This document shows positions 1-64,000 of a stretch of 64,000 nucleotides of DNA, piece after piece. Where the stretch lies: the NCBI GenBank assembly GCA_038727515.1, contig JAVYVS010000004.1:32001-96000 (forward strand), read 5' to 3'. The position numbers and the translations under genes were made by a program. Under the pieces are notes generated by a model, which was not told where the DNA came from, made no database searches, and saw nothing but the letters and a program-made list of their open reading frames with translations. Numbering within the stretch: the first letter of the stretch is position 1; the number at the start of each line of letters is the position of its first letter. The stretch is from Candidatus Methanomethylicia archaeon. GTDB taxonomy: Archaea; Thermoproteota; Methanomethylicia; Culexarchaeales; Culexarchaeaceae.

Positions 1-745
1 GAACTATACCTATTGCCGCACTTATCTCATTCATTCTCCAGTTATAGCCAAGTTCAACTATGATGTTGCTTGCGAAGCTCTCTTTTCCTTGATCCCTTAA
101 AATCTTAGCCTTATTAGCTATCTCCTCATCATCTGTTGTTATCATACCACCCTCACCTGTTGTCATGACCTTAGTCGGATAGAAACTGAAGGCTCCAACA
201 TCCCCAAGCGAACCTGCACACTCGCCATCTATCTTTGATCCATGGGCATGTGCAGCATCCTCTATCAAGAATAGTTTGTGATCTTTACAGATCTCTCTAA
301 TTTGTTTTATTTCTGGACATATCAATCCTCCCACATGAACGACTATTACTCCTCTCGTCTTTTCTGTTAACTTTTCTAGGACATCATTAACACCCATGCA
401 AAGTGTCTTGGGATTTATGTCTGTAAGGACTGGTTTACCACCAGCAAATATTACTGCAGCTGCGGTTGCGCTAAAAGTATTCGTTGGAACTAGTACCTCA
501 TCACTTGGATTAAGATTCATCGCCCTCAGAGCTATTTCGAGAGCTGCTGTTCCAGAATTCACAGCTATTCCATACTTTGTATTACACATCTTTGCAAATC
601 TATCTTCAAATTCCTTCGTGTAGTTATGGAGCGTCAACATTCCAGAATTTAAAATCTTTTCAAGATGCCCTTTTAGCTCCTCTATATCTTCTGGAGTGAA
701 GTATGGCTTTGCTGGTGGAATAGATTTAAATATCATTGAATTCAT
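1..745 (-). CDS. DegT/DnrJ/EryC1/StrS family sugar aminotransferase (3' end outside window)
   Basis: Manual translation of minus strand (absent from ORF track): MNSMIFKSIPPAKPYF...VNSGTAALEIAL...LIEDAAHAHGS...FSFYPTKVMTTGEGGM...GYNWRMNEISAAIG. The SFYPTK PLP-lysine motif is present. Confidence 0.93.
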   Translation of the reverse strand, partial: MNSMIFKSIPPAKPYFTPEDIEELKGHLEKILNSGMLTLHNYTKEFEDRFAKMCNTKYGIAVNSGTAALEIALRAMNLNPSDEVLVPTNTFSATAAAVIFAGGKPVLTDINPKTLCMGVNDVLEKLTEKTRGVIVVHVGGLICPEIKQIREICKDHKLFLIEDAAHAHGSKIDGECAGSLGDVGAFSFYPTKVMTTGEGGMITTDDEEIANKAKILRDQGKESFASNIIVELGYNWRMNEISAAIGIV

Positions 746-833
746 TTATATCAATTATATCAATTTATTCATATAAGCCTTTTCGTCGCGGATTTTTATC
801 TAACATCTGTTAGTTATTCGATTGACTCTACTA

Positions 834-1967
834 TTACAATTTACGCTTTTGTAAGTTTTCTAATGCCTCATATAGTGCTTGTGAAGTTTTATCCCAATTT
901 GCTTTTTCTTCGACAGTTTTTGCCGCCTTTTCACCTAATTCTTTAGATAGATGATCATTTTTAATGAGCATTATAATTTTTTGGGCTAAAGCGTTGTAAT
1001 CTTTAGTAGGAAAAAGTAGTCCATTCTCATTTTCCTTGATCCACTCTCTATTTCCTGGAATATCTGAAACAACACAAGGTAATTTACAAATCATAGCTTC
1101 TAAAAGACTAGCAGATGTACCATCTGATAATGAACTTGATACATATATATCCGAGTTCTTAAGATAATAGAATATTTTTGTGCGAGGGACATAGCCAGTG
1201 AAGTATACATTTTTCTCAACATTCAATTTCTTGGTCATCGCCTTCAATTTTTCTGTTAAACTTCCCCCTCCTCCTACGAAAATAAATCGCGTCCTTGGCT
1301 CCCTCCTTAATACAACCGGAATTGCTCGAATGATCGTCTCAATGTCATATATTTTTTCATGTAATCTGGTACATATGACCACTGGGTCACCACTACTCCA
1401 TCCTATTCTATTCCTAAGTTCATCTTTCTCAACCTTAACACGCTCTGATAGTCTTTTTAGTTCAATCGAATCCACCCATGGTAGTTTAACTATCTTTCCA
1501 TCGTACCCAAGTTTAATACACGCATTACGTTGTACATCACTATCTACTACAACTAAGTCAGCTTTTTTTAAAGAATATTTGATCATTGCTCGAAAAGGCA
1601 AAAATTTTGGCCATACTAAAACTTCAGAGCCCCAGATAAATAATACAAATGGTTTAAATTGAGAAAGTGCTGAAATAAAACCATAATCTAATCCTCCACA
1701 ACCAATTAAAATATCTGGGTTATATTTTCTTAAATAACTCTTTAATAAAAAGTATCTAATTGGAATCGAAGAATAGATTCTTATTGAATCATGAATTAGA
1801 GATCGTCTTATTAATTCTGAAATAACAACGACTTTTGTGTTTTGTTGTATTACCTTTTCTGTAGGATTAAACGTTAAAAATAGAATATTAAACTTTTGGC
1901 TCAATTTACTTATAAAGAAATAATCATAGATAGATGATCCATTACTGAAATAAGCAATTTTTTTCAT
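834..1967 (-). CDS. Glycosyltransferase family 4 (GT-B)
   Basis: DIYVSSSLSDGTSASLLEAM...PCVVSDIPGNREWIKENENGLLF, the GT4 C-terminal signature. Confidence 0.9.
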   Translation of the reverse strand: MKKIAYFSNGSSIYDYFFISKLSQKFNILFLTFNPTEKVIQQNTKVVVISELIRRSLIHDSIRIYSSIPIRYFLLKSYLRKYNPDILIGCGGLDYGFISALSQFKPFVLFIWGSEVLVWPKFLPFRAMIKYSLKKADLVVVDSDVQRNACIKLGYDGKIVKLPWVDSIELKRLSERVKVEKDELRNRIGWSSGDPVVICTRLHEKIYDIETIIRAIPVVLRREPRTRFIFVGGGGSLTEKLKAMTKKLNVEKNVYFTGYVPRTKIFYYLKNSDIYVSSSLSDGTSASLLEAMICKLPCVVSDIPGNREWIKENENGLLFPTKDYNALAQKIIMLIKNDHLSKELGEKAAKTVEEKANWDKTSQALYEALENLQKRKL

Positions 1968-2050
1968 TTTATTAAATTAGAGAATGTAAAAACTAAGCTA
2001 TATTCATGCCTTTTACTAATTAGGAATCTTTTAGAAACATTCTAATATCA

Positions 2051-2248
2051 TTACCGTATATTAGTACACACTACAGACTTTTCAATTCTAGCAATTATGA
2101 ATTCATTTTCCAGAAAATGTGCATGAATCAAATCAAAGACCACTCTATCTTTTAATAAAGCCTTAACGCAACTTTTGTAACAAGATAGCGATTTCTTTTT
2201 CCGTAAAATTTTAATAGATAAGGTGAAAAATTTAGGTGAAATTAACAT
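2051..2248 (-). pseudogene. Fragment of a GT4 glycosyltransferase N-terminal domain
   Basis: 65-aa remnant with FDLIHAHFLEN, a typical GT4 N-domain motif; no C-terminal domain. Confidence 0.55.
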
Positions 2249-2309
2249 GTAACCCTAGTCCTATGAAGAATGTATGTTGAATCTCAAAAAATCTGAAATA
2301 TATGGTAAT

Positions 2310-2776
2310 CTAATTTTGGCTTTTCTTTTCAGAGGCTGTAAAGAGGAGATAGGAGATATGATCCACCCTATGCCTATTTACTTCTTCAGGCATCGACATA
2401 TCGTAGCTACGGGCTCCAGGCTCAACATGAGCTACTTTCATACCAAGTTTAGCTGCAGCTAAAGCGCCAGCCAATGCCGAGTTAGCATCACTAGGAACTA
2501 TCACTAGTTTAGGTTTTAGATCCATGAGGACTTTCTTAAGACGAATCATTATTTCTCCAGTTTAATAAGCATGCAAACCCGATCCCACTTCTAAATTAAT
2601 ATAAGTATCTGGCAAATTCATTTCATTAAAGAATATTTTGACAGATTATAATCATAATGTTGACCCGTATGGATGATTTTAATCTCTAATCCCTGTTTTA
2701 ACATTTAATGAATAATTGGAACTGACTTAATTATTTGAGGCCTTGTACCTAAAACTAGAACAAGCTCTTCGATCAT
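2310..2776 (-). pseudogene. wecB: UDP-N-acetylglucosamine 2-epimerase pseudogene (truncated)
   Basis: ATG at 2776: MIEELVLVLGTRPQIIKSVPIIH*MLKQG...IHTGQHYDYNLSK, then a frameshift, ...LEVGSGLHAY*TGEIMIRL...AHVEPGARSYDMSMPEEVNR. Two in-frame stops, one frameshift and loss of the C-terminal half. Confidence 0.9.
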
Positions 2777-2778
2777 TC

Positions 2779-3939
2779 TCAACCCACTATCTCTAAAAAT
2801 TTATCAGCTATAGTCTTCCAATCTATACTTTTGACGTATTCATATGCTTTTTCACGCATTCTATCTCTCAATTCGGAGTCAAGCAGTAATAACATTTTTC
2901 TCTCTAAATCATTAACATCACCTTGTTTATAGGATACACCATTGCCTTTGCTAATACGTTCTAAAGCACCACTTTTATCAGAGATTATAATGGGCAAGCC
3001 ACATGCTGCAGCTTCAAGCATGGTCATTGAACATTGTAGTGGCCATACTCCTACATCAGCTACACTATAATATTTGTAAAGCTGCGAATTAGGAACGCCA
3101 TCGACAAATATAAAACGATCTCGCATATCGGCTTTGGCAATAATTTTCTGTAAATAATCAAAATATTCAGGATTCCTTCCGCCAACAATAAGGAATGCAA
3201 CATTGTCAAATTTCTTACTAAGTTTTAAACCTGCATCTATAAATAGATGTACTCCTTTACCAGGTATGACTTTACCAGCGTATATGAAAACCACATGGTT
3301 GTCTCCAATTCCATACTCTTTCCGAATACACTTACGTGCAAATGAATCATATCTAAACCGACTTGTATCCACACCCAATGGAACAATAGTTATTCTATCG
3401 TCCGGTATCCCATATACCGACTGCATGAATTCTTTTGTCTCATTTGTAACAGCTACGAAACCATCTACCGTGGAAATAAACATTGGAGTGAAAATGGTTT
3501 TAAAGAAATAATAGAAGAACTTCGTCCAACTTCCACGTGTCGCGTTATATGTCATATGATCATCTATAATCAACTTCATTTTTATTAATCTCCTCTTTAA
3601 CTTAGCAATACGTATAGAAGTGAAATTCACAAGACCATGCATTATCAATATATCAGGGTTAAAATTTATAACTGCCCCTTCCAAACCCTTTAACCAAGGT
3701 TTTTCAAATAGCTCAAACAGCACAGGAAGCCTTAGCACCTTAATTCCCTCTTCGATAAATAGACCAGAACCTATTATTCTCCTTTTCAGAAGATTTCTAT
3801 TTGCTTCATACATAGCCCTGGAGTATCTATTTGAAGTCACTACTAATACTTCATGTTTAAGAGAGTGAAACTTTGCTAAAAATGTCTCTTGGTAGCCCAA
3901 TAATGGGCAAAAATGATCAATTACGTGTAAAATTCTCAT
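2779..3939 (-). CDS. Glycosyltransferase family 4
   Basis: MRILHV N-terminus; YAGKVIPGKG; ADVGVWP...SMTMLEAAACGLPII. Confidence 0.9.
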   Translation of the reverse strand: MRILHVIDHFCPLLGYQETFLAKFHSLKHEVLVVTSNRYSRAMYEANRNLLKRRIIGSGLFIEEGIKVLRLPVLFELFEKPWLKGLEGAVINFNPDILIMHGLVNFTSIRIAKLKRRLIKMKLIIDDHMTYNATRGSWTKFFYYFFKTIFTPMFISTVDGFVAVTNETKEFMQSVYGIPDDRITIVPLGVDTSRFRYDSFARKCIRKEYGIGDNHVVFIYAGKVIPGKGVHLFIDAGLKLSKKFDNVAFLIVGGRNPEYFDYLQKIIAKADMRDRFIFVDGVPNSQLYKYYSVADVGVWPLQCSMTMLEAAACGLPIIISDKSGALERISKGNGVSYKQGDVNDLERKMLLLLDSELRDRMREKAYEYVKSIDWKTIADKFLEIVG

Positions 3940-3996
3940 TCAGTTTTACCTAAAGATAATTTCTTCTCAGGCAACTTGATATTAATCTCATTATTC

Positions 3997-4755
3997 TTAC
4001 TTTGTAAGTTTAACAGCAAGCATTAATAAAGCTGCCCCTCTGAAAAGGTAAATTTTTCCGCCTAAGAAAGAATCCAAAAAATTGTCAAAATTCCAGAGGA
4101 ACTTCCAAAAAGTTACTGATTGCACCAGACTTGGGAAGAGTTTAAAGATTACAAACGTTAATGGCATTCTAATCCGAGGAAAGACCCGACAATAATGAAC
4201 TACTGTGAACTTTTTTGAAATTTCCCATAATAAGGAAACTTCTCTAATGGGTTCTTCCTGAGGATCTGATCTCCTTGATAATAAAGCTATCAATCGCGAG
4301 TTTTTGCTAAAAACAGCCTCTCTCAGGCCTAAAACGCCTCCTATCTTTATGACCCTTACCATTTCCGTCAAACCTTTTTGCCAAGAAGATAAATGGTGAA
4401 GAACACCGAGACAGAAGACCCCATCAAACACTCTTTCTCTAAATGGTAAATGTTCTAAGTCACAGACTATATAGCTTCCCCTATAATGTCTCTTTGCATA
4501 TTTTAATTGCACACGAGAAATGTCACACCCTACAAATTCACCTATACGTGAATTTAGTGCAATGAGCGACCTAGGTTGAGAACCAATGCCAACTTCAAGA
4601 ATTAGATGCATGTTTGTACTCATTTTATGAATTGGCTTAAATATTGACAAATATTCTATAACATACCAACCTAAATCCAACTTTTCCTTTGGTTTTTGCC
4701 TCTCTTGATATTGCAATTCATACAACTTTTTAAACATGTGGTAGTAAAACCCCAT
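3997..4755 (-). CDS. Class I SAM-dependent methyltransferase
   Basis: ILEVGIG motif I; GCDIS; CDLEHLPFRERVFDGVFCLGVLHHL. Confidence 0.85.
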   Translation of the reverse strand: MGFYYHMFKKLYELQYQERQKPKEKLDLGWYVIEYLSIFKPIHKMSTNMHLILEVGIGSQPRSLIALNSRIGEFVGCDISRVQLKYAKRHYRGSYIVCDLEHLPFRERVFDGVFCLGVLHHLSSWQKGLTEMVRVIKIGGVLGLREAVFSKNSRLIALLSRRSDPQEEPIREVSLLWEISKKFTVVHYCRVFPRIRMPLTFVIFKLFPSLVQSVTFWKFLWNFDNFLDSFLGGKIYLFRGAALLMLAVKLTK

Positions 4756-4825
4756 TTCTAGTAAACAACTTCTCTATAGCGTGTCTTACCATGTAGAGGG
4801 TCAGTTAACATATAGAGGAATAATA

Positions 4826-6016
4826 TTAAGCTCCACCCTCTAAGACATTTTCATAAACTTTTTCCAACATAGATACTACATTTTCTATTGAAAAATAAGA
4901 TTTTACAATATTGATGCAATTCTCTGAAAATTTTCTATATAGCTCTTCATCCGAGATTATATTATGAATAGCCTTAGCTATATCGTAGGGTATAGGTTTG
5001 GCTACATAGCCTACTTTGTTATTTATCCATTCCAATATATCTCCTAGATTAGTTGTTACTATGGGTGTTCCAGTGACGCAAGCCTCTAAAAAAGTCATTG
5101 GAAAACCGTAGAAAGAAGGTGTGACAAATACTTCGGCATCAACTAAAGCCTTAAGCTTATCCTCCTTACTTATAAAGCCAGTAAATATTACGGAATCATG
5201 TATGTTCAAGGATTTCGCTAAAGTTTTCGCCTCGTTTAAATAACCGTCGTCTGGTCCAGCTATTACTAGAATAGCGTCTTTATAGCCTGTTTTCTTTACC
5301 AGATACGCGTAGGCTTTTATCAGGAGGTTTATGCCTTTAGTTCTGTGGATTCTGCCCAGGTATAGTATTATCTTCTTTTCTTCTGATATGCCAAACTTCC
5401 TCTTAAAAAGGCCTTTAGCTGGCAGATTGGCGTACTCAGCCAAGTCTATGCCATTGGGGATTATTGCTATCTTCTCCTCTGAAACACCCACAGCCCTATA
5501 CTGCTCAGCTTCAAAACGGTTAAGAGCAATAATTTTGGATGCATTTTTGAATATTCGATTACTAATGAGCTTATCTAAGGTATTTTTGAGAATTTTTACA
5601 TTGAAAGGTTCTGGTAAATACGTAAGGTAAGAACCGTGAGGTTGAAAAACGTATGGAATATTCTTTATTTTATTTGTCAAGTATGCACTTACGCCCTGAA
5701 AAGACCTGGCATCATGTACGTGTATAACATCGAAATTTTTCGCGTTCCTTATAATAGTTGGAATAATTGATGGTGTCAATGTAAATGTTTTATATTTCAA
5801 CAAAGAACGGAAATAGAAAACATCAACACCGTTGATAATGTGAAGCCCAGAGGGCATCAACTCACGGCTGTGCAGATTAGATAAATTAGACGTATAAACT
5901 TCGACTTTATGCCCTCTTTTAGCAAGCTGTTTAGTAACATTGTATACAACATTGGTGATGCCATCAGCTACTTTTAGTTCAGGCGGATAAATGTAGGCAA
6001 CATGAAGTATCCTCAT
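4826..6016 (-). CDS. Glycosyltransferase family 4
   Basis: IIPNGID; YLGRIHRTKG; IAGPDDG; FPMTFLEACVTGTPIV. Confidence 0.92.
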   Translation of the reverse strand: MRILHVAYIYPPELKVADGITNVVYNVTKQLAKRGHKVEVYTSNLSNLHSRELMPSGLHIINGVDVFYFRSLLKYKTFTLTPSIIPTIIRNAKNFDVIHVHDARSFQGVSAYLTNKIKNIPYVFQPHGSYLTYLPEPFNVKILKNTLDKLISNRIFKNASKIIALNRFEAEQYRAVGVSEEKIAIIPNGIDLAEYANLPAKGLFKRKFGISEEKKIILYLGRIHRTKGINLLIKAYAYLVKKTGYKDAILVIAGPDDGYLNEAKTLAKSLNIHDSVIFTGFISKEDKLKALVDAEVFVTPSFYGFPMTFLEACVTGTPIVTTNLGDILEWINNKVGYVAKPIPYDIAKAIHNIISDEELYRKFSENCINIVKSYFSIENVVSMLEKVYENVLEGGA

Positions 6017-6026
6017 CGCGAAACCG

Positions 6027-6779
6027 TCATTGCCGTTTTACCAAAGCAACGATAGTAGAGTTTAAACATCTGATGCATGGTATCTTTTCGGCTATTTCCT
6101 CGAATAACGAAGACATTTTAACCAGCCACAGAGGCAATCTCATCCTCGCTATTTTTAAGAAACGTGCAACTGGAAATGAAAGAAAAAATATCGCAAAATA
6201 TCTTTCAACCATGAACCCAGCAGAGCTTAACGCTGCCTTCAAATATCCAAAGGTAAATGTTTTTTCACCTTTCGTATGCGCCTCCATGGGGAAAAATTTT
6301 CTTCCAAGAGCGGAAATTGGATTAAGCGAGTTAGGCTCCATGAATAAGAAAATAGCCTGTGGCATAGAAGTCCTCGCAAGTTCATTCAGCGCCGAATTTA
6401 AATCGGGTAAATGATGTAATATGGATATGCCAATTACAAAATCGAATATGCCATCCTTAAACGGAAGCTTCATCACATCACACACAATGAACTCACCATC
6501 ATGACAAACAAACTTGGCAACTTTAACCAACTTTTTACTTAAATCAACTCCAACAACATCTAACCCCCAATTATAAATCAGTCGAGAAAGCCAACCTCCA
6601 CCACATCCATAATCCAAAACTAACCTCGGCTTTTCAGACTGAAGCACCTGCCTTATGATATAAATCTCTTTCCTTCTTATAACATTGGTAAAGAAAGCGT
6701 TCTCGTAACTTCCAATCTCTCCAGTAAAACAAGAAACTTCAACATTATCATAAACTTGAACCTCAGCTTTAAGGCACAT
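6027..6779 (-). CDS. Class I SAM-dependent methyltransferase
   Basis: VLDYGCGGG; GVDLS; LPFKDGIFDFVIGISILHHL; EPN. Confidence 0.88.
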   Translation of the reverse strand: MCLKAEVQVYDNVEVSCFTGEIGSYENAFFTNVIRRKEIYIIRQVLQSEKPRLVLDYGCGGGWLSRLIYNWGLDVVGVDLSKKLVKVAKFVCHDGEFIVCDVMKLPFKDGIFDFVIGISILHHLPDLNSALNELARTSMPQAIFLFMEPNSLNPISALGRKFFPMEAHTKGEKTFTFGYLKAALSSAGFMVERYFAIFFLSFPVARFLKIARMRLPLWLVKMSSLFEEIAEKIPCIRCLNSTIVALVKRQ

Positions 6780-8019
6780 TACAATACATCTTCAATCTCG
6801 ATTGCCGTTTTAATTTGGACGTAGCTTCAAGAACTTTTTTTAACTCCAAACCAACAGCTTGAACAGACAAATATTTCTCAACATAACGTCTCCCCGACAG
6901 GCCCATTCTTCTGGCAACATCAGGATTTTGCTTCAAAAACAAAACAGCTTTTGCTAATTCTTCATAGTCTCCAGGTTTAACAACGATTCCGGATTTAGTT
7001 TCCTTAATGTATTCTGCAGGCTGCCCCTTCGCACAACAGATTATAGGCTTACCTACGGCTTGATACTCATATAGTTTCGAGGATATTCCCAGGTATGGTC
7101 TTCCGAAATCTTTCAATGGTAGTAGTAGGGCGTTTGCTTGGCCTAGTAGTTCAGCCACTTCGTCTCTGCTTAAAACCTTATCGATTATCCTCACATTTTT
7201 AATGTTCATCCTCCTAATACTCTTCTTAACAGAATTCGTTAACTCCCCTGCTCCCTGAAGAATTATCTCTATGTCTTTATACTCTTCCAAGAGTTTCGCT
7301 GCCTTAATCACTTGATTGAAGTCATATGCTACTGAGAATGCTCCACTATATAGTACTACGAATTTTCCATCTTTTTCTTTTTTTACATGTATCGGTTTGA
7401 ATTTGTTAATGTCCACTCCTCCTCTAACCACATGAACTTTGCTTTTAGGAATTCTATACTTACCACAGATTACATTCACATAACCGGGACTGATGGGAGT
7501 TATGGCATCGGCCATTGTATAGGCTATTTTTGCTAGAATACTGACTAATTTGTTTACAAATCTCGATTTTATTACACCTATATCCATCGGATCTTCAGGC
7601 CACAGGTCATCTACATTAAGTACGACGGGGCATCGGTGTATCATACTATATAATAATGCCGGAATCATTACTAACACTTGGGGATTCGAGGCAAAGACTA
7701 CATCAACCTTCCTTATAATTGGTATTGGGAAAAGAGAAGAGGCTAGGAAGGATGAGAAGAGGATCATCCTATTGGCTATTCCTTTTGCAGGAAGTGGAGG
7801 TACGAATGTTCTAATGACCTTGAAATCTTCCATTGTATCTAATGATAGTGCCTTCCTCCTCAGTTTTTTTGGAACATCTCCCATCGGATAGTGTGGAAAG
7901 CCCGCTATCACTGTTACCTTTACTCCATTAAGCACGAGACCTTTAGTTATATTGTATGCTCTAGTTGAACTTCCACCTATATCTGGAGGGAAAATCTGAG
8001 AAATTATGAGAACATGCAT
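6769..8019 (-). CDS. Glycosyltransferase family 4 (WbuB-like)
   Basis: QIFPPDIGG; GFPHYP; DLWPE; SSKLYEYQAVGKPII. Confidence 0.9.
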   Translation of the reverse strand: MHVLIISQIFPPDIGGSSTRAYNITKGLVLNGVKVTVIAGFPHYPMGDVPKKLRRKALSLDTMEDFKVIRTFVPPLPAKGIANRMILFSSFLASSLFPIPIIRKVDVVFASNPQVLVMIPALLYSMIHRCPVVLNVDDLWPEDPMDIGVIKSRFVNKLVSILAKIAYTMADAITPISPGYVNVICGKYRIPKSKVHVVRGGVDINKFKPIHVKKEKDGKFVVLYSGAFSVAYDFNQVIKAAKLLEEYKDIEIILQGAGELTNSVKKSIRRMNIKNVRIIDKVLSRDEVAELLGQANALLLPLKDFGRPYLGISSKLYEYQAVGKPIICCAKGQPAEYIKETKSGIVVKPGDYEELAKAVLFLKQNPDVARRMGLSGRRYVEKYLSVQAVGLELKKVLEATSKLKRQSRLKMYCNVP

Positions 8020-9024
8020 CTAGAACCTTGCACTTTTCTCTATATTTTCCCAGTTTTCCTTGAACCATTCATATACTTTTCTTAATCCCGTTTTCATATC
8101 TGTTTTAGGTTCATATCCGAGTATTTTCCTAGCTTTCTCTATTGATGCTCTCCTTCTTATCGCCTTATCCCAGTCTCTTCTCGATTTAAATGCTATTCCA
8201 GCTTTATTACCTGTTATTTCATTGATCCAGTTTGCTAGATCTATGATTTTCGTCTCGGTCCCGGATGCAAGGTTTATTGCTTCTCCTATCGCTTCATCGA
8301 TTACTCCCATTCTCAGAGTTCCATCCACTATATCTTCTACAAATGTGAAGTCCCTTGTCTCTTCACCTGTTCCGGTTATCGGCAAAGGTTGACCGTGCAT
8401 TGCCAACCACATGAAGTTCGGTATAACATTCCTATACTTCCCCGGGACTTCTCCAGGTCCATATACATTGAAGTATCTTGCTATAGTCACTGGCATCTTG
8501 TAGTAGTCGTAGAAGTAGTTGCAATATAGTTCTCCTACGAGTTTATTTATCTGGTATGGAGTGTCTAAATGTAGTGATACAAATTCTTCTCTTAATGGTA
8601 GTGGTGCTTGACTTCCGTATACTGAGCATCCCGATGATGCATAGATGAACCTTTTGATATCCACCAAGTTTGCATATTCTAATGTCCTTAGTGTTCCTAA
8701 GGCATTTATCAATAAATCTGTTTCAGGATGCTCTACACTGTTCTGATTTGCAAAATGGGCTGCCAAGTGAAATATATAATGTGGCTTATGACTGAATGCT
8801 CTCTTCATTTTCTCTTCATCCAGAATGCTCCCCTTTATGAATATAATCCTCCCATCTCTTGGAATGTTCCATTCAAATGATGCTGAAAGGTCATCTATTA
8901 TTATGATCTTTTCTGGGTCTGCTTTTAGCAGTGTTCTTGTAAGGTTTGATCCTATGAATCCAGCTCCACCAGTAATTAGGATTCTCTTACCAGAGTAATG
9001 TTGAAGTATGTCTTCAAACCTCAT
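8020..9024 (-). CDS. NAD-dependent nucleotide-sugar epimerase/dehydratase
   Basis: ITGGAGFIGS; catalytic YQINK (YxxxK); RYFNVYGP; TRDFTFV. Confidence 0.92.
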   Translation of the reverse strand: MRFEDILQHYSGKRILITGGAGFIGSNLTRTLLKADPEKIIIIDDLSASFEWNIPRDGRIIFIKGSILDEEKMKRAFSHKPHYIFHLAAHFANQNSVEHPETDLLINALGTLRTLEYANLVDIKRFIYASSGCSVYGSQAPLPLREEFVSLHLDTPYQINKLVGELYCNYFYDYYKMPVTIARYFNVYGPGEVPGKYRNVIPNFMWLAMHGQPLPITGTGEETRDFTFVEDIVDGTLRMGVIDEAIGEAINLASGTETKIIDLANWINEITGNKAGIAFKSRRDWDKAIRRRASIEKARKILGYEPKTDMKTGLRKVYEWFKENWENIEKSARF

Positions 9025-9025
9025 T

Positions 9026-9949
9026 TTATTCCTCCTCAGTCTTATATTCCTTCTTAAACCATTCTATTGTTCTCGGTATGCCCTCTTCAGGCTTCACTGT
9101 CAACCTAAAATTTAAGTCTTTCTTCGCCTTTGATGAGTCTGGCTTTTTTATCTTTGTTGTGAAGGGTTCTGCTTCTTTGTATGTAACTTTAGAATCGTCT
9201 TTCCCAAGATACTTCAATATCAAGTCCGAGATATATTTTATTTCGTATTGTTCATCTCCGCCAAGATTATATATTTCTCCAGCCTTAAAATTATCAACTA
9301 TGTTTGCAACAGCCTTACAAACGTCATCAACATATTCGAGTGTCCTCTTATGACCCAAATACACTGTATATGGTAAATCGTGAAGTGCATGGTATATGAA
9401 CTTTGGTATAAAACCTCTATAGGGGTGATAGTGTTCACCGGGACCGTAAACATTGAACGGTCTAACTATGACGGTTTCCGTGCCGTATTGCATGGCCGAA
9501 TTCTTTATCATCATTTCACCAATCCATTTCGTCATCGCATAATCGTTCAGTAGATGTATGTGGATTTTCTCTGGGAGCTCTTCCATCATCACTCCATCAT
9601 AATCTCCATATATCTCTGCACTGCTGAAGAATATCATCTTAAACTTCCTTTTCTCCTGCATTCTTATCATGTTCTTTGTTCCAACAGCATTCGTTAGCCA
9701 AAGGTTCTCATAATAATCTTCTCCATTCCATCTTCCATACTCAGCTGCAAGGTGGTAAACATATTCGAAATCATGTTGTTCAAATATCCTCTCAATCTGC
9801 CTATACTTACTTACATCGCACCTTATGGATGTTGGATCGCTTGAATGCATTAGATCGCAGAGCCAAACTTCATGTCCACGTCTCCTCAATTCTTTAACAA
9901 GGTTTGAGCCTATGAAGCCAAGCCCACCAGTGACTAGAATCTTAGCCAA
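9026..9949 (-). CDS. NAD-dependent nucleotide-sugar epimerase/dehydratase
   Basis: VTGGLGFIGS; YAMTK; RPFNVYGPGE. Confidence 0.92.
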   Translation of the reverse strand: MAKILVTGGLGFIGSNLVKELRRRGHEVWLCDLMHSSDPTSIRCDVSKYRQIERIFEQHDFEYVYHLAAEYGRWNGEDYYENLWLTNAVGTKNMIRMQEKRKFKMIFFSSAEIYGDYDGVMMEELPEKIHIHLLNDYAMTKWIGEMMIKNSAMQYGTETVIVRPFNVYGPGEHYHPYRGFIPKFIYHALHDLPYTVYLGHKRTLEYVDDVCKAVANIVDNFKAGEIYNLGGDEQYEIKYISDLILKYLGKDDSKVTYKEAEPFTTKIKKPDSSKAKKDLNFRLTVKPEEGIPRTIEWFKKEYKTEEE

Positions 9950-9962
9950 ACAAGTTACCTCC

Positions 9963-11045
9963 TCAGGATTCCATCACTTTTATGATTATATCCACTATCC
10001 TTTCTCCAGCTCTTCCATCTCCGAATGGATTAGGCCAATCTCTCTCCCTACTCATCATAATCCTCGCCTTTTCCAATATTACCTCAGGTTCAGTTCCAGC
10101 AATAATGTTTCCACCAACCTCTATTGTTTCAGGCCTTTCAGTATTGTACCTTAATGTTACGCATGGAACCTTCAATATGCATGCTTCCTCTTGAACCCCG
10201 CCTGAATCCGTAAATATGAGCCTTGCACTTCTCTCAAGAGCTAAGAAGGTTATGTAATCTACAGGATCTATCAAGGTGATACCATTAGCATCTATATTGT
10301 ATTCATACATTCTCTTTCTAGCCCTAGGATGTATTGGATAAATGATTGGTATGTTAAAGTTCTTCTCTACAAGCTTTAAACCTTCAATTATCTTTCTAAA
10401 TCTACCTTCATTATCCACATTTTCTTGTCTATGGACTGTAACAAGAAAGTATTCCTCCCTCTTCACACCTAGATCATCCAAAATATCATTGTCATCATCT
10501 ATGAGACTGATATTCTGGTACACAGCATCAACAATCGTGTTTCCCGTAATAAAAATCTTTCCATCATCTATACCCTCCTTAAGTAAGTTTGCCTTAGCTA
10601 CTTCGGTAGGTGCAAAAAGGATGTCTGAAACATGGTCTGTGATTATCCTATTTATTTCTTCAGGCATGCTCCTATCGTAGCTTCTCAATCCAGCTTCAAC
10701 ATGACCCACCACTACTCCAATTTTAACAGCTGCCAAGGCTCCAGCAACCACAGTATTAGTATCCCCCTCAACTAGTACAATGCTCGGCTTCTCCTTCAAA
10801 AGTACTCCTTCTATTCCAATCATCATCTTCCCCGTTTCTTCAGCATGGCTTCCTGAACCAACGTTTAGATTATACTTTGGCTGCGGAAGTTTCAGTTGCT
10901 CAAAGAAAATTCGATCCATATTGTATGAGTAGTGCTGACCAGTGTGTAGTATGAAGAAGTCTATGCCCCTCCTCTCAAGCTCCCCTATTATTGGAGACAT
11001 CTTTATTATTTCGGGTCTTGTACCGAGAATTATTGTAACCTTCAT
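9963..11045 (-). CDS. wecB: UDP-N-acetylglucosamine 2-epimerase (non-hydrolysing)
   Basis: GTRPEIIK; HTGQHY; GDTNT; HVEAGLRS; PEEINR; TDSGGVQEEA; TERPE; NPFGDG. Confidence 0.96.
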   Translation of the reverse strand: MKVTIILGTRPEIIKMSPIIGELERRGIDFFILHTGQHYSYNMDRIFFEQLKLPQPKYNLNVGSGSHAEETGKMMIGIEGVLLKEKPSIVLVEGDTNTVVAGALAAVKIGVVVGHVEAGLRSYDRSMPEEINRIITDHVSDILFAPTEVAKANLLKEGIDDGKIFITGNTIVDAVYQNISLIDDDNDILDDLGVKREEYFLVTVHRQENVDNEGRFRKIIEGLKLVEKNFNIPIIYPIHPRARKRMYEYNIDANGITLIDPVDYITFLALERSARLIFTDSGGVQEEACILKVPCVTLRYNTERPETIEVGGNIIAGTEPEVILEKARIMMSRERDWPNPFGDGRAGERIVDIIIKVMES

Positions 11046-11335
11046 TTCACCTTCCTAACCCTAAATATAACTGTTCCACCATCCGTATACGGTTTCCATG
11101 GATCCACACATTGTAGATATGCATTCTCCTTATCCTCCGGTTTTGTTAATCCAAGTTTCACTGGATCTGCACCTTCATCTAGAGCTACTGCGTAATGCAA
11201 TAATACCGATAATGCATGTATGCAGAGGGCGTCTGTTCTATCCAGTAATATTCTAGGTTCATCGATAACCATCCTATCATCAACACGGTGAACTGGGCAG
11301 TATCCTCTTACCTCTACAACTTCTATTTCAAGCAT
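11042..11335 (-). CDS. TIGR04076-family small Cys-containing protein
   Basis: VVEVRGYCPVH...LCIHAL...YLQCVDP...GGTVIF pattern. Confidence 0.7.
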   Translation of the reverse strand: MLEIEVVEVRGYCPVHRVDDRMVIDEPRILLDRTDALCIHALSVLLHYAVALDEGADPVKLGLTKPEDKENAYLQCVDPWKPYTDGGTVIFRVRKVK

Positions 11336-12227
11336 ATTTTGCCTCCCTAACCAATGATACTAGTACCCATAGTATTATTGCTGTTGTCAGTAATGTGAGA
11401 CCAATCAATGTTGTAGCCATGGCTATTATTGCGATGTTAGTTGCTATCTGCCTCGTTGCGGTGAATATCTGTAGCGTCCATATCCAGAATGAGATTGCTA
11501 TCAGCATCGATATGAAACCTGGTAATCCATAGAATAGTAGTGGGCGTCTTATGGACATATACTTCACCATACTCAATACTACGCTTAAACCATGCATTAT
11601 TGGATTTTGAGTAGAAGAATCCTCATCATACCTTACCTCTACTGGTACCTCAACTATCCTTAAATCATGCTCCTTAGCCTTCATCAATATCTCGGTACTT
11701 ACTCCCATTTCGCTTTCGCTTGGATAAATTAGTTCTATGGCCCTCCTGCCATATGCTCTATATCCAGATTGAGCATCCGTTATGTTCTTGTATGAGGTTT
11801 TTTTAGCGATCTTCGTTATCATCTTTATCCCAAACTTCCTATATCTTGGAATATTACCTTTTATGCTGCCGATGAACCTCGACCCTATCACTATATCAGC
11901 CTCCTTCCTCAGTATAGGCTCGATGAGCCTTGGAATTTCGTTGGGATTATGCTGATCATCAGCATCCAACGTAACCATAACATCTGCACCAATCTCTCTA
12001 GCCTTTTCGAATAGAGTCGATAGGGCTGCACCATAACCTTGATTACGTTCATGCCTAATTACCATAGCACCAAGCTTCTTCGCAATCTCTCCAGTCATGT
12101 CATTGGAACCATCATCACAGACGATAATCTTGTCCACATATTTTTGTGTAAGCAAAACAACTCTGCCTATGGTCCTCTCCTCATTGAAGGCTGGGATGCA
12201 TGCGACAATTAACGGTCTATCTTTCAA
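11328..12227 (-). CDS. GT2 polyprenyl/dolichol-phosphate glycosyltransferase (DPM1-like) with two C-terminal TM helices
   Basis: IPAFNEE; VCDDGSND; NQGYGAA; LDADDQH; GSRF; DAQSGYRAY. Confidence 0.9.
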   Translation of the reverse strand: MKDRPLIVACIPAFNEERTIGRVVLLTQKYVDKIIVCDDGSNDMTGEIAKKLGAMVIRHERNQGYGAALSTLFEKAREIGADVMVTLDADDQHNPNEIPRLIEPILRKEADIVIGSRFIGSIKGNIPRYRKFGIKMITKIAKKTSYKNITDAQSGYRAYGRRAIELIYPSESEMGVSTEILMKAKEHDLRIVEVPVEVRYDEDSSTQNPIMHGLSVVLSMVKYMSIRRPLLFYGLPGFISMLIAISFWIWTLQIFTATRQIATNIAIIAMATTLIGLTLLTTAIILWVLVSLVREAKYA

Positions 12228-12310
12228 CCTTCTCCACTAATCGAAGTCAATAACAGTAAACACAAAACCTTTCATATTCATTTACCGACGTATTTGTACA
12301 ACTCTAGGGT

Positions 12311-12703
12311 TCATATAGTTATATTAACCTTCATGTATGGTGGATTGTTTATTTCCATAAACCCAATATATAATATGTAATTTTTATCCATAATCCAGTT
12401 TAATAGTTTTGGGAATAATTTTAAGATTGTATGGTTGGTTAAGAGTTTGCGGACTTTCTCGAAACCAGTTTTTAAAGCTTCCCTTTTCGGAGTGGATTTC
12501 AATTTTTCAATAATGGGTGTCAAAATTTTTAAGACTTCTAAACTTTTTATCTTGCCCGCAAACCTACAGTAAATCATGCAAACCCTATAGAAAGCTTTCT
12601 CATACATATCCAATTTACATATGTTACTATTCCTATGGGCTTTAACCCATAGGTTCTTCAAATCTTCATAGTATACTGGTTCAATAAAATTATCAGCGGA
12701 CAT
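12311..12703 (-). CDS. Hypothetical protein
   Basis: 130-aa ORF with ATG start and plausible composition; no recognised motif. Confidence 0.6.
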   Translation of the reverse strand: MSADNFIEPVYYEDLKNLWVKAHRNSNICKLDMYEKAFYRVCMIYCRFAGKIKSLEVLKILTPIIEKLKSTPKREALKTGFEKVRKLLTNHTILKLFPKLLNWIMDKNYILYIGFMEINNPPYMKVNITI

Positions 12704-13018
12704 TATTGAATCTGTAATATAAAATATGGTTTTATATGGTATTTATACTTTATTTTTTTAATTTTATTTTTTTTATAATTTATTGATTTTTTCTTTTATT
12801 AAATGTGAAACCTTCATTTCGATGGTTTAATTAATCTACACATGACTTCTATATGCAGTTTATGGTGTTAGGAAGTTTACATAGTTTTGGGTTTAAGTCT
12901 TGTTTGAAGGTTTGAGGTTGAGGAATGGGTTTAGGTTTTCTGGTAAAGTTAAGTATACCTTCTTTATTCCATAACTTTTTTAGCTCCCTTTTATTCTTTA
13001 AATTATTTTGGTGTTTGT

Positions 13019-13972
13019 TTGAAGGTTTTTGTTACTGGTGCTGCTGGTTTTATTGGTAGTCATTTGGTGGATAGACTTCTCAATTTGGGTTTTGAGGTTT
13101 ATGGTTTGGATAATCTGTCTAGTGGTTCTATTGGTAATTTGTCCATGGCTTTTAATCATGGTGGTTTTAGTTTTGTTAAGGCTGATCTCCTTGAGCCCTC
13201 TAGTTGGATTGATTTTCTTGGTTGTGTGGATGTGGTTTTCCATTTTGCAGCTAACCCTGAGGTTAGGCATTCCTTTAGGGATCCATTGGATCATTATAGG
13301 AATAATGTTGAAGCAACTTTGATTTTGCTTGAGGCTTGTAGGAAGTTTAATGTTGGATTATTTGTTTTTGCATCTAGTAGTACTGTTTATGGTGATCCCG
13401 AAGTTATTCCAACCCCTGAAAACCATCCCATTAAGCCTATTAGTGTTTATGGGGCTACTAAAGCTTTATGTGAACTTCTATGTGAAGTTTACTCTAAACT
13501 TTATGGTGTTAGATCCCTTGTTTTAAGGTATGCTAATGTTGTTGGGCCTAGATTAACCCATGGCGTTATAGTTGACTTCATAAATAAACTTAAATTTAAT
13601 CCGAAGGTTCTTGAGATTCTTGGTGATGGAACTCAGGTTAAGAGTTACTTGTATATTGATGATGCTATTGATGCAACTATAATGGCATTCAATAAATTTT
13701 TAGGGGAAGATTTAGGGTTTGAAGTTTATAATGTTGGTTCAATGGATAGGATATGTGTTAGGGAGATTGCTGATATAATTGTTTCAAGTATGGGTTTGGA
13801 GGGTGTTAGATACATTTATAAGCCTATGACTAGTGATGGTAGAGGTTGGCCTGGTGATGTTAAAGTTATGTTGCTTGATATTTCTAAGATTATGGGTAGG
13901 GTTGGTTGGAAGCCTAGGTATAATAGTGGGATGGCTGTGAGGGAGACTGTTAAGAATTTGATAAATGTATAA
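13019..13972 (+). CDS. UDP-glucose 4-epimerase-like NAD-dependent epimerase
   Basis: VTGAAGFIGSHLVD; HFAANPEV; SSSTVYG; YGATK; RYANVVG; GWPGDV. Confidence 0.92.
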   Translation: MKVFVTGAAGFIGSHLVDRLLNLGFEVYGLDNLSSGSIGNLSMAFNHGGFSFVKADLLEPSSWIDFLGCVDVVFHFAANPEVRHSFRDPLDHYRNNVEATLILLEACRKFNVGLFVFASSSTVYGDPEVIPTPENHPIKPISVYGATKALCELLCEVYSKLYGVRSLVLRYANVVGPRLTHGVIVDFINKLKFNPKVLEILGDGTQVKSYLYIDDAIDATIMAFNKFLGEDLGFEVYNVGSMDRICVREIADIIVSSMGLEGVRYIYKPMTSDGRGWPGDVKVMLLDISKIMGRVGWKPRYNSGMAVRETVKNLINV

Positions 13973-14019
13973 ACCTATATATAGGTAAACCTTTATATAG
14001 TTTTCCTATCAATTATTGT

Positions 14020-14925
14020 TTGATATTTATGAATGTTAGATTGATTATGGGTATTGGAGTTTTAGGGTCTATAATAACATTAGTTATGTGTATTCAAATT
14101 GTATCTAATGTGTTTATAAGTCTTGGTTTATCTTTCCCAAGGGATGTTATAAGTATACCTGAACCTTATAGGTCTATGGTGAGTTTACATGCAACTTTAA
14201 TAGCTTTCCTCTTAGCTTTCATTTTAGCTTCAGTTAAACTTCATATTTGGTATTCATCATTATGTGTATTTTCATCTGCAATAATATCTTTGGTGGCTAT
14301 ATTTTCACAGAATATTTACGGTTTAATTCTACCATCAATAATAGTGTTTCCATTGGCCATTGGCTTCATACTATCCATATCTTCAAGTTTAATTATGTTT
14401 TTCAGAGTTGAGAAACCCAAGAAAATCTTTAGTTTAACTCCAATTGAGATTTCTGTTACCGCTATTCTTAGTGCTTTACAAGCTTTTCTCACAGCTTCTG
14501 TTGGCGCTATTTTCCCATCACCCACTGGAGGCTACACACATATTGGTGATACAATAACCTTTATAGCTGCCTTCCTATTTGGAGCTAAGATTAGTACTTT
14601 AACTGGAGTTATTGGTAGTCTTGTTGCAGACTTTTACTTGGCGTATCCAAGGTGGTATGTATCTATTTTGGCTCATGGAGCTGAAGGTTTAATTGCAGGT
14701 TTATCTTATCGTAGGAGTCTTCCAATTAAAATTATCTTATCGATTATAGCTGGGTTTTCCATGGCTTTCACATACTTTTACGTTAATATTTTCATTAAGG
14801 GTTATGCTCCAGCCCTCATATCCTTTATGAGGGATTTCTTTGGTCAAGCATTAATCTCCCTACTGTTAGCTTTAATATTGTATAAACCTCTTGAGAAAGC
14901 TTTGAAAATTGGTATGCGTGGTTAA
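14020..14925 (+). CDS. ECF transporter S-component with an additional N-terminal membrane domain
   Basis: C-terminal ~165 aa contains PSPTGGYTHIGDTITFIAAFLFG...GSLVADF...HGAEGLIAG (ECF S, HmpT/PdxU-like). The N-terminal ~130 aa has about four extra hydrophobic helices. Confidence 0.75.
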   Translation: MIFMNVRLIMGIGVLGSIITLVMCIQIVSNVFISLGLSFPRDVISIPEPYRSMVSLHATLIAFLLAFILASVKLHIWYSSLCVFSSAIISLVAIFSQNIYGLILPSIIVFPLAIGFILSISSSLIMFFRVEKPKKIFSLTPIEISVTAILSALQAFLTASVGAIFPSPTGGYTHIGDTITFIAAFLFGAKISTLTGVIGSLVADFYLAYPRWYVSILAHGAEGLIAGLSYRRSLPIKIILSIIAGFSMAFTYFYVNIFIKGYAPALISFMRDFFGQALISLLLALILYKPLEKALKIGMRG

Positions 14926-16337
14926 ATTATGGATTTACCCTTTTCAGTTAATTTATAATATTCTCTAATTCTACCCATGGTTTTAATGGTTCTACTTTTA
15001 TCAACATATCCCTCCCTCAATAATTCCTTTATGTGTTGGTATAGTGTAGGCATTTTCAATTCCACTCCATAATAATCCTTTAATTTCCTCCAAATACCAT
15101 AACCATAATTTTCCCCTTCACTTAGTATCCTCATTATCATTAGCTTTGTATCTCCAATGGTTTTTCCATCCATATCCTTTATTAATCCACCAATTTTCGG
15201 ACTTTGAACTGCTATTTCCCTTAGGATTTTGGGGTCTTTTAATCCACTTCCAGTTATTATGCATACAACCCTACTATTCCTTTCAATACTTCCACTTCTA
15301 ACTAGGTTTTCTAGTGCAGCTATAGTTAAGCTTGCAGCTGGTTCTGCAAGTATACCTTCATATCTAGCTAGATTCTTCAAGGCTCTTATAGCTTCAGCTT
15401 CTTCTATTGCCACTGCTAAGCCATTGGTTTCCCTTATGGCTTTTAATGCTGCTAATCCATATCTAGGTTTTGGATGATTTAAATCGTGTATGCTTGTTTC
15501 AGCAAAATCCACTTCCACATCCTTTGAATTTTCTTCGAAGGCTTTAACTATGGGTGAACATCCCTTTGGTTGTACTCCAACTATCTTTGGCTTCTCTTTT
15601 AATATTCCAAGTTTAATGGCTTCCATTAAAGCTTTATATGTACTATACGCTAATCCTCCAATCCCCATGGGGAGTATTATGTATTCTGGTGGAGGATTTA
15701 ATTGTAGGATTAACTCCCAAATAATTGTCTTTTTCGCTTCATTTATTAATGGATCGTATTCCACTTCATGTATTTTAACCCCTTTTACAAGTTCAGTTTT
15801 CGGTATTACTTCTGCTCCATATGCAATTATTTGATATAGTTTTCCAATATCCATGTTTCTATCGAAGTAAACCTTTAATTTTATTGATGCTTTAGCCATA
15901 TAGGCTGCTAGTGAAGAACTTAAATTACCCTTTGAATATATTGTTAACTCTCTGATTTTCATGTCTAGAATTTTTGATGTGAATAATGCTGAAGATCTAT
16001 CTAGATAGGACCCTGTTGGTTCCATGGTTTCATCTTTAAACCATAAGTCTAAACCTAAATCTAATCCAATCCTCCTACTGTGATGGATGAATGTATTTCC
16101 TTCACCTAAACTAATCCTATAATTCTCATTTACATGGGGGAGGATTTTTGAAAACTTCCATATACCACTACAACCCTCTGAAAATTCCATTTTACTTAAA
16201 TCTTTCAATTGGAATGTTAATCCACATCCACATTTAATGCAGTATTTAAGGTTTATATCATAATCATATTCTTCCCCACATCCAGTACATTTCAACTTTT
16301 CCATAACTATCCCAAATCCCCAAATAATATTTATCAT
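14922..16337 (-). CDS. Threonine-synthase-fold (PLP type II) protein lacking the Schiff-base lysine, fused to a C-terminal PadR-like wHTH
   Basis: N-terminal CxxC/CxxC Zn ribbon; SLGEGNT; PTGSYLDR; EPAAS; TGSGLKD; C-terminal YGYGIWRKL...TLYQHIKELLREGYV...YYKLTEKG. The start may be at MEKLKC. Confidence 0.85.
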   Translation of the reverse strand: MINIIWGFGIVMEKLKCTGCGEEYDYDINLKYCIKCGCGLTFQLKDLSKMEFSEGCSGIWKFSKILPHVNENYRISLGEGNTFIHHSRRIGLDLGLDLWFKDETMEPTGSYLDRSSALFTSKILDMKIRELTIYSKGNLSSSLAAYMAKASIKLKVYFDRNMDIGKLYQIIAYGAEVIPKTELVKGVKIHEVEYDPLINEAKKTIIWELILQLNPPPEYIILPMGIGGLAYSTYKALMEAIKLGILKEKPKIVGVQPKGCSPIVKAFEENSKDVEVDFAETSIHDLNHPKPRYGLAALKAIRETNGLAVAIEEAEAIRALKNLARYEGILAEPAASLTIAALENLVRSGSIERNSRVVCIITGSGLKDPKILREIAVQSPKIGGLIKDMDGKTIGDTKLMIMRILSEGENYGYGIWRKLKDYYGVELKMPTLYQHIKELLREGYVDKSRTIKTMGRIREYYKLTEKGKSII

Positions 16338-17405
16338 TTAAATTGTTAAATTTTGGTTAATGTATTCTTTAGTATTGGATCTAGAATTTCATATTCACCT
16401 CTTCTAATTCTAGCAATATAACCTCACATAATCAAACTGTCTATGTACCTCTTTAACTCTGAATCGTATACTACAGTTTTCTTTTTCCTCTCAAAATAAT
16501 CCTTTATTTCACTCCAACTATTATATCCTTTAGCTATGCTTCAACGATATGTAGATAGTTTCTTGAGAAGTGCGTTAATTCTTCTATAACTATTTTTGAA
16601 GCTTTTTCCATAGTTTCATCAATGATTTCTTTATTTAGAATACCCATTTTAACGGCTTTTGCTCCAAGTTCATTCAGCCATCCAACAACTCCATCCAATT
16701 TCTCAACGGCATAAATAATTAAATCTTCATCTACCTCCATACCATATTCTGAAAAACCCTTTTTCAAGAAGTTTATTGAGGTATCCCTTGAAAATCTTTC
16801 AAGTCTAATTTCCTCTAAATGCCTTCCATATAATGGTGAATTTGGTTGGTTTATGCGTAGTAGATCATATAGCAATCCAGCTTCTGAACCTGTTAAAATA
16901 AATGAAATATTTCTACAATAATCATAGCAGTGGGCTAGAATTTGAGTTACTACTTCACTAAGATTCCCCCCTAAAATTCTGTGCTTCGTCTATGGCTATC
17001 ACCATTCCCCCAAATCATTAATTCTATCTAGAATTGATTGTAAATCAACTCTCTCCCTTATATCCCATGATAATGATATTTCAAAATCAAAAATTCTTAC
17101 ACCATTTATATGTTTCAACAAATTGGATAATATACCCTTATAAAATTTAGAGTTTAATTGTGTAATTACGTTTGAGAACATTGAATATAGGGATTTATAA
17201 GATTTAATTGGTCCTCTAACATCCATTATTGAGTATGGCATTCCACATTCATTTAAAAATACTTTTAGAACAGATGTTTTCCCAATCCTCCTCATTCCCG
17301 TTAGTAGTATTATCGGTTTCCCATAGCCTTCTTTAATTCTTCTAATTCTCTTTCTCTATCGTATAAGTCCTTCCTATTTTCCTTTGGTCTTTCATCAAAT
17401 AACAT
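16338..17405 (-). pseudogene. Archaeal AAA ATPase (ATPase_2 type) pseudogene
   Basis: MLFDERPKENRKDLYDRERE, fs, GMRRIGKTS (Walker A), fs, VIAIDEAQ (Walker B), fs, LTGSEAGLL...SPLYGR, fs, GYNSWSEIK...LIM*GYI...YEILDP. Four indels and one nonsense codon. Confidence 0.9.
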
Positions 17406-17486
17406 AACTAACACCCTGATAGTAATAACCTATCTATATTACTCTCTTTTAACAAGCTATATATTGTCCTTAATCAAATTTTAGTT

Positions 17487-18635
17487 TTGGTGTTTTTATT
17501 GGAGTTTTATGAACGTGAACCTCCTATTCCACCTGAAGAATATCTACGTATAGATTCCTTTGAACTTAAGAGTTTTGTTTCCAATATATATCATAGTCTC
17601 GGCGCCTCTGAGTTTGATGCTGATATTGTTGCAGAAGTTCTTGTTACTGCTGATCTTTTTGGGATTTCTAGTCATGGTGTTCAGAGGGTTTCAAGGTATG
17701 TTGGTGGTATAAAGTGTGGGAATATAAATCTTAAGCCAAACATTAAGTTTTATGGTAGAGGTGCTGTTGGAGTTGTTGATGGTGATAGAGGTTTTGGTCA
17801 GGTGGTTGGTGTTAAAGCTATGGAGATTGTTCTTGAGAAGGTTAGAGATTATGGTGTTGGAGTGGTTTTAGCTAGGAATAGTAATCATTATGGTATTGCT
17901 GGGTATTATGCTTTAAAGGCTGTGGAGCATGGGTATATTGGTTTTTCATCCACTAATTCAGATAAACTTGTATCATACGTTAATACAGTTGGCAGATTTC
18001 TAGGTACAAACCCCATAGCCATTGCAATTCCAACGTTAAATCCACCGCCAATACTCTTTGATGCAGCTACATCCATAATTCCAGTTGGGAAGATTGAAGT
18101 TTATTCTAAACTTGGACGTGAACTACCACCTGGTTTCGTCATAGATCTTGATGGAAACGTATTGTTTGGAGATGCAAAGAAGATTTTAAATCAGCTCAGG
18201 GAGGGGAGAGCTTCAATACTACCACTTGGAGGTTTAGGTGAAGAGTATGGTGGTCATAAAGGCTCTGGATTTGCATTTATAGTGGATATACTATGTGGAG
18301 TTCTTTCTGGAGCTGCTTGGAGTTTTCATGTGGGTTATACTATTGGAGATAAACCTTCAAATGTAGGTCATGCCTTTATGGCTTGGGATATAGAATCCTT
18401 TATGCCAAAACAAGAATTTCTATCTAGAATTGAGCAATACATAAATGAAATTAAATCCTTAAAAAAGCATCCAAAGGCTGATGCAATATGGATTCCAGGT
18501 GAAAAAGCTTGGAAAACCATGCAAACAAGACTTAAAATAGGGATACCAATACATAGAAACGTCTATGATGAGCTTAATAAAATAGCTTTTGAAATTGGGT
18601 TAAAGAGAGAATTAAAAATCTTAATTAAACGTTAA
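17487..18635 (+). CDS. Ldh_2 family oxidoreductase (malate/lactate/sulfolactate/ureidoglycolate dehydrogenase type)
   Basis: ADLFGISSHG; NSNHYGIAGYY; GTNPIAIA; FDAATS; GGHKGSG; IPGE. Confidence 0.9.
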   Translation: MVFLLEFYEREPPIPPEEYLRIDSFELKSFVSNIYHSLGASEFDADIVAEVLVTADLFGISSHGVQRVSRYVGGIKCGNINLKPNIKFYGRGAVGVVDGDRGFGQVVGVKAMEIVLEKVRDYGVGVVLARNSNHYGIAGYYALKAVEHGYIGFSSTNSDKLVSYVNTVGRFLGTNPIAIAIPTLNPPPILFDAATSIIPVGKIEVYSKLGRELPPGFVIDLDGNVLFGDAKKILNQLREGRASILPLGGLGEEYGGHKGSGFAFIVDILCGVLSGAAWSFHVGYTIGDKPSNVGHAFMAWDIESFMPKQEFLSRIEQYINEIKSLKKHPKADAIWIPGEKAWKTMQTRLKIGIPIHRNVYDELNKIAFEIGLKRELKILIKR

Positions 18636-18700
18636 GTTTCATCTAGAATTTCAGATATTCAAATTTAATTAATAAGTGAGGATTTATATGTGAATGATAA

Positions 18701-19467
18701 TTGAATATTTATGGTATGACCTTTGAAACTCTTTCAAGAGAAGAGAAGTTGAGAATATTGAAAGCTTTAGAAGAAGATTTAGAGTTTAGGTATGCAGTGG
18801 CAGGTTTAATTGGGATCTCCGAAATATTAAGGAGATTAGATAGATTTGAAGAAGGACAAAATAAATTATGGGAAAACCAAAAAAGGTTATGGGAAGCTCA
18901 AAACAAATTATGGGAAAATCAAAACAAACTGTGGGAGGAGGTTAAAAGTCTAAGAGAAGGCCAGAATAAACTATGGGAGGAAATCAAAAACCTAAGAGAA
19001 GGCCAAAATAAGCTGTGGGAAGAGGTTAGAGAACTGAGGGTTAATTATAGGATATTGGAAAAGAGTTTAAATGCTTTAAGAGAGTCCATGATAAGTGGTT
19101 TTAGTGAGTTAAGTAAATTTGCAGGTTTAACCTTTGAAGAATTTGTTAGAAAATTCTTAACTAACTATTTAAGAAGCATGGGGGTTATATCAGAGAATGT
19201 TGAATTTAAACCCATAAATATAGATGGAGAGGAAATAAACATATTCCTTGAAGACCCCTCATAGTTGGAGAAGTAACATCTTATAGTGAAAGTCTACAAG
19301 AATTTGAGAAACTTATTAGAAAGATTGAGATTATTAAACAGAAGTATAAGAGGGAGCCTAAGAAATACCTCATAATATTAACGGTTAAAGAAGATGTGGT
19401 TGATGTCCTTAGGAAATCCTGTGAAGAAATGGATATAGAGCTTATTATAGGTAAAGTGGTAAAGTAA
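18701..19467 (+). pseudogene. Coiled-coil repeat + PD-(D/E)XK-like protein (DUF3782/paREP-like), split by a 1-nt frameshift near 19256
   Basis: LEEDLEFRYAVAGLIG N-terminus and heptad repeats. After GAAGACCCCTC the reading continues in another frame as PLIVGEVTSYSESLQEFEKLIRK...IELIIGKVVK* (stop 19465-19467). Confidence 0.75.
18851..19039 (+). repeat. Intragenic 21-nt (heptad) tandem repeats, 9 units
   Basis: Units such as GAAGGACAAAATAAATTATGG, GAAAACCAAAAAAGGTTATGG and GAAGCTCAAAACAAATTATGG, encoding EGQNKLW/EEVKSLR. Confidence 0.85.
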
Positions 19468-19563
19468 AATTTAGTATCATCTAATATTAAATGGTTTCTT
19501 TAATTTCATTAATCCTTTCACATATACTAGAGGTAAATCTTAATTTATTGTGATTATTATAAT

Positions 19564-20211
19564 TTGTGTGTGAATTCAAGTGGAATTGAATCAGTTCTTA
19601 ATTCAATACCTTCATATAGCTTTGAACTTGGATTAAACCTTAAATCTAAGGATGATAGGTTTAAATGGTTTATTGCTTCAATACTATTTGCCAAGAGGAT
19701 CTCATCAAAGATAGCTTCAAAAACATTTAGAGTGTTTGTTGAGAGGGGTTTAACAACTCCAAGAGCTATTCTAAATGCTGGATGGAACTCTATTGTTGAA
19801 GTTTTAGATGAAGGTGGATATGTTAGATATGATTTTTCAACAGCTACAAACATCATTGAGAATATGAAGATCTTAATGGAAAAGTATCATGGGGATATAG
19901 ATAGCATTCATGAATATGCTTCTGATGAAAGGGATTTGGAAGCTAGATTAATGGAGTTTAGAGGTTTTGGACCTGTAGCTATAAACATTTTCCTTAGGGA
20001 ACTTAGAGATATTTGGAGTAAAGCTAAACCAAAACCTTCAAAGTATGCTGTGAACGTCGCTTTAAAGGTGGGTTTAAATCAAGATCTACTTGAAAGATAT
20101 GAATCTCAGCTTGTTAGGGTATTTATTGAGTATTGTAAAAGGGGGTTTTGCGATAAATGTCCATTGAGTAAGTATTGTAGTAGTAAGAGTGTAAATCCAT
20201 TTAAACCTTAA
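19564..20211 (+). CDS. HhH-GPD superfamily DNA glycosylase-like protein
   Basis: KWFIASILFAKRIS; GGYVRYD; HhH motif LMEFRGFGPVAINIFLREL; C-terminal Cys cluster CKRGFCDKCPLSKYC. Confidence 0.75.
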   Translation: MCVNSSGIESVLNSIPSYSFELGLNLKSKDDRFKWFIASILFAKRISSKIASKTFRVFVERGLTTPRAILNAGWNSIVEVLDEGGYVRYDFSTATNIIENMKILMEKYHGDIDSIHEYASDERDLEARLMEFRGFGPVAINIFLRELRDIWSKAKPKPSKYAVNVALKVGLNQDLLERYESQLVRVFIEYCKRGFCDKCPLSKYCSSKSVNPFKP

Positions 20212-20267
20212 TGGTTGATGGAAAGATTTATAGTGTAATGGTAGCTTACATATGTTAATACAATAAT

Positions 20268-21422
20268 TTGAGGTGTATTTATTTGAGGTATAGGCGTTTT
20301 GGAAGTTTGGATTGGTATGTTTCTGCTCTTGGTTTTGGGGCTATGAGGCTTCCAACTCTTGGCGGTGATTATAGTAGTGTTGATGAAGATGAAGCTATTA
20401 AAATGATTAGGTATGGTATTGAGCATGGGATAAACTATATTGATACTGCATATGGATATCATGGTGGTAAGAGTGAAGTTATTGTTGGGAGGGCTATTGA
20501 AGGTTTTCGTGATCGTGTGCGTATAGCTACTAAAATGCCCATTTGGCTTGTTAACTCACATTCTGATATGGATAGGGTTTTAAATGAGCAGCTGAATAGG
20601 TTGAATATTGATTATATAGACTTCTATCTACTCCATGGATTGAATAAAGATAGGTGGAGGAAGGTTAAGGAGCTTAATGTTTTTGAATGGTTGGAGTATG
20701 CATTAGCTGAGGGTAAAATTAAGTATGTAGGTTTTAGCTTTCACGATTCCTTTGAAGTCTTTAAGGAGATTGTAGATTCATATAATTGGACTCTATGTCA
20801 AATTCAATATAATTATTTGGATGTTGATTATCAAGCTGGAGTTAGAGGTTTAAAGTATGCTGCTTCGAAGGGTCTTGCAGTTGTGGTTATGGAGCCTCTT
20901 GCAGGAGGTTTACTTGCAAATCCACCTCCCGAGGTGGTTGAAGTTTTTAGGAGAGCAAAGATTGAGAGGAGTATTGTGGAATGGGCTTTACTGTGGGTTT
21001 GGAATCACCCTGAAGTTTCAGTTGCACTTAGTGGTATGAGTAGTATGCAGCAAGTGGTTGAGAATGTTAAGTATGCTGAGAACGCTATTCCAAATATTCT
21101 CTCCAATGAGGAGTTAATACTTTTCGATGAGGCTAGGAGGATTCTCCGAACCACTGGATTTATAAATTGTAGTAAGTGTAGGTATTGTCAACCATGTCCA
21201 AATGGGGTTCTTATACCTGAAATATTTGAGTATTACAACTTGTATTTTATTAGGGGTAGAGATCCATCGGTTATAGATGAATATAATTCTAAGGTTCCAA
21301 TTCAAGGTAGAGTTGAAAACTGTGTTAAATGTGGTGTATGTGAATCTCTATGTCCACAACACATTGAAATAAGGCTTTGGCTTGATAGAGCTAGAAGATT
21401 ATTTCAACGTCCAACTAGATGA
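20268..21422 (+). CDS. Aldo/keto reductase with C-terminal 4Fe-4S dicluster
   Basis: LGFGAMRLP; YIDTAYGYHGGKSE; IATK; GFSFH; CSKCRYCQPCP; CVKCGVCESLCPQ. Confidence 0.92.
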   Translation: MRCIYLRYRRFGSLDWYVSALGFGAMRLPTLGGDYSSVDEDEAIKMIRYGIEHGINYIDTAYGYHGGKSEVIVGRAIEGFRDRVRIATKMPIWLVNSHSDMDRVLNEQLNRLNIDYIDFYLLHGLNKDRWRKVKELNVFEWLEYALAEGKIKYVGFSFHDSFEVFKEIVDSYNWTLCQIQYNYLDVDYQAGVRGLKYAASKGLAVVVMEPLAGGLLANPPPEVVEVFRRAKIERSIVEWALLWVWNHPEVSVALSGMSSMQQVVENVKYAENAIPNILSNEELILFDEARRILRTTGFINCSKCRYCQPCPNGVLIPEIFEYYNLYFIRGRDPSVIDEYNSKVPIQGRVENCVKCGVCESLCPQHIEIRLWLDRARRLFQRPTR

Positions 21423-21438
21423 ACTAGGTATTGGGTGA

Positions 21439-22092
21439 TTGATAATGAGTTATAATACATATAGAGATTGGCATGTTAAATGTAATGTAAATCTAGTTTT
21501 AGATAATCTTAGTAGAAGGGGGTTTAAAGCATTATATTTTGAGAGGGTTGAAGAAGCTAAAAACCATATTTTATCACTTATACCTAAAAATGCAGTTGTA
21601 GGAGTTGGAGGTTCAGTTACCATTAGAGAGTTAGGCTTAATAGAAGATTTAGAGGCTAGAGGGAATAGAATTATTCATCATTGGATTAAGGGTTTAAGTC
21701 TTGAGGAATCGTATAAGATTAGAGTTTTAGAGAATACTTGTGATTTCTATCTTAGTAGTTGTAATGCTATAACCATGGATGGAGTTATTGTTAATGCTGA
21801 TTCATCTGGTAATAGAATTGCAGCTTTAGCCTTTGGACCTAGGAATGTTATAATTGTAGCTGGAATTAATAAGATTGTTTATGATATTGATGCAGCTTTA
21901 TGGAGGATATATAATGTTGCTGCTCCAATGAATTCCCGTAGACTTGGAGTTGGAGTTCCATGTGCTGAAAATGGTTATTGTACAAATTGTAATTCCATGG
22001 AGTGTCCAGTTAGGGTTATTGAGATAATTGAACGGAAGCCTCAACTTACAGATTACCATGTAATAATTGTAAATGCAATTTTAGGTTTCTAA
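21439..22092 (+). CDS. LUD-domain (lactate utilisation, LutC/YkgG-like) protein
   Basis: GVGGSVTI; SSCNAITMDG; NADSSGNRIAAL; GINKIV; AAPMN; PCAENGYCTNC. Confidence 0.85.
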   Translation: MIMSYNTYRDWHVKCNVNLVLDNLSRRGFKALYFERVEEAKNHILSLIPKNAVVGVGGSVTIRELGLIEDLEARGNRIIHHWIKGLSLEESYKIRVLENTCDFYLSSCNAITMDGVIVNADSSGNRIAALAFGPRNVIIVAGINKIVYDIDAALWRIYNVAAPMNSRRLGVGVPCAENGYCTNCNSMECPVRVIEIIERKPQLTDYHVIIVNAILGF

Positions 22093-22097
22093 ACCTA

Positions 22098-22742
22098 TTA
22101 CTTTAAATATCCTAATACTACTCTCATCCTATTTTCTATGGGTGATAGTTTTCCAAATACCTTTGTTCTCCCCAATTTAATGGCCTTTAAGATTTCCTCT
22201 ATTGATAATTCATTTACTTCTATGATTGTATATGCATTTCCAATACATTTTGGATTGTGTGCATCACTTCCAGCGGTTATTGGAACTCTAATTCTATTGA
22301 TTATCTTCCATCCTCTTCTCAAAATAAATTTGAATGGGTAATTTGAATTAAAGGCTTCTATTGCATCTGGCTTTTTAATAATCCATTTATTCATCTTATT
22401 TACTTCTATTGCTGGATGAGCTATTATTGTTATTCCACCAAGACTTCTAATCCAATCTATTGCATCTTCATATATCAATCTAGTTTTATCCTCTAAATTT
22501 ACATTTACTCCCAATGCTAGTATATGTCCTGCATCTGTCTTTAATTCTAATCCTGGAATTACCATTAAACCCAATTTACTAGAATACTTCTCTACTTCTC
22601 TTAAGGCTATTGTTGTATTATGGTCTGTTATTGCAATTCCATTTAAACCTTTTCGATAGGCTTCCAATAATATTTCTCTTATACTTCCAATTCCATCTGA
22701 GTATTCTGTGTGTACGTGTAGATCGAATTTCAGTTTTTGCAA
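22098..22742 (-). CDS. PHP domain phosphoesterase
   Basis: DLHVHTEYSDG; ITDHN; GHIL; AHP; GSDAH. Confidence 0.9.
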   Translation of the reverse strand: MQKLKFDLHVHTEYSDGIGSIREILLEAYRKGLNGIAITDHNTTIALREVEKYSSKLGLMVIPGLELKTDAGHILALGVNVNLEDKTRLIYEDAIDWIRSLGGITIIAHPAIEVNKMNKWIIKKPDAIEAFNSNYPFKFILRRGWKIINRIRVPITAGSDAHNPKCIGNAYTIIEVNELSIEEILKAIKLGRTKVFGKLSPIENRMRVVLGYLK

Positions 22743-23077
22743 ATTACCACTTCACTTATCCATTGTAGGTATGGTTTGTATCCCGCTATTATTGGTATTG
22801 CAATTATTTCTGGTACTGTATAGCTATGTAAACTTTTAACTCTCGTATATAGTTTTTCAATTACCTCTTTCTTAGTCTTTATTACTATTAATGCTTCTTG
22901 AGCTTCCTCCATTTTCCCCATCCATAGGAATTTAGATTTAACATTTTCAATTATGTTTGCACATGCTATAAGTTTCTCCTCCAATAATGCATTAACAATC
23001 TTTTCAGCTTCACTTATACTTGGTGTTGTTATTAGTACTACTATGTATTCATCATTATCAACCATATTAAACACCAA
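22730..23077 (-). CDS. cutA: Divalent-cation tolerance protein CutA
   Basis: LIACANII; WMGKMEE; IKT; HSYTVPEII. Confidence 0.92.
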   Translation of the reverse strand: MVFNMVDNDEYIVVLITTPSISEAEKIVNALLEEKLIACANIIENVKSKFLWMGKMEEAQEALIVIKTKKEVIEKLYTRVKSLHSYTVPEIIAIPIIAGYKPYLQWISEVVICKN

Positions 23078-23557
23078 TTATTCATATTGGAATATCATAG
23101 ATATATAGTCTCCAATTAAATGCGCTATTACAACTACAATTAATGCTACAACTACATGTTCAATTATCATCCAATAATCCTTTTCCCTTCTACCTATTAG
23201 ATAGCTTAGGGATGCTAGTAGAATTACACCCCAAACTACACTCAATATTATTGCCATGGTTAAATCTTCCACTATCATTAATGGGATTATGAAGCTTGAA
23301 GCTATTATGAATTTAAATATGAATGTTGTTAATGTTGATATCCATATATCCCTTAAACTATGTATTCTCTCAGATTCTTCGGATATATGTATTCCAAGTG
23401 CATCTGAAAATGCATCTGCAATTGCTATAGTTAGAATTCCACCTAAAACTGCTATTTTTGAGTGTGTTCCAGAGTGTAATCCAACCATAAGTCCAAGTGT
23501 TGTTATAACTCCAGATGTGGATCCAAAGCTTGCTCCAACTTTGAATGAATGTCTCAT
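23078..23557 (-). CDS. VIT1/CCC1-like membrane protein
   Basis: FGSTSGVITTLGL; IAIADAFSDALGIHISEE; multiple TM helices. Confidence 0.75.
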   Translation of the reverse strand: MRHSFKVGASFGSTSGVITTLGLMVGLHSGTHSKIAVLGGILTIAIADAFSDALGIHISEESERIHSLRDIWISTLTTFIFKFIIASSFIIPLMIVEDLTMAIILSVVWGVILLASLSYLIGRREKDYWMIIEHVVVALIVVVIAHLIGDYISMIFQYE

Positions 23558-23568
23558 TAGATATCTTT

Positions 23569-24123
23569 CTAAGATTGATTGTCTCTACCTATAAGTTTTT
23601 TCATTAGTTTGTTTAAATCTAGGTTTATCTTTAAAGCTTTCTCATTAATATTATTCCAAGTATGCTTTAAAATCTCCTCTAAATGCAAAGTTTTTACACC
23701 ATATTGAACCCTGTAATTCATGGATTGAATGTACGTTGCAATTCCATCAGCTAAATCCACAATTTTAGCTTCTAAACTTTCACCCTTAGAATAATCTAAA
23801 TAGGCTTCCACTAAATCTCTTTCACCCAAAATCTCTTTAACAATTTCTAAACTAATTTTCGATAATCTTTCCTCATCAAGTCTTTCTTTAATTGGTTTAG
23901 GTATATCAGATATTAGAGCTTCTGGTAAATCATGTATTAAAGCCATCTTTAAAACTTTATATTCATCTAAACATTCAAGTTCTCTACATATCACCATAGC
24001 TATAAATGCAACCTTTAAAGTATGTTCTGCTATATTTTCAGCAATATCATTTGGTATCTTAGCCATGATCCAACCAGTTCTCTTAATCCTACCAAGTCTT
24101 TCCAGTACTTCAAATAAATCCAT
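23569..24123 (-). CDS. HD-domain hydrolase (YfbR/HDDC2-like 5'-deoxynucleotidase)
   Basis: RTGW; ENIAEH; ALIHDLPEA; DLAD. Confidence 0.88.
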   Translation of the reverse strand: MDLFEVLERLGRIKRTGWIMAKIPNDIAENIAEHTLKVAFIAMVICRELECLDEYKVLKMALIHDLPEALISDIPKPIKERLDEERLSKISLEIVKEILGERDLVEAYLDYSKGESLEAKIVDLADGIATYIQSMNYRVQYGVKTLHLEEILKHTWNNINEKALKINLDLNKLMKKLIGRDNQS

Positions 24124-24223
24124 AAATCACTATTTACACTTTGAAGAATAAATAATATTCCTTAACTCTAGAGTTAATGATGTTAAAGATTTACTACTTT
24201 AAGTTCATAGGGAACTATACTCT

Positions 24224-24727
24224 TCAATTACCTCTTTTAATTGTTACCTCTAATATTCCATTCCTATACTTCTTCTCCATACTCTTTATATTAATATTTG
24301 ATGGTAAATCTACTTCTTTATAGTAGTCTTTGTATTTTGAGTATGCCTTTATAATTAGTTTTCCATCCTTTACATTAACGTTTATATCCTTTTCATCTAC
24401 TCCAGGTATTTCTGCAATCACCTTTATTTCTCCATTTCTATCAATTACTTCTACAAGTGGTTCTTCACTTTCTTCTTCAATATCATCATAAACCTTTCTC
24501 TTCTGCTTTATATTTCCAAATTCTTTCTTTATGATTTTTCCATCTGGACCTATTGTTATACTATATCCATATATGTATGGTCCCCACACTCTTACTCTAC
24601 TATCATCTGGAAGTATCTCCTCCTTGAATTCATGATTGAATATATCCATATCCTCTATCTCCCTCATCCTCCTCTCCATTTCCTCTATTATCTTCTTCCA
24701 ATTCTTTATGAAATCATCATAGAACAT
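24224..24727 (-). CDS. hsp20: Small heat shock protein Hsp20 (archaeal type)
   Basis: GPYIYGYSITIGPDGK..EFGN; EPLVEV; AEIPGV; YRNGILEV. Confidence 0.93.
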   Translation of the reverse strand: MFYDDFIKNWKKIIEEMERRMREIEDMDIFNHEFKEEILPDDSRVRVWGPYIYGYSITIGPDGKIIKKEFGNIKQKRKVYDDIEEESEEPLVEVIDRNGEIKVIAEIPGVDEKDINVNVKDGKLIIKAYSKYKDYYKEVDLPSNINIKSMEKKYRNGILEVTIKRGN

Positions 24728-25121
24728 TTATCTCACCTCCTAAATCCTCCATTAATTCCATTAATTTTGTTAAGGCGAGGGTTAATGTTGTGAATATTAT
24801 TCTTCCATGATTTGAACATCTATATCCTCCCTTACCATTTCTCTCTAGTAGTCCAATTGAACTTAATCTTCTAATGTTTTCCCAAATTATCTTTGGATTT
24901 GCATCTAGCATTTTCATTATTTCTGTAAAACTTACAGGTTTTGGGTATTCATCCATCATCTTCATTAACATCATAATTCTAGTTTCATTGCTTAATGCTT
25001 CAAATATCCGTGTTATTTCTTTACATTTCTTTCTTAGATGATCTATTTCAATAGTTGTAGGTGTTAGTGGAGCTTCCCATATTACCTCTCCATCTTTAAC
25101 TATTTGTATTTTCAGAGTCAT
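24717..25121 (-). CDS. ArsR-family winged-helix regulator (putative hsp20 repressor)
   Basis: IFEALSNETRIMML...SFTEIM...LSSIGLLER; overlaps the hsp20 start. Confidence 0.8.
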   Translation of the reverse strand: MTLKIQIVKDGEVIWEAPLTPTTIEIDHLRKKCKEITRIFEALSNETRIMMLMKMMDEYPKPVSFTEIMKMLDANPKIIWENIRRLSSIGLLERNGKGGYRCSNHGRIIFTTLTLALTKLMELMEDLGGEINVL

Positions 25122-25135
25122 AACCCTCGCCCTAA

Positions 25136-25172
25136 ATTACCTTTTGGTAATTACCAATTGGTAATATATAAA
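25136..25172 (-). promoter_or_regulatory. TATA box (TTTATATA, 25172-25165) followed by tandem operator palindromes TTACC-N4-GGTAA
   Basis: TTACCttttGGTAA (25137-25150) and TTACCaattGGTAA (25151-25164) lie between the TATA box and the ATG at 25121. Confidence 0.8.
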
Positions 25173-25174
25173 TC

Positions 25175-26371
25175 TTACGGTAATATTATCTTACCCATTA
25201 CAACTCTTTCTAATGCTCCAGTGGCTGAAGGAACATTATTTGGAAATCCACTTATAGTTTCATTTGCCAGTATGATCATTACAAGTGGTTCTTTTGCTTG
25301 TGATGGTATTCCATAATCTTCATGTAAGCTAATCTTTGTTTTTGGATTTAATTCTTTAATCATCTCCATTAAAACTCTATTTCTACTTCCACCTCCACCA
25401 ATTATGATTTCATCTGGTTTTTCCGGTAGGTATTTAATGTAGCTTTCAGTTATGGTTTTCGCCGTATAATATGTTGCTGTTGCAATTATATCTTCCCATT
25501 TCAAATTCATTTCTCTAGCTTTTCCAATAATCTTCTTAACATATGATTCTCCAAATTCTTCTCTACCGGTGGTTTTTGGAGGTTTCTTCTTTAGATATGG
25601 ATGTTTCATCATGTAATTCAGCAATACCTCATTCACTTTCCCCTTTGCTGCTATTTCTCCATTTAAATCCATGTTGAGTTTTCCATGACTCATCTCTCTA
25701 ACTATTGCATCTATTATCATGTTTCCAGGTCCTGTATCGAAGGCTATTACATCCTTTATCTCTGCATTCCTTGGTATATATGTTACATTGGCTATTCCAC
25801 CAATATTTTGAATAGCTCTACAAATATCTATGCTTCTAAATATTATGTAATCTGCATATGCACTTATTGGTGCTCCATTACCACCTGCAGCTACATCTTT
25901 ATGTCTGAAATCAGCTATGGTAATGATCTTTGTTTTATAAGCTATTATTGATGGTTCTCCTATTTGTAGTGTTGATCTAGTTTTATACCCATATATATCT
26001 TCAATCTTTGGATTATGGTATATGGTCTGCCCATGACTTGCTATAAAATCCACATCCCCCCTACTTAAACCAACTTCATCCATTGCTTCCAAAGCTTTCT
26101 CTGCAAATATCATTCCTAAAACATAATTTAATTGGCATATCCTCTTTACATTTCCAGTTTTTGGATTTGTTGATTTCAATATTAATCTACGAATTTCATT
26201 ATCATATTCAAATGTCTTATGGTATAGTATTTTGAATTTTGTATTTATCCAATTACCCTTTAATTTAGCTATTACTATTGATACTCCATCTAATGATGTT
26301 CCAGACATTATTCCTAAACCTATCTTTTCCTCCTTTGATTTCAATTCAAATAATTTCTCTATGGGGTTCAA
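25175..26371 (-). CDS. anmK: Anhydro-N-acetylmuramic acid kinase
   Basis: GIMSGTSLDG; SHGQTIYH; TLQIG; DFRHKDVAAGGNGAP; NIGGIANVT; FDTGPGNMIID; PKTTGREEFG; GGGSRN; AKE. Confidence 0.95.
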   Translation of the reverse strand: MNPIEKLFELKSKEEKIGLGIMSGTSLDGVSIVIAKLKGNWINTKFKILYHKTFEYDNEIRRLILKSTNPKTGNVKRICQLNYVLGMIFAEKALEAMDEVGLSRGDVDFIASHGQTIYHNPKIEDIYGYKTRSTLQIGEPSIIAYKTKIITIADFRHKDVAAGGNGAPISAYADYIIFRSIDICRAIQNIGGIANVTYIPRNAEIKDVIAFDTGPGNMIIDAIVREMSHGKLNMDLNGEIAAKGKVNEVLLNYMMKHPYLKKKPPKTTGREEFGESYVKKIIGKAREMNLKWEDIIATATYYTAKTITESYIKYLPEKPDEIIIGGGGSRNRVLMEMIKELNPKTKISLHEDYGIPSQAKEPLVMIILANETISGFPNNVPSATGALERVVMGKIILP

Positions 26372-26423
26372 TTTATCTTCAATTCACTACTTATCTCACT
26401 TTACATTTAATCCTTCCCTAAAT

Positions 26424-26822
26424 TTATTCTACTTTTACTTCTCTTCCAATCTTTTTCTTTCGTAATTCTATGGTTAGTAATCCTTCAAAATACTTTGCTT
26501 TTGCACTTTCTGGTTCTACTGGATCTTCCAATTTAATCTTATACTTATACTCTTCTTTTCTCCCTACTATTTCAACTGATGTTTTAGCTGATATGCTTAT
26601 TGCATTCTCATTTACATATAGTTTTATATCTTCCTTCTTTACCCCTGGAAGTTCTACTGTCACTATATATTTATCATCTTCCTCTTTTATCTGATATCTT
26701 TCTGATATTACTCCGTGTTTATATGCTTTCATCTTTATTATTGGTAGTGGTATGTTTAATCCTCCAATTATCATTTTAATTTCCTTTTCCACTTTTCTAT
26801 TATCGTTACACATTTGTACCAC
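26424..26822 (-). CDS. Hsp20/alpha-crystallin family protein
   Basis: VELPGVKKEDIKL; AKAKYFEGLLTIEL; C-terminal VKVE. Confidence 0.88.
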   Translation of the reverse strand: MVQMCNDNRKVEKEIKMIIGGLNIPLPIIKMKAYKHGVISERYQIKEEDDKYIVTVELPGVKKEDIKLYVNENAISISAKTSVEIVGRKEEYKYKIKLEDPVEPESAKAKYFEGLLTIELRKKKIGREVKVE

Positions 26823-26867
26823 AATTAAATTTTAGTCTATTTTTGTATTTAAATTTTATTTTTGTAC

Positions 26868-27320
26868 TTATTCTATGGAAACTTTCCTCCAACCTTTAAG
26901 TTTCTCTTCCACTATCTTCATTTCTCCCTCTAGGAATTTCTTATATTCTTCTAGTTCTTCTACATCTTCTAGTTCTCTTGCTATGCTCATGTATTTCTCT
27001 GCTTCTCTAATTGATTTCTCCATTATGAATGATATATATTTCATTATTGATTTTATTTTTGGCTGTATTAGTTTTGGTATTTTATCTATTGCTTCAAATC
27101 CCTTATCAGTTAATTTTACACTACCATCAATTTCAAATTCTATATATCCCTTATCTCTAAGTTCTGAGAGTGATGTGTAGAAAGAGCTTTTTGATTCCAA
27201 TCCAAATTCATACATTTCTCTAAGTAGTTTTGCAGTCTTCTTTCCTCCACTTTTAAGTTTTAGTAGTATTGCTATTTGATGTGGATTTAATTTATCTTCT
27301 CCTACTTTAATTTTAAACAT
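26868..27320 (-). CDS. Winged-helix transcriptional regulator with C-terminal coiled coil
   Basis: SFYTSLSELRDKGYI...LTDKG. Confidence 0.75.
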   Translation of the reverse strand: MFKIKVGEDKLNPHQIAILLKLKSGGKKTAKLLREMYEFGLESKSSFYTSLSELRDKGYIEFEIDGSVKLTDKGFEAIDKIPKLIQPKIKSIMKYISFIMEKSIREAEKYMSIARELEDVEELEEYKKFLEGEMKIVEEKLKGWRKVSIE

Positions 27321-27326
27321 TCTTCT

Positions 27327-28043
27327 TCACTCTACTGTAAAGTATATTCTCCTTTTATCTTTCCCCTTATTTTGAACTTTTATCAATTTTACTTCTCCTA
27401 CTTCCATGGTATTCTTTACATGTGGTCCACCATCTGCTTGTACATCTAATCCCTCTATTTCCACTATTCTAAGTTCTTCTAATTCTGGTGGCATTCTTTC
27501 AGCTAATTTTACTATTCCAGGTATTTTTAATGCTTCCTCTCTTTTTAGGAAGTATATTTTTACTGGTAGTGCCATTTTAACTGCTTCATTAACTTTTCGA
27601 ATAGCATCTTCAAATATCTCTTTACTCATTGATGGTATATTAAAATCCATTTTCGCTTCATCTTCATCCACTTGTCCACCTGTTACAAGAGCATTATAAT
27701 GATTATACATTACTGCTACTAGTATGTGTGCTGCAGTATGTAGTCTCATTAATCTATATCTTCTCTCCCAATTTATTTCACCCTCCACTTCAATTCCAAT
27801 TTCAACTTTTGGTTCTATGTTTAATACATGTATTATATCTGCAGTGGTATGATCTAATTTTACATCTTGAACTTCATATTCTAATCCCATTATCCTAATT
27901 TTGCCAGTATCATTGGCTACTCCTCCAGTTTGTGGATGGAATATTGTTTGATCTAAAATCAATTCTCTACCATTACAGGCGAGAACTTTAGCTTTAAAAG
28001 TTTTTTGATAACTATCGTATTGATATAAGTGTTTTGTTGGCAT
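27327..28043 (-). CDS. alaX: AlaX-M trans-editing alanyl-tRNA deacylase
   Basis: LDQTIFHPQTGG; MRLHTAAH; DGGPHV (Cys replaced by Asp, as in AlaX-M). Start placed at ATG 28043 (MPTKHLY) behind a GGTGA RBS; the ORF track extends to 28097. Confidence 0.9.
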   Translation of the reverse strand: MPTKHLYQYDSYQKTFKAKVLACNGRELILDQTIFHPQTGGVANDTGKIRIMGLEYEVQDVKLDHTTADIIHVLNIEPKVEIGIEVEGEINWERRYRLMRLHTAAHILVAVMYNHYNALVTGGQVDEDEAKMDFNIPSMSKEIFEDAIRKVNEAVKMALPVKIYFLKREEALKIPGIVKLAERMPPELEELRIVEIEGLDVQADGGPHVKNTMEVGEVKLIKVQNKGKDKRRIYFTVE

Positions 28044-28140
28044 TTTAATCACCATTAAATCTTCTATACATGTTTTTAAGGGTTTCCATAATACCATAAA
28101 TTTTTAGGTGTATTTATTAAATATTTGTTGGTGTTTAACT

Positions 28141-29688
28141 TTGGATTTGGATTTATTGGCTGGTCAAATGATTATGATGGGTTTTGATGGTTTAGAGCTT
28201 AATTCTGAAATTATGGATGCTTTAAAGAGGATTAAACCTTGTGGTTTAGTCTTTTTCAGAAGGAATATGGCTAATTGGAATCAAGTTAAGAAGCTTATAA
28301 GAGATTTACAAAATTATGCTTCTAGCATTGGACTTCCACCATTAATTATTGCTTTAGATCATGAGGGTGGACCAGTATTTAGGATGGCTAGTCGTTTAAC
28401 CCCTCTTCCCAGCGCTATGGCTTTAGGTGCATCCAATGATCCATCTATGGTTGATTGTATAGCTAGAATTGCAGGTCAAGAACTTAAAGCTTTAGGATTT
28501 AATTTGAATTTTGCTCCTGTAGCTGATCTCAATACTAATCCAAGGAATCCAGTTATAGGTATTAGATCTTTCGGGGATGATCCATTTAAAGTTGCTAATA
28601 TGGTTTCCAGATATGTTTCATCTCTTCAATCTACTGGTGTTATGGCTACTGCTAAACATTTTCCAGGTCATGGTGATACATCTGTAGATTCCCATTTAGA
28701 TCTTCCTATTGTAGATGTTGATTTAAATGTTTTATTGAATAGAGAGCTTATACCATTTAAAGCTGCTATTGATGCTGGTGTTTCATGTATAATGACTTCC
28801 CATGTATGTTTCCCAAGGGTTGATTCTTCGAATCTTCCAGCAACATTCTCTAAATATCTCTTAAGGGATGTTTTAAGGGGTATGCTTGGTTTTAATGGTG
28901 TAATAATTTCTGATGCTCTTGAAATGAAGGCTATTAGCAGTAGATTTGATGTTGATGATGTAGCTCTTTATGGTTTAAATGCTGGTTTAAATATTCTACT
29001 TAGGGGTGGAGATTTAAATTATATTTTTGATTTAAAGGATTCAATTTTAAAACTCGTTAAGAGTGGAGGGGTAGATCCAAAACTATTATATGATTCCTAT
29101 ATTAGGATTGAAGCCCTTAGGAATAAGATTAATTCTTATTCATCTCCCATTGAAGTTTCAATTAAAAATTTGAGGAAGAATAGAATGCTTTCCATGGATG
29201 TTTCTCTATCCTCCATAACCATTTTGAAAAGTGATTTATTTAGACCATTAAAGGGTTATAATTCTATTGCCATCCTCATTCCAAGGATGCTTCAACGTTT
29301 CTTATCTAATTTTAGTTCTGAAGTTGTCAATTTATTTGTTGGTGAATTTGGGAGTTACATTGATACTTTGGTTATATCATTTTATGATGAAGATGTAAAC
29401 TTTGATGATTTAATGGATATTGTTTATAATGTGGATGGTGTTGTCTTCTTCACTTATAATGCAATTTTCCATAGGTTTCAATTGGATTTATATGAGAAGA
29501 TTAAAGATAGGGTTTTAATGGTTGTTGCAGCAGGTTCACCTTATGATGCTGAATTAATTGATGGAGATAAACCTATAGCTTTAACCTATGGATTAAATCC
29601 AATAGTCTTATCTGCTCTTGTAGATGTTTTATGTGGTGTTTGTGAAGCTCATGGTATTCTTCCAGTTAAATTGAATTTGAAAAGCTAG
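28141..29688 (+). CDS. nagZ: GH3 beta-N-acetylglucosaminidase NagZ (two-domain, no signal peptide)
   Basis: DHEGG; NFAPVAD; IGIRSFG; NagZ signature KHFPGHGDTSVDSH (Asp-His dyad); nucleophile ISDALEM. Likely TTG start at 28141 (ORF open from 28108). Confidence 0.93.
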   Translation: MDLDLLAGQMIMMGFDGLELNSEIMDALKRIKPCGLVFFRRNMANWNQVKKLIRDLQNYASSIGLPPLIIALDHEGGPVFRMASRLTPLPSAMALGASNDPSMVDCIARIAGQELKALGFNLNFAPVADLNTNPRNPVIGIRSFGDDPFKVANMVSRYVSSLQSTGVMATAKHFPGHGDTSVDSHLDLPIVDVDLNVLLNRELIPFKAAIDAGVSCIMTSHVCFPRVDSSNLPATFSKYLLRDVLRGMLGFNGVIISDALEMKAISSRFDVDDVALYGLNAGLNILLRGGDLNYIFDLKDSILKLVKSGGVDPKLLYDSYIRIEALRNKINSYSSPIEVSIKNLRKNRMLSMDVSLSSITILKSDLFRPLKGYNSIAILIPRMLQRFLSNFSSEVVNLFVGEFGSYIDTLVISFYDEDVNFDDLMDIVYNVDGVVFFTYNAIFHRFQLDLYEKIKDRVLMVVAAGSPYDAELIDGDKPIALTYGLNPIVLSALVDVLCGVCEAHGILPVKLNLKS

Positions 29689-30836
29689 TATATGTGGTAT
29701 TTTTCCTTTTCATAAGCATATTTCAATAATTCTTCTTCTACTTCATCTACTATTGCCCATGGGTCTTCATCTTCATCTATTGATCTTCTAATTTTACTTG
29801 TTCCCGTTAAGATATCCATCCAATATTTCCCCTTAACCTTCCTCCATTGGAATTTCTCTGGGTATAGTCTTTTTATTGTACTTATTATTTGTAGTCCAGT
29901 TAGGAATGGTCTGAATAATCCCCTATCCATCACATATATTTCTACTCCTCCACATAATTTCCCTCTATATTTACCGCTATTTGGTTTGAATGTTAATGGT
30001 CTAAATTTAACTCCACTTAATCCAGTTTTATTTAGTTCTTCTGATAGTTTCTTTGGTTTTATCCATGGTGCTCCAATTACTTGGAATGGTTTTGTAGTTC
30101 CCCTCCCCTCAGATATGTTTGTAGCTTCAATTAAACATGTTCCAATGTATACATGTGCTGTTTCTGGTGTTGGCATATTTGGTGATGGTGGAATCCATGG
30201 TAATCCAGTTTGATCAAACCATAAGCTTCTACTCCAACCCTCCATGGATACAACTCTTAAATCAGCTTTTAAATGGTATTTCTCATTTAGATATGTAGCT
30301 ATTTCCCCTATGGTTAATCCATATCTAACTGGTATTTCAGCTATTCCAACGAAAGATCTATATTCTCCCTCTAGTATTGGTCCCTCTAATATTTCTCCTG
30401 TTATTGGGTTTGGTCTATCTAATACTATAATTTTCAATTCATTTTCTCCACATGCTTCTAAACAGTAGTAGAGGGTTGAGATATATGTATACCATCTTGC
30501 ACCTACATCTTGTAAATCAAATACTAGTGCTTCTAAATCCTCCATATCTTCTCTTCTTGGTTTATAGTTTAATCCATATAGGCTTTTTATTTCAACTTTA
30601 TACTCTTCGTCATAATATGATGTGGTTATAGGTTTTGTTTCTGTAATTGTAAATCCATGTTCAGGGGTGAATACCCTTTTAACTTGGCATTTCCCAATTC
30701 TCCTTGCTTCATCTATTATATGTGTGAATTGTGGAGTTACACTTGATTGATTTGCCACTATCCCTATACTTCTACCTCTTAAATCTCCAAAATCTTCTTC
30801 TATTAATATTTCCAATCCAATTTTCACTCTATCCAA
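29685..30836 (-). CDS. namZ: Exo-beta-N-acetylmuramidase NamZ (DUF1343/GH171)
   Basis: PEHGF; SLYG; FDLQDVGARWYTYIST; LDRPNP; RYGLTIGE; WIPPSPNMPT; EATNISEGRGTTKPFQVIGAPW. Confidence 0.94.
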   Translation of the reverse strand: MDRVKIGLEILIEEDFGDLRGRSIGIVANQSSVTPQFTHIIDEARRIGKCQVKRVFTPEHGFTITETKPITTSYYDEEYKVEIKSLYGLNYKPRREDMEDLEALVFDLQDVGARWYTYISTLYYCLEACGENELKIIVLDRPNPITGEILEGPILEGEYRSFVGIAEIPVRYGLTIGEIATYLNEKYHLKADLRVVSMEGWSRSLWFDQTGLPWIPPSPNMPTPETAHVYIGTCLIEATNISEGRGTTKPFQVIGAPWIKPKKLSEELNKTGLSGVKFRPLTFKPNSGKYRGKLCGGVEIYVMDRGLFRPFLTGLQIISTIKRLYPEKFQWRKVKGKYWMDILTGTSKIRRSIDEDEDPWAIVDEVEEELLKYAYEKEKYHIY

Positions 30837-31770
30837 TTTTCTTCACCTTTGCTATTTCTATAGCTTTTAATGGTATTCCACCAGCTTCTTCCAAGAGTTT
30901 TTCAGCTTCTTCTTTGCTTAAGTTTGTTTTAGCCATTATTATTGCTAATATAACATTACCATTTGCTTCCAATAATTTTTCTTCAGCTTCTTCATATGAT
31001 ACTCCTGCTTCCTCCATTATTATCCTTTTAGCTCTTTCCCTAAGTTTATCGCTTACTGGAGTTAGATTTATCATATGTCCACTTTTTACTCTACCAAGTT
31101 TTATCATAGCTGTAGTACTCATCATTGTTAATATAACCTTTTGTGCTGTTGCTGCCTTCATCCTTGTTGATCCAGTTATAACTTCTGGCCCTGTTTCTGG
31201 TGCTATTACTATATCTGCATATTTTGTTATTTCACCCTTCCGATTACTTGTTATTGCTATTGTTTTTGCACCTATACTTTTTGCATATTTTAATGCTGAT
31301 ATTACGAAGGGTGTTCTTCCACTAGCACTTATACCCACAATTACATCTCCACTTTTAATCCTCCTAGCTTTTAATTCTCTTATTGCTGTTTCTTCATCAT
31401 CTTCAGCTCCTTCTATTGGTCTAAATATTGCTCCAGGTCCTCCTGCAATTATTGCTTCCACAGTTTCTGGTCCAATATTGAAGGTTGGTAGTAGTTCTGC
31501 TGCATCCATTACTGCCAATCTACCGCTTGTTCCAGCTCCAATATATATCATCTTCCCCCCATTGGATATGGCTTCAACTATTAATTCTACTGCTTTACAT
31601 ATATTCTCCAATTCTCTTCCCACAGCTTCCACAGCCTTTTTATCTTCTTCATTTATTATGCGTAGTATCTCTATTGTTGGCATATTCTCTATATCTTGTA
31701 TACCCTTAATTTTTGATTCTGTAGGTGTTTCCTCTAATTCTTTAAATATCTTTAATCTATCTTTATACAT
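30829..31770 (-). CDS. murQ: N-acetylmuramic acid 6-phosphate etherase
   Basis: GAGTSGRLAVMDAAELLPTF; IAGG; EGAEDD; GISASGRTPFV; GPEVITGSTRMKAATAQK. Both catalytic Glu motifs are present. Confidence 0.96.
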   Translation of the reverse strand: MYKDRLKIFKELEETPTESKIKGIQDIENMPTIEILRIINEEDKKAVEAVGRELENICKAVELIVEAISNGGKMIYIGAGTSGRLAVMDAAELLPTFNIGPETVEAIIAGGPGAIFRPIEGAEDDEETAIRELKARRIKSGDVIVGISASGRTPFVISALKYAKSIGAKTIAITSNRKGEITKYADIVIAPETGPEVITGSTRMKAATAQKVILTMMSTTAMIKLGRVKSGHMINLTPVSDKLRERAKRIIMEEAGVSYEEAEEKLLEANGNVILAIIMAKTNLSKEEAEKLLEEAGGIPLKAIEIAKVKKIG

Positions 31771-32719
31771 ATGCCCATTCCTCTATGTTTCTTATGATTT
31801 CATTGTTTATTTCTATTCCCATTTCCCTTAATCCCATTAATATTGTTCCAGCTATCCCTCTATATTTACACTTTACAACTTCTACTTCTGGGTATTCTCC
31901 CTCTAATTCTTTCTTTATCTTTTCCAATAATCTCTTGGATGTTTTAAATAATCCTCCAAAACATTGTACTTCACACTTCCCATATCCACTTTTCCTTATC
32001 ACTATTTTCACGATTTTAGCTAATTCTCTTCCAGCTTCATCTATTATCTCTATTGCTTCTTCATCTCCTTCTTCACATGCTTCCGCTATTTCTTCAGCTA
32101 TTTTAGCTATTTCGCTTATCCCTCTTTGACCATATATTCTTTCTATTATTTGCGTTGGTGATGTTACTTTATATAATTCCATTATCCTCTTGGATAATGG
32201 TGTTTGTGGGATTTCTTCATCATATCTTCTAAACATTTTGTTTAAAGCCTTTTTAGCTATCCAAAATCCGCTTCCTTCATCTCCAATTAAATATCCCCAT
32301 CCTCCAGCTCTAATCTTTCTTCCATCTACTTCTGTGTATGCTATTGATCCTGTTCCACATATTAATACTATTACATTTCCCCTATGTTTTACTGTTTCAT
32401 ATGCTATTTTTGCGTCTGATACTATTATTACCCTTTTCGAATATTTATTGTCTATTAGCTTAATTATTTCTTCTCTATTCCTTTCATTTTCTAATCCTGC
32501 TGCTCCTATTACGCATAATTCTGCTTTTCCATTTATTTTCACATTTTCTAAACTTTCCAATAGATTTCTTGTTGCTTCTTCTAATCCTACACTATTTATG
32601 TTTATGCTTCCTGAAACATGTCTTTTTATTATTTTCCCATTTACCCATGTTGATACAGCTTCAGTTTTACTTCCTCCACCATCAATTCCAATTATATATT
32701 GTTTTTCCAATTTACTCAT
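31763..32719 (-). CDS. BadF/BadG/BcrA/BcrD-family sugar kinase, MurNAc/GlcNAc kinase (MurK-like)
   Basis: IGIDGGGSKT; VSDA; ICGTGSIAY; RAGGWGYLIGDEGSGFWIA; overlaps murQ in an operon. Confidence 0.88.
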   Translation of the reverse strand: MSKLEKQYIIGIDGGGSKTEAVSTWVNGKIIKRHVSGSININSVGLEEATRNLLESLENVKINGKAELCVIGAAGLENERNREEIIKLIDNKYSKRVIIVSDAKIAYETVKHRGNVIVLICGTGSIAYTEVDGRKIRAGGWGYLIGDEGSGFWIAKKALNKMFRRYDEEIPQTPLSKRIMELYKVTSPTQIIERIYGQRGISEIAKIAEEIAEACEEGDEEAIEIIDEAGRELAKIVKIVIRKSGYGKCEVQCFGGLFKTSKRLLEKIKKELEGEYPEVEVVKCKYRGIAGTILMGLREMGIEINNEIIRNIEEWAYV

Positions 32720-32814
32720 TAAATTTTATTTGTATTATTTTTAAGTTATTATTTTCGTTTTATTTTGTTTGGAAAGGTTAATATTTTCTTTATTTAAAAT
32801 TTTATTGGGCGTCT

Positions 32815-33465
32815 ATGAAAATTATTCCAGATGAGTATGTTGATGAAGTTAAAAATATCCTTAGTGGTTTAAGGGATGATGTTAGAATTCTACTTTTCAC
32901 TCAGAGGTTTAAGTGTACTGGATGTAGGGAGGCTGAAGATCTACTTATGGATTTATCAAGTTTATCTAGTAGGATTGTTTTAGAGAAGTATGTTTATGAG
33001 GATTCTAGGGTTAAATTTAATGAGTATAATGTTACTTATGTTCCTACGATAATTGTTGTTTCAAGGTATACTGGTGGTATGGCTAGATTTCTAGGGGTTC
33101 CATTGGGTTATGAATTTTCAAGTTTATTGGAGGATATCCTTCATGCTTCTACTGGTGAATTTGATTTGCCTAAGTCTATTGTTAGAGAGGTTAGTGGGAT
33201 AAATTTTGATGTTGATATTAAAGTTTTTGTGACTTTAACATGCCCATACTGTCCAGTGGCTGTTTCCAATGTTCATAGTTTCTCTCTAATAAATCCTAAG
33301 ATTAAGGGTGAAATGATAGATGCATCTCTATTTCCAAATTTAGCTTTAAAATATTCTGTTTCTGCTGTTCCAAAAACTATTATAAATGATTCTGTGGAGA
33401 TTGTAGGTGCATTTCCACCTGAACTACTCTTAAAGAAGATTTTTGAAGCTGTTAAGTATAAGTAG
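32815..33465 (+). CDS. Protein disulfide oxidoreductase (archaeal PDO, double thioredoxin fold)
   Basis: CTGC and CPYC; GVPLGYEFSSL; SAVPK. Confidence 0.9.
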   Translation: MKIIPDEYVDEVKNILSGLRDDVRILLFTQRFKCTGCREAEDLLMDLSSLSSRIVLEKYVYEDSRVKFNEYNVTYVPTIIVVSRYTGGMARFLGVPLGYEFSSLLEDILHASTGEFDLPKSIVREVSGINFDVDIKVFVTLTCPYCPVAVSNVHSFSLINPKIKGEMIDASLFPNLALKYSVSAVPKTIINDSVEIVGAFPPELLLKKIFEAVKYK

Positions 33466-33514
33466 ATTCCACATCTTTATCTATATCCATCTCTAATATT
33501 TTATTGGTGATTTA

Positions 33515-34918
33515 TTGGTTAAGTATGATTTAATTTTGAAGGGTGGATTTGTAGTTGATCCTAAGAATGGATTAGAGGATTATATGGATATTGCTATTTC
33601 CAATGGTAAAATAGCTGAATTGAGTGATGATATTGATATTAGGAGTGGACGTGAAGTTATAGATGTTTCTGATAGAATAGTGTTTCCAGGGGTTATAGAT
33701 TCACATACTCATATTGGAAGGTTTGGACATAAGATGATGGCTAAAGTTGGAGTTATAACTGCTGTAGATATGTCTGCATCCATGGATACATTGATATCGA
33801 ATTTAAAGGTTTATGGTGCTGGATTAAATGTTGCAACGGTTACAAATATTAGGAATTATTATCCAAAGGCTTCTGAAATTCTTAGTGATTCTGAGATTAA
33901 AGAAGCTGTTGGGAAAGCTTTATGTGAAGGTGCTCTTGGTATAAAGATTGCTGGTGGTCATAATCCATTTACCCCTGAAACTACTGCTAGAATTATTGAT
34001 GAATGTAATAGAGCTGGATGTTATATTGCTTTTCATGTTGGTACCACTAAGACTGGAAGTGATTTAAATGGTTTTCTTGAAGCTTTAGATCTTGCTGGAG
34101 ATAATGGTTTACATATAGCTCATGTTAATAGTTATTGTAGAGGTTTAATTGAAGATCCAGTTTATGAAGCTTTGAAAGCTATTTCAGCTTTAAAGGGTAA
34201 AAGGAGAATTGCTTCAGAATCATATTTAGCTTTAATTAATGGTACTAGTGGTAGATGTGTAAATAATGTTCCTGTTAGTCGTGTTACTAGGAATTGTCTT
34301 AGGATGAAGGGTTATAGTGAAGATTTTGAAGGTTTAAAGAAGGCTATAATGGATGGATATTGTTATGTTAGAGTGGAGGCTGGGGGTGAATCTATACTTG
34401 TAACTGGGGATGAAGGGGTTAAGTATTGGTTGGAGGCTGGAACTGATATTGGTGTAAGCTTTCCAGTTAATGATCCTGAAGCTCAAATAGTTTTAGCTAC
34501 AGCTAGAGATGGTGATAGATTTATTGTAGATGCAATTAGTACTGATGGTGGTGATATACCTAGAAATGTGCAAGTTGAATATGGTATGCTCTTAGTTAAA
34601 CTTGGAGCTTTAAGTTTAAAGGATCTTGCTATTAAATTATCTCTTAATCCAGCTATGATGTTTGGTTTTAAAGATAAGGGGCATTTGGGTGTTGGTGCAG
34701 ATGCAGATATAACTGTTATTGACCCATTTATTGGAAGTGCATGTATGGGTATTTCTGGTGGTAGAATTATTATGGTTGATGGAGTTGCAATTGTCTCTGG
34801 TGGCAGGGTTATAACTACAGAGTATGGTTTAGAATATGTGAAGCGTAGTGGAGTGGAATATTTGATTGCAGATTTATCTAAGGCTAAGATTTATTCCGGT
34901 GAGATATATGGTAGTTAA
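33515..34918 (+). CDS. Metal-dependent amidohydrolase (N-acyl-D-amino-acid deacylase/dihydroorotase-like)
   Basis: PGVIDSHTH; AFH; HIAH; STDGG; NPA...KGHLGVGADADITVID. Confidence 0.8.
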   Translation: MVKYDLILKGGFVVDPKNGLEDYMDIAISNGKIAELSDDIDIRSGREVIDVSDRIVFPGVIDSHTHIGRFGHKMMAKVGVITAVDMSASMDTLISNLKVYGAGLNVATVTNIRNYYPKASEILSDSEIKEAVGKALCEGALGIKIAGGHNPFTPETTARIIDECNRAGCYIAFHVGTTKTGSDLNGFLEALDLAGDNGLHIAHVNSYCRGLIEDPVYEALKAISALKGKRRIASESYLALINGTSGRCVNNVPVSRVTRNCLRMKGYSEDFEGLKKAIMDGYCYVRVEAGGESILVTGDEGVKYWLEAGTDIGVSFPVNDPEAQIVLATARDGDRFIVDAISTDGGDIPRNVQVEYGMLLVKLGALSLKDLAIKLSLNPAMMFGFKDKGHLGVGADADITVIDPFIGSACMGISGGRIIMVDGVAIVSGGRVITTEYGLEYVKRSGVEYLIADLSKAKIYSGEIYGS

Positions 34919-35345
34919 TGTATATGTGGAATTGAAATTTATACCTGAAATAGGCTTTATAGCTAAGAATAGTCAAAATCAAGCTGTTCTAATGAGAGCT
35001 CCAATAAAGGATCTTCCACCTGTAGGTCCAAGTCCAATGGAACTTTTATTGATGGCACTTGCTGGATGTACTGGTTACGATGTAATTTCAATACTTTTAA
35101 AGATGAGGCAGAAGATTGAGGGATTTGAGATTAAGGTTAATGGTGTTAGGAGAGATGAAGATCCAAGGGTTTATGTGAATATTGATTTAAAGTATATTGT
35201 TTATGGAGATGTAGATGAAGATAAACTTAAAGAAGCTATTAGATTATCCGTGGAGAAATACTGTTCTGTTTCAGCTATGCTTAAGAATGGTGGAGTAAAC
35301 GTTAATGTTTCTCATGAAGTAATTAAACCTTCAACCCCCAGATAA
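34908..35345 (+). CDS. OsmC family protein
   Basis: GPSPMELLLMALAGCTGYDV; EKYCSVS. ATG at 34908 preferred over the ORF-track start at 34866. Confidence 0.9.
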   Translation: MVVNVYVELKFIPEIGFIAKNSQNQAVLMRAPIKDLPPVGPSPMELLLMALAGCTGYDVISILLKMRQKIEGFEIKVNGVRRDEDPRVYVNIDLKYIVYGDVDEDKLKEAIRLSVEKYCSVSAMLKNGGVNVNVSHEVIKPSTPR

Positions 35346-35379
35346 ATTTTTAACAAACTTTTTACCACAATTTTCTTGA

Positions 35380-35455
35380 AGCCGGGTGGTGTAGCGGCCA
35401 AGCATGGCGGGCTCTGGCCCCGTCGACGGGAGTTCGAATCTCCCCCCGGCTACCA
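35380..35455 (+). tRNA. tRNA-Gln(CUG), intronless, CCA encoded
   Basis: Acceptor stem AGCCGGG/CCCGGCT with A1-U72; anticodon arm GCGGG-CT-CTG-GC-CCCGT (CTG at 35414-35416); T arm GGGAG-TTCGAAT-CTCCC; ends ACCA. Confidence 0.96.
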
Positions 35456-35521
35456 ATAATTCCATCAATAAACCATTTACATTATTCAAAAGTTTTATTT
35501 CATAATTTTATCCATATTATC

Positions 35522-36192
35522 TTGGTGTTATTATTGCTGGACTTTTATAGCGTAATGTTTTTGACCGGCGTTTTAGCTTTATGGAATTTCTTTGTTATAC
35601 ATTATCTCTCCAAGTGGGTTTACAATTTCTTTAATGCACATTACATTCATATTCCAGCTGCATATATTGGTAGGAAGGTTGTACATATACTTAACGGTGG
35701 TATTACAACTATTTGTACTGCATTGTTTTATGAAGGTTATTATTGGATTGTCTCTATTGCAGCTCTCCTAATTGCTTTATATATTGATTATCGTAGGAGG
35801 ACTAATATCATGTATTGGTTTCAAGTGGAGGGTAATAGATATGAAGTTCATTTTGCAATAATGTTTGGTTTAATACTTTATCTCGGCGTTTTTCTAGGTG
35901 ATGTTTGGATTGGTTTAATTGGAATGTTATTTATGTCTTTTGGTGATGCTGTTACCGGTCTTATTAGAGCTTTTAGACAACGTAGACAAGTTAAATCTTG
36001 GGATGGAACTATTGCAATGTTTATTGTCTGTTCCTTTATAGCCTTTTCAAATATGGTTTCTATGGTGTTTTCATGGCGTTAATCTCTAGTTTGGTTGAGA
36101 GAATTCCAAAGGTTGATGATAACGTTATGGTTCCATTAGCCTCTGGATTTATGGCTTACATATACAACCTCTTTCCAATTCTACATGTTTAA
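35522..36192 (+). pseudogene. Dolichol/phytol kinase-like membrane protein (CTP-dependent), frameshifted near 36045
   Basis: RKVVH; SFGDAVTG; KSWDG. The C-terminus ...VERIPKVDDNVMVPL is in another frame; adding one T to GCCTTTTCAAA restores AFFKYGFYG. Confidence 0.75.
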
Positions 36193-36193
36193 T

Positions 36194-37582
36194 TCATAGA
36201 CTTCTAATTTTGTGTAGTCTATTTCTCTCCATGTATAAATCTATTTTACCATCTCTTGTAATTGTGAATTCCACTGGTTGTCTAACTCCATTAGACCATA
36301 TATAGAATCTTAAATCCTCTAAATTATCATTTTCCGGTATTAATGGCATTGAAACATCTATGAATTCATCTTTTTGCTCTATATATAGCATTCCACCCTT
36401 ATTAACTACGTTTACCCTTATTACTCCCCCATACCCCTCATATACTCCAGTTAACATATCTAGATTCTTCTGTATCTTTAATGCTGGCACTTCATTTATG
36501 CTTCTCCCCATAATTAATGCTAGAATTGTATGTGCAATTGTTGTATGTGGGAATCCTGTTGTATTTGAAGCCATTACTATTCCAATCTTTTCCATTGGTA
36601 TGAATGCTACATATGCTGTTGAACATCCAGTTGATCCACTATGCGCCACCAATTTTCTTTCAAAGAAGTCTTCTATTATACCCCATCCATAACCATATCC
36701 TTCTCTACCATAATATGTCCTCGGCCTCTCTATGTGTATCTTCTGCATTTCCATTATGTTCTCTGGTTTTGCCAATTCTATATCTCCAAATCTTCCATTA
36801 TTCATTGAAGCTATTATGTATCTTGAGAATCCCATAACTGAACTTATCAATCCACCTGCAGCATGAATTAATTTGTCAAAGGGCATTCTAACTTTTATTG
36901 GTTTTCCATCTCTACTCTTCCAGTATGGTGTTATCTTATCTGGGTCTTTCTCAAAATCTTCCTTTAAAAATGTACTTCTATCCATTTTTAATGGTGTTAA
37001 TATGTTCCTCTTAATATATTCATGGTATTCCATTCCACTCAACTTCTCAATTATATCTCCAAGTATAGTGTATCCAGCGTTTAAATAGAAGTATCTTTCA
37101 CCTGGATCTGCAACTACTTCTTCTTGAGCATTATTTATGAATCTATAGAAATCCTCCATACTACTCATAGGTATAAATATATCCTTTATTCCAGTTGCCC
37201 TCCTCAAACTTATTACTGCTGTGTTTAACGATGGTACTCCAGATGAATGTGAAAGTAAATGCTTTATCCTTATAGGTTTATCTGGTCTTCCAATTTTTAT
37301 TGGAGCATACTTATTCACTGGATCTTCTAAATCTATCTTCCCCTTCTCCATCAACTGTATTATTGCAAGTGCAGTCATAGATTTTGTACATGATCCAAAT
37401 CCATATAATGTATTTATTGTTGCAGGTTTATTTTCTTCTATATCCCTTGAACCAAAGGCATCTGCATATATAACTTCTTCTCCCTTAACTATTGCTATAC
37501 TTAATCCCGGTGTTTTCGTTTTCTCCATTATTACTGGTATTTCTTTATCTATATACTCCCTTATTCTCTCTATCTTATTCAT
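36194..37582 (-). CDS. Serine hydrolase, beta-lactamase/PBP-like family S12 (Pab87/AmiE-like)
   Basis: PGLSIAIV; SxxK = GSCTK; LLSHSSG; YxN = YLN; AAGGL; HSG; extra C-terminal beta domain; no signal peptide. Confidence 0.9.
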   Translation of the reverse strand: MNKIERIREYIDKEIPVIMEKTKTPGLSIAIVKGEEVIYADAFGSRDIEENKPATINTLYGFGSCTKSMTALAIIQLMEKGKIDLEDPVNKYAPIKIGRPDKPIRIKHLLSHSSGVPSLNTAVISLRRATGIKDIFIPMSSMEDFYRFINNAQEEVVADPGERYFYLNAGYTILGDIIEKLSGMEYHEYIKRNILTPLKMDRSTFLKEDFEKDPDKITPYWKSRDGKPIKVRMPFDKLIHAAGGLISSVMGFSRYIIASMNNGRFGDIELAKPENIMEMQKIHIERPRTYYGREGYGYGWGIIEDFFERKLVAHSGSTGCSTAYVAFIPMEKIGIVMASNTTGFPHTTIAHTILALIMGRSINEVPALKIQKNLDMLTGVYEGYGGVIRVNVVNKGGMLYIEQKDEFIDVSMPLIPENDNLEDLRFYIWSNGVRQPVEFTITRDGKIDLYMERNRLHKIRSL

Positions 37583-37665
37583 GTTATAGGTTGTATTTAC
37601 ACCATTATATTTTGTTTTTGATTTGGAAATCCTTTTAAACTATATTTATACATGTAAATATTGGG

Positions 37666-38889
37666 ATGCCCATGCCAATAGACTATTACACTGCTTGTAT
37701 ACCATATAGTTTAACGAATCTTGCTTCGCAAATATCTTCTCCAACGCTTATCCGTATAGACATAAACATACCTGTTGTAGATGGAAGGATAATGGAGGAT
37801 AATATGAGGATAATTGCATATGCACATATACTTGAGCTTTTATCTGAGTATGCTGGTCTTGTTGTTGTAGCACATCAAGGAAGACCTGGAGATGAAGATT
37901 TTATTCCATTAAAACAACATTGGATTACTTTAAGAAGGCTTTTACCATCAAAGATTGATATAGAATTTATCCCTAAGGAGAAGGTTTTTACTGAAGAGAC
38001 TAGGGAGAGGATTAAGAATCTTAGGGAACGTGAAATACTTTTGCTAGATAATATTAGGATGTTTGAAGAAGAACAAAAGTGGAATCCTGAGAAATCTCAA
38101 TTTCTAAAATTCTTTAAGGGTATTATTAAAAGCTGTGTTAATGATGCTATACCAGTTTGGCATAGGGCTCATACAAGTGTTATGGCGCTCCCATATATTG
38201 CTAAAACTTGGGTTGGTTTGAGATCTATGTATGAATTAAAGGCTTTAAGTGAAGTTATGCGTTGCGCCAATGATTGCGCCATTATTATGGGTGGAGCTAA
38301 ACTTCAGAAAATTCAATATTTAACGGCTATATTATCTAAGATGGAAGGTTTTACTGGAGGGCTTCCAGGGCAACTTATTGCTAGAGTTAAAGGTTATGAT
38401 CTAGGTCCTAGAAACAACTCATTTTTAGAAGCTAAAATGTCTAAGGAGGATTTTGAAGCTGCAAAGATTTTAGCTGAAAAATTTAATGTTGCTCATCCAG
38501 TGGATTTTGTTGTTTTAGATAATGGTGAAATCAAAGAGGTTGCTTTAAAGGATATGGCGAATTGTAATGGGATTATAATGGATATTGGAAGTGAAACAGT
38601 TGAGGTATATGCTAGGAAGCTTCAAGAGAAGATTTATAGAATTAGAGCCGGCCCACTTGGAGTTTATGAAAAGGGGTTCTCCAATGGTATTGAATTAACT
38701 AAGCTTATTGCAGGTTTAGGACTTATATTTCTTGGTGGTGATACTACTGCTGAAATTGTTAAGTATGGTTTAGATAGGATTATATTGAGTACTGGTGGAA
38801 TGCTTTGTATTAGTGGTGGAGCATTTATACATGGATTAGCTGGTGAAAATTATCCTTCCGTAGATCTTATTTTAAAGCAAAATAAATAA
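37666..38889 (+). CDS. pgk: Phosphoglycerate kinase (divergent)
   Basis: RIDINIP; HQGRPG; LLDNIR; NDA...HRAHTS; GGAK; MDIG; GPLGVYE; GGDT. Confidence 0.8.
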   Translation: MPMPIDYYTACIPYSLTNLASQISSPTLIRIDINIPVVDGRIMEDNMRIIAYAHILELLSEYAGLVVVAHQGRPGDEDFIPLKQHWITLRRLLPSKIDIEFIPKEKVFTEETRERIKNLREREILLLDNIRMFEEEQKWNPEKSQFLKFFKGIIKSCVNDAIPVWHRAHTSVMALPYIAKTWVGLRSMYELKALSEVMRCANDCAIIMGGAKLQKIQYLTAILSKMEGFTGGLPGQLIARVKGYDLGPRNNSFLEAKMSKEDFEAAKILAEKFNVAHPVDFVVLDNGEIKEVALKDMANCNGIIMDIGSETVEVYARKLQEKIYRIRAGPLGVYEKGFSNGIELTKLIAGLGLIFLGGDTTAEIVKYGLDRIILSTGGMLCISGGAFIHGLAGENYPSVDLILKQNK

Positions 38890-38904
38890 AAATTAAATTT
38901 TTAT

Positions 38905-40434
38905 TTATATTCCCTCTTTAAATCTCCTATACGTATTGTAATCCACATATATTAGGTATGGATTACTACTCTGCCATTCAATATTGAATTTTTCAAGTCT
39001 TTTACGTTTCTCCAATATTTTTGGGGTTACTGTTATTAGATAGGCATCGCTTCCAGCTCCAGAACCGAAGCTTGTTAGAAGTATCTTCTCATATGGTTTC
39101 GCTATTTCTAGTACTGCTGCAAGTCCAGCTGGACTTGATCCTGAATATAGATTTCCAAATTTTGTCACCTTTAGTGATGGTAGACATTGTTCATCTTTAA
39201 ATCCAAGTCTTCTAGCAGCTCTAATTGGGAATTTAGCATTTGGTTGATGTGGTACAAAGTAGTTTATGTCTTTTGCTGTTAAATTCATCTTATCCATTAG
39301 TTTCTTTGCAGCTTTTATTATATGTTTGAAGTATGCTGGTTCCCCTGTGAATCTTCCTCCATGAAGTGGATATCTTTGTCCATCTCTCCTCCAAAAGTCT
39401 GGTGTATCTGATGTTGATGAATACCATCCCTCTATTTCTGCTATTACATCCATATTTCCAATTATGTATGCTGCTGCACCATATCCAACAAAGTAGTCTA
39501 ATTCTCCTCCAGGCTGCCCTCTTGGCGCTGCTTGTGAATTATCTGTTCCTATAACCATTGTGAAGTATTCTTCTCCTTTTTCAGCCATGTATTTTGATAA
39601 TGCAATTGCATCTTTAAACATGCTTGTAGCTGCTTTACATGCAAATTCAGTGTCTATGGCATCTATCCCTTTAACTCCATCTCCAAGATCTTCCCCTAAA
39701 TCTAATACTTGAGCTACCTTTGATGCTATTGGTTTTACTGAATATGGATTTGATTCTGTTCCAACATATATCTTCTTTATCTTTTCACCATGTAATGCTG
39801 ATTGTATTAATGCTAGTTTTCCAGCTTCTACAGCTGCTGTTATTGAATCTTCATCTATAAATGGAACTGATCTCTCCATATCTCCCTCTCTTATTCTGAA
39901 TCTTGATGTGTATATTGCATATCCAACTATTCCAGGTTTCTCTGATATTTCCTTTGGTTCTTTTGTTTCATATGGTATGTATGGGTAGTATTCATCTGCA
40001 AATGTGAAGGTTAATGATGTTGTGGGAATTATTTCTTGTGGTTCTGATGCATATCTCCTCCTAAATCTAAAGACTACTTTTCTACCTTCATAAATTTCTG
40101 GTTTGAATTCATCTCCACTATTTAATATGTGGTCTGTAAGTCTTGCTGGAACCTTTATATCCCCTTCTTTAAGTGTTACTATTCCATAAATGTATGGTTG
40201 TAGTGGTTTGAATCTATTTGTAGCTTCATTTATTATTGTGCATACCTCTAGTATTCCCTCACTGTATATGTAGCTTGTTTCCATCATTTTCCCAATACTT
40301 TTCCTACCACATTTAGTACAGTAGTATCTTGGTTTAAAGTATCTCTTTCCACATATTGGACATATGCTTCCACGTAATCTATCTGATATATAGCTTACCC
40401 TTCTTTCAATTGGTTCTGAACTCATTTTATCCAC
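38905..40434 (-). CDS. DUF35 (Zn-ribbon/OB-fold) - HMG-CoA synthase fusion
   Basis: N-terminal CPICG...YFKPRYYCTKCG plus OB fold; HMGCS motifs GTESNPY, EFACKA, DTPDFWRR, GGRFTGEPAYF, HQPN, GNLYS, SFGSGAGSD. Confidence 0.92.
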   Translation of the reverse strand: MDKMSSEPIERRVSYISDRLRGSICPICGKRYFKPRYYCTKCGRKSIGKMMETSYIYSEGILEVCTIINEATNRFKPLQPYIYGIVTLKEGDIKVPARLTDHILNSGDEFKPEIYEGRKVVFRFRRRYASEPQEIIPTTSLTFTFADEYYPYIPYETKEPKEISEKPGIVGYAIYTSRFRIREGDMERSVPFIDEDSITAAVEAGKLALIQSALHGEKIKKIYVGTESNPYSVKPIASKVAQVLDLGEDLGDGVKGIDAIDTEFACKAATSMFKDAIALSKYMAEKGEEYFTMVIGTDNSQAAPRGQPGGELDYFVGYGAAAYIIGNMDVIAEIEGWYSSTSDTPDFWRRDGQRYPLHGGRFTGEPAYFKHIIKAAKKLMDKMNLTAKDINYFVPHQPNAKFPIRAARRLGFKDEQCLPSLKVTKFGNLYSGSSPAGLAAVLEIAKPYEKILLTSFGSGAGSDAYLITVTPKILEKRKRLEKFNIEWQSSNPYLIYVDYNTYRRFKEGI

Positions 40435-41621
40435 CTCCTAAAGATACATACATATGTTTTTGTTCCAAATCCTTCATGTTCCATGGTTAGAGCATAAGCA
40501 TTTTCATATATTGGGATTTGTCTATCTCCTGCTTCACCCATCATTTGCATACATACCTCACATACTTGTGCTCCACCAGTAGCTCCATATGGATTTCCAT
40601 CAGCTTTTAATCCCCCATTTGTATTTACGTATACTTCTCCATTCATTGTTCTATACGTATACTTCTTTTCCTCTATACTATTCATTATCATCTTCCATGC
40701 ATTTCCAGGTTTAGATAAACCTATATCTTCAAGTGCTATTAACTCCATTACTGTGGATTGATCATATAATTCCATTAATTTTATATCTTCAATATTCACT
40801 TTTGCTTCTTTTAATGCTTTTTCCATTGCTATCTTTGTGGATTTAAATCCAATAAGAGTTTCTCTAGTTGTATATGATAAGTGGTCTGTAGCGCATCCTC
40901 TGCCTACTATAGTTAAACCCTTTTCCAATCCAATTTCTCTAGCTTTTTCCTCCTTTGCTATTATTATTGCTGCTGCTCCATCTGATATTGGTGCATAATC
41001 ATATAATCCAAGTATTCCACCCCTTCTAGCTTTAATAACTGTTTCTATATCCACCTTTGACCTATAGAATTGTGCATATGGATTTCTAGATCCAAATTCA
41101 TGATTTTTATGTGAAATATATGCTAATGCTCTCATTAGTTTCTCTACATTTTCTCCATTGATTCCATATGTCTTTATGTATTCTCTTAACATAAGTTCAT
41201 GATGGGCCTCCATAGTTCCTCCAGCATAGTAACTCCATGAATCTGCTAACATCATTATATCATCGCCAATTTTATCCAATCTATCAGTCATCTTTTCCAC
41301 TCCACCTACAAGTACTATGTCGTATCTACCTGCTTCTATGGCGTTACATGCATGATTTATAGCTGAACTAAATGATCTTGCAGTTTCCATTGGTATATGT
41401 ACATCTAATATTTCCGATATGAATCCCTCTTCTAATCCTATTTTATTTGTTAATTGTAGGAAATGATTTGATACTATAACTGCATCTAAATCTTTCCTCT
41501 CTATCCCAGCTTTTTCTAAAGCTTTTAACCCTGCTTGTTCAATTAATTCTTCAGGGTCTTTTTCATAATGTTCTCCGAAGGGGGTTCTTCCATAGCCTAT
41601 TATTAATGGTTTGTTCGACAA
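40422..41621 (-). CDS. Thiolase-family protein with substituted catalytic residues
   Basis: GRTPFGEH; GGVEKM; PISDGAAA; NTNGGLKADGNPYGATGGAQ. The expected EAAC, HDCF and GHP motifs read ETAR, YDQS and GNP. Confidence 0.88.
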   Translation of the reverse strand: MSNKPLIIGYGRTPFGEHYEKDPEELIEQAGLKALEKAGIERKDLDAVIVSNHFLQLTNKIGLEEGFISEILDVHIPMETARSFSSAINHACNAIEAGRYDIVLVGGVEKMTDRLDKIGDDIMMLADSWSYYAGGTMEAHHELMLREYIKTYGINGENVEKLMRALAYISHKNHEFGSRNPYAQFYRSKVDIETVIKARRGGILGLYDYAPISDGAAAIIIAKEEKAREIGLEKGLTIVGRGCATDHLSYTTRETLIGFKSTKIAMEKALKEAKVNIEDIKLMELYDQSTVMELIALEDIGLSKPGNAWKMIMNSIEEKKYTYRTMNGEVYVNTNGGLKADGNPYGATGGAQVCEVCMQMMGEAGDRQIPIYENAYALTMEHEGFGTKTYVCIFRRWIK

Positions 41622-41695
41622 CTGTCGTTCACCTTTACGATGATTGTCGAATTAATATTATTATGTATTAGAGTTTAAAAAGGTATGGGTTACTT

Positions 41696-42583
41696 ATGAC
41701 TTCCTTTAGGAGTATTGCTGAGTGTAGAGGGTTTGTGGTTAAGATTCCATTTAATTGTTGGTTTAGTTTCTTCAATAGTCCTTATCCAGCACATAAATCA
41801 TCTACTGCTTTAGATGTATATTATCCTGAGGGGGAGGGTTTAATGCCATTGGATGAAGGTTTAATTTTAGAAGTTGAGAAATTTGAGTGTCCAGTTAAAC
41901 GTTTTGATGCTTCAAATTTTGATTATTTAATATTAATTAGATGTTCAGAAGATGTGGTTTTAAAGATATTACATGTTAAACCTAGTGTTAAACCTAGTGA
42001 GAAAGTATTTCTTGGTGATCCTTTAGGTAGAATTATTATTTCTGGTTTTTTATCGCCATGGTCTGATATACATATGCATTTAGAATTTAGGGATATTAGA
42101 GATCCATATAGAGCTTTAGGAGCCTTTAAATTGGATATTTCAAAGACCATTGATATGTTACCTAAACCTGAGAATATTTCAAACATTTTTATTGTAGATG
42201 AGGTTTTTGATTACTATGTTCTATTAAAACCCCTTGACTACATGAATTTTCAATGTGGTTTAACTGTTAAAGTCGATGGTGAATATTTTTGGGTTGATGG
42301 TGGAATACCACATTATGGTTATGGTTCAATACTTGGGTTTAATGGTTTTGGGGATGTTAAATATGTTAATGATGAATGTATAGGCTCAATATATTTCCAT
42401 GATAATTGTTATTCTTTATTTAAACCTTCATGTAATGTTTTCTTGAATGGTTTTAAGGTTAAGGGTGTTGGAAGCTATATTGGTCTACCTAAATTAAAGT
42501 TGATCTTGTTAAAGGAAGAACATAACCTTAAGATTGGAGATATAGTTCACTTAAACTTCAACTTCCCTATAACAAAACTTTAA
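41696..42583 (+). CDS. Hypothetical protein with M23/LytM-like Zn-peptidase motifs
   Basis: H-x6-D (HKSSTALD); LHVKPSVKPSEKVFLGDPLG; HxH = HMHLEFR. Confidence 0.6.
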   Translation: MTSFRSIAECRGFVVKIPFNCWFSFFNSPYPAHKSSTALDVYYPEGEGLMPLDEGLILEVEKFECPVKRFDASNFDYLILIRCSEDVVLKILHVKPSVKPSEKVFLGDPLGRIIISGFLSPWSDIHMHLEFRDIRDPYRALGAFKLDISKTIDMLPKPENISNIFIVDEVFDYYVLLKPLDYMNFQCGLTVKVDGEYFWVDGGIPHYGYGSILGFNGFGDVKYVNDECIGSIYFHDNCYSLFKPSCNVFLNGFKVKGVGSYIGLPKLKLILLKEEHNLKIGDIVHLNFNFPITKL

Positions 42584-42615
42584 TTATACATTTTGATATT
42601 TAAGTTGGTGAGATT

Positions 42616-43662
42616 TTGACTGAAATGTATGCTGTAGTTAAAGATAAACCTGAATATGGTGCAACCTTTAAACGTGTTCCAATACCCTCAATAGGTTATG
42701 GTGAAGTTCTAATTAAGGTGAAGGCAACATCTATTTGTGGAACTGATCTACACATATATCGTTGGGATTCATGGGCTCAATCTAGAATTAAGATTCCAAG
42801 GATTATGGGTCATGAATTGACTGGTGAAGTTGTAACTGTTGGTGAAGGTGTTAAATCTGTTAATGTTGGAGATTACGTTTCAGCTGAAACACATATTGTT
42901 TGTAATAGTTGTTTTCAATGTAGAACTGGTATGAAACATGTTTGTCAGAATACTAAGATTCTAGGTGTTGATACTGATGGTGCATTTGCAGAATATATTG
43001 CTGTTCCAGCTGAGAATATCTGGAAAAATCCACCAGATCTACCAATAGAATATGCTTCTATTCAAGAGCCTTTAGGTAATGCTGTAGATACTGTTTTAGC
43101 TGAAGGTTATGAGGGTGTTGAGGGTAAGAGTGTTGTGGTTTTTGGTGATGGTCCTATTGGAATTATGTGTGTTGGTGTTGCTAGAGTTTTTGGAGCTTCT
43201 AAAATTATCATATTTGGGCATAGTGATTATAGATTGAATATTGCTAGGAAGCTTGGTTGTGATTTAGCTATAAATTCTAGGGGTATTGATACTGTTAAAA
43301 CAGTTATGGAATATACTGGTGGTCAAGGTGTAGATGTGGTTCTAGAGGTTTCAGGTAATCCTCAAGCTTTACGTGAATCTCTTAAAATGATTAAACCTGG
43401 AGGTAGAATATCTATATTGAGTATTTATGGTGGAGATGTATCTCTAGATGTTAATAATGGTATAGTATTTAAAGCTGCGAGAGTTTATGGTGTTACTGGT
43501 AGAAGGATTTGGAATACATGGTACATAGTTTCAGAGATTATTAATAGTGGGAGGCTAGATTTATCTCCAATAGTAACACATAAATTGAAATTAAGTGAGT
43601 ATGCTGAGGGTATGAAGGCTATGGAAGAACGTAAATGTGGTAAAGTGGTGATGTTCCCATAG
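42616..43662 (+). CDS. tdh: L-threonine 3-dehydrogenase
   Basis: SICGTDLHIYRWDSWA; GHE; VSAETHIVC; QEPLGNAVDT; GVTGRR; CGKVV. Confidence 0.95.
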   Translation: MTEMYAVVKDKPEYGATFKRVPIPSIGYGEVLIKVKATSICGTDLHIYRWDSWAQSRIKIPRIMGHELTGEVVTVGEGVKSVNVGDYVSAETHIVCNSCFQCRTGMKHVCQNTKILGVDTDGAFAEYIAVPAENIWKNPPDLPIEYASIQEPLGNAVDTVLAEGYEGVEGKSVVVFGDGPIGIMCVGVARVFGASKIIIFGHSDYRLNIARKLGCDLAINSRGIDTVKTVMEYTGGQGVDVVLEVSGNPQALRESLKMIKPGGRISILSIYGGDVSLDVNNGIVFKAARVYGVTGRRIWNTWYIVSEIINSGRLDLSPIVTHKLKLSEYAEGMKAMEERKCGKVVMFP

Positions 43663-43712
43663 TTGAAGTGAAAATTATATGTACATTTTTAGATATATTT
43701 GTGGTGGATTAG

Positions 43713-44895
43713 TATGAGTAGGCTGTCATATCTTAAAGCTGAATTGGAGAATTTAAAATCTCAAGGATTGTTTTTTGTTGAAAGAATTAGAGCTGGTGCT
43801 CCAGATAATAGGGTTAGGATTGGCGGTAAAGAGTATATATTGATGTGCTCAAATAATTATCTTGGGTTAGCTAATCATCCCAAGATTAAAGAGGCAGCTA
43901 TTAGGGCTATAGAAGAATATGGTGTTGGTGCTGGTGCTGTAAGGCCTATATCTGGAACTACAGATCTACATATTGAAGCTGAAGAGAAAATTGCAAAGTT
44001 TAAGCATAGAGAGGCTGCAATTCTATTTCAATCTGGATATGTAGCTAATGTTGGTTCTATTTCTGCATTAGTTGGCGATGAAGATGCAGTAATTAGTGAA
44101 GAACTTAATCATGGTAGTATAATTGATGGTATTAGATTAACTAAGGCTAAGAGACTCATATATAAGCATATTGATATGGTTGATTTAGAAGCTAAATTGA
44201 AGGAAGCTAAAGATTCTAGAAGGAGGTTTATTATCACTGATGGAGTATTTAGTATGGATGGTGATATTGCACCTCTCGATGTAATTGCTGATTTAGCAGA
44301 TAAATATGATGCAATCGTATATGTTGATGATGCCCATGGAGAAGGTGTTCTAGGTGATCATGGTAGAGGTATAGTGGATCACTTTAAACTTCACGATAGA
44401 ATTGATATTGAAATGGGTACTTTATCTAAAGCTTTTGGTGTTATAGGTGGTTATATTGCTAGTTCAAAGGAAGTTGTAGAATATTTAAAGCAGAGAGCTA
44501 GACCACATCTACTTAGTAGTGCAATAAATCCACCTGATGTTGCTGCAATAATAGCTGCCATAGACCTACTTTCATCTACCGATGAACCTTTAAAGAAGCT
44601 TTGGAATAATGCTAGATTCTTCCAGAAATCTCTTGTGGATAGAGGGTTTGATATTGGTAATACTAAGACTCCAATAACTCCAGTTATGATTAGAGATGAG
44701 AAGAAGACTCAAGAGCTTGTTAAAACCCTATTTGATGATTACTATATATTTGTTCAAGCAGTTGTTTACCCATGGGTTCCAAGGGGTACTGCTAGAATTA
44801 GATTTCAACCTAATGCCACCCATAGTCTAGATGATTTAAAGTATGTTATAGACTCCCTCACTGAAGCTGCAAAGAAACTTAAAATTTTATCTTAG
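43713..44895 (+). CDS. kbl: 2-amino-3-ketobutyrate CoA ligase (glycine C-acetyltransferase)
   Basis: SNNYLGLA; ELNHGSIIDG; TDGVFSMDG; VDDAHG; GTLSKA; directly follows tdh. Start at MSRLSY, approximately 43713-43714; the ORF track is open from 43699. Confidence 0.92.
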
Positions 44896-45047
44896 GATTT
44901 TCCAATAAATCTTTCTTCCACAATCCTTCCACATCTAATACATATTTTTCTTTCTATTTTGAATCCATTTTTATCTTCAATTTTAACTTTAACCTTTACA
45001 AATTCATTACAGTATGAGCAATATGCTTCTTCTCTAAATATCCCCAC
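44892..45047 (-). CDS. Small Zn-ribbon protein (51 aa; not in ORF track)
   Basis: GTG start: (M)GIFREEAYCSYCNEFVKVKVKIEDKNGFKIERKICIRCGRIVEERFIGKS*, with two CxxC pairs; fills the gap at the end of the minus-strand operon. Confidence 0.7.
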   Translation of the reverse strand: MGIFREEAYCSYCNEFVKVKVKIEDKNGFKIERKICIRCGRIVEERFIGKS

Positions 45048-45058
45048 AATCTTTTCTA

Positions 45059-45433
45059 TTATTTTCTTCGTATACCTTCAACCTCCATTACCAACCTAAT
45101 TAAACTTGGTTTTTTACGATATATTTCTCTAGCGGTTATAGTATTTGATGCTGGACATTCATCATCGACACTTACATATCCTCCTTCAACGTATACCACT
45201 GGATATATTTTACATCCAATCGGTCTATCCCTATATATTTTACATTTCATCTTTTCCTTATCTAAGAAGTAACAGTATCCACCTATATTTCTTAAAATAT
45301 GTTTTCCATTTATTTTTACCGTGAATTCATCTCTTCTATACCCTAAGTTTTCTATTCTCATTATGTCTCTTCTGGATAGTGGCATTTGAGTTTCCATACA
45401 GCATTTTCCACATTTAAGACATTTGAATACCAT
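45059..45433 (-). CDS. YkgJ family CxxCxxCC Zn/Fe-chelating protein
   Basis: CLKCGKCC; CYFL; CKIYRDRPIGCKIYP. Confidence 0.9.
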   Translation of the reverse strand: MVFKCLKCGKCCMETQMPLSRRDIMRIENLGYRRDEFTVKINGKHILRNIGGYCYFLDKEKMKCKIYRDRPIGCKIYPVVYVEGGYVSVDDECPASNTITAREIYRKKPSLIRLVMEVEGIRRK

Positions 45434-45442
45434 AATTATTCT

Positions 45443-45634
45443 CTAGAGGATTATTTCTATTGCATTTTTAGGACATTGTATTTCACATGCTCTACATCCT
45501 AAACATAATTCTATTTTTACTGGTTTTACATATCCATTTTCTAATTCATACACTTCTACTGGACATATTTGTATACAGTTTTCACATTTTATACATTTTT
45601 CATATTCTATTTTTATCTTCACCATAATCCCCAC
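45443..45634 (-). CDS. 2x[4Fe-4S] ferredoxin
   Basis: CIKCENCIQICP and CLGCRACEIQCP. Confidence 0.92.
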   Translation of the reverse strand: MGIMVKIKIEYEKCIKCENCIQICPVEVYELENGYVKPVKIELCLGCRACEIQCPKNAIEIIL

Positions 45635-45636
45635 CC

Positions 45637-47271
45637 TTAAATCTTTATCTCCGTTAATTCATTTATTTTGGCTTCTATTCTCCTAATAATTCTATTGTAT
45701 GTCTTTTCATTTGTATCCTTTAGACGTTGATATTCAATTCTTCTTATGGTTTTTGATAGTTTTTTATTTTCTAGTTCCTCCATTCTACTCATTAGTGCAT
45801 CAAGTTTACCTAGTTCCTCCTCTATTTCTTTAATTTTCTCCTTTGCTTGTTCAGATTCTATTTTCACAGTTATTTCCGTTAGTTTTCTCTTTATGTTTTC
45901 GATTTTAGCTTTTATTTTGCTTTTACCTTCCATGTATTGCTTTCTATCTATTTCTCCTTCTCCATATCTTTTGATTAATTCCTTTAGTTTTATGTATTCA
46001 TCCTTTTCTTCCATGTATGAATCTCGTATAGCTTTTATATATTCTTCCCTTCTAACTTTAGTTTCTCTTCTTGTGGATTTGTATTTTATGTATGTTGAAG
46101 CTGTTAATGCTATTATTATTGTTGCATATGCTATTATGGTTGTCGGTATTTTAATTGGCATTGAACCTGGAATGTACGTTACCATTAGTGCTGATGGTTT
46201 TGTTTCTATTGCTATTAATTTATGTATTTGATATTCTATTTTCGTTTCCATGATGTTTTTCGGTTGATCTGTATATTGGATTATCTTTGTTCCACTTGGG
46301 AATTCTATGGTTACATTCAATTGTTTTATTGGTGTTTCTAGTATTGTGTTTATTGGTGTGTTTAGAGTTTCTTGTTGTCCTTCAACAATATATTTCTCTC
46401 TTGGTATAGTATACTCTATTGTAAATTCATATGTCCATCCACTTTGTATATCTATCCTTGGATATACTGTGCACTCTAAGTTTTCACTTGTTACATTTAT
46501 GAAGTAATTTAATTTTCCAAGTGGGTCTGAAACATATTTTACTTCTGTTCCCATTGGCATTTTCAATTTTATTCCATTGCTTTTACTTATCTTCCCCCCA
46601 CTTAGATTCCTTATTAGTATTGAATCTTTCACGTATATTTGTTGGGTTATACTTACAATTCTATTAATTCTATCTACTGTTATTGGTGTTATCTTTGCTT
46701 CAAAGGATGTGTATAATTCTATTTTTGTTTCTTGTGGTAGTGGAGATTGATAGTATTCTACTTTTTGTCTTCCATTCTTAGTGATGTTTGCTAATGGTAT
46801 TATTGTATTTACTTTTACTGTTTCCTTTGGGTAATATATGGTTGTTTTACATTCTCCAATCATTATGTTTAGGATCGGGTATAAAGGGTATTGGAATACA
46901 TATAAATTTGCCAATACTTGCAAATGTTTTATTAAGTATACTTCTAGTATTATTTTCCCTTTAATTTCTCCGATAATTACCATTTTAATATTGTCTTCAT
47001 CTTCTTCTAATATTACGCTTCTTTCACCATTTTCATCATATGCTTTAACTATGAATATCGTATCTGAGTATTGTTTTGGTATGTATTGAGTTATGTTTAC
47101 TTCTCTCCATGATATGTTTATCTCATCAACTATCTTTGCATAATTTTCATTTATCTCTATAACTCTATTCACTTCTGAGTTTACTTCCTGTGAATATGTT
47201 TTAATGGTGGATGCCACTTGAATTATCGTTATTAGGATTATCAGTAAGGCTAAACTCTTCTTTATAGGCAT
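45637..47271 (-). CDS. Ribophorin I (RPN1/Ost1)-like type I membrane protein
   Basis: Signal peptide; beta-rich ectodomain with VSDPLG, PRIDIQSGWTYEFTIEYTIP..KY and IEFPSG; single TM helix; C-terminal helical coiled coil. Confidence 0.7.
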   Translation of the reverse strand: MPIKKSLALLIILITIIQVASTIKTYSQEVNSEVNRVIEINENYAKIVDEINISWREVNITQYIPKQYSDTIFIVKAYDENGERSVILEEDEDNIKMVIIGEIKGKIILEVYLIKHLQVLANLYVFQYPLYPILNIMIGECKTTIYYPKETVKVNTIIPLANITKNGRQKVEYYQSPLPQETKIELYTSFEAKITPITVDRINRIVSITQQIYVKDSILIRNLSGGKISKSNGIKLKMPMGTEVKYVSDPLGKLNYFINVTSENLECTVYPRIDIQSGWTYEFTIEYTIPREKYIVEGQQETLNTPINTILETPIKQLNVTIEFPSGTKIIQYTDQPKNIMETKIEYQIHKLIAIETKPSALMVTYIPGSMPIKIPTTIIAYATIIIALTASTYIKYKSTRRETKVRREEYIKAIRDSYMEEKDEYIKLKELIKRYGEGEIDRKQYMEGKSKIKAKIENIKRKLTEITVKIESEQAKEKIKEIEEELGKLDALMSRMEELENKKLSKTIRRIEYQRLKDTNEKTYNRIIRRIEAKINELTEIKI

Positions 47272-47363
47272 CTTTCTTCACTATCCCCTTTAATTTAATT
47301 CTATATTCACCTTATAATCGTTTATCTCAAAATTTAAATTGTGAGTAGATAAAAGGTATTTTA

Positions 47364-48767
47364 GTGGTTTTAATGGTGCCTTATGAACACCCCTACATCC
47401 CAAATTCTTCTAAGAAGGTTTTTGAAGAAATGCTTAAAGTTGTTGGTGTAAGTGATATTTCAGAGCTTTATAGGGATATACCTGAAGAAGTCAAGTTTAA
47501 TGGTGAATTAAATATTCCTGGACCTATGTCTGAATTTGAGGTTTTTAAGTATATTAGTGGAATTTTAAATGATAATAAGAGTTTAATGGATATGCCAATA
47601 TTTCTAGGTGCTGGCTGCTGGCCTCATTACGTTCCAGAAGCTGTTAAATATATTGTTAGTCGTAGTGAATTTCTAACTTCATATACTCCCTATCAAGCTG
47701 AAATTTCTCAAGGTATGCTTCAAGCATTGTTCGAATTTCAGAGTTTGATTTGTGAATTGACTGGTATGGATGTTGCCAATGCTTCAATGTATGATTGGGC
47801 TTCAGCATTGGCTGAAGCTGTTTTAATGGCTGTTAGAATAACTCAAAGGAAGAAGGTTATTATTCCAAAAATTATTAGTCCAGATAGATTGATAACTTTA
47901 AGGACTTATTGTGAACCTCATGGTATTTCCATAATTCAAATAGATTATGATCCTGATAGTGGATGCATGGATTTATCTTCTCTAAAGAGTTCTATTTCCA
48001 ATGATGTCGCTGCAGTCTATGTTGAGAATCCATCTTATCTAGGATTCATTGAATTAGGTGTTGAAGATATTTCCTCTATAGCTCATGATCATGGATCATT
48101 ATTCATTGTTGGTGTAGATCCAATATCCCTTGGAATATTGAAAGCTCCTGGAGATTATGGAGCTGATATTGTTGTAGGTGAAGGTCAACCTTTAGGTAAT
48201 CCAATGAATTTTGGAGGTCCACTTCTCGGATTATTTGCTTGTAGAGGTGAAGATAGAATTATTAGACAAATGCCTGGTAGAATTATCGGTTTAGCTCATA
48301 CTTTAGATGGTTCTGAAAGAGGATTTGTAATGGTTTTACAGACTAGAGAGCAGCATATTAGGAGGGAGAGGGCGACTTCAAATATATGTAGTAATGAAGC
48401 TTTATGCGCTGTTTCAGCAGCTATATATCTTTCTCTACTTGGTCCTAGAGGGCTTAGTGAGCTTTGTGAATCTATAATGTATAGGTCTCATTATGCTATG
48501 AAATTGTTAGACGATATTCATGGCGTTAAAGCTCCATTGTTCAATTCTCCACATTTCAAAGAGTTTACAGTTAATTTCGATAATTCTAAATTTGATGTAT
48601 ACCATGTTCATAGAGAGCTTTTAAGACGTGGGATTCATGGTGGAAAGATTATTAAAAATGAATTTCCAGAGCTTGGTGAAACTGCTTTATATTGTGTTAC
48701 TGAAGTTCATTCTAAAAGTGATATTGAGAGGCTTGTTTTAAATATTAAATCTATTTTGGAGGGATAA
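47364..48767 (+). CDS. gcvPA: Glycine cleavage system P protein subunit 1
   Basis: FLGAG; EFLTSYTPYQAEISQGMLQ; NASMYD; FGGP; LQTREQHIRRERATSNICSN. Confidence 0.96.
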   Translation: MVLMVPYEHPYIPNSSKKVFEEMLKVVGVSDISELYRDIPEEVKFNGELNIPGPMSEFEVFKYISGILNDNKSLMDMPIFLGAGCWPHYVPEAVKYIVSRSEFLTSYTPYQAEISQGMLQALFEFQSLICELTGMDVANASMYDWASALAEAVLMAVRITQRKKVIIPKIISPDRLITLRTYCEPHGISIIQIDYDPDSGCMDLSSLKSSISNDVAAVYVENPSYLGFIELGVEDISSIAHDHGSLFIVGVDPISLGILKAPGDYGADIVVGEGQPLGNPMNFGGPLLGLFACRGEDRIIRQMPGRIIGLAHTLDGSERGFVMVLQTREQHIRRERATSNICSNEALCAVSAAIYLSLLGPRGLSELCESIMYRSHYAMKLLDDIHGVKAPLFNSPHFKEFTVNFDNSKFDVYHVHRELLRRGIHGGKIIKNEFPELGETALYCVTEVHSKSDIERLVLNIKSILEG

Positions 48768-48770
48768 CCC

Positions 48771-50300
48771 ATGTTTAGACAAGCTAAATGGCATGAACCA
48801 TTAATATTTGAATTAAAATCTGAAGGTAGAAGGGGATATATTCCTCCAAAAGTTGATGATGAAATTAAAAATGTTGTTGGAGATGTCCTTAAGAGTATTC
48901 CTGAAAATCTTAAGCGTAAGGAAATCAATATACCTGAATTATCTGAAGTGGAAGTTGTTAGACATTATACACGTTTATCACAGATGAATTATGGTGTTGA
49001 TTTAGGAGCCTATCCACTTGGTTCATGCACTATGAAGTATAATCCTAAGATCAATGAGAAATTGGCTTCTCTAGATTCAGTGGCATATGTCCATCCACTT
49101 CAAGATGAAGAAACCATTCAAGGCTCTTTAAGGTTGATGTATTTAGTGGAGAAATGGCTTGCTGAAATAACTGGTATGTATAGGTTTACACTTCAACCTG
49201 CTGCTGGAGCTCATGGGGAATATCTTGGTTGTCTAATTATTAGAGCTTACCATAGGTTTAGAGGTGAGCATGAGAGAAATGAGATTATAGTTCCAGATAG
49301 TGCTCATGGAACTAATCCTGCCAGTGCTTCTATGGCTGGATTTAAAGTTGTTGTAGTTCCATCTGATGATCGTGGATGTGTTGATTTAAATGCTTTAAGA
49401 AATTCTATTTCTGATAGAACCGCTGGACTTATGCTTACAAATCCAAATACACTTGGTATATTTGAAGAAGATATTATGGAGATATCTGATATGATTCATA
49501 GTGCTGGTGGATTATTGTATTATGATGGTGCAAATCTAAATGGTATTTTAGGGATAGTTAGACCTGGAGATATGGGTTTTGATATTGTCCATTTAAATCT
49601 ACATAAAACCTTTTCTACACCTCATGGTGGTGGTGGTCCAGGTGCAGGTCCCATTGGAGTTGCAAAGGATCTTGAACCCTTCCTACCAATTCCAGTAGTG
49701 GAATTTGATGGTAAAAAGTATTATTTGAATTATGATAGACCTCTATCTGTTGGTAAGATTAAATCCTTCTATGGTAATTTTGCAGTTATCGTTAGAGCTG
49801 CTGCATACATACTTTCAATGGGTAGTATAGGTCTTAAAACTGCAGCTGAGATATCCGTTTTAAATACAAACTATTTCTTGAAGTGTATTTCCAATGTTAG
49901 AGGTTATTCAATTCCATATGATCCTAATAGACCTAGGAAGCATGAATGTGTTTTAAGTGTTGAACCCATGGAGAGGGAAACTGGTGTTAGAGCTTTAGAT
50001 GTGGCTAAGGGATTATTGGATCGAGGTTTACATGCACCTACAATATACTTCCCATTAATTGTTAAAGAAGCTTTAATGATAGAATTTACTGATACTGAAA
50101 CTAAGGAGAATATTGATGCTTACGTTAAAGCTTTAAAGGAGATTTCAGATGAAGCCTATAGTAATCCATCTATAGTTAAAAGTTCTCCAAAGAATACTTC
50201 CATTGGACGTTTAGATGATGTTAAAGCTAATCATCCAAAGTTTCTCGCTCCATCTTGGAAGATGTATTTAAAGAGGATTAGTGAGTTGAAGGCTAAATGA
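48771..50300 (+). CDS. gcvPB: Glycine cleavage system P protein subunit 2
   Basis: RHYTRLSQ; LGSCTMKYNP; QPAAGAHGE; SAHGTNPASA; HLNLHKTFSTPHGGGGPG. Confidence 0.96.
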   Translation: MFRQAKWHEPLIFELKSEGRRGYIPPKVDDEIKNVVGDVLKSIPENLKRKEINIPELSEVEVVRHYTRLSQMNYGVDLGAYPLGSCTMKYNPKINEKLASLDSVAYVHPLQDEETIQGSLRLMYLVEKWLAEITGMYRFTLQPAAGAHGEYLGCLIIRAYHRFRGEHERNEIIVPDSAHGTNPASASMAGFKVVVVPSDDRGCVDLNALRNSISDRTAGLMLTNPNTLGIFEEDIMEISDMIHSAGGLLYYDGANLNGILGIVRPGDMGFDIVHLNLHKTFSTPHGGGGPGAGPIGVAKDLEPFLPIPVVEFDGKKYYLNYDRPLSVGKIKSFYGNFAVIVRAAAYILSMGSIGLKTAAEISVLNTNYFLKCISNVRGYSIPYDPNRPRKHECVLSVEPMERETGVRALDVAKGLLDRGLHAPTIYFPLIVKEALMIEFTDTETKENIDAYVKALKEISDEAYSNPSIVKSSPKNTSIGRLDDVKANHPKFLAPSWKMYLKRISELKAK

Positions 50301-50581
50301 AGTTAACCATTCTCTTCTTCTCTCTTTTTAGAGAATCTTTAGGTGTTGATAAAATTGAATTGGATTTTAATAATCCTGTAAGTCTCCGTGAAGTTTTAGA
50401 TTTCATTGATTCTAGATTTAATGGTAAACTTAGTAGGCTTATATTGAATATAGATGGTAGTCTTAGAAGCGATGTACATATAGTTGTAAATATGAATAGA
50501 ATTAATCCAATGGATTCCTCAAAGATTATTCTAAGTGATGGAGATGTTATAGCTATCCTACCAGCTCCAGCTGGAGGTTAA
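50297..50581 (+). CDS. MoaD/ThiS/SAMP ubiquitin-like sulfur carrier
   Basis: Beta-grasp pattern; LSDGDVIAILPAPAGG C-terminal diglycine. Confidence 0.9.
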   Translation: MKLTILFFSLFRESLGVDKIELDFNNPVSLREVLDFIDSRFNGKLSRLILNIDGSLRSDVHIVVNMNRINPMDSSKIILSDGDVIAILPAPAGG

Positions 50582-51841
50582 TTCTCCAATTAAATAAGTC
50601 TCTCTTGCCTCCAATATCTTTATGTTTACAATTCTTCCAATGAGTTCATTGGATCCTTCAATTAATGCCAATCTATAGTCCTTCATTCTTGCTTTTAAAA
50701 ATCCCCTTTTATTACATCCTAATACTATTGCATCCACCATCTTTCCCTCATAGATTTTATTTCTCTCTAGAGATATCTTCCTTGATAATTCAATTACTTC
50801 CCTACATCTTTCACTTCTAATCTTTTCTGGTATTTGTGGTAGTGCTGCAGCCTTTGTATGTGGTCTAGGAGTATACTTAGCTGCATTTACCTTATCAGGT
50901 TTTGTTTCCTCAAGCACTTTTATCGTATTTCTATGAGCTTCATCACTTTCACCGGGGAATCCGGATATTATATCTGTTGTTATAAATCCATTTGGATATA
51001 TACTTCTAAATCTATCCACTATCTCCCTGTAGTCTTCAACTGTATACTTTCTATTCATAACCTTTAGTATATTGTTGTCTCCACTCTGTAATGGTATGTG
51101 AATGAATTTATATACCCTATCATCATCGTAAACCTCTAATAATCCATCTATTATCTTTAATGCATTATTAGGTGTCATCATACCTATCCTAACCCTATAC
51201 TCCCCTTGTACTCTAAGGATCTTCTTCAATAGATTTACTAGATTAGTACCTTTATCAAATCCATATGCAGCTGTATCTTGAGCTGTAATCCTAATCTCTT
51301 TTACACCTTTACCTACAGCTTTCTCCACTATTTCCACTATTTCATTTTCAGGGTAGCTTTTCAGTCTACCTCTCGCTAATCTAACTATACAATAACTACA
51401 ATCTCCTAAACATCCTTCAGCTATTGGTATTGTTAATGTTAACCCATCTGTAACCATTTTCTTCAGATCTTTAATTCCTTCACCAACGATTCTTATCTCC
51501 CTATTCTTTGATTCAATTATCTCCATTATTTCTCCAATCTTCTGTGGAGAGATTAATGATGCTTCTGGTGATATACTCAATATTTTTGCTGGTTGAACTT
51601 TAGCCATGCATCCTGCCACTATTAATTTTGAACCTTTTATGCATCTGATATTCTCCAATTCCTTTATTCTATGCATCATGTTTTTCTCAGTTTCCCCTCT
51701 AACTGTACATGTGTTTATTATTATTACATCTGCCATCCAAGGGTCCGATATTATCTCATGCTTTTCTGATAGTATTCTTTTTATGAGATTTGTATCTGCA
51801 TTATTCATTGCACATCCATAGCTCTCTATATATACTTTCAT
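50558..51841 (-). CDS. mtaB: tRNA t6A37 methylthiotransferase (archaeal MtaB/CDKAL1 type)
   Basis: ESYGCAMN; NTCTV; radical SAM motif CLGDCSYC; LQSG; GFPGES; C-terminal TRAM domain. ATG at 51841 preferred. Confidence 0.9.
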   Translation of the reverse strand: MKVYIESYGCAMNNADTNLIKRILSEKHEIISDPWMADVIIINTCTVRGETEKNMMHRIKELENIRCIKGSKLIVAGCMAKVQPAKILSISPEASLISPQKIGEIMEIIESKNREIRIVGEGIKDLKKMVTDGLTLTIPIAEGCLGDCSYCIVRLARGRLKSYPENEIVEIVEKAVGKGVKEIRITAQDTAAYGFDKGTNLVNLLKKILRVQGEYRVRIGMMTPNNALKIIDGLLEVYDDDRVYKFIHIPLQSGDNNILKVMNRKYTVEDYREIVDRFRSIYPNGFITTDIISGFPGESDEAHRNTIKVLEETKPDKVNAAKYTPRPHTKAAALPQIPEKIRSERCREVIELSRKISLERNKIYEGKMVDAIVLGCNKRGFLKARMKDYRLALIEGSNELIGRIVNIKILEARETYLIGELTSSWSW

Positions 51842-52010
51842 AGTTTTTACTCTAATTTTCTGTAGTTCCACCCATATATAAACATGTTTCCCCAAAGTTT
51901 TTCTGGAATCTTTTTATTTGTTTTTCCGTCTTTATATAACTGGACTGTTTAATATGTTTCTTTTTCTTTCTTCTTTTCCTCCTTTCTTTTTCTAGAGGAT
52001 TTTTAACATA

Positions 52011-52058
52011 AAATTTTTAAGTGGTTTGTATTCTTTTTGTATTACAATTGTATGACAA
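52011..52058 (+). promoter_or_regulatory. TATA-like box and three 11-bp direct repeats (putative RHH operator)
   Basis: TTTTTAAG near 52014, then TTGTATTCTTT (52026), TTGTATTACAA (52037) and TTGTATGACAA (52048), upstream of the RHH gene. Confidence 0.7.
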
Positions 52059-52106
52059 ATATCTAAATCACTCCCTACAAATCATATATTTAGTAAGGTG
52101 AGATAG

Positions 52107-52274
52107 GTGAAAGTAATCACAATAAGACTTCCTGAAGCTGTTGTTAGAGAAATTGATCTTCTAATTAATAGTGGTAGATTTTCATCTCGTGCTGAAGTCA
52201 TTCGTGAAGCTGTTAGAGATTTTGTACGTAAGGAATTTGTTACTGCTAGATCTCAATTGAAGGTTGTTGTGTAA
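52107..52274 (+). CDS. Ribbon-helix-helix (CopG family; CdrS/aCcr1-like) regulator, 55 aa (not in ORF track)
   Basis: GTG start after an AGGTGA RBS: MKVITIRLPEAVVREIDLLINSGRFSSRAEVIREAVRDFVRKEFVTARSQLKVVV*. Confidence 0.88.
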   Translation: MKVITIRLPEAVVREIDLLINSGRFSSRAEVIREAVRDFVRKEFVTARSQLKVVV

Positions 52275-52339
52275 TCAATTGATTCAATAGCTACCTTCTA
52301 ATCTTTTTATTTTTGTTTTTATTAATTATCTTGATTTTT

Positions 52340-53347
52340 ATGTATGATTTTAATTTGGAGGCTCTTGCTTTAGATGCTAGAGTTAGAAATGCTAATAGGA
52401 TTTTGTTGCAGTTTCCTGATGGACTTAAAACTTTTGCATTGAATGTGGTAGATAAACTTTCTAAGAATGTTAATGCTGAATTTATAATTTCCATGGATCC
52501 ATGTTTTGGTGGTTGTGATATTGCTATTGATGATGCTCGTAGACTTGGGGTTGATTTAATAATACATTTTGGCCATAGTAGATTTATAGATGATTTTGAA
52601 ATTCCAATAATCTATGTTCCAGTCTTCTTTAAAACTTCTTTAAGGGATTTAATTTTAAAGTTTGTTGATCTTTGGGGGTTTAATAAGCCTGTAGGTCTAC
52701 TTTCAACAGTTCAACATATACCTAATTTAATTGAAGTTAAAGAGATTCTTGAAGGATTTGGTATACCCGTATTTTTAGGTTGTAAATGTGGTAAACTTCA
52801 ATTTGAAGGGCAGGTGTTAGGTTGTGAAATTTGTGGAGCTTTATGTATAGTAGATAAGGTTGATGGTTTTTTAGTGATTTCAGGTGGGGATTTCCATGGT
52901 TTAGGTGTTGCATTATCTACTGGTAAGCCCACATACGTTTTAGATCCATTTAGATTTGAAGTTAGGAATTTAGATAAACTTTTAAAGAAGATTGTCTCGA
53001 TTAGATGGAATAATATTATTAGAGCTCGTGATGCTAAGGTTTTTGGGGTTTTTATTGGTGTGAAGCCTGGTCAATGCCATATTGATTTAGCTTTTAAAGT
53101 GAAAAAGCTTCTTGAATCTAATGGTAGAAGGTGTTATCTCTTTTCTGTTAGGAATTTTTCTGAGGATGTTGTTGCTCCATTTAATGATATTGAAGTTTTT
53201 GTTTCAACTGCATGTCCCAGGATTGCTATTGATGATAGTGAAGTATATGGTAAACCTATACTAACGCCTCTTGAAGTTGAATTGGCTTTAAGTGGCTCTA
53301 TGAATTTTGATTCTATAAGGGGGATTTTAAACTTTGGTTATAAGTAG
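52340..53347 (+). CDS. dph2: Diphthamide biosynthesis radical-SAM enzyme Dph2
   Basis: LQFPDGLK; PCFGGCD; HFGHS; GQVLGC; FH; KPGQ; TACPRI. Likely start MYDFNL (ORF open from 52313). Confidence 0.93.
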   Translation: MYDFNLEALALDARVRNANRILLQFPDGLKTFALNVVDKLSKNVNAEFIISMDPCFGGCDIAIDDARRLGVDLIIHFGHSRFIDDFEIPIIYVPVFFKTSLRDLILKFVDLWGFNKPVGLLSTVQHIPNLIEVKEILEGFGIPVFLGCKCGKLQFEGQVLGCEICGALCIVDKVDGFLVISGGDFHGLGVALSTGKPTYVLDPFRFEVRNLDKLLKKIVSIRWNNIIRARDAKVFGVFIGVKPGQCHIDLAFKVKKLLESNGRRCYLFSVRNFSEDVVAPFNDIEVFVSTACPRIAIDDSEVYGKPILTPLEVELALSGSMNFDSIRGILNFGYK

Positions 53348-53963
53348 GCTTAAGCATTTAGCTATGGTTTTAGAAAATGTTAAGCCTCATCCAAATCCAA
53401 GTTTAGATTTAGAGCAGTATAGTTTATGTGGTGAAGATGCTGCTAGAATCTTATGGTTTGCTGGAAGAATCCATGATGATATCAATGATAAGATAGTTCT
53501 AGATCTTGGTTGTGGTACTGGTATTTTGAGTATTGGTTCAATTCTTCTTGGAGCTAAATTTGTTTTTGGTGTTGATATTGATTCAAAGGCTTTGGAAGTT
53601 GCTTTGGATAATGCTAAGAATTTGAATGTTTATTCTAGGGTTTCATTTCTATGCGCTGAAGTTTCTAAATTGCCTATGATTCGTATTGTGGATACTGTTA
53701 TTCAGAATCCACCCTTTGGAGTTCATAAGAGGGGTGCTGACATAATGTTTTTGGAAGCTTCTATGAAGATTGCTAGAGTTGTTTATTCATTACATAAGTA
53801 TACTGTTGAAAATAATCTATTTATATCTAGGGTTGTTTCAAAGCTTGGGGGTAGAATTGTTGGTATGCTTCCCCTTACAATTACAATACCTCACATATTT
53901 GATTTTCATAGGGAATTTAAACGTAAGGTTAATGTGATCCTCTATCGAATAGTACATGTATAG
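53334..53963 (+). CDS. METTL5-family RNA methyltransferase
   Basis: LEQY; DLGCGTGIL; QNPPFG; YSLH; FH. Confidence 0.9.
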   Translation: MVISRLKHLAMVLENVKPHPNPSLDLEQYSLCGEDAARILWFAGRIHDDINDKIVLDLGCGTGILSIGSILLGAKFVFGVDIDSKALEVALDNAKNLNVYSRVSFLCAEVSKLPMIRIVDTVIQNPPFGVHKRGADIMFLEASMKIARVVYSLHKYTVENNLFISRVVSKLGGRIVGMLPLTITIPHIFDFHREFKRKVNVILYRIVHV

Positions 53964-53971
53964 TTTTAAGG

Positions 53972-54544
53972 GTGTTTACTTTGATTTCAGCGGGGGATGA
54001 ATTAGTATTTCCAGGGGATTTCCTAGGAGTTATTGAGGAGTTTATAGCTGGAGATGGCGTCATGGAATTTGATGGTTCTCTTTTTGCAATTAAATTTGGT
54101 CGTTTAAAGGTTGATGTTCGTGAAAAGAAGATATGGATAGAATCTAAAAGAAGTTTTTTACTCCCTACAACTGGAGATGTGGGTTTAGGTGTTGTTTTTG
54201 ATGTTGGTTTTGAATCTGCTGGTATGAAGATTCATCATATTGAGGGTAAAGGTACTTTAAGATTTCCAGTAACAGCATACCTTAGACTTCACTTCGCTTC
54301 TAATAAAGTTAAGTTTAATTCTATGTATGATGTTGTTAGGGAAGGTGATATTGTTAGAGCTGTATTTTTAAATTCTTGGAGACCATATAATGTTTCTATT
54401 AGAGATGATGATTTAGGCGTTATCTTTGCCAGATGTCCCTATTGTCTTTCTCCACTCTTTTTAAAAGATAATAAACTTATATGTTCTAAATGCAATTTCT
54501 ATAGTTCTAGGAAGTTTTCTTCTAAATATCTTCTAGTTAAGTGA
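53972..54544 (+). CDS. csl4: Exosome RNA-binding cap subunit Csl4
   Basis: VFPGDFLGVIEEF; S1 domain; DLGVIFARCPYC...CSKC...RK. Confidence 0.9.
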   Translation: MFTLISAGDELVFPGDFLGVIEEFIAGDGVMEFDGSLFAIKFGRLKVDVREKKIWIESKRSFLLPTTGDVGLGVVFDVGFESAGMKIHHIEGKGTLRFPVTAYLRLHFASNKVKFNSMYDVVREGDIVRAVFLNSWRPYNVSIRDDDLGVIFARCPYCLSPLFLKDNKLICSKCNFYSSRKFSSKYLLVK

Positions 54545-54598
54545 TTTTGAATAGTTAAATTTATTATTTATTTTGTTTAAGCCTATTAAGGTGTTTAT

Positions 54599-54904
54599 AT
54601 GGAGATTAAAGTTTTAAGGAGAGATGAAGATTGTATAGAGCTTGAAGTTAAGGGTGAGGGACATACATTCTTCAATGCTTTATGCTCTAAGCTTCATGAA
54701 GATCCAGCCGTTATTATTGCATCCTACAATATTCCCCATCCACTTGAGGATAGAACTCTATTTATACTTAGAGTTTCATCTAAATCTCCATGGGAAGTCC
54801 TAATTGATGCTGTTAAAAAGCTTAAGGAAGATGCTATTAACTTTAGAAGTGAATTTGAAAATGCCATTAAGAGTTTTGAGTCTAGTAAGAGGGGGAAGAC
54901 TTAA
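54599..54904 (+). CDS. rpoL: RNA polymerase subunit Rpo11 (RpoL)
   Basis: GEGHTFFNAL; ASYNIPHPL. Confidence 0.93.
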   Translation: MEIKVLRRDEDCIELEVKGEGHTFFNALCSKLHEDPAVIIASYNIPHPLEDRTLFILRVSSKSPWEVLIDAVKKLKEDAINFRSEFENAIKSFESSKRGKT

Positions 54905-54907
54905 TTA

Positions 54908-55288
54908 ATGTCTATTCTTGATCTCCATGAAGTTTTAATGAATTCTGATATGGCTTCTTTCGGGGATTCTCTTTTAAATTTTGTTTATTCTCTTTCTATA
55001 AGTAGAATTAATGGTAAATTTCGTGGTGGTAGGGTTCGGAATAAGGTTTTAGCTGAAGCTTTACATAGATGTGGATTGAGGGATTTTCTTAGTGGTAAAG
55101 TTGATGTTCATGTTAAAGGTGATGCTGTAGAAGCTTTAATAGCTTATGCATGGATTTCTAATAAAGTTTCTCTTGATGAACTTGTGAATATTCTCTCAAG
55201 TAATTTACGTAGTAATGATTTTAAAGATGAAGTTGAAGCTTTTTCAAATCTTTTAAGATATGTTTTGGTGAAGATTTTTGAAGGTTAA
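54908..55288 (+). CDS. Archaeal ribonuclease III-like domain protein
   Basis: FGDSLLNFVYSL; RVRNKVLAEAL; GDAVEALIAYAW. Confidence 0.8.
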   Translation: MSILDLHEVLMNSDMASFGDSLLNFVYSLSISRINGKFRGGRVRNKVLAEALHRCGLRDFLSGKVDVHVKGDAVEALIAYAWISNKVSLDELVNILSSNLRSNDFKDEVEAFSNLLRYVLVKIFEG

Positions 55289-55694
55289 ATTTGAATCTAG
55301 AGTGGCTGGTATAGTATTTTTCCCCCCATTAATAGTTTCAACAATTTTTAGGGGTGGACTTAGACTTGATGGTATTTTAATTTCCATCTCCGATTCCAAT
55401 CCATTTATTGAAGCTTTGAATATGATTAAATCTTCTAAATTTTTCGATGAACTTAATTTCATATTTTTTGGATATGGTGATTGGAGTGGTTTAGATATAG
55501 ATTATGCATATGAGTTTTTAGGTAAACCTGTTATACATATCTCTAATAGTAGTGTAAAGTTTGTAGGTTTAAGTGATCATGATTTTAAGCGTTTAATGGA
55601 TATTGTTTGTGTACATGGTGAAGTTGAAGCTTTAAGAGTTTCCCGTATTATAGCGTTAAAGCTATTAAGGACTGTGTATAATTATTCTTTTTGA
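55278..55694 (+). CDS. DUF99 (endonuclease V-like) protein, short and degenerate
   Basis: IFRGGLRLDGI; GKPVI; EALRVSRIIA; conserved position between rpoL and tfs. Confidence 0.55.
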   Translation: MKVKFESRVAGIVFFPPLIVSTIFRGGLRLDGILISISDSNPFIEALNMIKSSKFFDELNFIFFGYGDWSGLDIDYAYEFLGKPVIHISNSSVKFVGLSDHDFKRLMDIVCVHGEVEALRVSRIIALKLLRTVYNYSF

Positions 55695-55700
55695 CTTTAC

Positions 55701-56042
55701 GTGATGGTTATGGAGTTTTGCGATAAATGTGGAGCTATGATGTATCCTAAGAGGATTAATGGTAAAGTCGTACTTGTATGTAATTCATGTGGATTTATTA
55801 AAGAATCCCCTAATGTTGGTATGAGAGTTGTGGAGAAAAGAGAGAGGAATCCTAAGGCTGAGCTTGTAATTGTAGATTCAAGTACCGCTGTTAATGTTAT
55901 GCCTAAGGTTAAAGCTATTTGTCCTAGGTGTGGCAACGATGAAGCTTACTGGTGGATGGTTCAAACTAGAAGGGGTGATGAAGCCCCCACAAGATTCTAT
56001 AGATGTACTAAGTGTAATTATACTTGGAGAGAATATGAGTAG
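55701..56042 (+). CDS. tfs: Transcription factor S (TFS)
   Basis: FCDKCG...CNSC; CPRCG; QTRRGDEAPTRFYRCTKC with the acidic DE hairpin. Confidence 0.93.
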   Translation: MMVMEFCDKCGAMMYPKRINGKVVLVCNSCGFIKESPNVGMRVVEKRERNPKAELVIVDSSTAVNVMPKVKAICPRCGNDEAYWWMVQTRRGDEAPTRFYRCTKCNYTWREYE

Positions 56043-56086
56043 CTTCCGATAAGCATTAATATATTGTTTTAGATATTTGATTTTGG

Positions 56087-56839
56087 GTGTATACTATGTT
56101 TAGATTTTCTATATCTGATGTAAAGGTTTGGAGGAATATTATAGATTCCATTTCTGAACTCATTGATGAAGCAAATTTTGTAGCTACTACAGATGGAATT
56201 TCATTAAGGGCTATGGATCCTTCGCATGTGGCTATGGTGGAAGTTGAGCTTCCAAGCTCCTTTTTTGATGAATATGAGTGTAGTGAAACTATGAATATAG
56301 GTGTTAATTTAGATGAATTTATGAAGATTTTACGTAGAGGTTCTTCTAGTGATAAATTAGAGATTGAAGTTTCCAGTGATAGAAAGCTTAAGATTACCTT
56401 TAGTGATAAGGCTAAGAGGTATTTCAGTATACCCCTATTGGATTTATCTTGGGAGGAGCTTACATCTCCATCAATTGAATTCAATGTTTATAGTAGGCTT
56501 GTCTCAGAGGTTTTTGAAGATGCAATTAAAGATGCAAGTTTAATTAGTGATTTTGTTAAGATTTCGGCTGATAAAGACTTTTTGATAATTTCTGCATCTG
56601 GGGATAGAGGGGATGTGGAGGTTAAGTTAAGTGAGGATATGGGTTCTTTAATAGAGCTTAATGTTAAAGAGCCTTCTAGTAGCACTTATAGTTTGAATTA
56701 TCTAGAGGATTTAGTTAAGACTTCTAAGGCAAGTGAGATTTTAACTTTAGAGTTTTCTAATGATATGCCTATGAAATTGAGTTTTGAACTTCCAAATAAT
56801 GGTAGGATAACCTACTATCTAGCTCCAAGAATTGAATAG
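56087..56839 (+). CDS. pcn: PCNA sliding clamp
   Basis: RAMDPSHVAMV; YSLNYL; YYLAPRIE. Confidence 0.96.
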   Translation: MYTMFRFSISDVKVWRNIIDSISELIDEANFVATTDGISLRAMDPSHVAMVEVELPSSFFDEYECSETMNIGVNLDEFMKILRRGSSSDKLEIEVSSDRKLKITFSDKAKRYFSIPLLDLSWEELTSPSIEFNVYSRLVSEVFEDAIKDASLISDFVKISADKDFLIISASGDRGDVEVKLSEDMGSLIELNVKEPSSSTYSLNYLEDLVKTSKASEILTLEFSNDMPMKLSFELPNNGRITYYLAPRIE

Positions 56840-56908
56840 TTTAAAACTTTAAATACACTTTATATTTAGGTGGAGATAACCTAAAATATTACTATTTGGA
56901 TTTGCTTA

Positions 56909-57958
56909 TTGTATATGTCTCTTTCACGTGAAGATTTAGCTAAATACCCATTTTGTAAGGAGGCTAGGGATTATATTTCCATTTTAGGTTTTACTTTAGA
57001 TGAAATTTTTCAACCGGATTTCTCCACAGTTCTTGAGAGGGTTTTTGAGAGGTTTAAGAGTTCTATTGAATTTGGTAGAGTGAAAACTTATTTAACTGAT
57101 TTAGATGTTGAAATTCTATCTTTCCATGTAGCTAATATAATTCTATCATTTCTTGGTGATAGTGCTTTTTCCATGAGGTATGCTGTTTCAGAGGCTAAGA
57201 GGGTTTATGAAGAGCTTAGGGTTGATGATGATTATAAGCTTATTTTAATTTCTGAGGGTAGTTTTAATTGGAGGGTTAAATCTATTCGTCGAGGTGGCTT
57301 CCAAATTTTCTTTGCTGATTTCCTTAAATTTTCACCTTCCTTTGAAGCTTTTAATTGGAAGCTTGTTAATAGGCATTTATATGGTGGATGGGTTTATGTG
57401 GGTAAAGACGAACTTGCTAGGCTTATTTCTGAAAAGGTTAAATTTGATATTTACTTTAAGTCTACTCAACCTCCTCCACCAATAGCCCTCCCAGAATTTA
57501 TTGCTAATAGGATTGAAGATTTGAGGAGGATCTTCTCAAGTAGGAGGAAGATTTCTGAGGTTAAGGGTGTTGAGGGTTCCGTTGTTGAAAGTGCTATACC
57601 ACCTTGTATACGTAGTATTATGGATGGTGTTTTGAAAGGTGAATCTCTTCCACATATGGCTAGATTTACTCTAGCTACATTTCTATTAGGTATTGGTAGA
57701 GATGTTGAATACGTTATTAAAATCTTTTCATCTTCTGCTGATTATGATGAGAAGATGACTAGATATCAAGTTGAGCATGTAGCTGGTTTAAGAGGGTCGA
57801 AAACTAAGTATTCTCCTCCAAAATGTAATACTTTAAAGACTTTTGGATTATGTATCCCAGATGATTTTTGTATTTCACGTAGAGTTAAGCATCCCCTAAA
57901 TTATTATAAGTTGAAGGTTGGAGTTTCCGGTGGCGTTAAAGTTGAAGGTGGAAGTTAG
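56909..57958 (+). CDS. priL: DNA primase large subunit
   Basis: AKYPF; WKLVNR; PPCI; LPHMARF; TRYQVEH; YSPPKC...GLC...C...HPLNYY. Confidence 0.93.
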   Translation: MYMSLSREDLAKYPFCKEARDYISILGFTLDEIFQPDFSTVLERVFERFKSSIEFGRVKTYLTDLDVEILSFHVANIILSFLGDSAFSMRYAVSEAKRVYEELRVDDDYKLILISEGSFNWRVKSIRRGGFQIFFADFLKFSPSFEAFNWKLVNRHLYGGWVYVGKDELARLISEKVKFDIYFKSTQPPPPIALPEFIANRIEDLRRIFSSRRKISEVKGVEGSVVESAIPPCIRSIMDGVLKGESLPHMARFTLATFLLGIGRDVEYVIKIFSSSADYDEKMTRYQVEHVAGLRGSKTKYSPPKCNTLKTFGLCIPDDFCISRRVKHPLNYYKLKVGVSGGVKVEGGS

Positions 57959-59177
57959 AGATTTCATTAAGGATAGCTTTAGAAGTTATTATTCTTCTTC
58001 ATTTATTGAAGCTCCAAGTGATATTAGTAGGAGGGAATTTGGATTTATCTTTATTGGTCAAGAGGGTATGAGGAGGCATTTATCATTTAAGAGCCTTGAA
58101 GATTTAAGGAGATTTCTAATTAGTGAAGTACCTCTACATGCATACTTCTCCTCTGCTTACTATGATTTCCCAGATGTTGAAGATATGGATGGAAAAGTTT
58201 GGAGGGGTGCTGACTTGGTTTTTGATATTGATGCTGATCATATACCTACACCTTGTAAAGAAGTTCATGATTCTTGGAGATGTTTAGATTGTGGTTTTTC
58301 CTCTAAGGGTATGGCTCCCACAGAATGTCCTAATTGTTCTTCTAGGAGGATTGAAACCGACTATTGGTTTTGTGATTTATGTTTAGATGCTGCTAGAGAT
58401 GAAGCTTTTAGATTAGTTGAGGAATTCCTTGTTTCTGAATTTGGTTTTTCCATTAAGGATATGATTATCGTCTTCTCTGGGCATAGAGGTTATCATATTC
58501 ATGTTAGAGATAAAACAGCTTTTGAATTAAGTATTGAAGCTAGAAGGGAGATAACAGATTATATTAGAGGTATTGGGCTTTCAGTTGAACTACATGGTTT
58601 TCCCTCTAAATCTTCTTCAGATATTCCTCCACCATCCCTTTCAGATTTTGGTTGGCGTGGTAGACTTATTAGAGCTATTTATGATTTCATATGTTCCGCT
58701 TCCCTTAGCGATTTGAAGCTTATTTTAGGTGAAAGAATTGGTAGAATTGTGTATGAGAATAGAAGTTTAATTTTATCTTCCTTTGAATCTTCTCCTCCAA
58801 AATGGCCTATTATAAATGGTTTATCTATGAAGGTTTGGGGTAAACTTGCTTCTAAGCTTTTAGATAGAGTTGTAATACATATTGATGAACGTGTAACTAG
58901 TGATATTAAGCGTTTAATGAGGCTTCCATCTTCAATTCATGGTAAAACTGGGCTTATAGCTAAATCTATGAGTATTGGCTTCTTAGATAATTTTCAACCT
59001 ATTTTTGATGCTTCCGCGTTTGGTTTTGAAGATTTTAAGATTCATGTTTTTCATATGCCTAAGATCCTTATAGGTGGAAATTTTTATGGGCCTTATAGGG
59101 ATGAAGATGTTCTTCTCCCTAAGACTATTGCCATGTACCTTATATGTAGAGGTTCTGCAACTTTATTAAATGGTTAA
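57918..59177 (+). CDS. priS: DNA primase small (catalytic) subunit with Zn-ribbon insertion
   Basis: REFGF; DLVFDIDAD; FSGHRGYHIH; IDERVTSDIKRLMRLPSSIHGKTG; alternative GTG start at 57948. Confidence 0.94.
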   Translation: MEFPVALKLKVEVRDFIKDSFRSYYSSSFIEAPSDISRREFGFIFIGQEGMRRHLSFKSLEDLRRFLISEVPLHAYFSSAYYDFPDVEDMDGKVWRGADLVFDIDADHIPTPCKEVHDSWRCLDCGFSSKGMAPTECPNCSSRRIETDYWFCDLCLDAARDEAFRLVEEFLVSEFGFSIKDMIIVFSGHRGYHIHVRDKTAFELSIEARREITDYIRGIGLSVELHGFPSKSSSDIPPPSLSDFGWRGRLIRAIYDFICSASLSDLKLILGERIGRIVYENRSLILSSFESSPPKWPIINGLSMKVWGKLASKLLDRVVIHIDERVTSDIKRLMRLPSSIHGKTGLIAKSMSIGFLDNFQPIFDASAFGFEDFKIHVFHMPKILIGGNFYGPYRDEDVLLPKTIAMYLICRGSATLLNG

Positions 59178-59204
59178 CTTAATATTTTAATTGAGGTTTA
59201 GTGG

Positions 59205-59723
59205 ATGTACAATGATATTATTGAAGCTTTAAAAAGGGAATTGGAATTTGACTCTCTCTCCACTTTACCCAAGGATTTCTATATGAATGTTAGATTGTAT
59301 TTTAAGGGGTTAATGGATAAAATTGAGTCTTCACCTGAAGATTTAGCTGAATTGTTAAAGTATGAGTTAGATTTAACGATGAGGATGATATCTACAATTT
59401 TTGAATTAAGAATTTACAAGATGATTAAACACATCTTTTCTGGTGCTATAACTCCTCCAGAAGGACTTTTAGATGAAGAATTAGAGGCATATGTTAAGAT
59501 TAAAGAAGCCATATCTACAGTTCTTCAATCACTAAATTCCTCAATTAAATCTCTAGATATTATTACAAAAAGAATATTAGTTCGTTTTACAGCAAGTGTT
59601 TCTGAATTTGTTGGGGTGGATCTAGTGGTTTATGGCCCCTTTGAACCTGAAGATGTGGCTAACATACCTTTAATAAATAGTGAAGCATTAATCTTAAAGG
59701 GTGTTGCTGAAAAATTGGAGTAG
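59205..59723 (+). CDS. GINS subunit (Gins51/Gins15)
   Basis: LPKDFY; RIYKM; FVGVDLVVYGPFEPEDVANIP; position after priS. Confidence 0.88.
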   Translation: MYNDIIEALKRELEFDSLSTLPKDFYMNVRLYFKGLMDKIESSPEDLAELLKYELDLTMRMISTIFELRIYKMIKHIFSGAITPPEGLLDEELEAYVKIKEAISTVLQSLNSSIKSLDIITKRILVRFTASVSEFVGVDLVVYGPFEPEDVANIPLINSEALILKGVAEKLE

Positions 59724-60013
59724 TGGTGATGAAAATGAAGGTTCCCTCAATCGTTATGAAATATTGCCCTAGATGTAATTCACATACTGAGCATTCGGTT
59801 TCACTTTATAAAGCTGGTCAACGTAGATCTCTTGCTCAAGGTGAGAGGAGATTTACAGCTAAGAATAAGGGTTATGGTAGTAAGAGGGCTTCTGAGCAGA
59901 AGAGGTTTGCTAAAGTTACGAAGAAGCAAGTTTTAAAGTTGAAGTGTAAAAAGTGTGGGCACATTCTCCATACAGTTGGAATTAGATTGAAGCGAATTGA
60001 AATTAAGGGGTGA
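59723..60013 (+). CDS. rpl44e: 50S ribosomal protein L44e (eL42)
   Basis: YCPRCNSHTEH; KGYG; KVTKK...CKKCG. Confidence 0.95.
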   Translation: MVMKMKVPSIVMKYCPRCNSHTEHSVSLYKAGQRRSLAQGERRFTAKNKGYGSKRASEQKRFAKVTKKQVLKLKCKKCGHILHTVGIRLKRIEIKG

Positions 60014-60227
60014 GATCTTGCTTATTGGAGTTAAAAAGAAGAAGATTTTAACACCTGAACCTAAGAGTAAGTTTATTTTAATTTCTTGTCCTGATTGTGG
60101 TAATGAACAAGTATCTTTTGATAGAGCTTCAACAATTGTTAAATGCCATATTTGTGGTAGAGTTTTAATTGAGCCTAGTAGTGGTAAAGCTAAAGTTAGG
60201 GGTAGATTGATTAAGGTTTTAGAGTAG
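59997..60227 (+). CDS. rps27e: 30S ribosomal protein S27e
   Basis: PKSKF..ISCPDCGNEQ; VKCHICG..L..PSSGKA. Confidence 0.95.
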   Translation: MKLRGEILLIGVKKKKILTPEPKSKFILISCPDCGNEQVSFDRASTIVKCHICGRVLIEPSSGKAKVRGRLIKVLE

Positions 60228-60244
60228 GATTTGAGGGGTTAATA

Positions 60245-61039
60245 TTGTCATTTAAAGTTAGAGATCTACCTGAGGTTGGTGAACTTGTAATAGCTACTGT
60301 AAATGAAGTTTTCGATAAAGGTGCATATGTAACTTTAGATGAATATCCAAATGTTAATGGATACGTTCCAATAGGTGAAGTTGCATCTACGTGGGTTCAT
60401 AATATACGTGATTATCTTAAAGAAGGTAGGAAGGTTGTTTTGAAAGTTATAAGGGTTGATAAGAGTAAGAAGTATGTGGATTTATCTCTTAGGAGGGTTA
60501 GTGATAAGGAGAGGAAGGATAAACTTTTAGAGTGGAAGAGGTTTAATAGAGGTTTAAAGCTTATTGAATTATTGTCTGAAAAGACCGGTATGAGTTTGGA
60601 TGATATTAAATCTGAAGTTGTAGAGAAGTTTATTGAGAATTTTGGTGATGTTTTAGCAGGCTTTGAGGAAGCTGCTAGATTTGGTCTATCCCCAATAGTT
60701 AATGCTGGGATACCTAGGGATTTAGCTGAAGTTATTGTGGATTTAGCTAAAGATAATATTGAACTTAAAGAAGTTAAGGTTAGTGCAATATTACAATTGT
60801 CTTCTAATGCTAGTGATGGTCTTCTACATATCATTGAAGCTTTAAATGCTGCTAAAAATGCCATTGAATCTATGAGGGGTGTGAAATATAGGATTTATGC
60901 TATTGGAGCGCCGAAATATAGAATTGATATTTCAGCTAAAGATTATAAGGTTGCTGAAGAAGCTTTAAAGATTGCTGTTGATGCAGCTTTAAACAAGATT
61001 TCATCTTTAGGAGGTCAAGGAAGTTTTAGGAGGGTTTGA
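60245..61039 (+). CDS. eif2a: Translation initiation factor aIF-2 alpha
   Basis: LPEVGELV; GAYVTLDEY; LKVIRVD..K.YVDLSLRRV; GAPKYRI. Confidence 0.95.
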   Translation: MSFKVRDLPEVGELVIATVNEVFDKGAYVTLDEYPNVNGYVPIGEVASTWVHNIRDYLKEGRKVVLKVIRVDKSKKYVDLSLRRVSDKERKDKLLEWKRFNRGLKLIELLSEKTGMSLDDIKSEVVEKFIENFGDVLAGFEEAARFGLSPIVNAGIPRDLAEVIVDLAKDNIELKEVKVSAILQLSSNASDGLLHIIEALNAAKNAIESMRGVKYRIYAIGAPKYRIDISAKDYKVAEEALKIAVDAALNKISSLGGQGSFRRV

Positions 61040-61048
61040 GATTTAATT

Positions 61049-61231
61049 ATGCCTTGGCTATTAAGGAAATGTGTTTCTTGTGGTTCCTATACCCTTAAAA
61101 AGGATAAATGTCCTTATTGTGGTGGACCTGTTAAAATTCCACATCCACCTAAATTTTCACCTGAAGATAAATATGGACGTTATAGGAGAATGATGAAAAA
61201 ACTTTCTGAAGAAAGTGAATCTAAAGTTTAA
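61049..61231 (+). CDS. nop10: H/ACA RNP protein Nop10
   Basis: RKC..CGSYTLK..CPYCGG...PHPPKFSPEDKYGRYRR. Confidence 0.96.
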   Translation: MPWLLRKCVSCGSYTLKKDKCPYCGGPVKIPHPPKFSPEDKYGRYRRMMKKLSEESESKV

Positions 61232-63243
61232 TTTTGATATTTTATCTTATATACAAATACATATCCATTGGATGATTGGAATATTAATTCAAAGTTTTCT
61301 GGTTTTGGTATATTTATCCCCCAACTCTTCCAGATCTCACTTCTTGTATTGAAGATTAATCTGTAGAGGGTTGCTTGACTAGCCTTTGGACCTGTTGGTA
61401 GATATAGCCCATATCCATATTGTGTACTATATGTCATGTAGTCTGTAACGTTTAATCCAGCTATTTTAGCCATCCAATATGATTTTACAAAATCTCCCCA
61501 ACCTCTACCTGCAAATAGGAATCCAGTATTCGTATCGAAGGCTTCAAAGACGACTACATGTGTTGCACCCATTTCACTAAATATCTTTAAAGCTTCCGTT
61601 TCATTTGATAGGAATGCTAATGCAACCCTCTTTATTTTCCCTTCATCTAGTGTAGCATTATCTGCTACACTTGTTTTATTTGCTATAACTGTTATCCAAT
61701 ATCCATAATCCCACCATGATGCTACAACTGCATCATTGGGTAGATTGCTCCTCATCCACAATAATGCTTCTATCCAATCTGTACATTCATTACTTATTGG
61801 TAGTGAAGATGTAACTATTTGTTGTGGGGTTGCTGCGTAATTCCTCCAGCTTGTGATTGGAAGTATCAATGTGGCTGAAACAATTATTAGTATTATTACG
61901 TTACTTCTTATACTCCCTCTATACATCTTCCTCCTCTTAATATGTTTCCTTTCCTCAATTATTCTTTCAATATTTTGTGTATATAATGTGTTTATTAAGT
62001 GTGCTGATAATAATGCTATGAAGGGTGATGCAAGCATCATTAGCCTAGCCATAGTTGATGAGAAGTATGCTGAAGTTAATCCTCCTAATGCAATGAAGAT
62101 ATCTAATTCTCCACCACGTTTCCAGAGTTGATATAATCCTGCAGCTGCTAATGGTATTAGCAATCCATATTGATAGTATATTTGACTCCATGTTGGCATT
62201 TGATGTTCTGCCACTGATTCTACGAGTGGTATAGATGTTCTTTGAAATGGATTTATTACTGTTGCTATTCTCCCAGTTAATGATGATAGCATTCCTAAAC
62301 CTTCTAATATTGCTACACCTATAATCCCAATGGTAACTACAAGGGCTATTCCAATGATTTTTGCATTTCTATCCTTAACATTTTGCATTATATCTTTTAA
62401 TGTAAGTATTAATGTTGTTGTTATTGGTATGATTGTAGCATAGCTTATAAAGTATTTTCTTGCAAAGTATGGGTATTGTGATGAGATCATCATAGCTATT
62501 CCAATTGTTAATACGTAATTTATCAATAGCTTCCTTGAATACCTCTTTAATAAAATCATTAGTATTGCATATACCGCGTATAGATTTAATAGGTATATGC
62601 TTCCACCCCATGTTATATTCATGTAGGCTAATGATAATCCACTTAATATGGCATATGCTATATTACCATTTTTCATTGCTTTAATCCAGAATAGTATGCT
62701 TAAGGTCATAGCTAGAAATCCTACACATTCATTATCAAAGAATCCTGCTGTAGTTCTCTGCATAAATGCTTGAACTGTAGCGAGTATTAGAGCTGCAATT
62801 AATCCAGTTCCATCTCCATCAATTTCCCTACCAATCAAATAGGCTATTATTACTGTTAATCCACCCATTAATGCTGGCATTATTGCACAAAATTCCATTA
62901 AGTCTATGTTGAATCCAAGTATCTTCGCTATTGTGTATAATATGGATGCTGTTAATGGTACTCCTAAATATGATGTTTCTGGAATATTTCTACCATTTGG
63001 ATACCAGCTCATTTTATCATACCATGTAAACCATGATGTTAATCCATGGTCTAGTATGTATTGTGTCATCCTATATTGATAGTAAGTATCATATTCACTT
63101 AGGTATGGTCCATACTTTATTACTGGTAGCATTCTTATTAGGAAAGCTAATAGGAATATTGATGTTAACGTTACAATTTTTAAAGTTATTCTTAAAGTTT
63201 TTATATTTATAAGCTTCTTCAAACCATTTTTCAAATACTTCAC
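61228..63243 (-). CDS. aglB: Oligosaccharyltransferase AglB/STT3
   Basis: EYDTYYQYR; WYPNGR; GFFDNE; SVAEHQ; WWDYGY; DNAT; DFVK. Confidence 0.95.
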   Translation of the reverse strand: MKYLKNGLKKLINIKTLRITLKIVTLTSIFLLAFLIRMLPVIKYGPYLSEYDTYYQYRMTQYILDHGLTSWFTWYDKMSWYPNGRNIPETSYLGVPLTASILYTIAKILGFNIDLMEFCAIMPALMGGLTVIIAYLIGREIDGDGTGLIAALILATVQAFMQRTTAGFFDNECVGFLAMTLSILFWIKAMKNGNIAYAILSGLSLAYMNITWGGSIYLLNLYAVYAILMILLKRYSRKLLINYVLTIGIAMMISSQYPYFARKYFISYATIIPITTTLILTLKDIMQNVKDRNAKIIGIALVVTIGIIGVAILEGLGMLSSLTGRIATVINPFQRTSIPLVESVAEHQMPTWSQIYYQYGLLIPLAAAGLYQLWKRGGELDIFIALGGLTSAYFSSTMARLMMLASPFIALLSAHLINTLYTQNIERIIEERKHIKRRKMYRGSIRSNVIILIIVSATLILPITSWRNYAATPQQIVTSSLPISNECTDWIEALLWMRSNLPNDAVVASWWDYGYWITVIANKTSVADNATLDEGKIKRVALAFLSNETEALKIFSEMGATHVVVFEAFDTNTGFLFAGRGWGDFVKSYWMAKIAGLNVTDYMTYSTQYGYGLYLPTGPKASQATLYRLIFNTRSEIWKSWGINIPKPENFELIFQSSNGYVFVYKIKYQN

Positions 63244-63409
63244 CTTCTAGTTTAATAACCGTAGATATATATGTTCAAAACTTTTATATGTATTATGTTC
63301 TAGTTTATTTATGATTGGTGTTTTGGGGATGTCCCAACGCCAAATTTAAATCTTGAAAAGTATATTTCAATGCTGTTTTTAAGGATTACACTATTGGATG
63401 GTGAATTTT

Positions 63410-64000
63410 ATGGGCGTTGTTGGAACTATTGAGAGAGATTATAAAGGGTCTGTAATTGAAGAAGATGTATTCAAGTTTTGGAGGGATAATAACATTTATG
63501 GTTTAGTTAAGAGTAGACTTAAAGATAAACCAAAATTATACTTTCTAGACGGCCCACCATACGTTACAAATCCTATTCATGTTGGTACTGCTTGGAATAA
63601 GATTTTGAAAGATGCATTTCTAAGGTATTTCCGAATGATTGGTTATAATGTTAGGGATCAACCTGGATATGATATGCATGGTCTTCCAATAGAGGTTATG
63701 GTTGAGAAGAAGCTTGGTTTAAAGTTTAAGAAGGATATTGAGAAGCTTGGTGTTGACAATTTCATTGAGGAATGTGAGAAGTATGCATTGGAGAATCTGA
63801 AGATTATGGAGGGGCAATTTAAGAATCTCGGTGTTTGGATGGATTGGGATCATCCATATAGAACTATTGACTCAAATTATATTCAAGCTGCATGGTGGCT
63901 TGTTAAACGTGCATATGAACGTGGTCTTCTCTCTGAGGGGTATATGGTTTTCCATTGGTGTCCAAGATGTGAAACTGTTCTTTCAGGTTATGAGGTTACT
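63410..64000 (+). CDS. ileS: Isoleucyl-tRNA synthetase (5' part)
   Basis: ATG at 63410 after GGTGA: MGVVGTIERDY...FLDGPPYVTNPIHVGTAWNKILKD...PGYDMHGLPIE...WCPRCETVLS. Confidence 0.95.
   Translation, partial: MGVVGTIERDYKGSVIEEDVFKFWRDNNIYGLVKSRLKDKPKLYFLDGPPYVTNPIHVGTAWNKILKDAFLRYFRMIGYNVRDQPGYDMHGLPIEVMVEKKLGLKFKKDIEKLGVDNFIEECEKYALENLKIMEGQFKNLGVWMDWDHPYRTIDSNYIQAAWWLVKRAYERGLLSEGYMVFHWCPRCETVLSGYEVT

Follow-up and report, generated by a model that had tools for sequence, protein, structure and literature searches.

Culexarchaeal genes for a predicted cytoplasmic pathway that would salvage bacterial cell-wall fragments

In Bacillus subtilis, the murQ-murR-murP-amiE-nagZ-namZ (ybb) genes form a muropeptide rescue operon (PMC8054146), and the kinase MurK of Clostridium acetobutylicum has been named (PMC10465942). 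Anaerobic APM ciliates have laterally acquired NamZ, anmK, murQ, nagB-PIG-L and pbp4b, a set that was read as bacterial-wall use (PMC13198582). Peptidoglycan constitutes one of the major pools of microbial necromass. A 2025 paper on the archaeal bactericidal peptidoglycan hydrolases Woldo and Danwoldo, which makes no mention of MurQ or recycling, left it an open question whether archaea scavenge this material as food (PMC12352652). The description of Culexarchaeia is likewise silent on peptidoglycan use (PMC9723716). The enzymes considered here belong to known families, and we found no description of an archaeal MurQ/NamZ/AnmK pathway in the literature searched, most subscription papers lying outside the search.

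We analyzed a 64,000-nucleotide stretch of DNA (the window) from a hot-spring archaeon of the Culexarchaeales, whose nearest named relatives are Ca. Culexarchaeum nevadense and Ca. Culexmicrobium thermophilum. The initial annotation had reported a bacterial peptidoglycan-scavenging gene set in this stretch, and its five open reading frames proved free of stops, with the family motifs intact in all five (Table 1). AnmK, NagZ, NamZ and MurQ exceed curated cut-offs, and the fifth protein is a MurK-like kinase. Overlapping starts and stops, also reported earlier, were confirmed: with the longest starts, the kinase gene and murQ, and murQ and namZ, each share 8 nt. The convergent nagZ and namZ share 4 nt, and anmK lies 1.7 kb from nagZ with three genes between them.

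Table 1. Features of the locus (positions in the window)
Feature	Position	Strand	Family evidence or remark
anmK, anhydro-MurNAc kinase, 398 aa	25175..26371	-	PF03702 322 bits
hsp20, 150-aa gene without known function, alaXM	26424..28097	-	inside cluster, outside pathway; alaXM above NF040865 cut-off
nagZ, GH3 exo-beta-N-acetylglucosaminidase, 515 aa, no signal peptide	28141..29688	+	PF00933
namZ, GH171 exo-beta-N-acetylmuramidase, 380-383 aa, no signal peptide	29685..30836	-	PF07075 253 bits + PF20732 182 bits
murQ, MurNAc-6P etherase, 313 aa	30829..31770	-	TIGR00274 330 bits (cut-off 302)
murK-like BadF-family sugar kinase, 318 aa	31763..32719	-	PF01869
467-aa amidohydrolase, weak candidate deacylase by position	33515..34918	+	PF01979/PF07969
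tRNA-Gln(CTG)	35380-35455		
Pab87-type serine peptidase (beta-lactamase superfamily, like AmiE)	36194..37582	-	PF00144 + PF13969

The neighboring genes are archaeal, as had been claimed: AlaX-M, Hsp20, PDO (TIGR02187) and the tRNA, which was the sole match of an Rfam search. The hsp20/150-aa gene/alaXM arrangement is the same in order genomes G001, G004, G005 and G006, has two additional genes in G003, and is missing from the cluster in G007 to G011; these archaeal genes inside the cluster show native integration. The anmK gene adjoins nagZ in G007 and runs in the same direction as kinase-murQ-namZ in G008. Two further genes lie close by. The amidohydrolase falls under every NCBIfam cut-off shown and adjoins the cluster only in families f1 and f2. 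The Pab87-type peptidase, which adjoins the cluster in G003 and G004, is an unproven candidate for cleaving stem peptides or D-amino acids and shares only ~30% identity with the true AmiE-like protein of G009. In both G009 and G010, nagZ and anmK flank an AmiE-like gene, a type of gene also present in many other archaeal clusters.

AnmK scores 460 against NF007148 (cut-off 387) and 441 against NF007142 (cut-off 435), retains the SGTSLDG, HGQT, DFR, NIGGIAN and DTGPGN motifs, and is encoded in 11 of the 12 genomes of the order. It is predicted to convert 1,6-anhydro-MurNAc, ATP and water to MurNAc-6P. NagZ (NF003740, 216 bits against a cut-off of 207; 10/12 genomes) carries the KHFPGHGxxxxDxH motif with its Asp-His dyad and the SDxLxM motif with the Asp nucleophile, and its best solved match is the GH3 N-acetylglucosaminidase 6k5j (280 bits). 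NamZ, also in 10/12 genomes, has both the N- and the C-terminal domain, with Glu59 (PEHG) and Arg245 (EGRGT) spaced like Glu92/Arg279 of B. subtilis NamZ. By analogy with their families, NagZ and NamZ would alternately free GlcNAc and MurNAc or anhydro-MurNAc. MurQ has Glu92 and Glu123 in its two catalytic motifs, 31 residues apart, a spacing equal to that of the E. coli catalytic pair E83/E114. Solved MurQ structures match at ~262 bits, and the protein would split MurNAc-6P into GlcNAc-6P and D-lactate. Its gene is present in 10 of 12 genomes of the order and in none of 29 other genomes of the class.

The kinase is MurK-like, as first proposed, by family and by best solved match, the MurNAc/GlcNAc kinase 8zo3 (125 bits; Sulfolobus hexokinase, 108), and scores under the NagK cut-off. 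In all members of the order, Ser replaces His before the catalytic Asp (Asp102), and this small residue favors the lactyl ether. A second pocket position is occupied by Glu; an acidic residue there reportedly repels the lactyl moiety (PMC10465942), although solved MurK is likewise acidic at this position. The pocket residues point both ways. MurNAc specificity is likely, and the enzyme is predicted to convert MurNAc and GlcNAc to their 6-phosphates; in most archaeal clusters its gene has murQ or namZ as a neighbor. By hydropathy, none of the five enzymes has a signal peptide or membrane segment, and all five are predicted to be cytoplasmic.

What had been presented as a trait of one archaeon is present here but extends much further. 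Synteny in related archaeal MAGs, which had been suggested as a check, showed the cluster kept across the order, in three families, and MurQ, NamZ or AnmK occurs in ~10% of sampled Thermoproteota. Of 401 Thermoproteota genomes, 33 encode MurQ, each together with NamZ, and 32 encode AnmK, 31 of these with NamZ; the cultured Caldivirga maquilingensis carries part of the gene set. The order's sequences are monophyletic in the MurQ, AnmK and NamZ trees. Archaeal NamZ sequences are scattered over several places in the free tree, and a single archaeal clade was not rejected (p-AU 0.398). A bacterial donor was not identified, and the nearest named bacteria differ between genes: in the case of AnmK they are Planctomycetota and Thermoanaerobacterium, in that of NamZ WOR-3, Poribacteria and Armatimonadota.

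With E. coli queries, murA, murB, murC-F, murG, ddl, ftsI and ftsW were not found in the host genome. The MurNAc substrates must therefore be foreign, as first proposed, and the cluster does not serve murein self-recycling. Genes for later steps lie elsewhere in the genome. A NagB-PIG-L fusion (PRK02122) exceeds the cut-offs of NF002557 (596 against 384) and TIGR00502 (291 against 237), with the HPDD and DPHGTH motifs intact, and would convert GlcNAc-6P to fructose-6P, ammonia and acetate; canonical NagA and a GlmD-type deaminase were not found in this genome. GlmM and GlmU, both over cut-off, could alternatively direct GlcNAc-6P to UDP-GlcNAc for surface glycans, and D-lactate would pass to a GlcD-type dehydrogenase, which is also encoded.

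The peptide arm consists of dppA-lysA and dapF. LysA is found in 11/12 and DapF in 9/12 genomes of the order, and dppA is directly upstream of lysA in 7/11 genomes; 49 other class members have no DapF, and weak LysA-like matches occur in only two of those genomes. Searches in six frames did not find lysC, asd, dapB or dapD, with positive controls found for lysC and dapB and none for asd and dapD, and a borderline DapA-family protein is present. For the LysW route of lysine synthesis, of which LysX was the only gene covered, the sole RimK-family match lies beside mch, fits best as MptN and falls under the LysX cut-off. Thus, dppA-lysA and dapF without lysC, asd and dapB point to a putative salvage of diaminopimelate to lysine: DapF and LysA would make lysine in a genome in which no route for making it de novo was found. 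Stem peptides would be degraded by DppA and other D-specific peptidases, and an amidase step is also presumed.

We consider it likely that these genes encode an old, vertically inherited cytoplasmic pathway for the import and salvage of soluble bacterial wall fragments, an interpretation that draws directly on genes, motifs, synteny, selection and failed searches for murein synthesis and lytic families, and that predicts the activities. Neighboring bacteria would shed soluble fragments, either as turnover products or as lysate pre-cut by bacterial or phage enzymes; these would presumably enter through some transporter, and AnmK and the MurK-like kinase would yield MurNAc-6P and GlcNAc-6P. The MurNAc-specific families MurQ, NamZ and AnmK, over cut-off with motifs intact, support salvage. 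Counting against it, no known muropeptide transporter class (AmpG, MurP/NagE PTS, SBP_bac_5) was found in this genome, and no AmiE or Amidase_2/3, although B. subtilis NamZ probably requires MurNAc free of peptide; AnmK has a levoglucosan kinase as its best solved match; NagA and NagB were not found in the marine family with the queries used, nor PIG-L in the two members tested; and the genome is 93.6% complete. A Chlorobi-type symporter and an L-Ala-D/L-Glu epimerase were likewise not found in this genome.

The feeding on wall fragments that had been suggested is backed by salvage, downstream and peptide genes, and it may be building-block salvage more than a source of energy, since the group lacks phosphofructokinase (PMC9723716) and the marine family retains the cluster with no NagB found. 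In a mainly anabolic form of salvage, the products would be UDP-GlcNAc for S-layer N-glycans and lysine for protein, with little energy gained. GlmM and GlmU, an MraY-like GlcNAc-1-P transferase and AglB fit such a use, as does the NagB copy of G006, which has an internal stop. The NagB-PIG-L fusion, catabolic by family, is nevertheless intact in this genome and its family, fermentation routes described for the group can take D-lactate and peptides, and GlmS is present, so UDP-GlcNAc needs no salvage. We regard a mainly anabolic role as a real possibility, although we lean somewhat against it.

It is improbable that the true substrates are instead other sugars, for example levoglucosan or the GlcNAc of chitin or archaeal N-glycans, the cluster being a repurposed relic. 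Among solved structures, AnmK matches levoglucosan kinases best (250 and 222 bits, against 200 for solved AnmK), the MurK-like kinase closely resembles the broad-range Sulfolobus hexokinase as well and carries Glu at the lactyl-repelling position, and NagZ and NagB lack murein specificity. However, AnmK reads DFRHKDVAAGG, the bacterial AnmK type, where levoglucosan kinase reads DFRISDQAAGR, and its gene context is also AnmK-like; the acidic pocket is shared with solved MurK; and murein peptides are indicated independently by DapF, LysA and DppA. NamZ accompanies MurQ in all 33 genomes with MurQ, and neither is known to have substrates beyond MurNAc compounds (see also PMC8054146).

A predator or antagonist that lyses live bacteria and consumes their walls is less probable still. 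Some archaea do secrete bactericidal peptidoglycan hydrolases (PMC12352652), and G003 and G007 contain broken Amidase_2 genes. The five enzymes would nevertheless stay inside the cell, and the search for endo-acting lytic enzymes was negative, which together disfavor the predation that had been listed among the possible lifestyles: within the five lytic families covered, SLT lytic transglycosylases were not found in 12 genomes, NlpC/P60 and M23 in 5 genomes, or Amidase_2 and Amidase_3 in this genome.

Although the genes are bacterial in type and come from a MAG with 2.9% contamination, an assembly chimera or bacterial contamination is ruled out, with negligible residual probability, by even sequencing depth and contigs spanning the junctions (in runs from three studies, one perhaps the source), identical gene order on a separate 726-kb contig, anmK with unchanged neighbors on a separate 1.58-Mb contig (GCA_038879675.1, a single-contig genome), order-wide synteny, native codon usage and archaeal closest homologs. 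Cluster genes have dN/dS of 0.08-0.16. In RNA run X19, low-depth contigs partly cover nagZ, namZ and the kinase gene; such contigs cannot prove transcription, and DNA carry-over is possible.

Under the salvage interpretation, a near-complete intracellular route for the sugar and peptide parts of murein would be order-wide and patchy in about one-tenth of sampled Thermoproteota. More tentatively, and on balance we doubt it, wall debris may be a main resource for the growth of Culexarchaeales and of several other Thermoproteota lineages, its use retained since the order's ancestor; it would supply amino sugar, D-lactate, ammonia and, via diaminopimelate, lysine that the cells would be unable to make themselves. 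If true, this would imply a cross-domain nutritional dependence and would make muropeptides a selective cultivation substrate for an uncultured order. Five soluble, thermostable enzymes (as predicted), established assays and a cultured relative, C. maquilingensis, make the question testable.

The likeness to the Bacillus cluster noted initially holds for the enzyme set: as in the ybb operon, NagZ and NamZ exo-digestion would feed MurQ, NamZ travels with MurQ, and some archaeal clusters, including those of G009 and G010, contain an AmiE-like gene. It does not extend to secretion, since NagZ, NamZ and AmiE are secreted in B. subtilis, nor to MurP PTS, MurR or AmiE, none of which was found in this genome, where the ATP-dependent AnmK and MurK-like kinase would phosphorylate instead; and the archaeal host makes no murein. 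With the C. acetobutylicum route, whose MurK cluster includes NagZ, AmiE and GlmA, the archaeon shares a BadF-type MurNAc/GlcNAc kinase paired with MurQ, and other archaeal clusters carry a tandem GNAT (GlmA-like by domain layout) and a PIG-L deacetylase; this archaeon adds AnmK and NamZ and has no GNAT in its genome. The E. coli AmpG-NagZ-AmpD-AnmK-MurQ-NagA recycling pathway similarly has a cytoplasmic NagZ and runs from AnmK through MurQ to GlcNAc-6P and D-lactate, but AmpG, an AmpD-type amidase, NagA, LdcA, YcjG and MppA were not found in the archaeal genome, in which the NagB-PIG-L fusion replaces NagA/NagB. Woldo and Danwoldo are likewise murein-directed enzymes encoded by archaea, yet they are secreted, modular, endo-acting killers, in contrast to the predicted cytoplasmic exo-enzymes and catabolic steps described here. 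The APM ciliates, which are also free of murein, have a near-identical gene set that contains the NagB-PIG-L fusion too (PMC13198582); they are phagotrophic eukaryotes, whereas the archaeon has clustered genes and a putative diaminopimelate-to-lysine arm.

The initial annotation had described five intact genes with diagnostic motifs, and this description held: the reading frames are uninterrupted and the family motifs are whole in 5/5. Hydropathy analysis found no signal peptide or membrane segment in the five cluster proteins, whose solved relatives are MurQ, GH3 N-acetylglucosaminidases, a GH171-type protein, a MurNAc/GlcNAc kinase, and levoglucosan kinase or AnmK. We consider it likely that the cluster supports import and cytoplasmic salvage of bacterial wall fragments, with all activities inferred from family membership. 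Imported fragments would be cut to monosaccharides by NagZ and NamZ, phosphorylation would fall to AnmK and the MurK-like kinase, and MurQ would yield GlcNAc-6P and D-lactate. The sugar would then be passed on by a NagB-PIG-L fusion or by GlmM/GlmU, and amino acids would be recovered via peptidases, DapF, and LysA. That the enzymes act on other substrates is an unlikely reading and a weaker one than salvage. In X19, the sole RNA sequencing run, a single low-depth contig (window 30177-32685) fuses a piece of the kinase gene and a piece of namZ in the wrong order, an artefact that probably arose in library preparation or assembly.

Features of the predicted salvage pathway in the genome under study (G000; C, contig; L, extracted locus)
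Feature	Position	Strand	Remark
AnmK	window 25175-26371		curated Pfam or NCBIfam cut-off passed
NagZ	window 28141-29688		curated Pfam or NCBIfam cut-off passed
NamZ	window 29685-30836		curated Pfam or NCBIfam cut-off passed
MurQ	window 30829-31770		curated Pfam or NCBIfam cut-off passed
Kinase	window 31763-32719		BadF-family; score under NagK cut-off
NagB-PIG-L fusion, 624 aa	G000:C1:146737-148611 = L235:6738-8612	-	both metal motifs intact
dppA immediately upstream of lysA	G000:C1:550566-552693 = L268:9567-11694	-	
dapF	G000:C1:200652-201515 = L297:8653-9516	+	solitary

Murein synthesis genes were not found in G000, the sole match being a MraY-like protein that we infer is most likely an archaeal GlcNAc-1-P transferase. 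Canonical NagA was not found in G000, and the NagB-PIG-L fusion is the pathway's probable downstream step. This fusion is limited to families f1 and f2 of Culexarchaeales, with none detected in the marine family with this query; the copy in the relative G006 is broken by a stop, and G005 carries a second, degenerate copy. G000 also encodes GlmS, GlmM, GlmU, and a GlcD-type FAD dehydrogenase. Since phosphofructokinase is absent from Culexarchaeia (PMC9723716), building-block use may outweigh energy use. A surface-glycan region of elevated GC (up to 40% vs 33%; window 834-12700 and 61228-63243) includes a UDP-GlcNAc 2-epimerase and a GT2 gene, and an STT3/AglB gene lies at the end of the window; these are possible sinks for salvaged GlcNAc.

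On the peptide side, G000 encodes an Asp/Glu racemase, an S58 (DmpA-type) peptidase, and two Pab87-type peptidases in addition to the tabulated genes. The distribution of LysA and DapF follows Culexarchaeales, and neither was found in sister orders, save for weak LysA-like matches in two genomes. Searches of G000 revealed no LysC, Asd, DapB, or DapD; lacking an aspartokinase, G000 may also be incapable of threonine and methionine synthesis. Because murein and its biosynthesis are almost the only sources of diaminopimelate, the predicted orphan DapF and LysA form a second line of evidence for wall salvage, independent of the first. A D-cysteine-desulfhydrase family gene, two amidohydrolases, a class III PLP enzyme, and an S58 (DmpA-type) peptidase cluster at ~220-229 kb of G000:C2 (L301:6183-14842) and are probably D-amino-acid enzymes; in the relatives G007 and G009, dapF adjoins homologues of three of these genes. 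A 7.3-kb contig of G009 (L298, G009:C10) carries a dapA-dapB-lysC-lysA-dapF operon. The GC of this contig is 44%, compared with 41% for the remaining G009 loci, and the operon either was acquired in a second event or entered the bin as contamination.

None of the five endo-acting lytic families searched, no amidase, and no known muropeptide transporter was found in G000. The most economical interpretation is that the cell takes up fragments pre-cut by bacterial or phage enzymes; predation on bacteria is very improbable and weaker than salvage as an explanation. One candidate transporter is an MFS gene that adjoins the cluster in the relatives G006 and G011 and has a 33-36% homologue in G000. 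Four-gene DUF6754 membrane modules without an ATPase, present in several copies (L297:9543-12568; near G000:C1 158-161 kb and 631-634 kb), possibly represent an uncharacterised transporter, and one of them converges on dapF. Amidase_2 genes that are split or interrupted by a stop occur in two relatives (L214 in G003:C3; L215 in G007:C6), and an Amidase_3 match lies on a 2-kb contig (L213, G003:C40).

The host is a member of Culexarchaeales. Its genome comprises 1.59 Mb in 12 contigs (~33% GC, 93.6% complete), and among named relatives it stands closest to Ca. Culexarchaeum nevadense (NamZ identity 70%) and Ca. Culexmicrobium thermophilum (63%). Sequencing runs with good coverage of the window are hot-spring metagenomes. 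The read-coverage check proposed initially revealed even depth over the locus, and archaeal and cluster genes are bridged by single contigs in runs of three studies (one possibly the source of the assembly). The same gene order was found on a 726-kb contig, a 1.58-Mb contig preserves the neighbours of anmK, and cluster codon usage and GC3 are native to the genome. The observation of the cluster is real; an assembly chimera has next to no probability and is a weaker account than salvage.

Within the order, AnmK is present in 11/12 genomes and MurQ, NagZ, and NamZ in 10/12 each, the absences falling in bins that are 45% and 57% complete and, for NagZ, also in one 90% bin. Full-length MurQ was found in 0/29 other Methanomethylicia. 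The suggested synteny comparison with related archaeal MAGs showed that the genes remain clustered while flanking genes vary: anmK adjoins nagZ in G007, kinase-murQ-namZ-anmK are co-oriented in G008, and in G009 and G010 an inserted AmiE/PBP4B-like gene separates nagZ from anmK, an M29-like aminopeptidase gene lying farther along. Only G003 carries two additional genes between anmK and hsp20 (L093:8677-11886), encoding 864 aa (with an ATP-cone-like start) and 182 aa. Congeneric genome comparisons gave dN/dS of 0.08-0.16. The phylogenies envisaged by the initial annotation recovered the order as a single clade for MurQ (96), AnmK (99), and NamZ (100/100), did not identify a bacterial donor, and neither supported nor rejected a single archaeal NamZ origin. 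Family f1 likewise forms one clade in all three trees, nested among other archaeal sequences, and these sequence relationships indicate vertical inheritance since the ancestor of the order.

Among 401 Thermoproteota genomes, in which kin are not independent, MurQ occurs in 33, AnmK in 32, and NamZ in 40; NamZ accompanies MurQ in 33/33, and all three co-occur in 25. Among the named carriers are Bathyarchaeia, Thermofilum sp. ex4484_79, and Thermoproteales bins. The recurrent neighbourhood is murQ, kinase, and namZ, to which amiE, a PIG-L deacetylase, and a tandem GNAT are frequently added (the latter two in L160-L164, L169, L170, L172-L174, and L176); lysA adjoins the cluster in two cases. In other Thermoproteota genomes, namZ and amiE are split (G117) or namZ has three copies (G053). 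CP000852.1 (G091; 2,077,567 nt), which we take to be Caldivirga maquilingensis, carries namZ and anmK together with an amiE-like gene (L223:7832-9750, L224). MurQ was not found there, and a PRK02947 SIS-domain gene immediately ahead of namZ could encode an alternative etherase.

The claimed likeness to the Bacillus cluster extends to predicted function, which parallels the B. subtilis ybb muropeptide rescue operon, and the archaeal set would work like the clostridial MurK route. It is not a member of the self-recycling systems, as G000 has no detectable murein synthesis genes. The Culexarchaeia paper (PMC9723716) mentions neither peptidoglycan nor muramic acid in its text or in the supplements examined, and the taxa given for NamZ are bacterial only (PMC8054146). 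Archaeal hydrolases described elsewhere are secreted and modular, with scavenging left as an open question (PMC12352652). The closest parallel is the gene set that anaerobic ciliates acquired laterally (PMC13198582).
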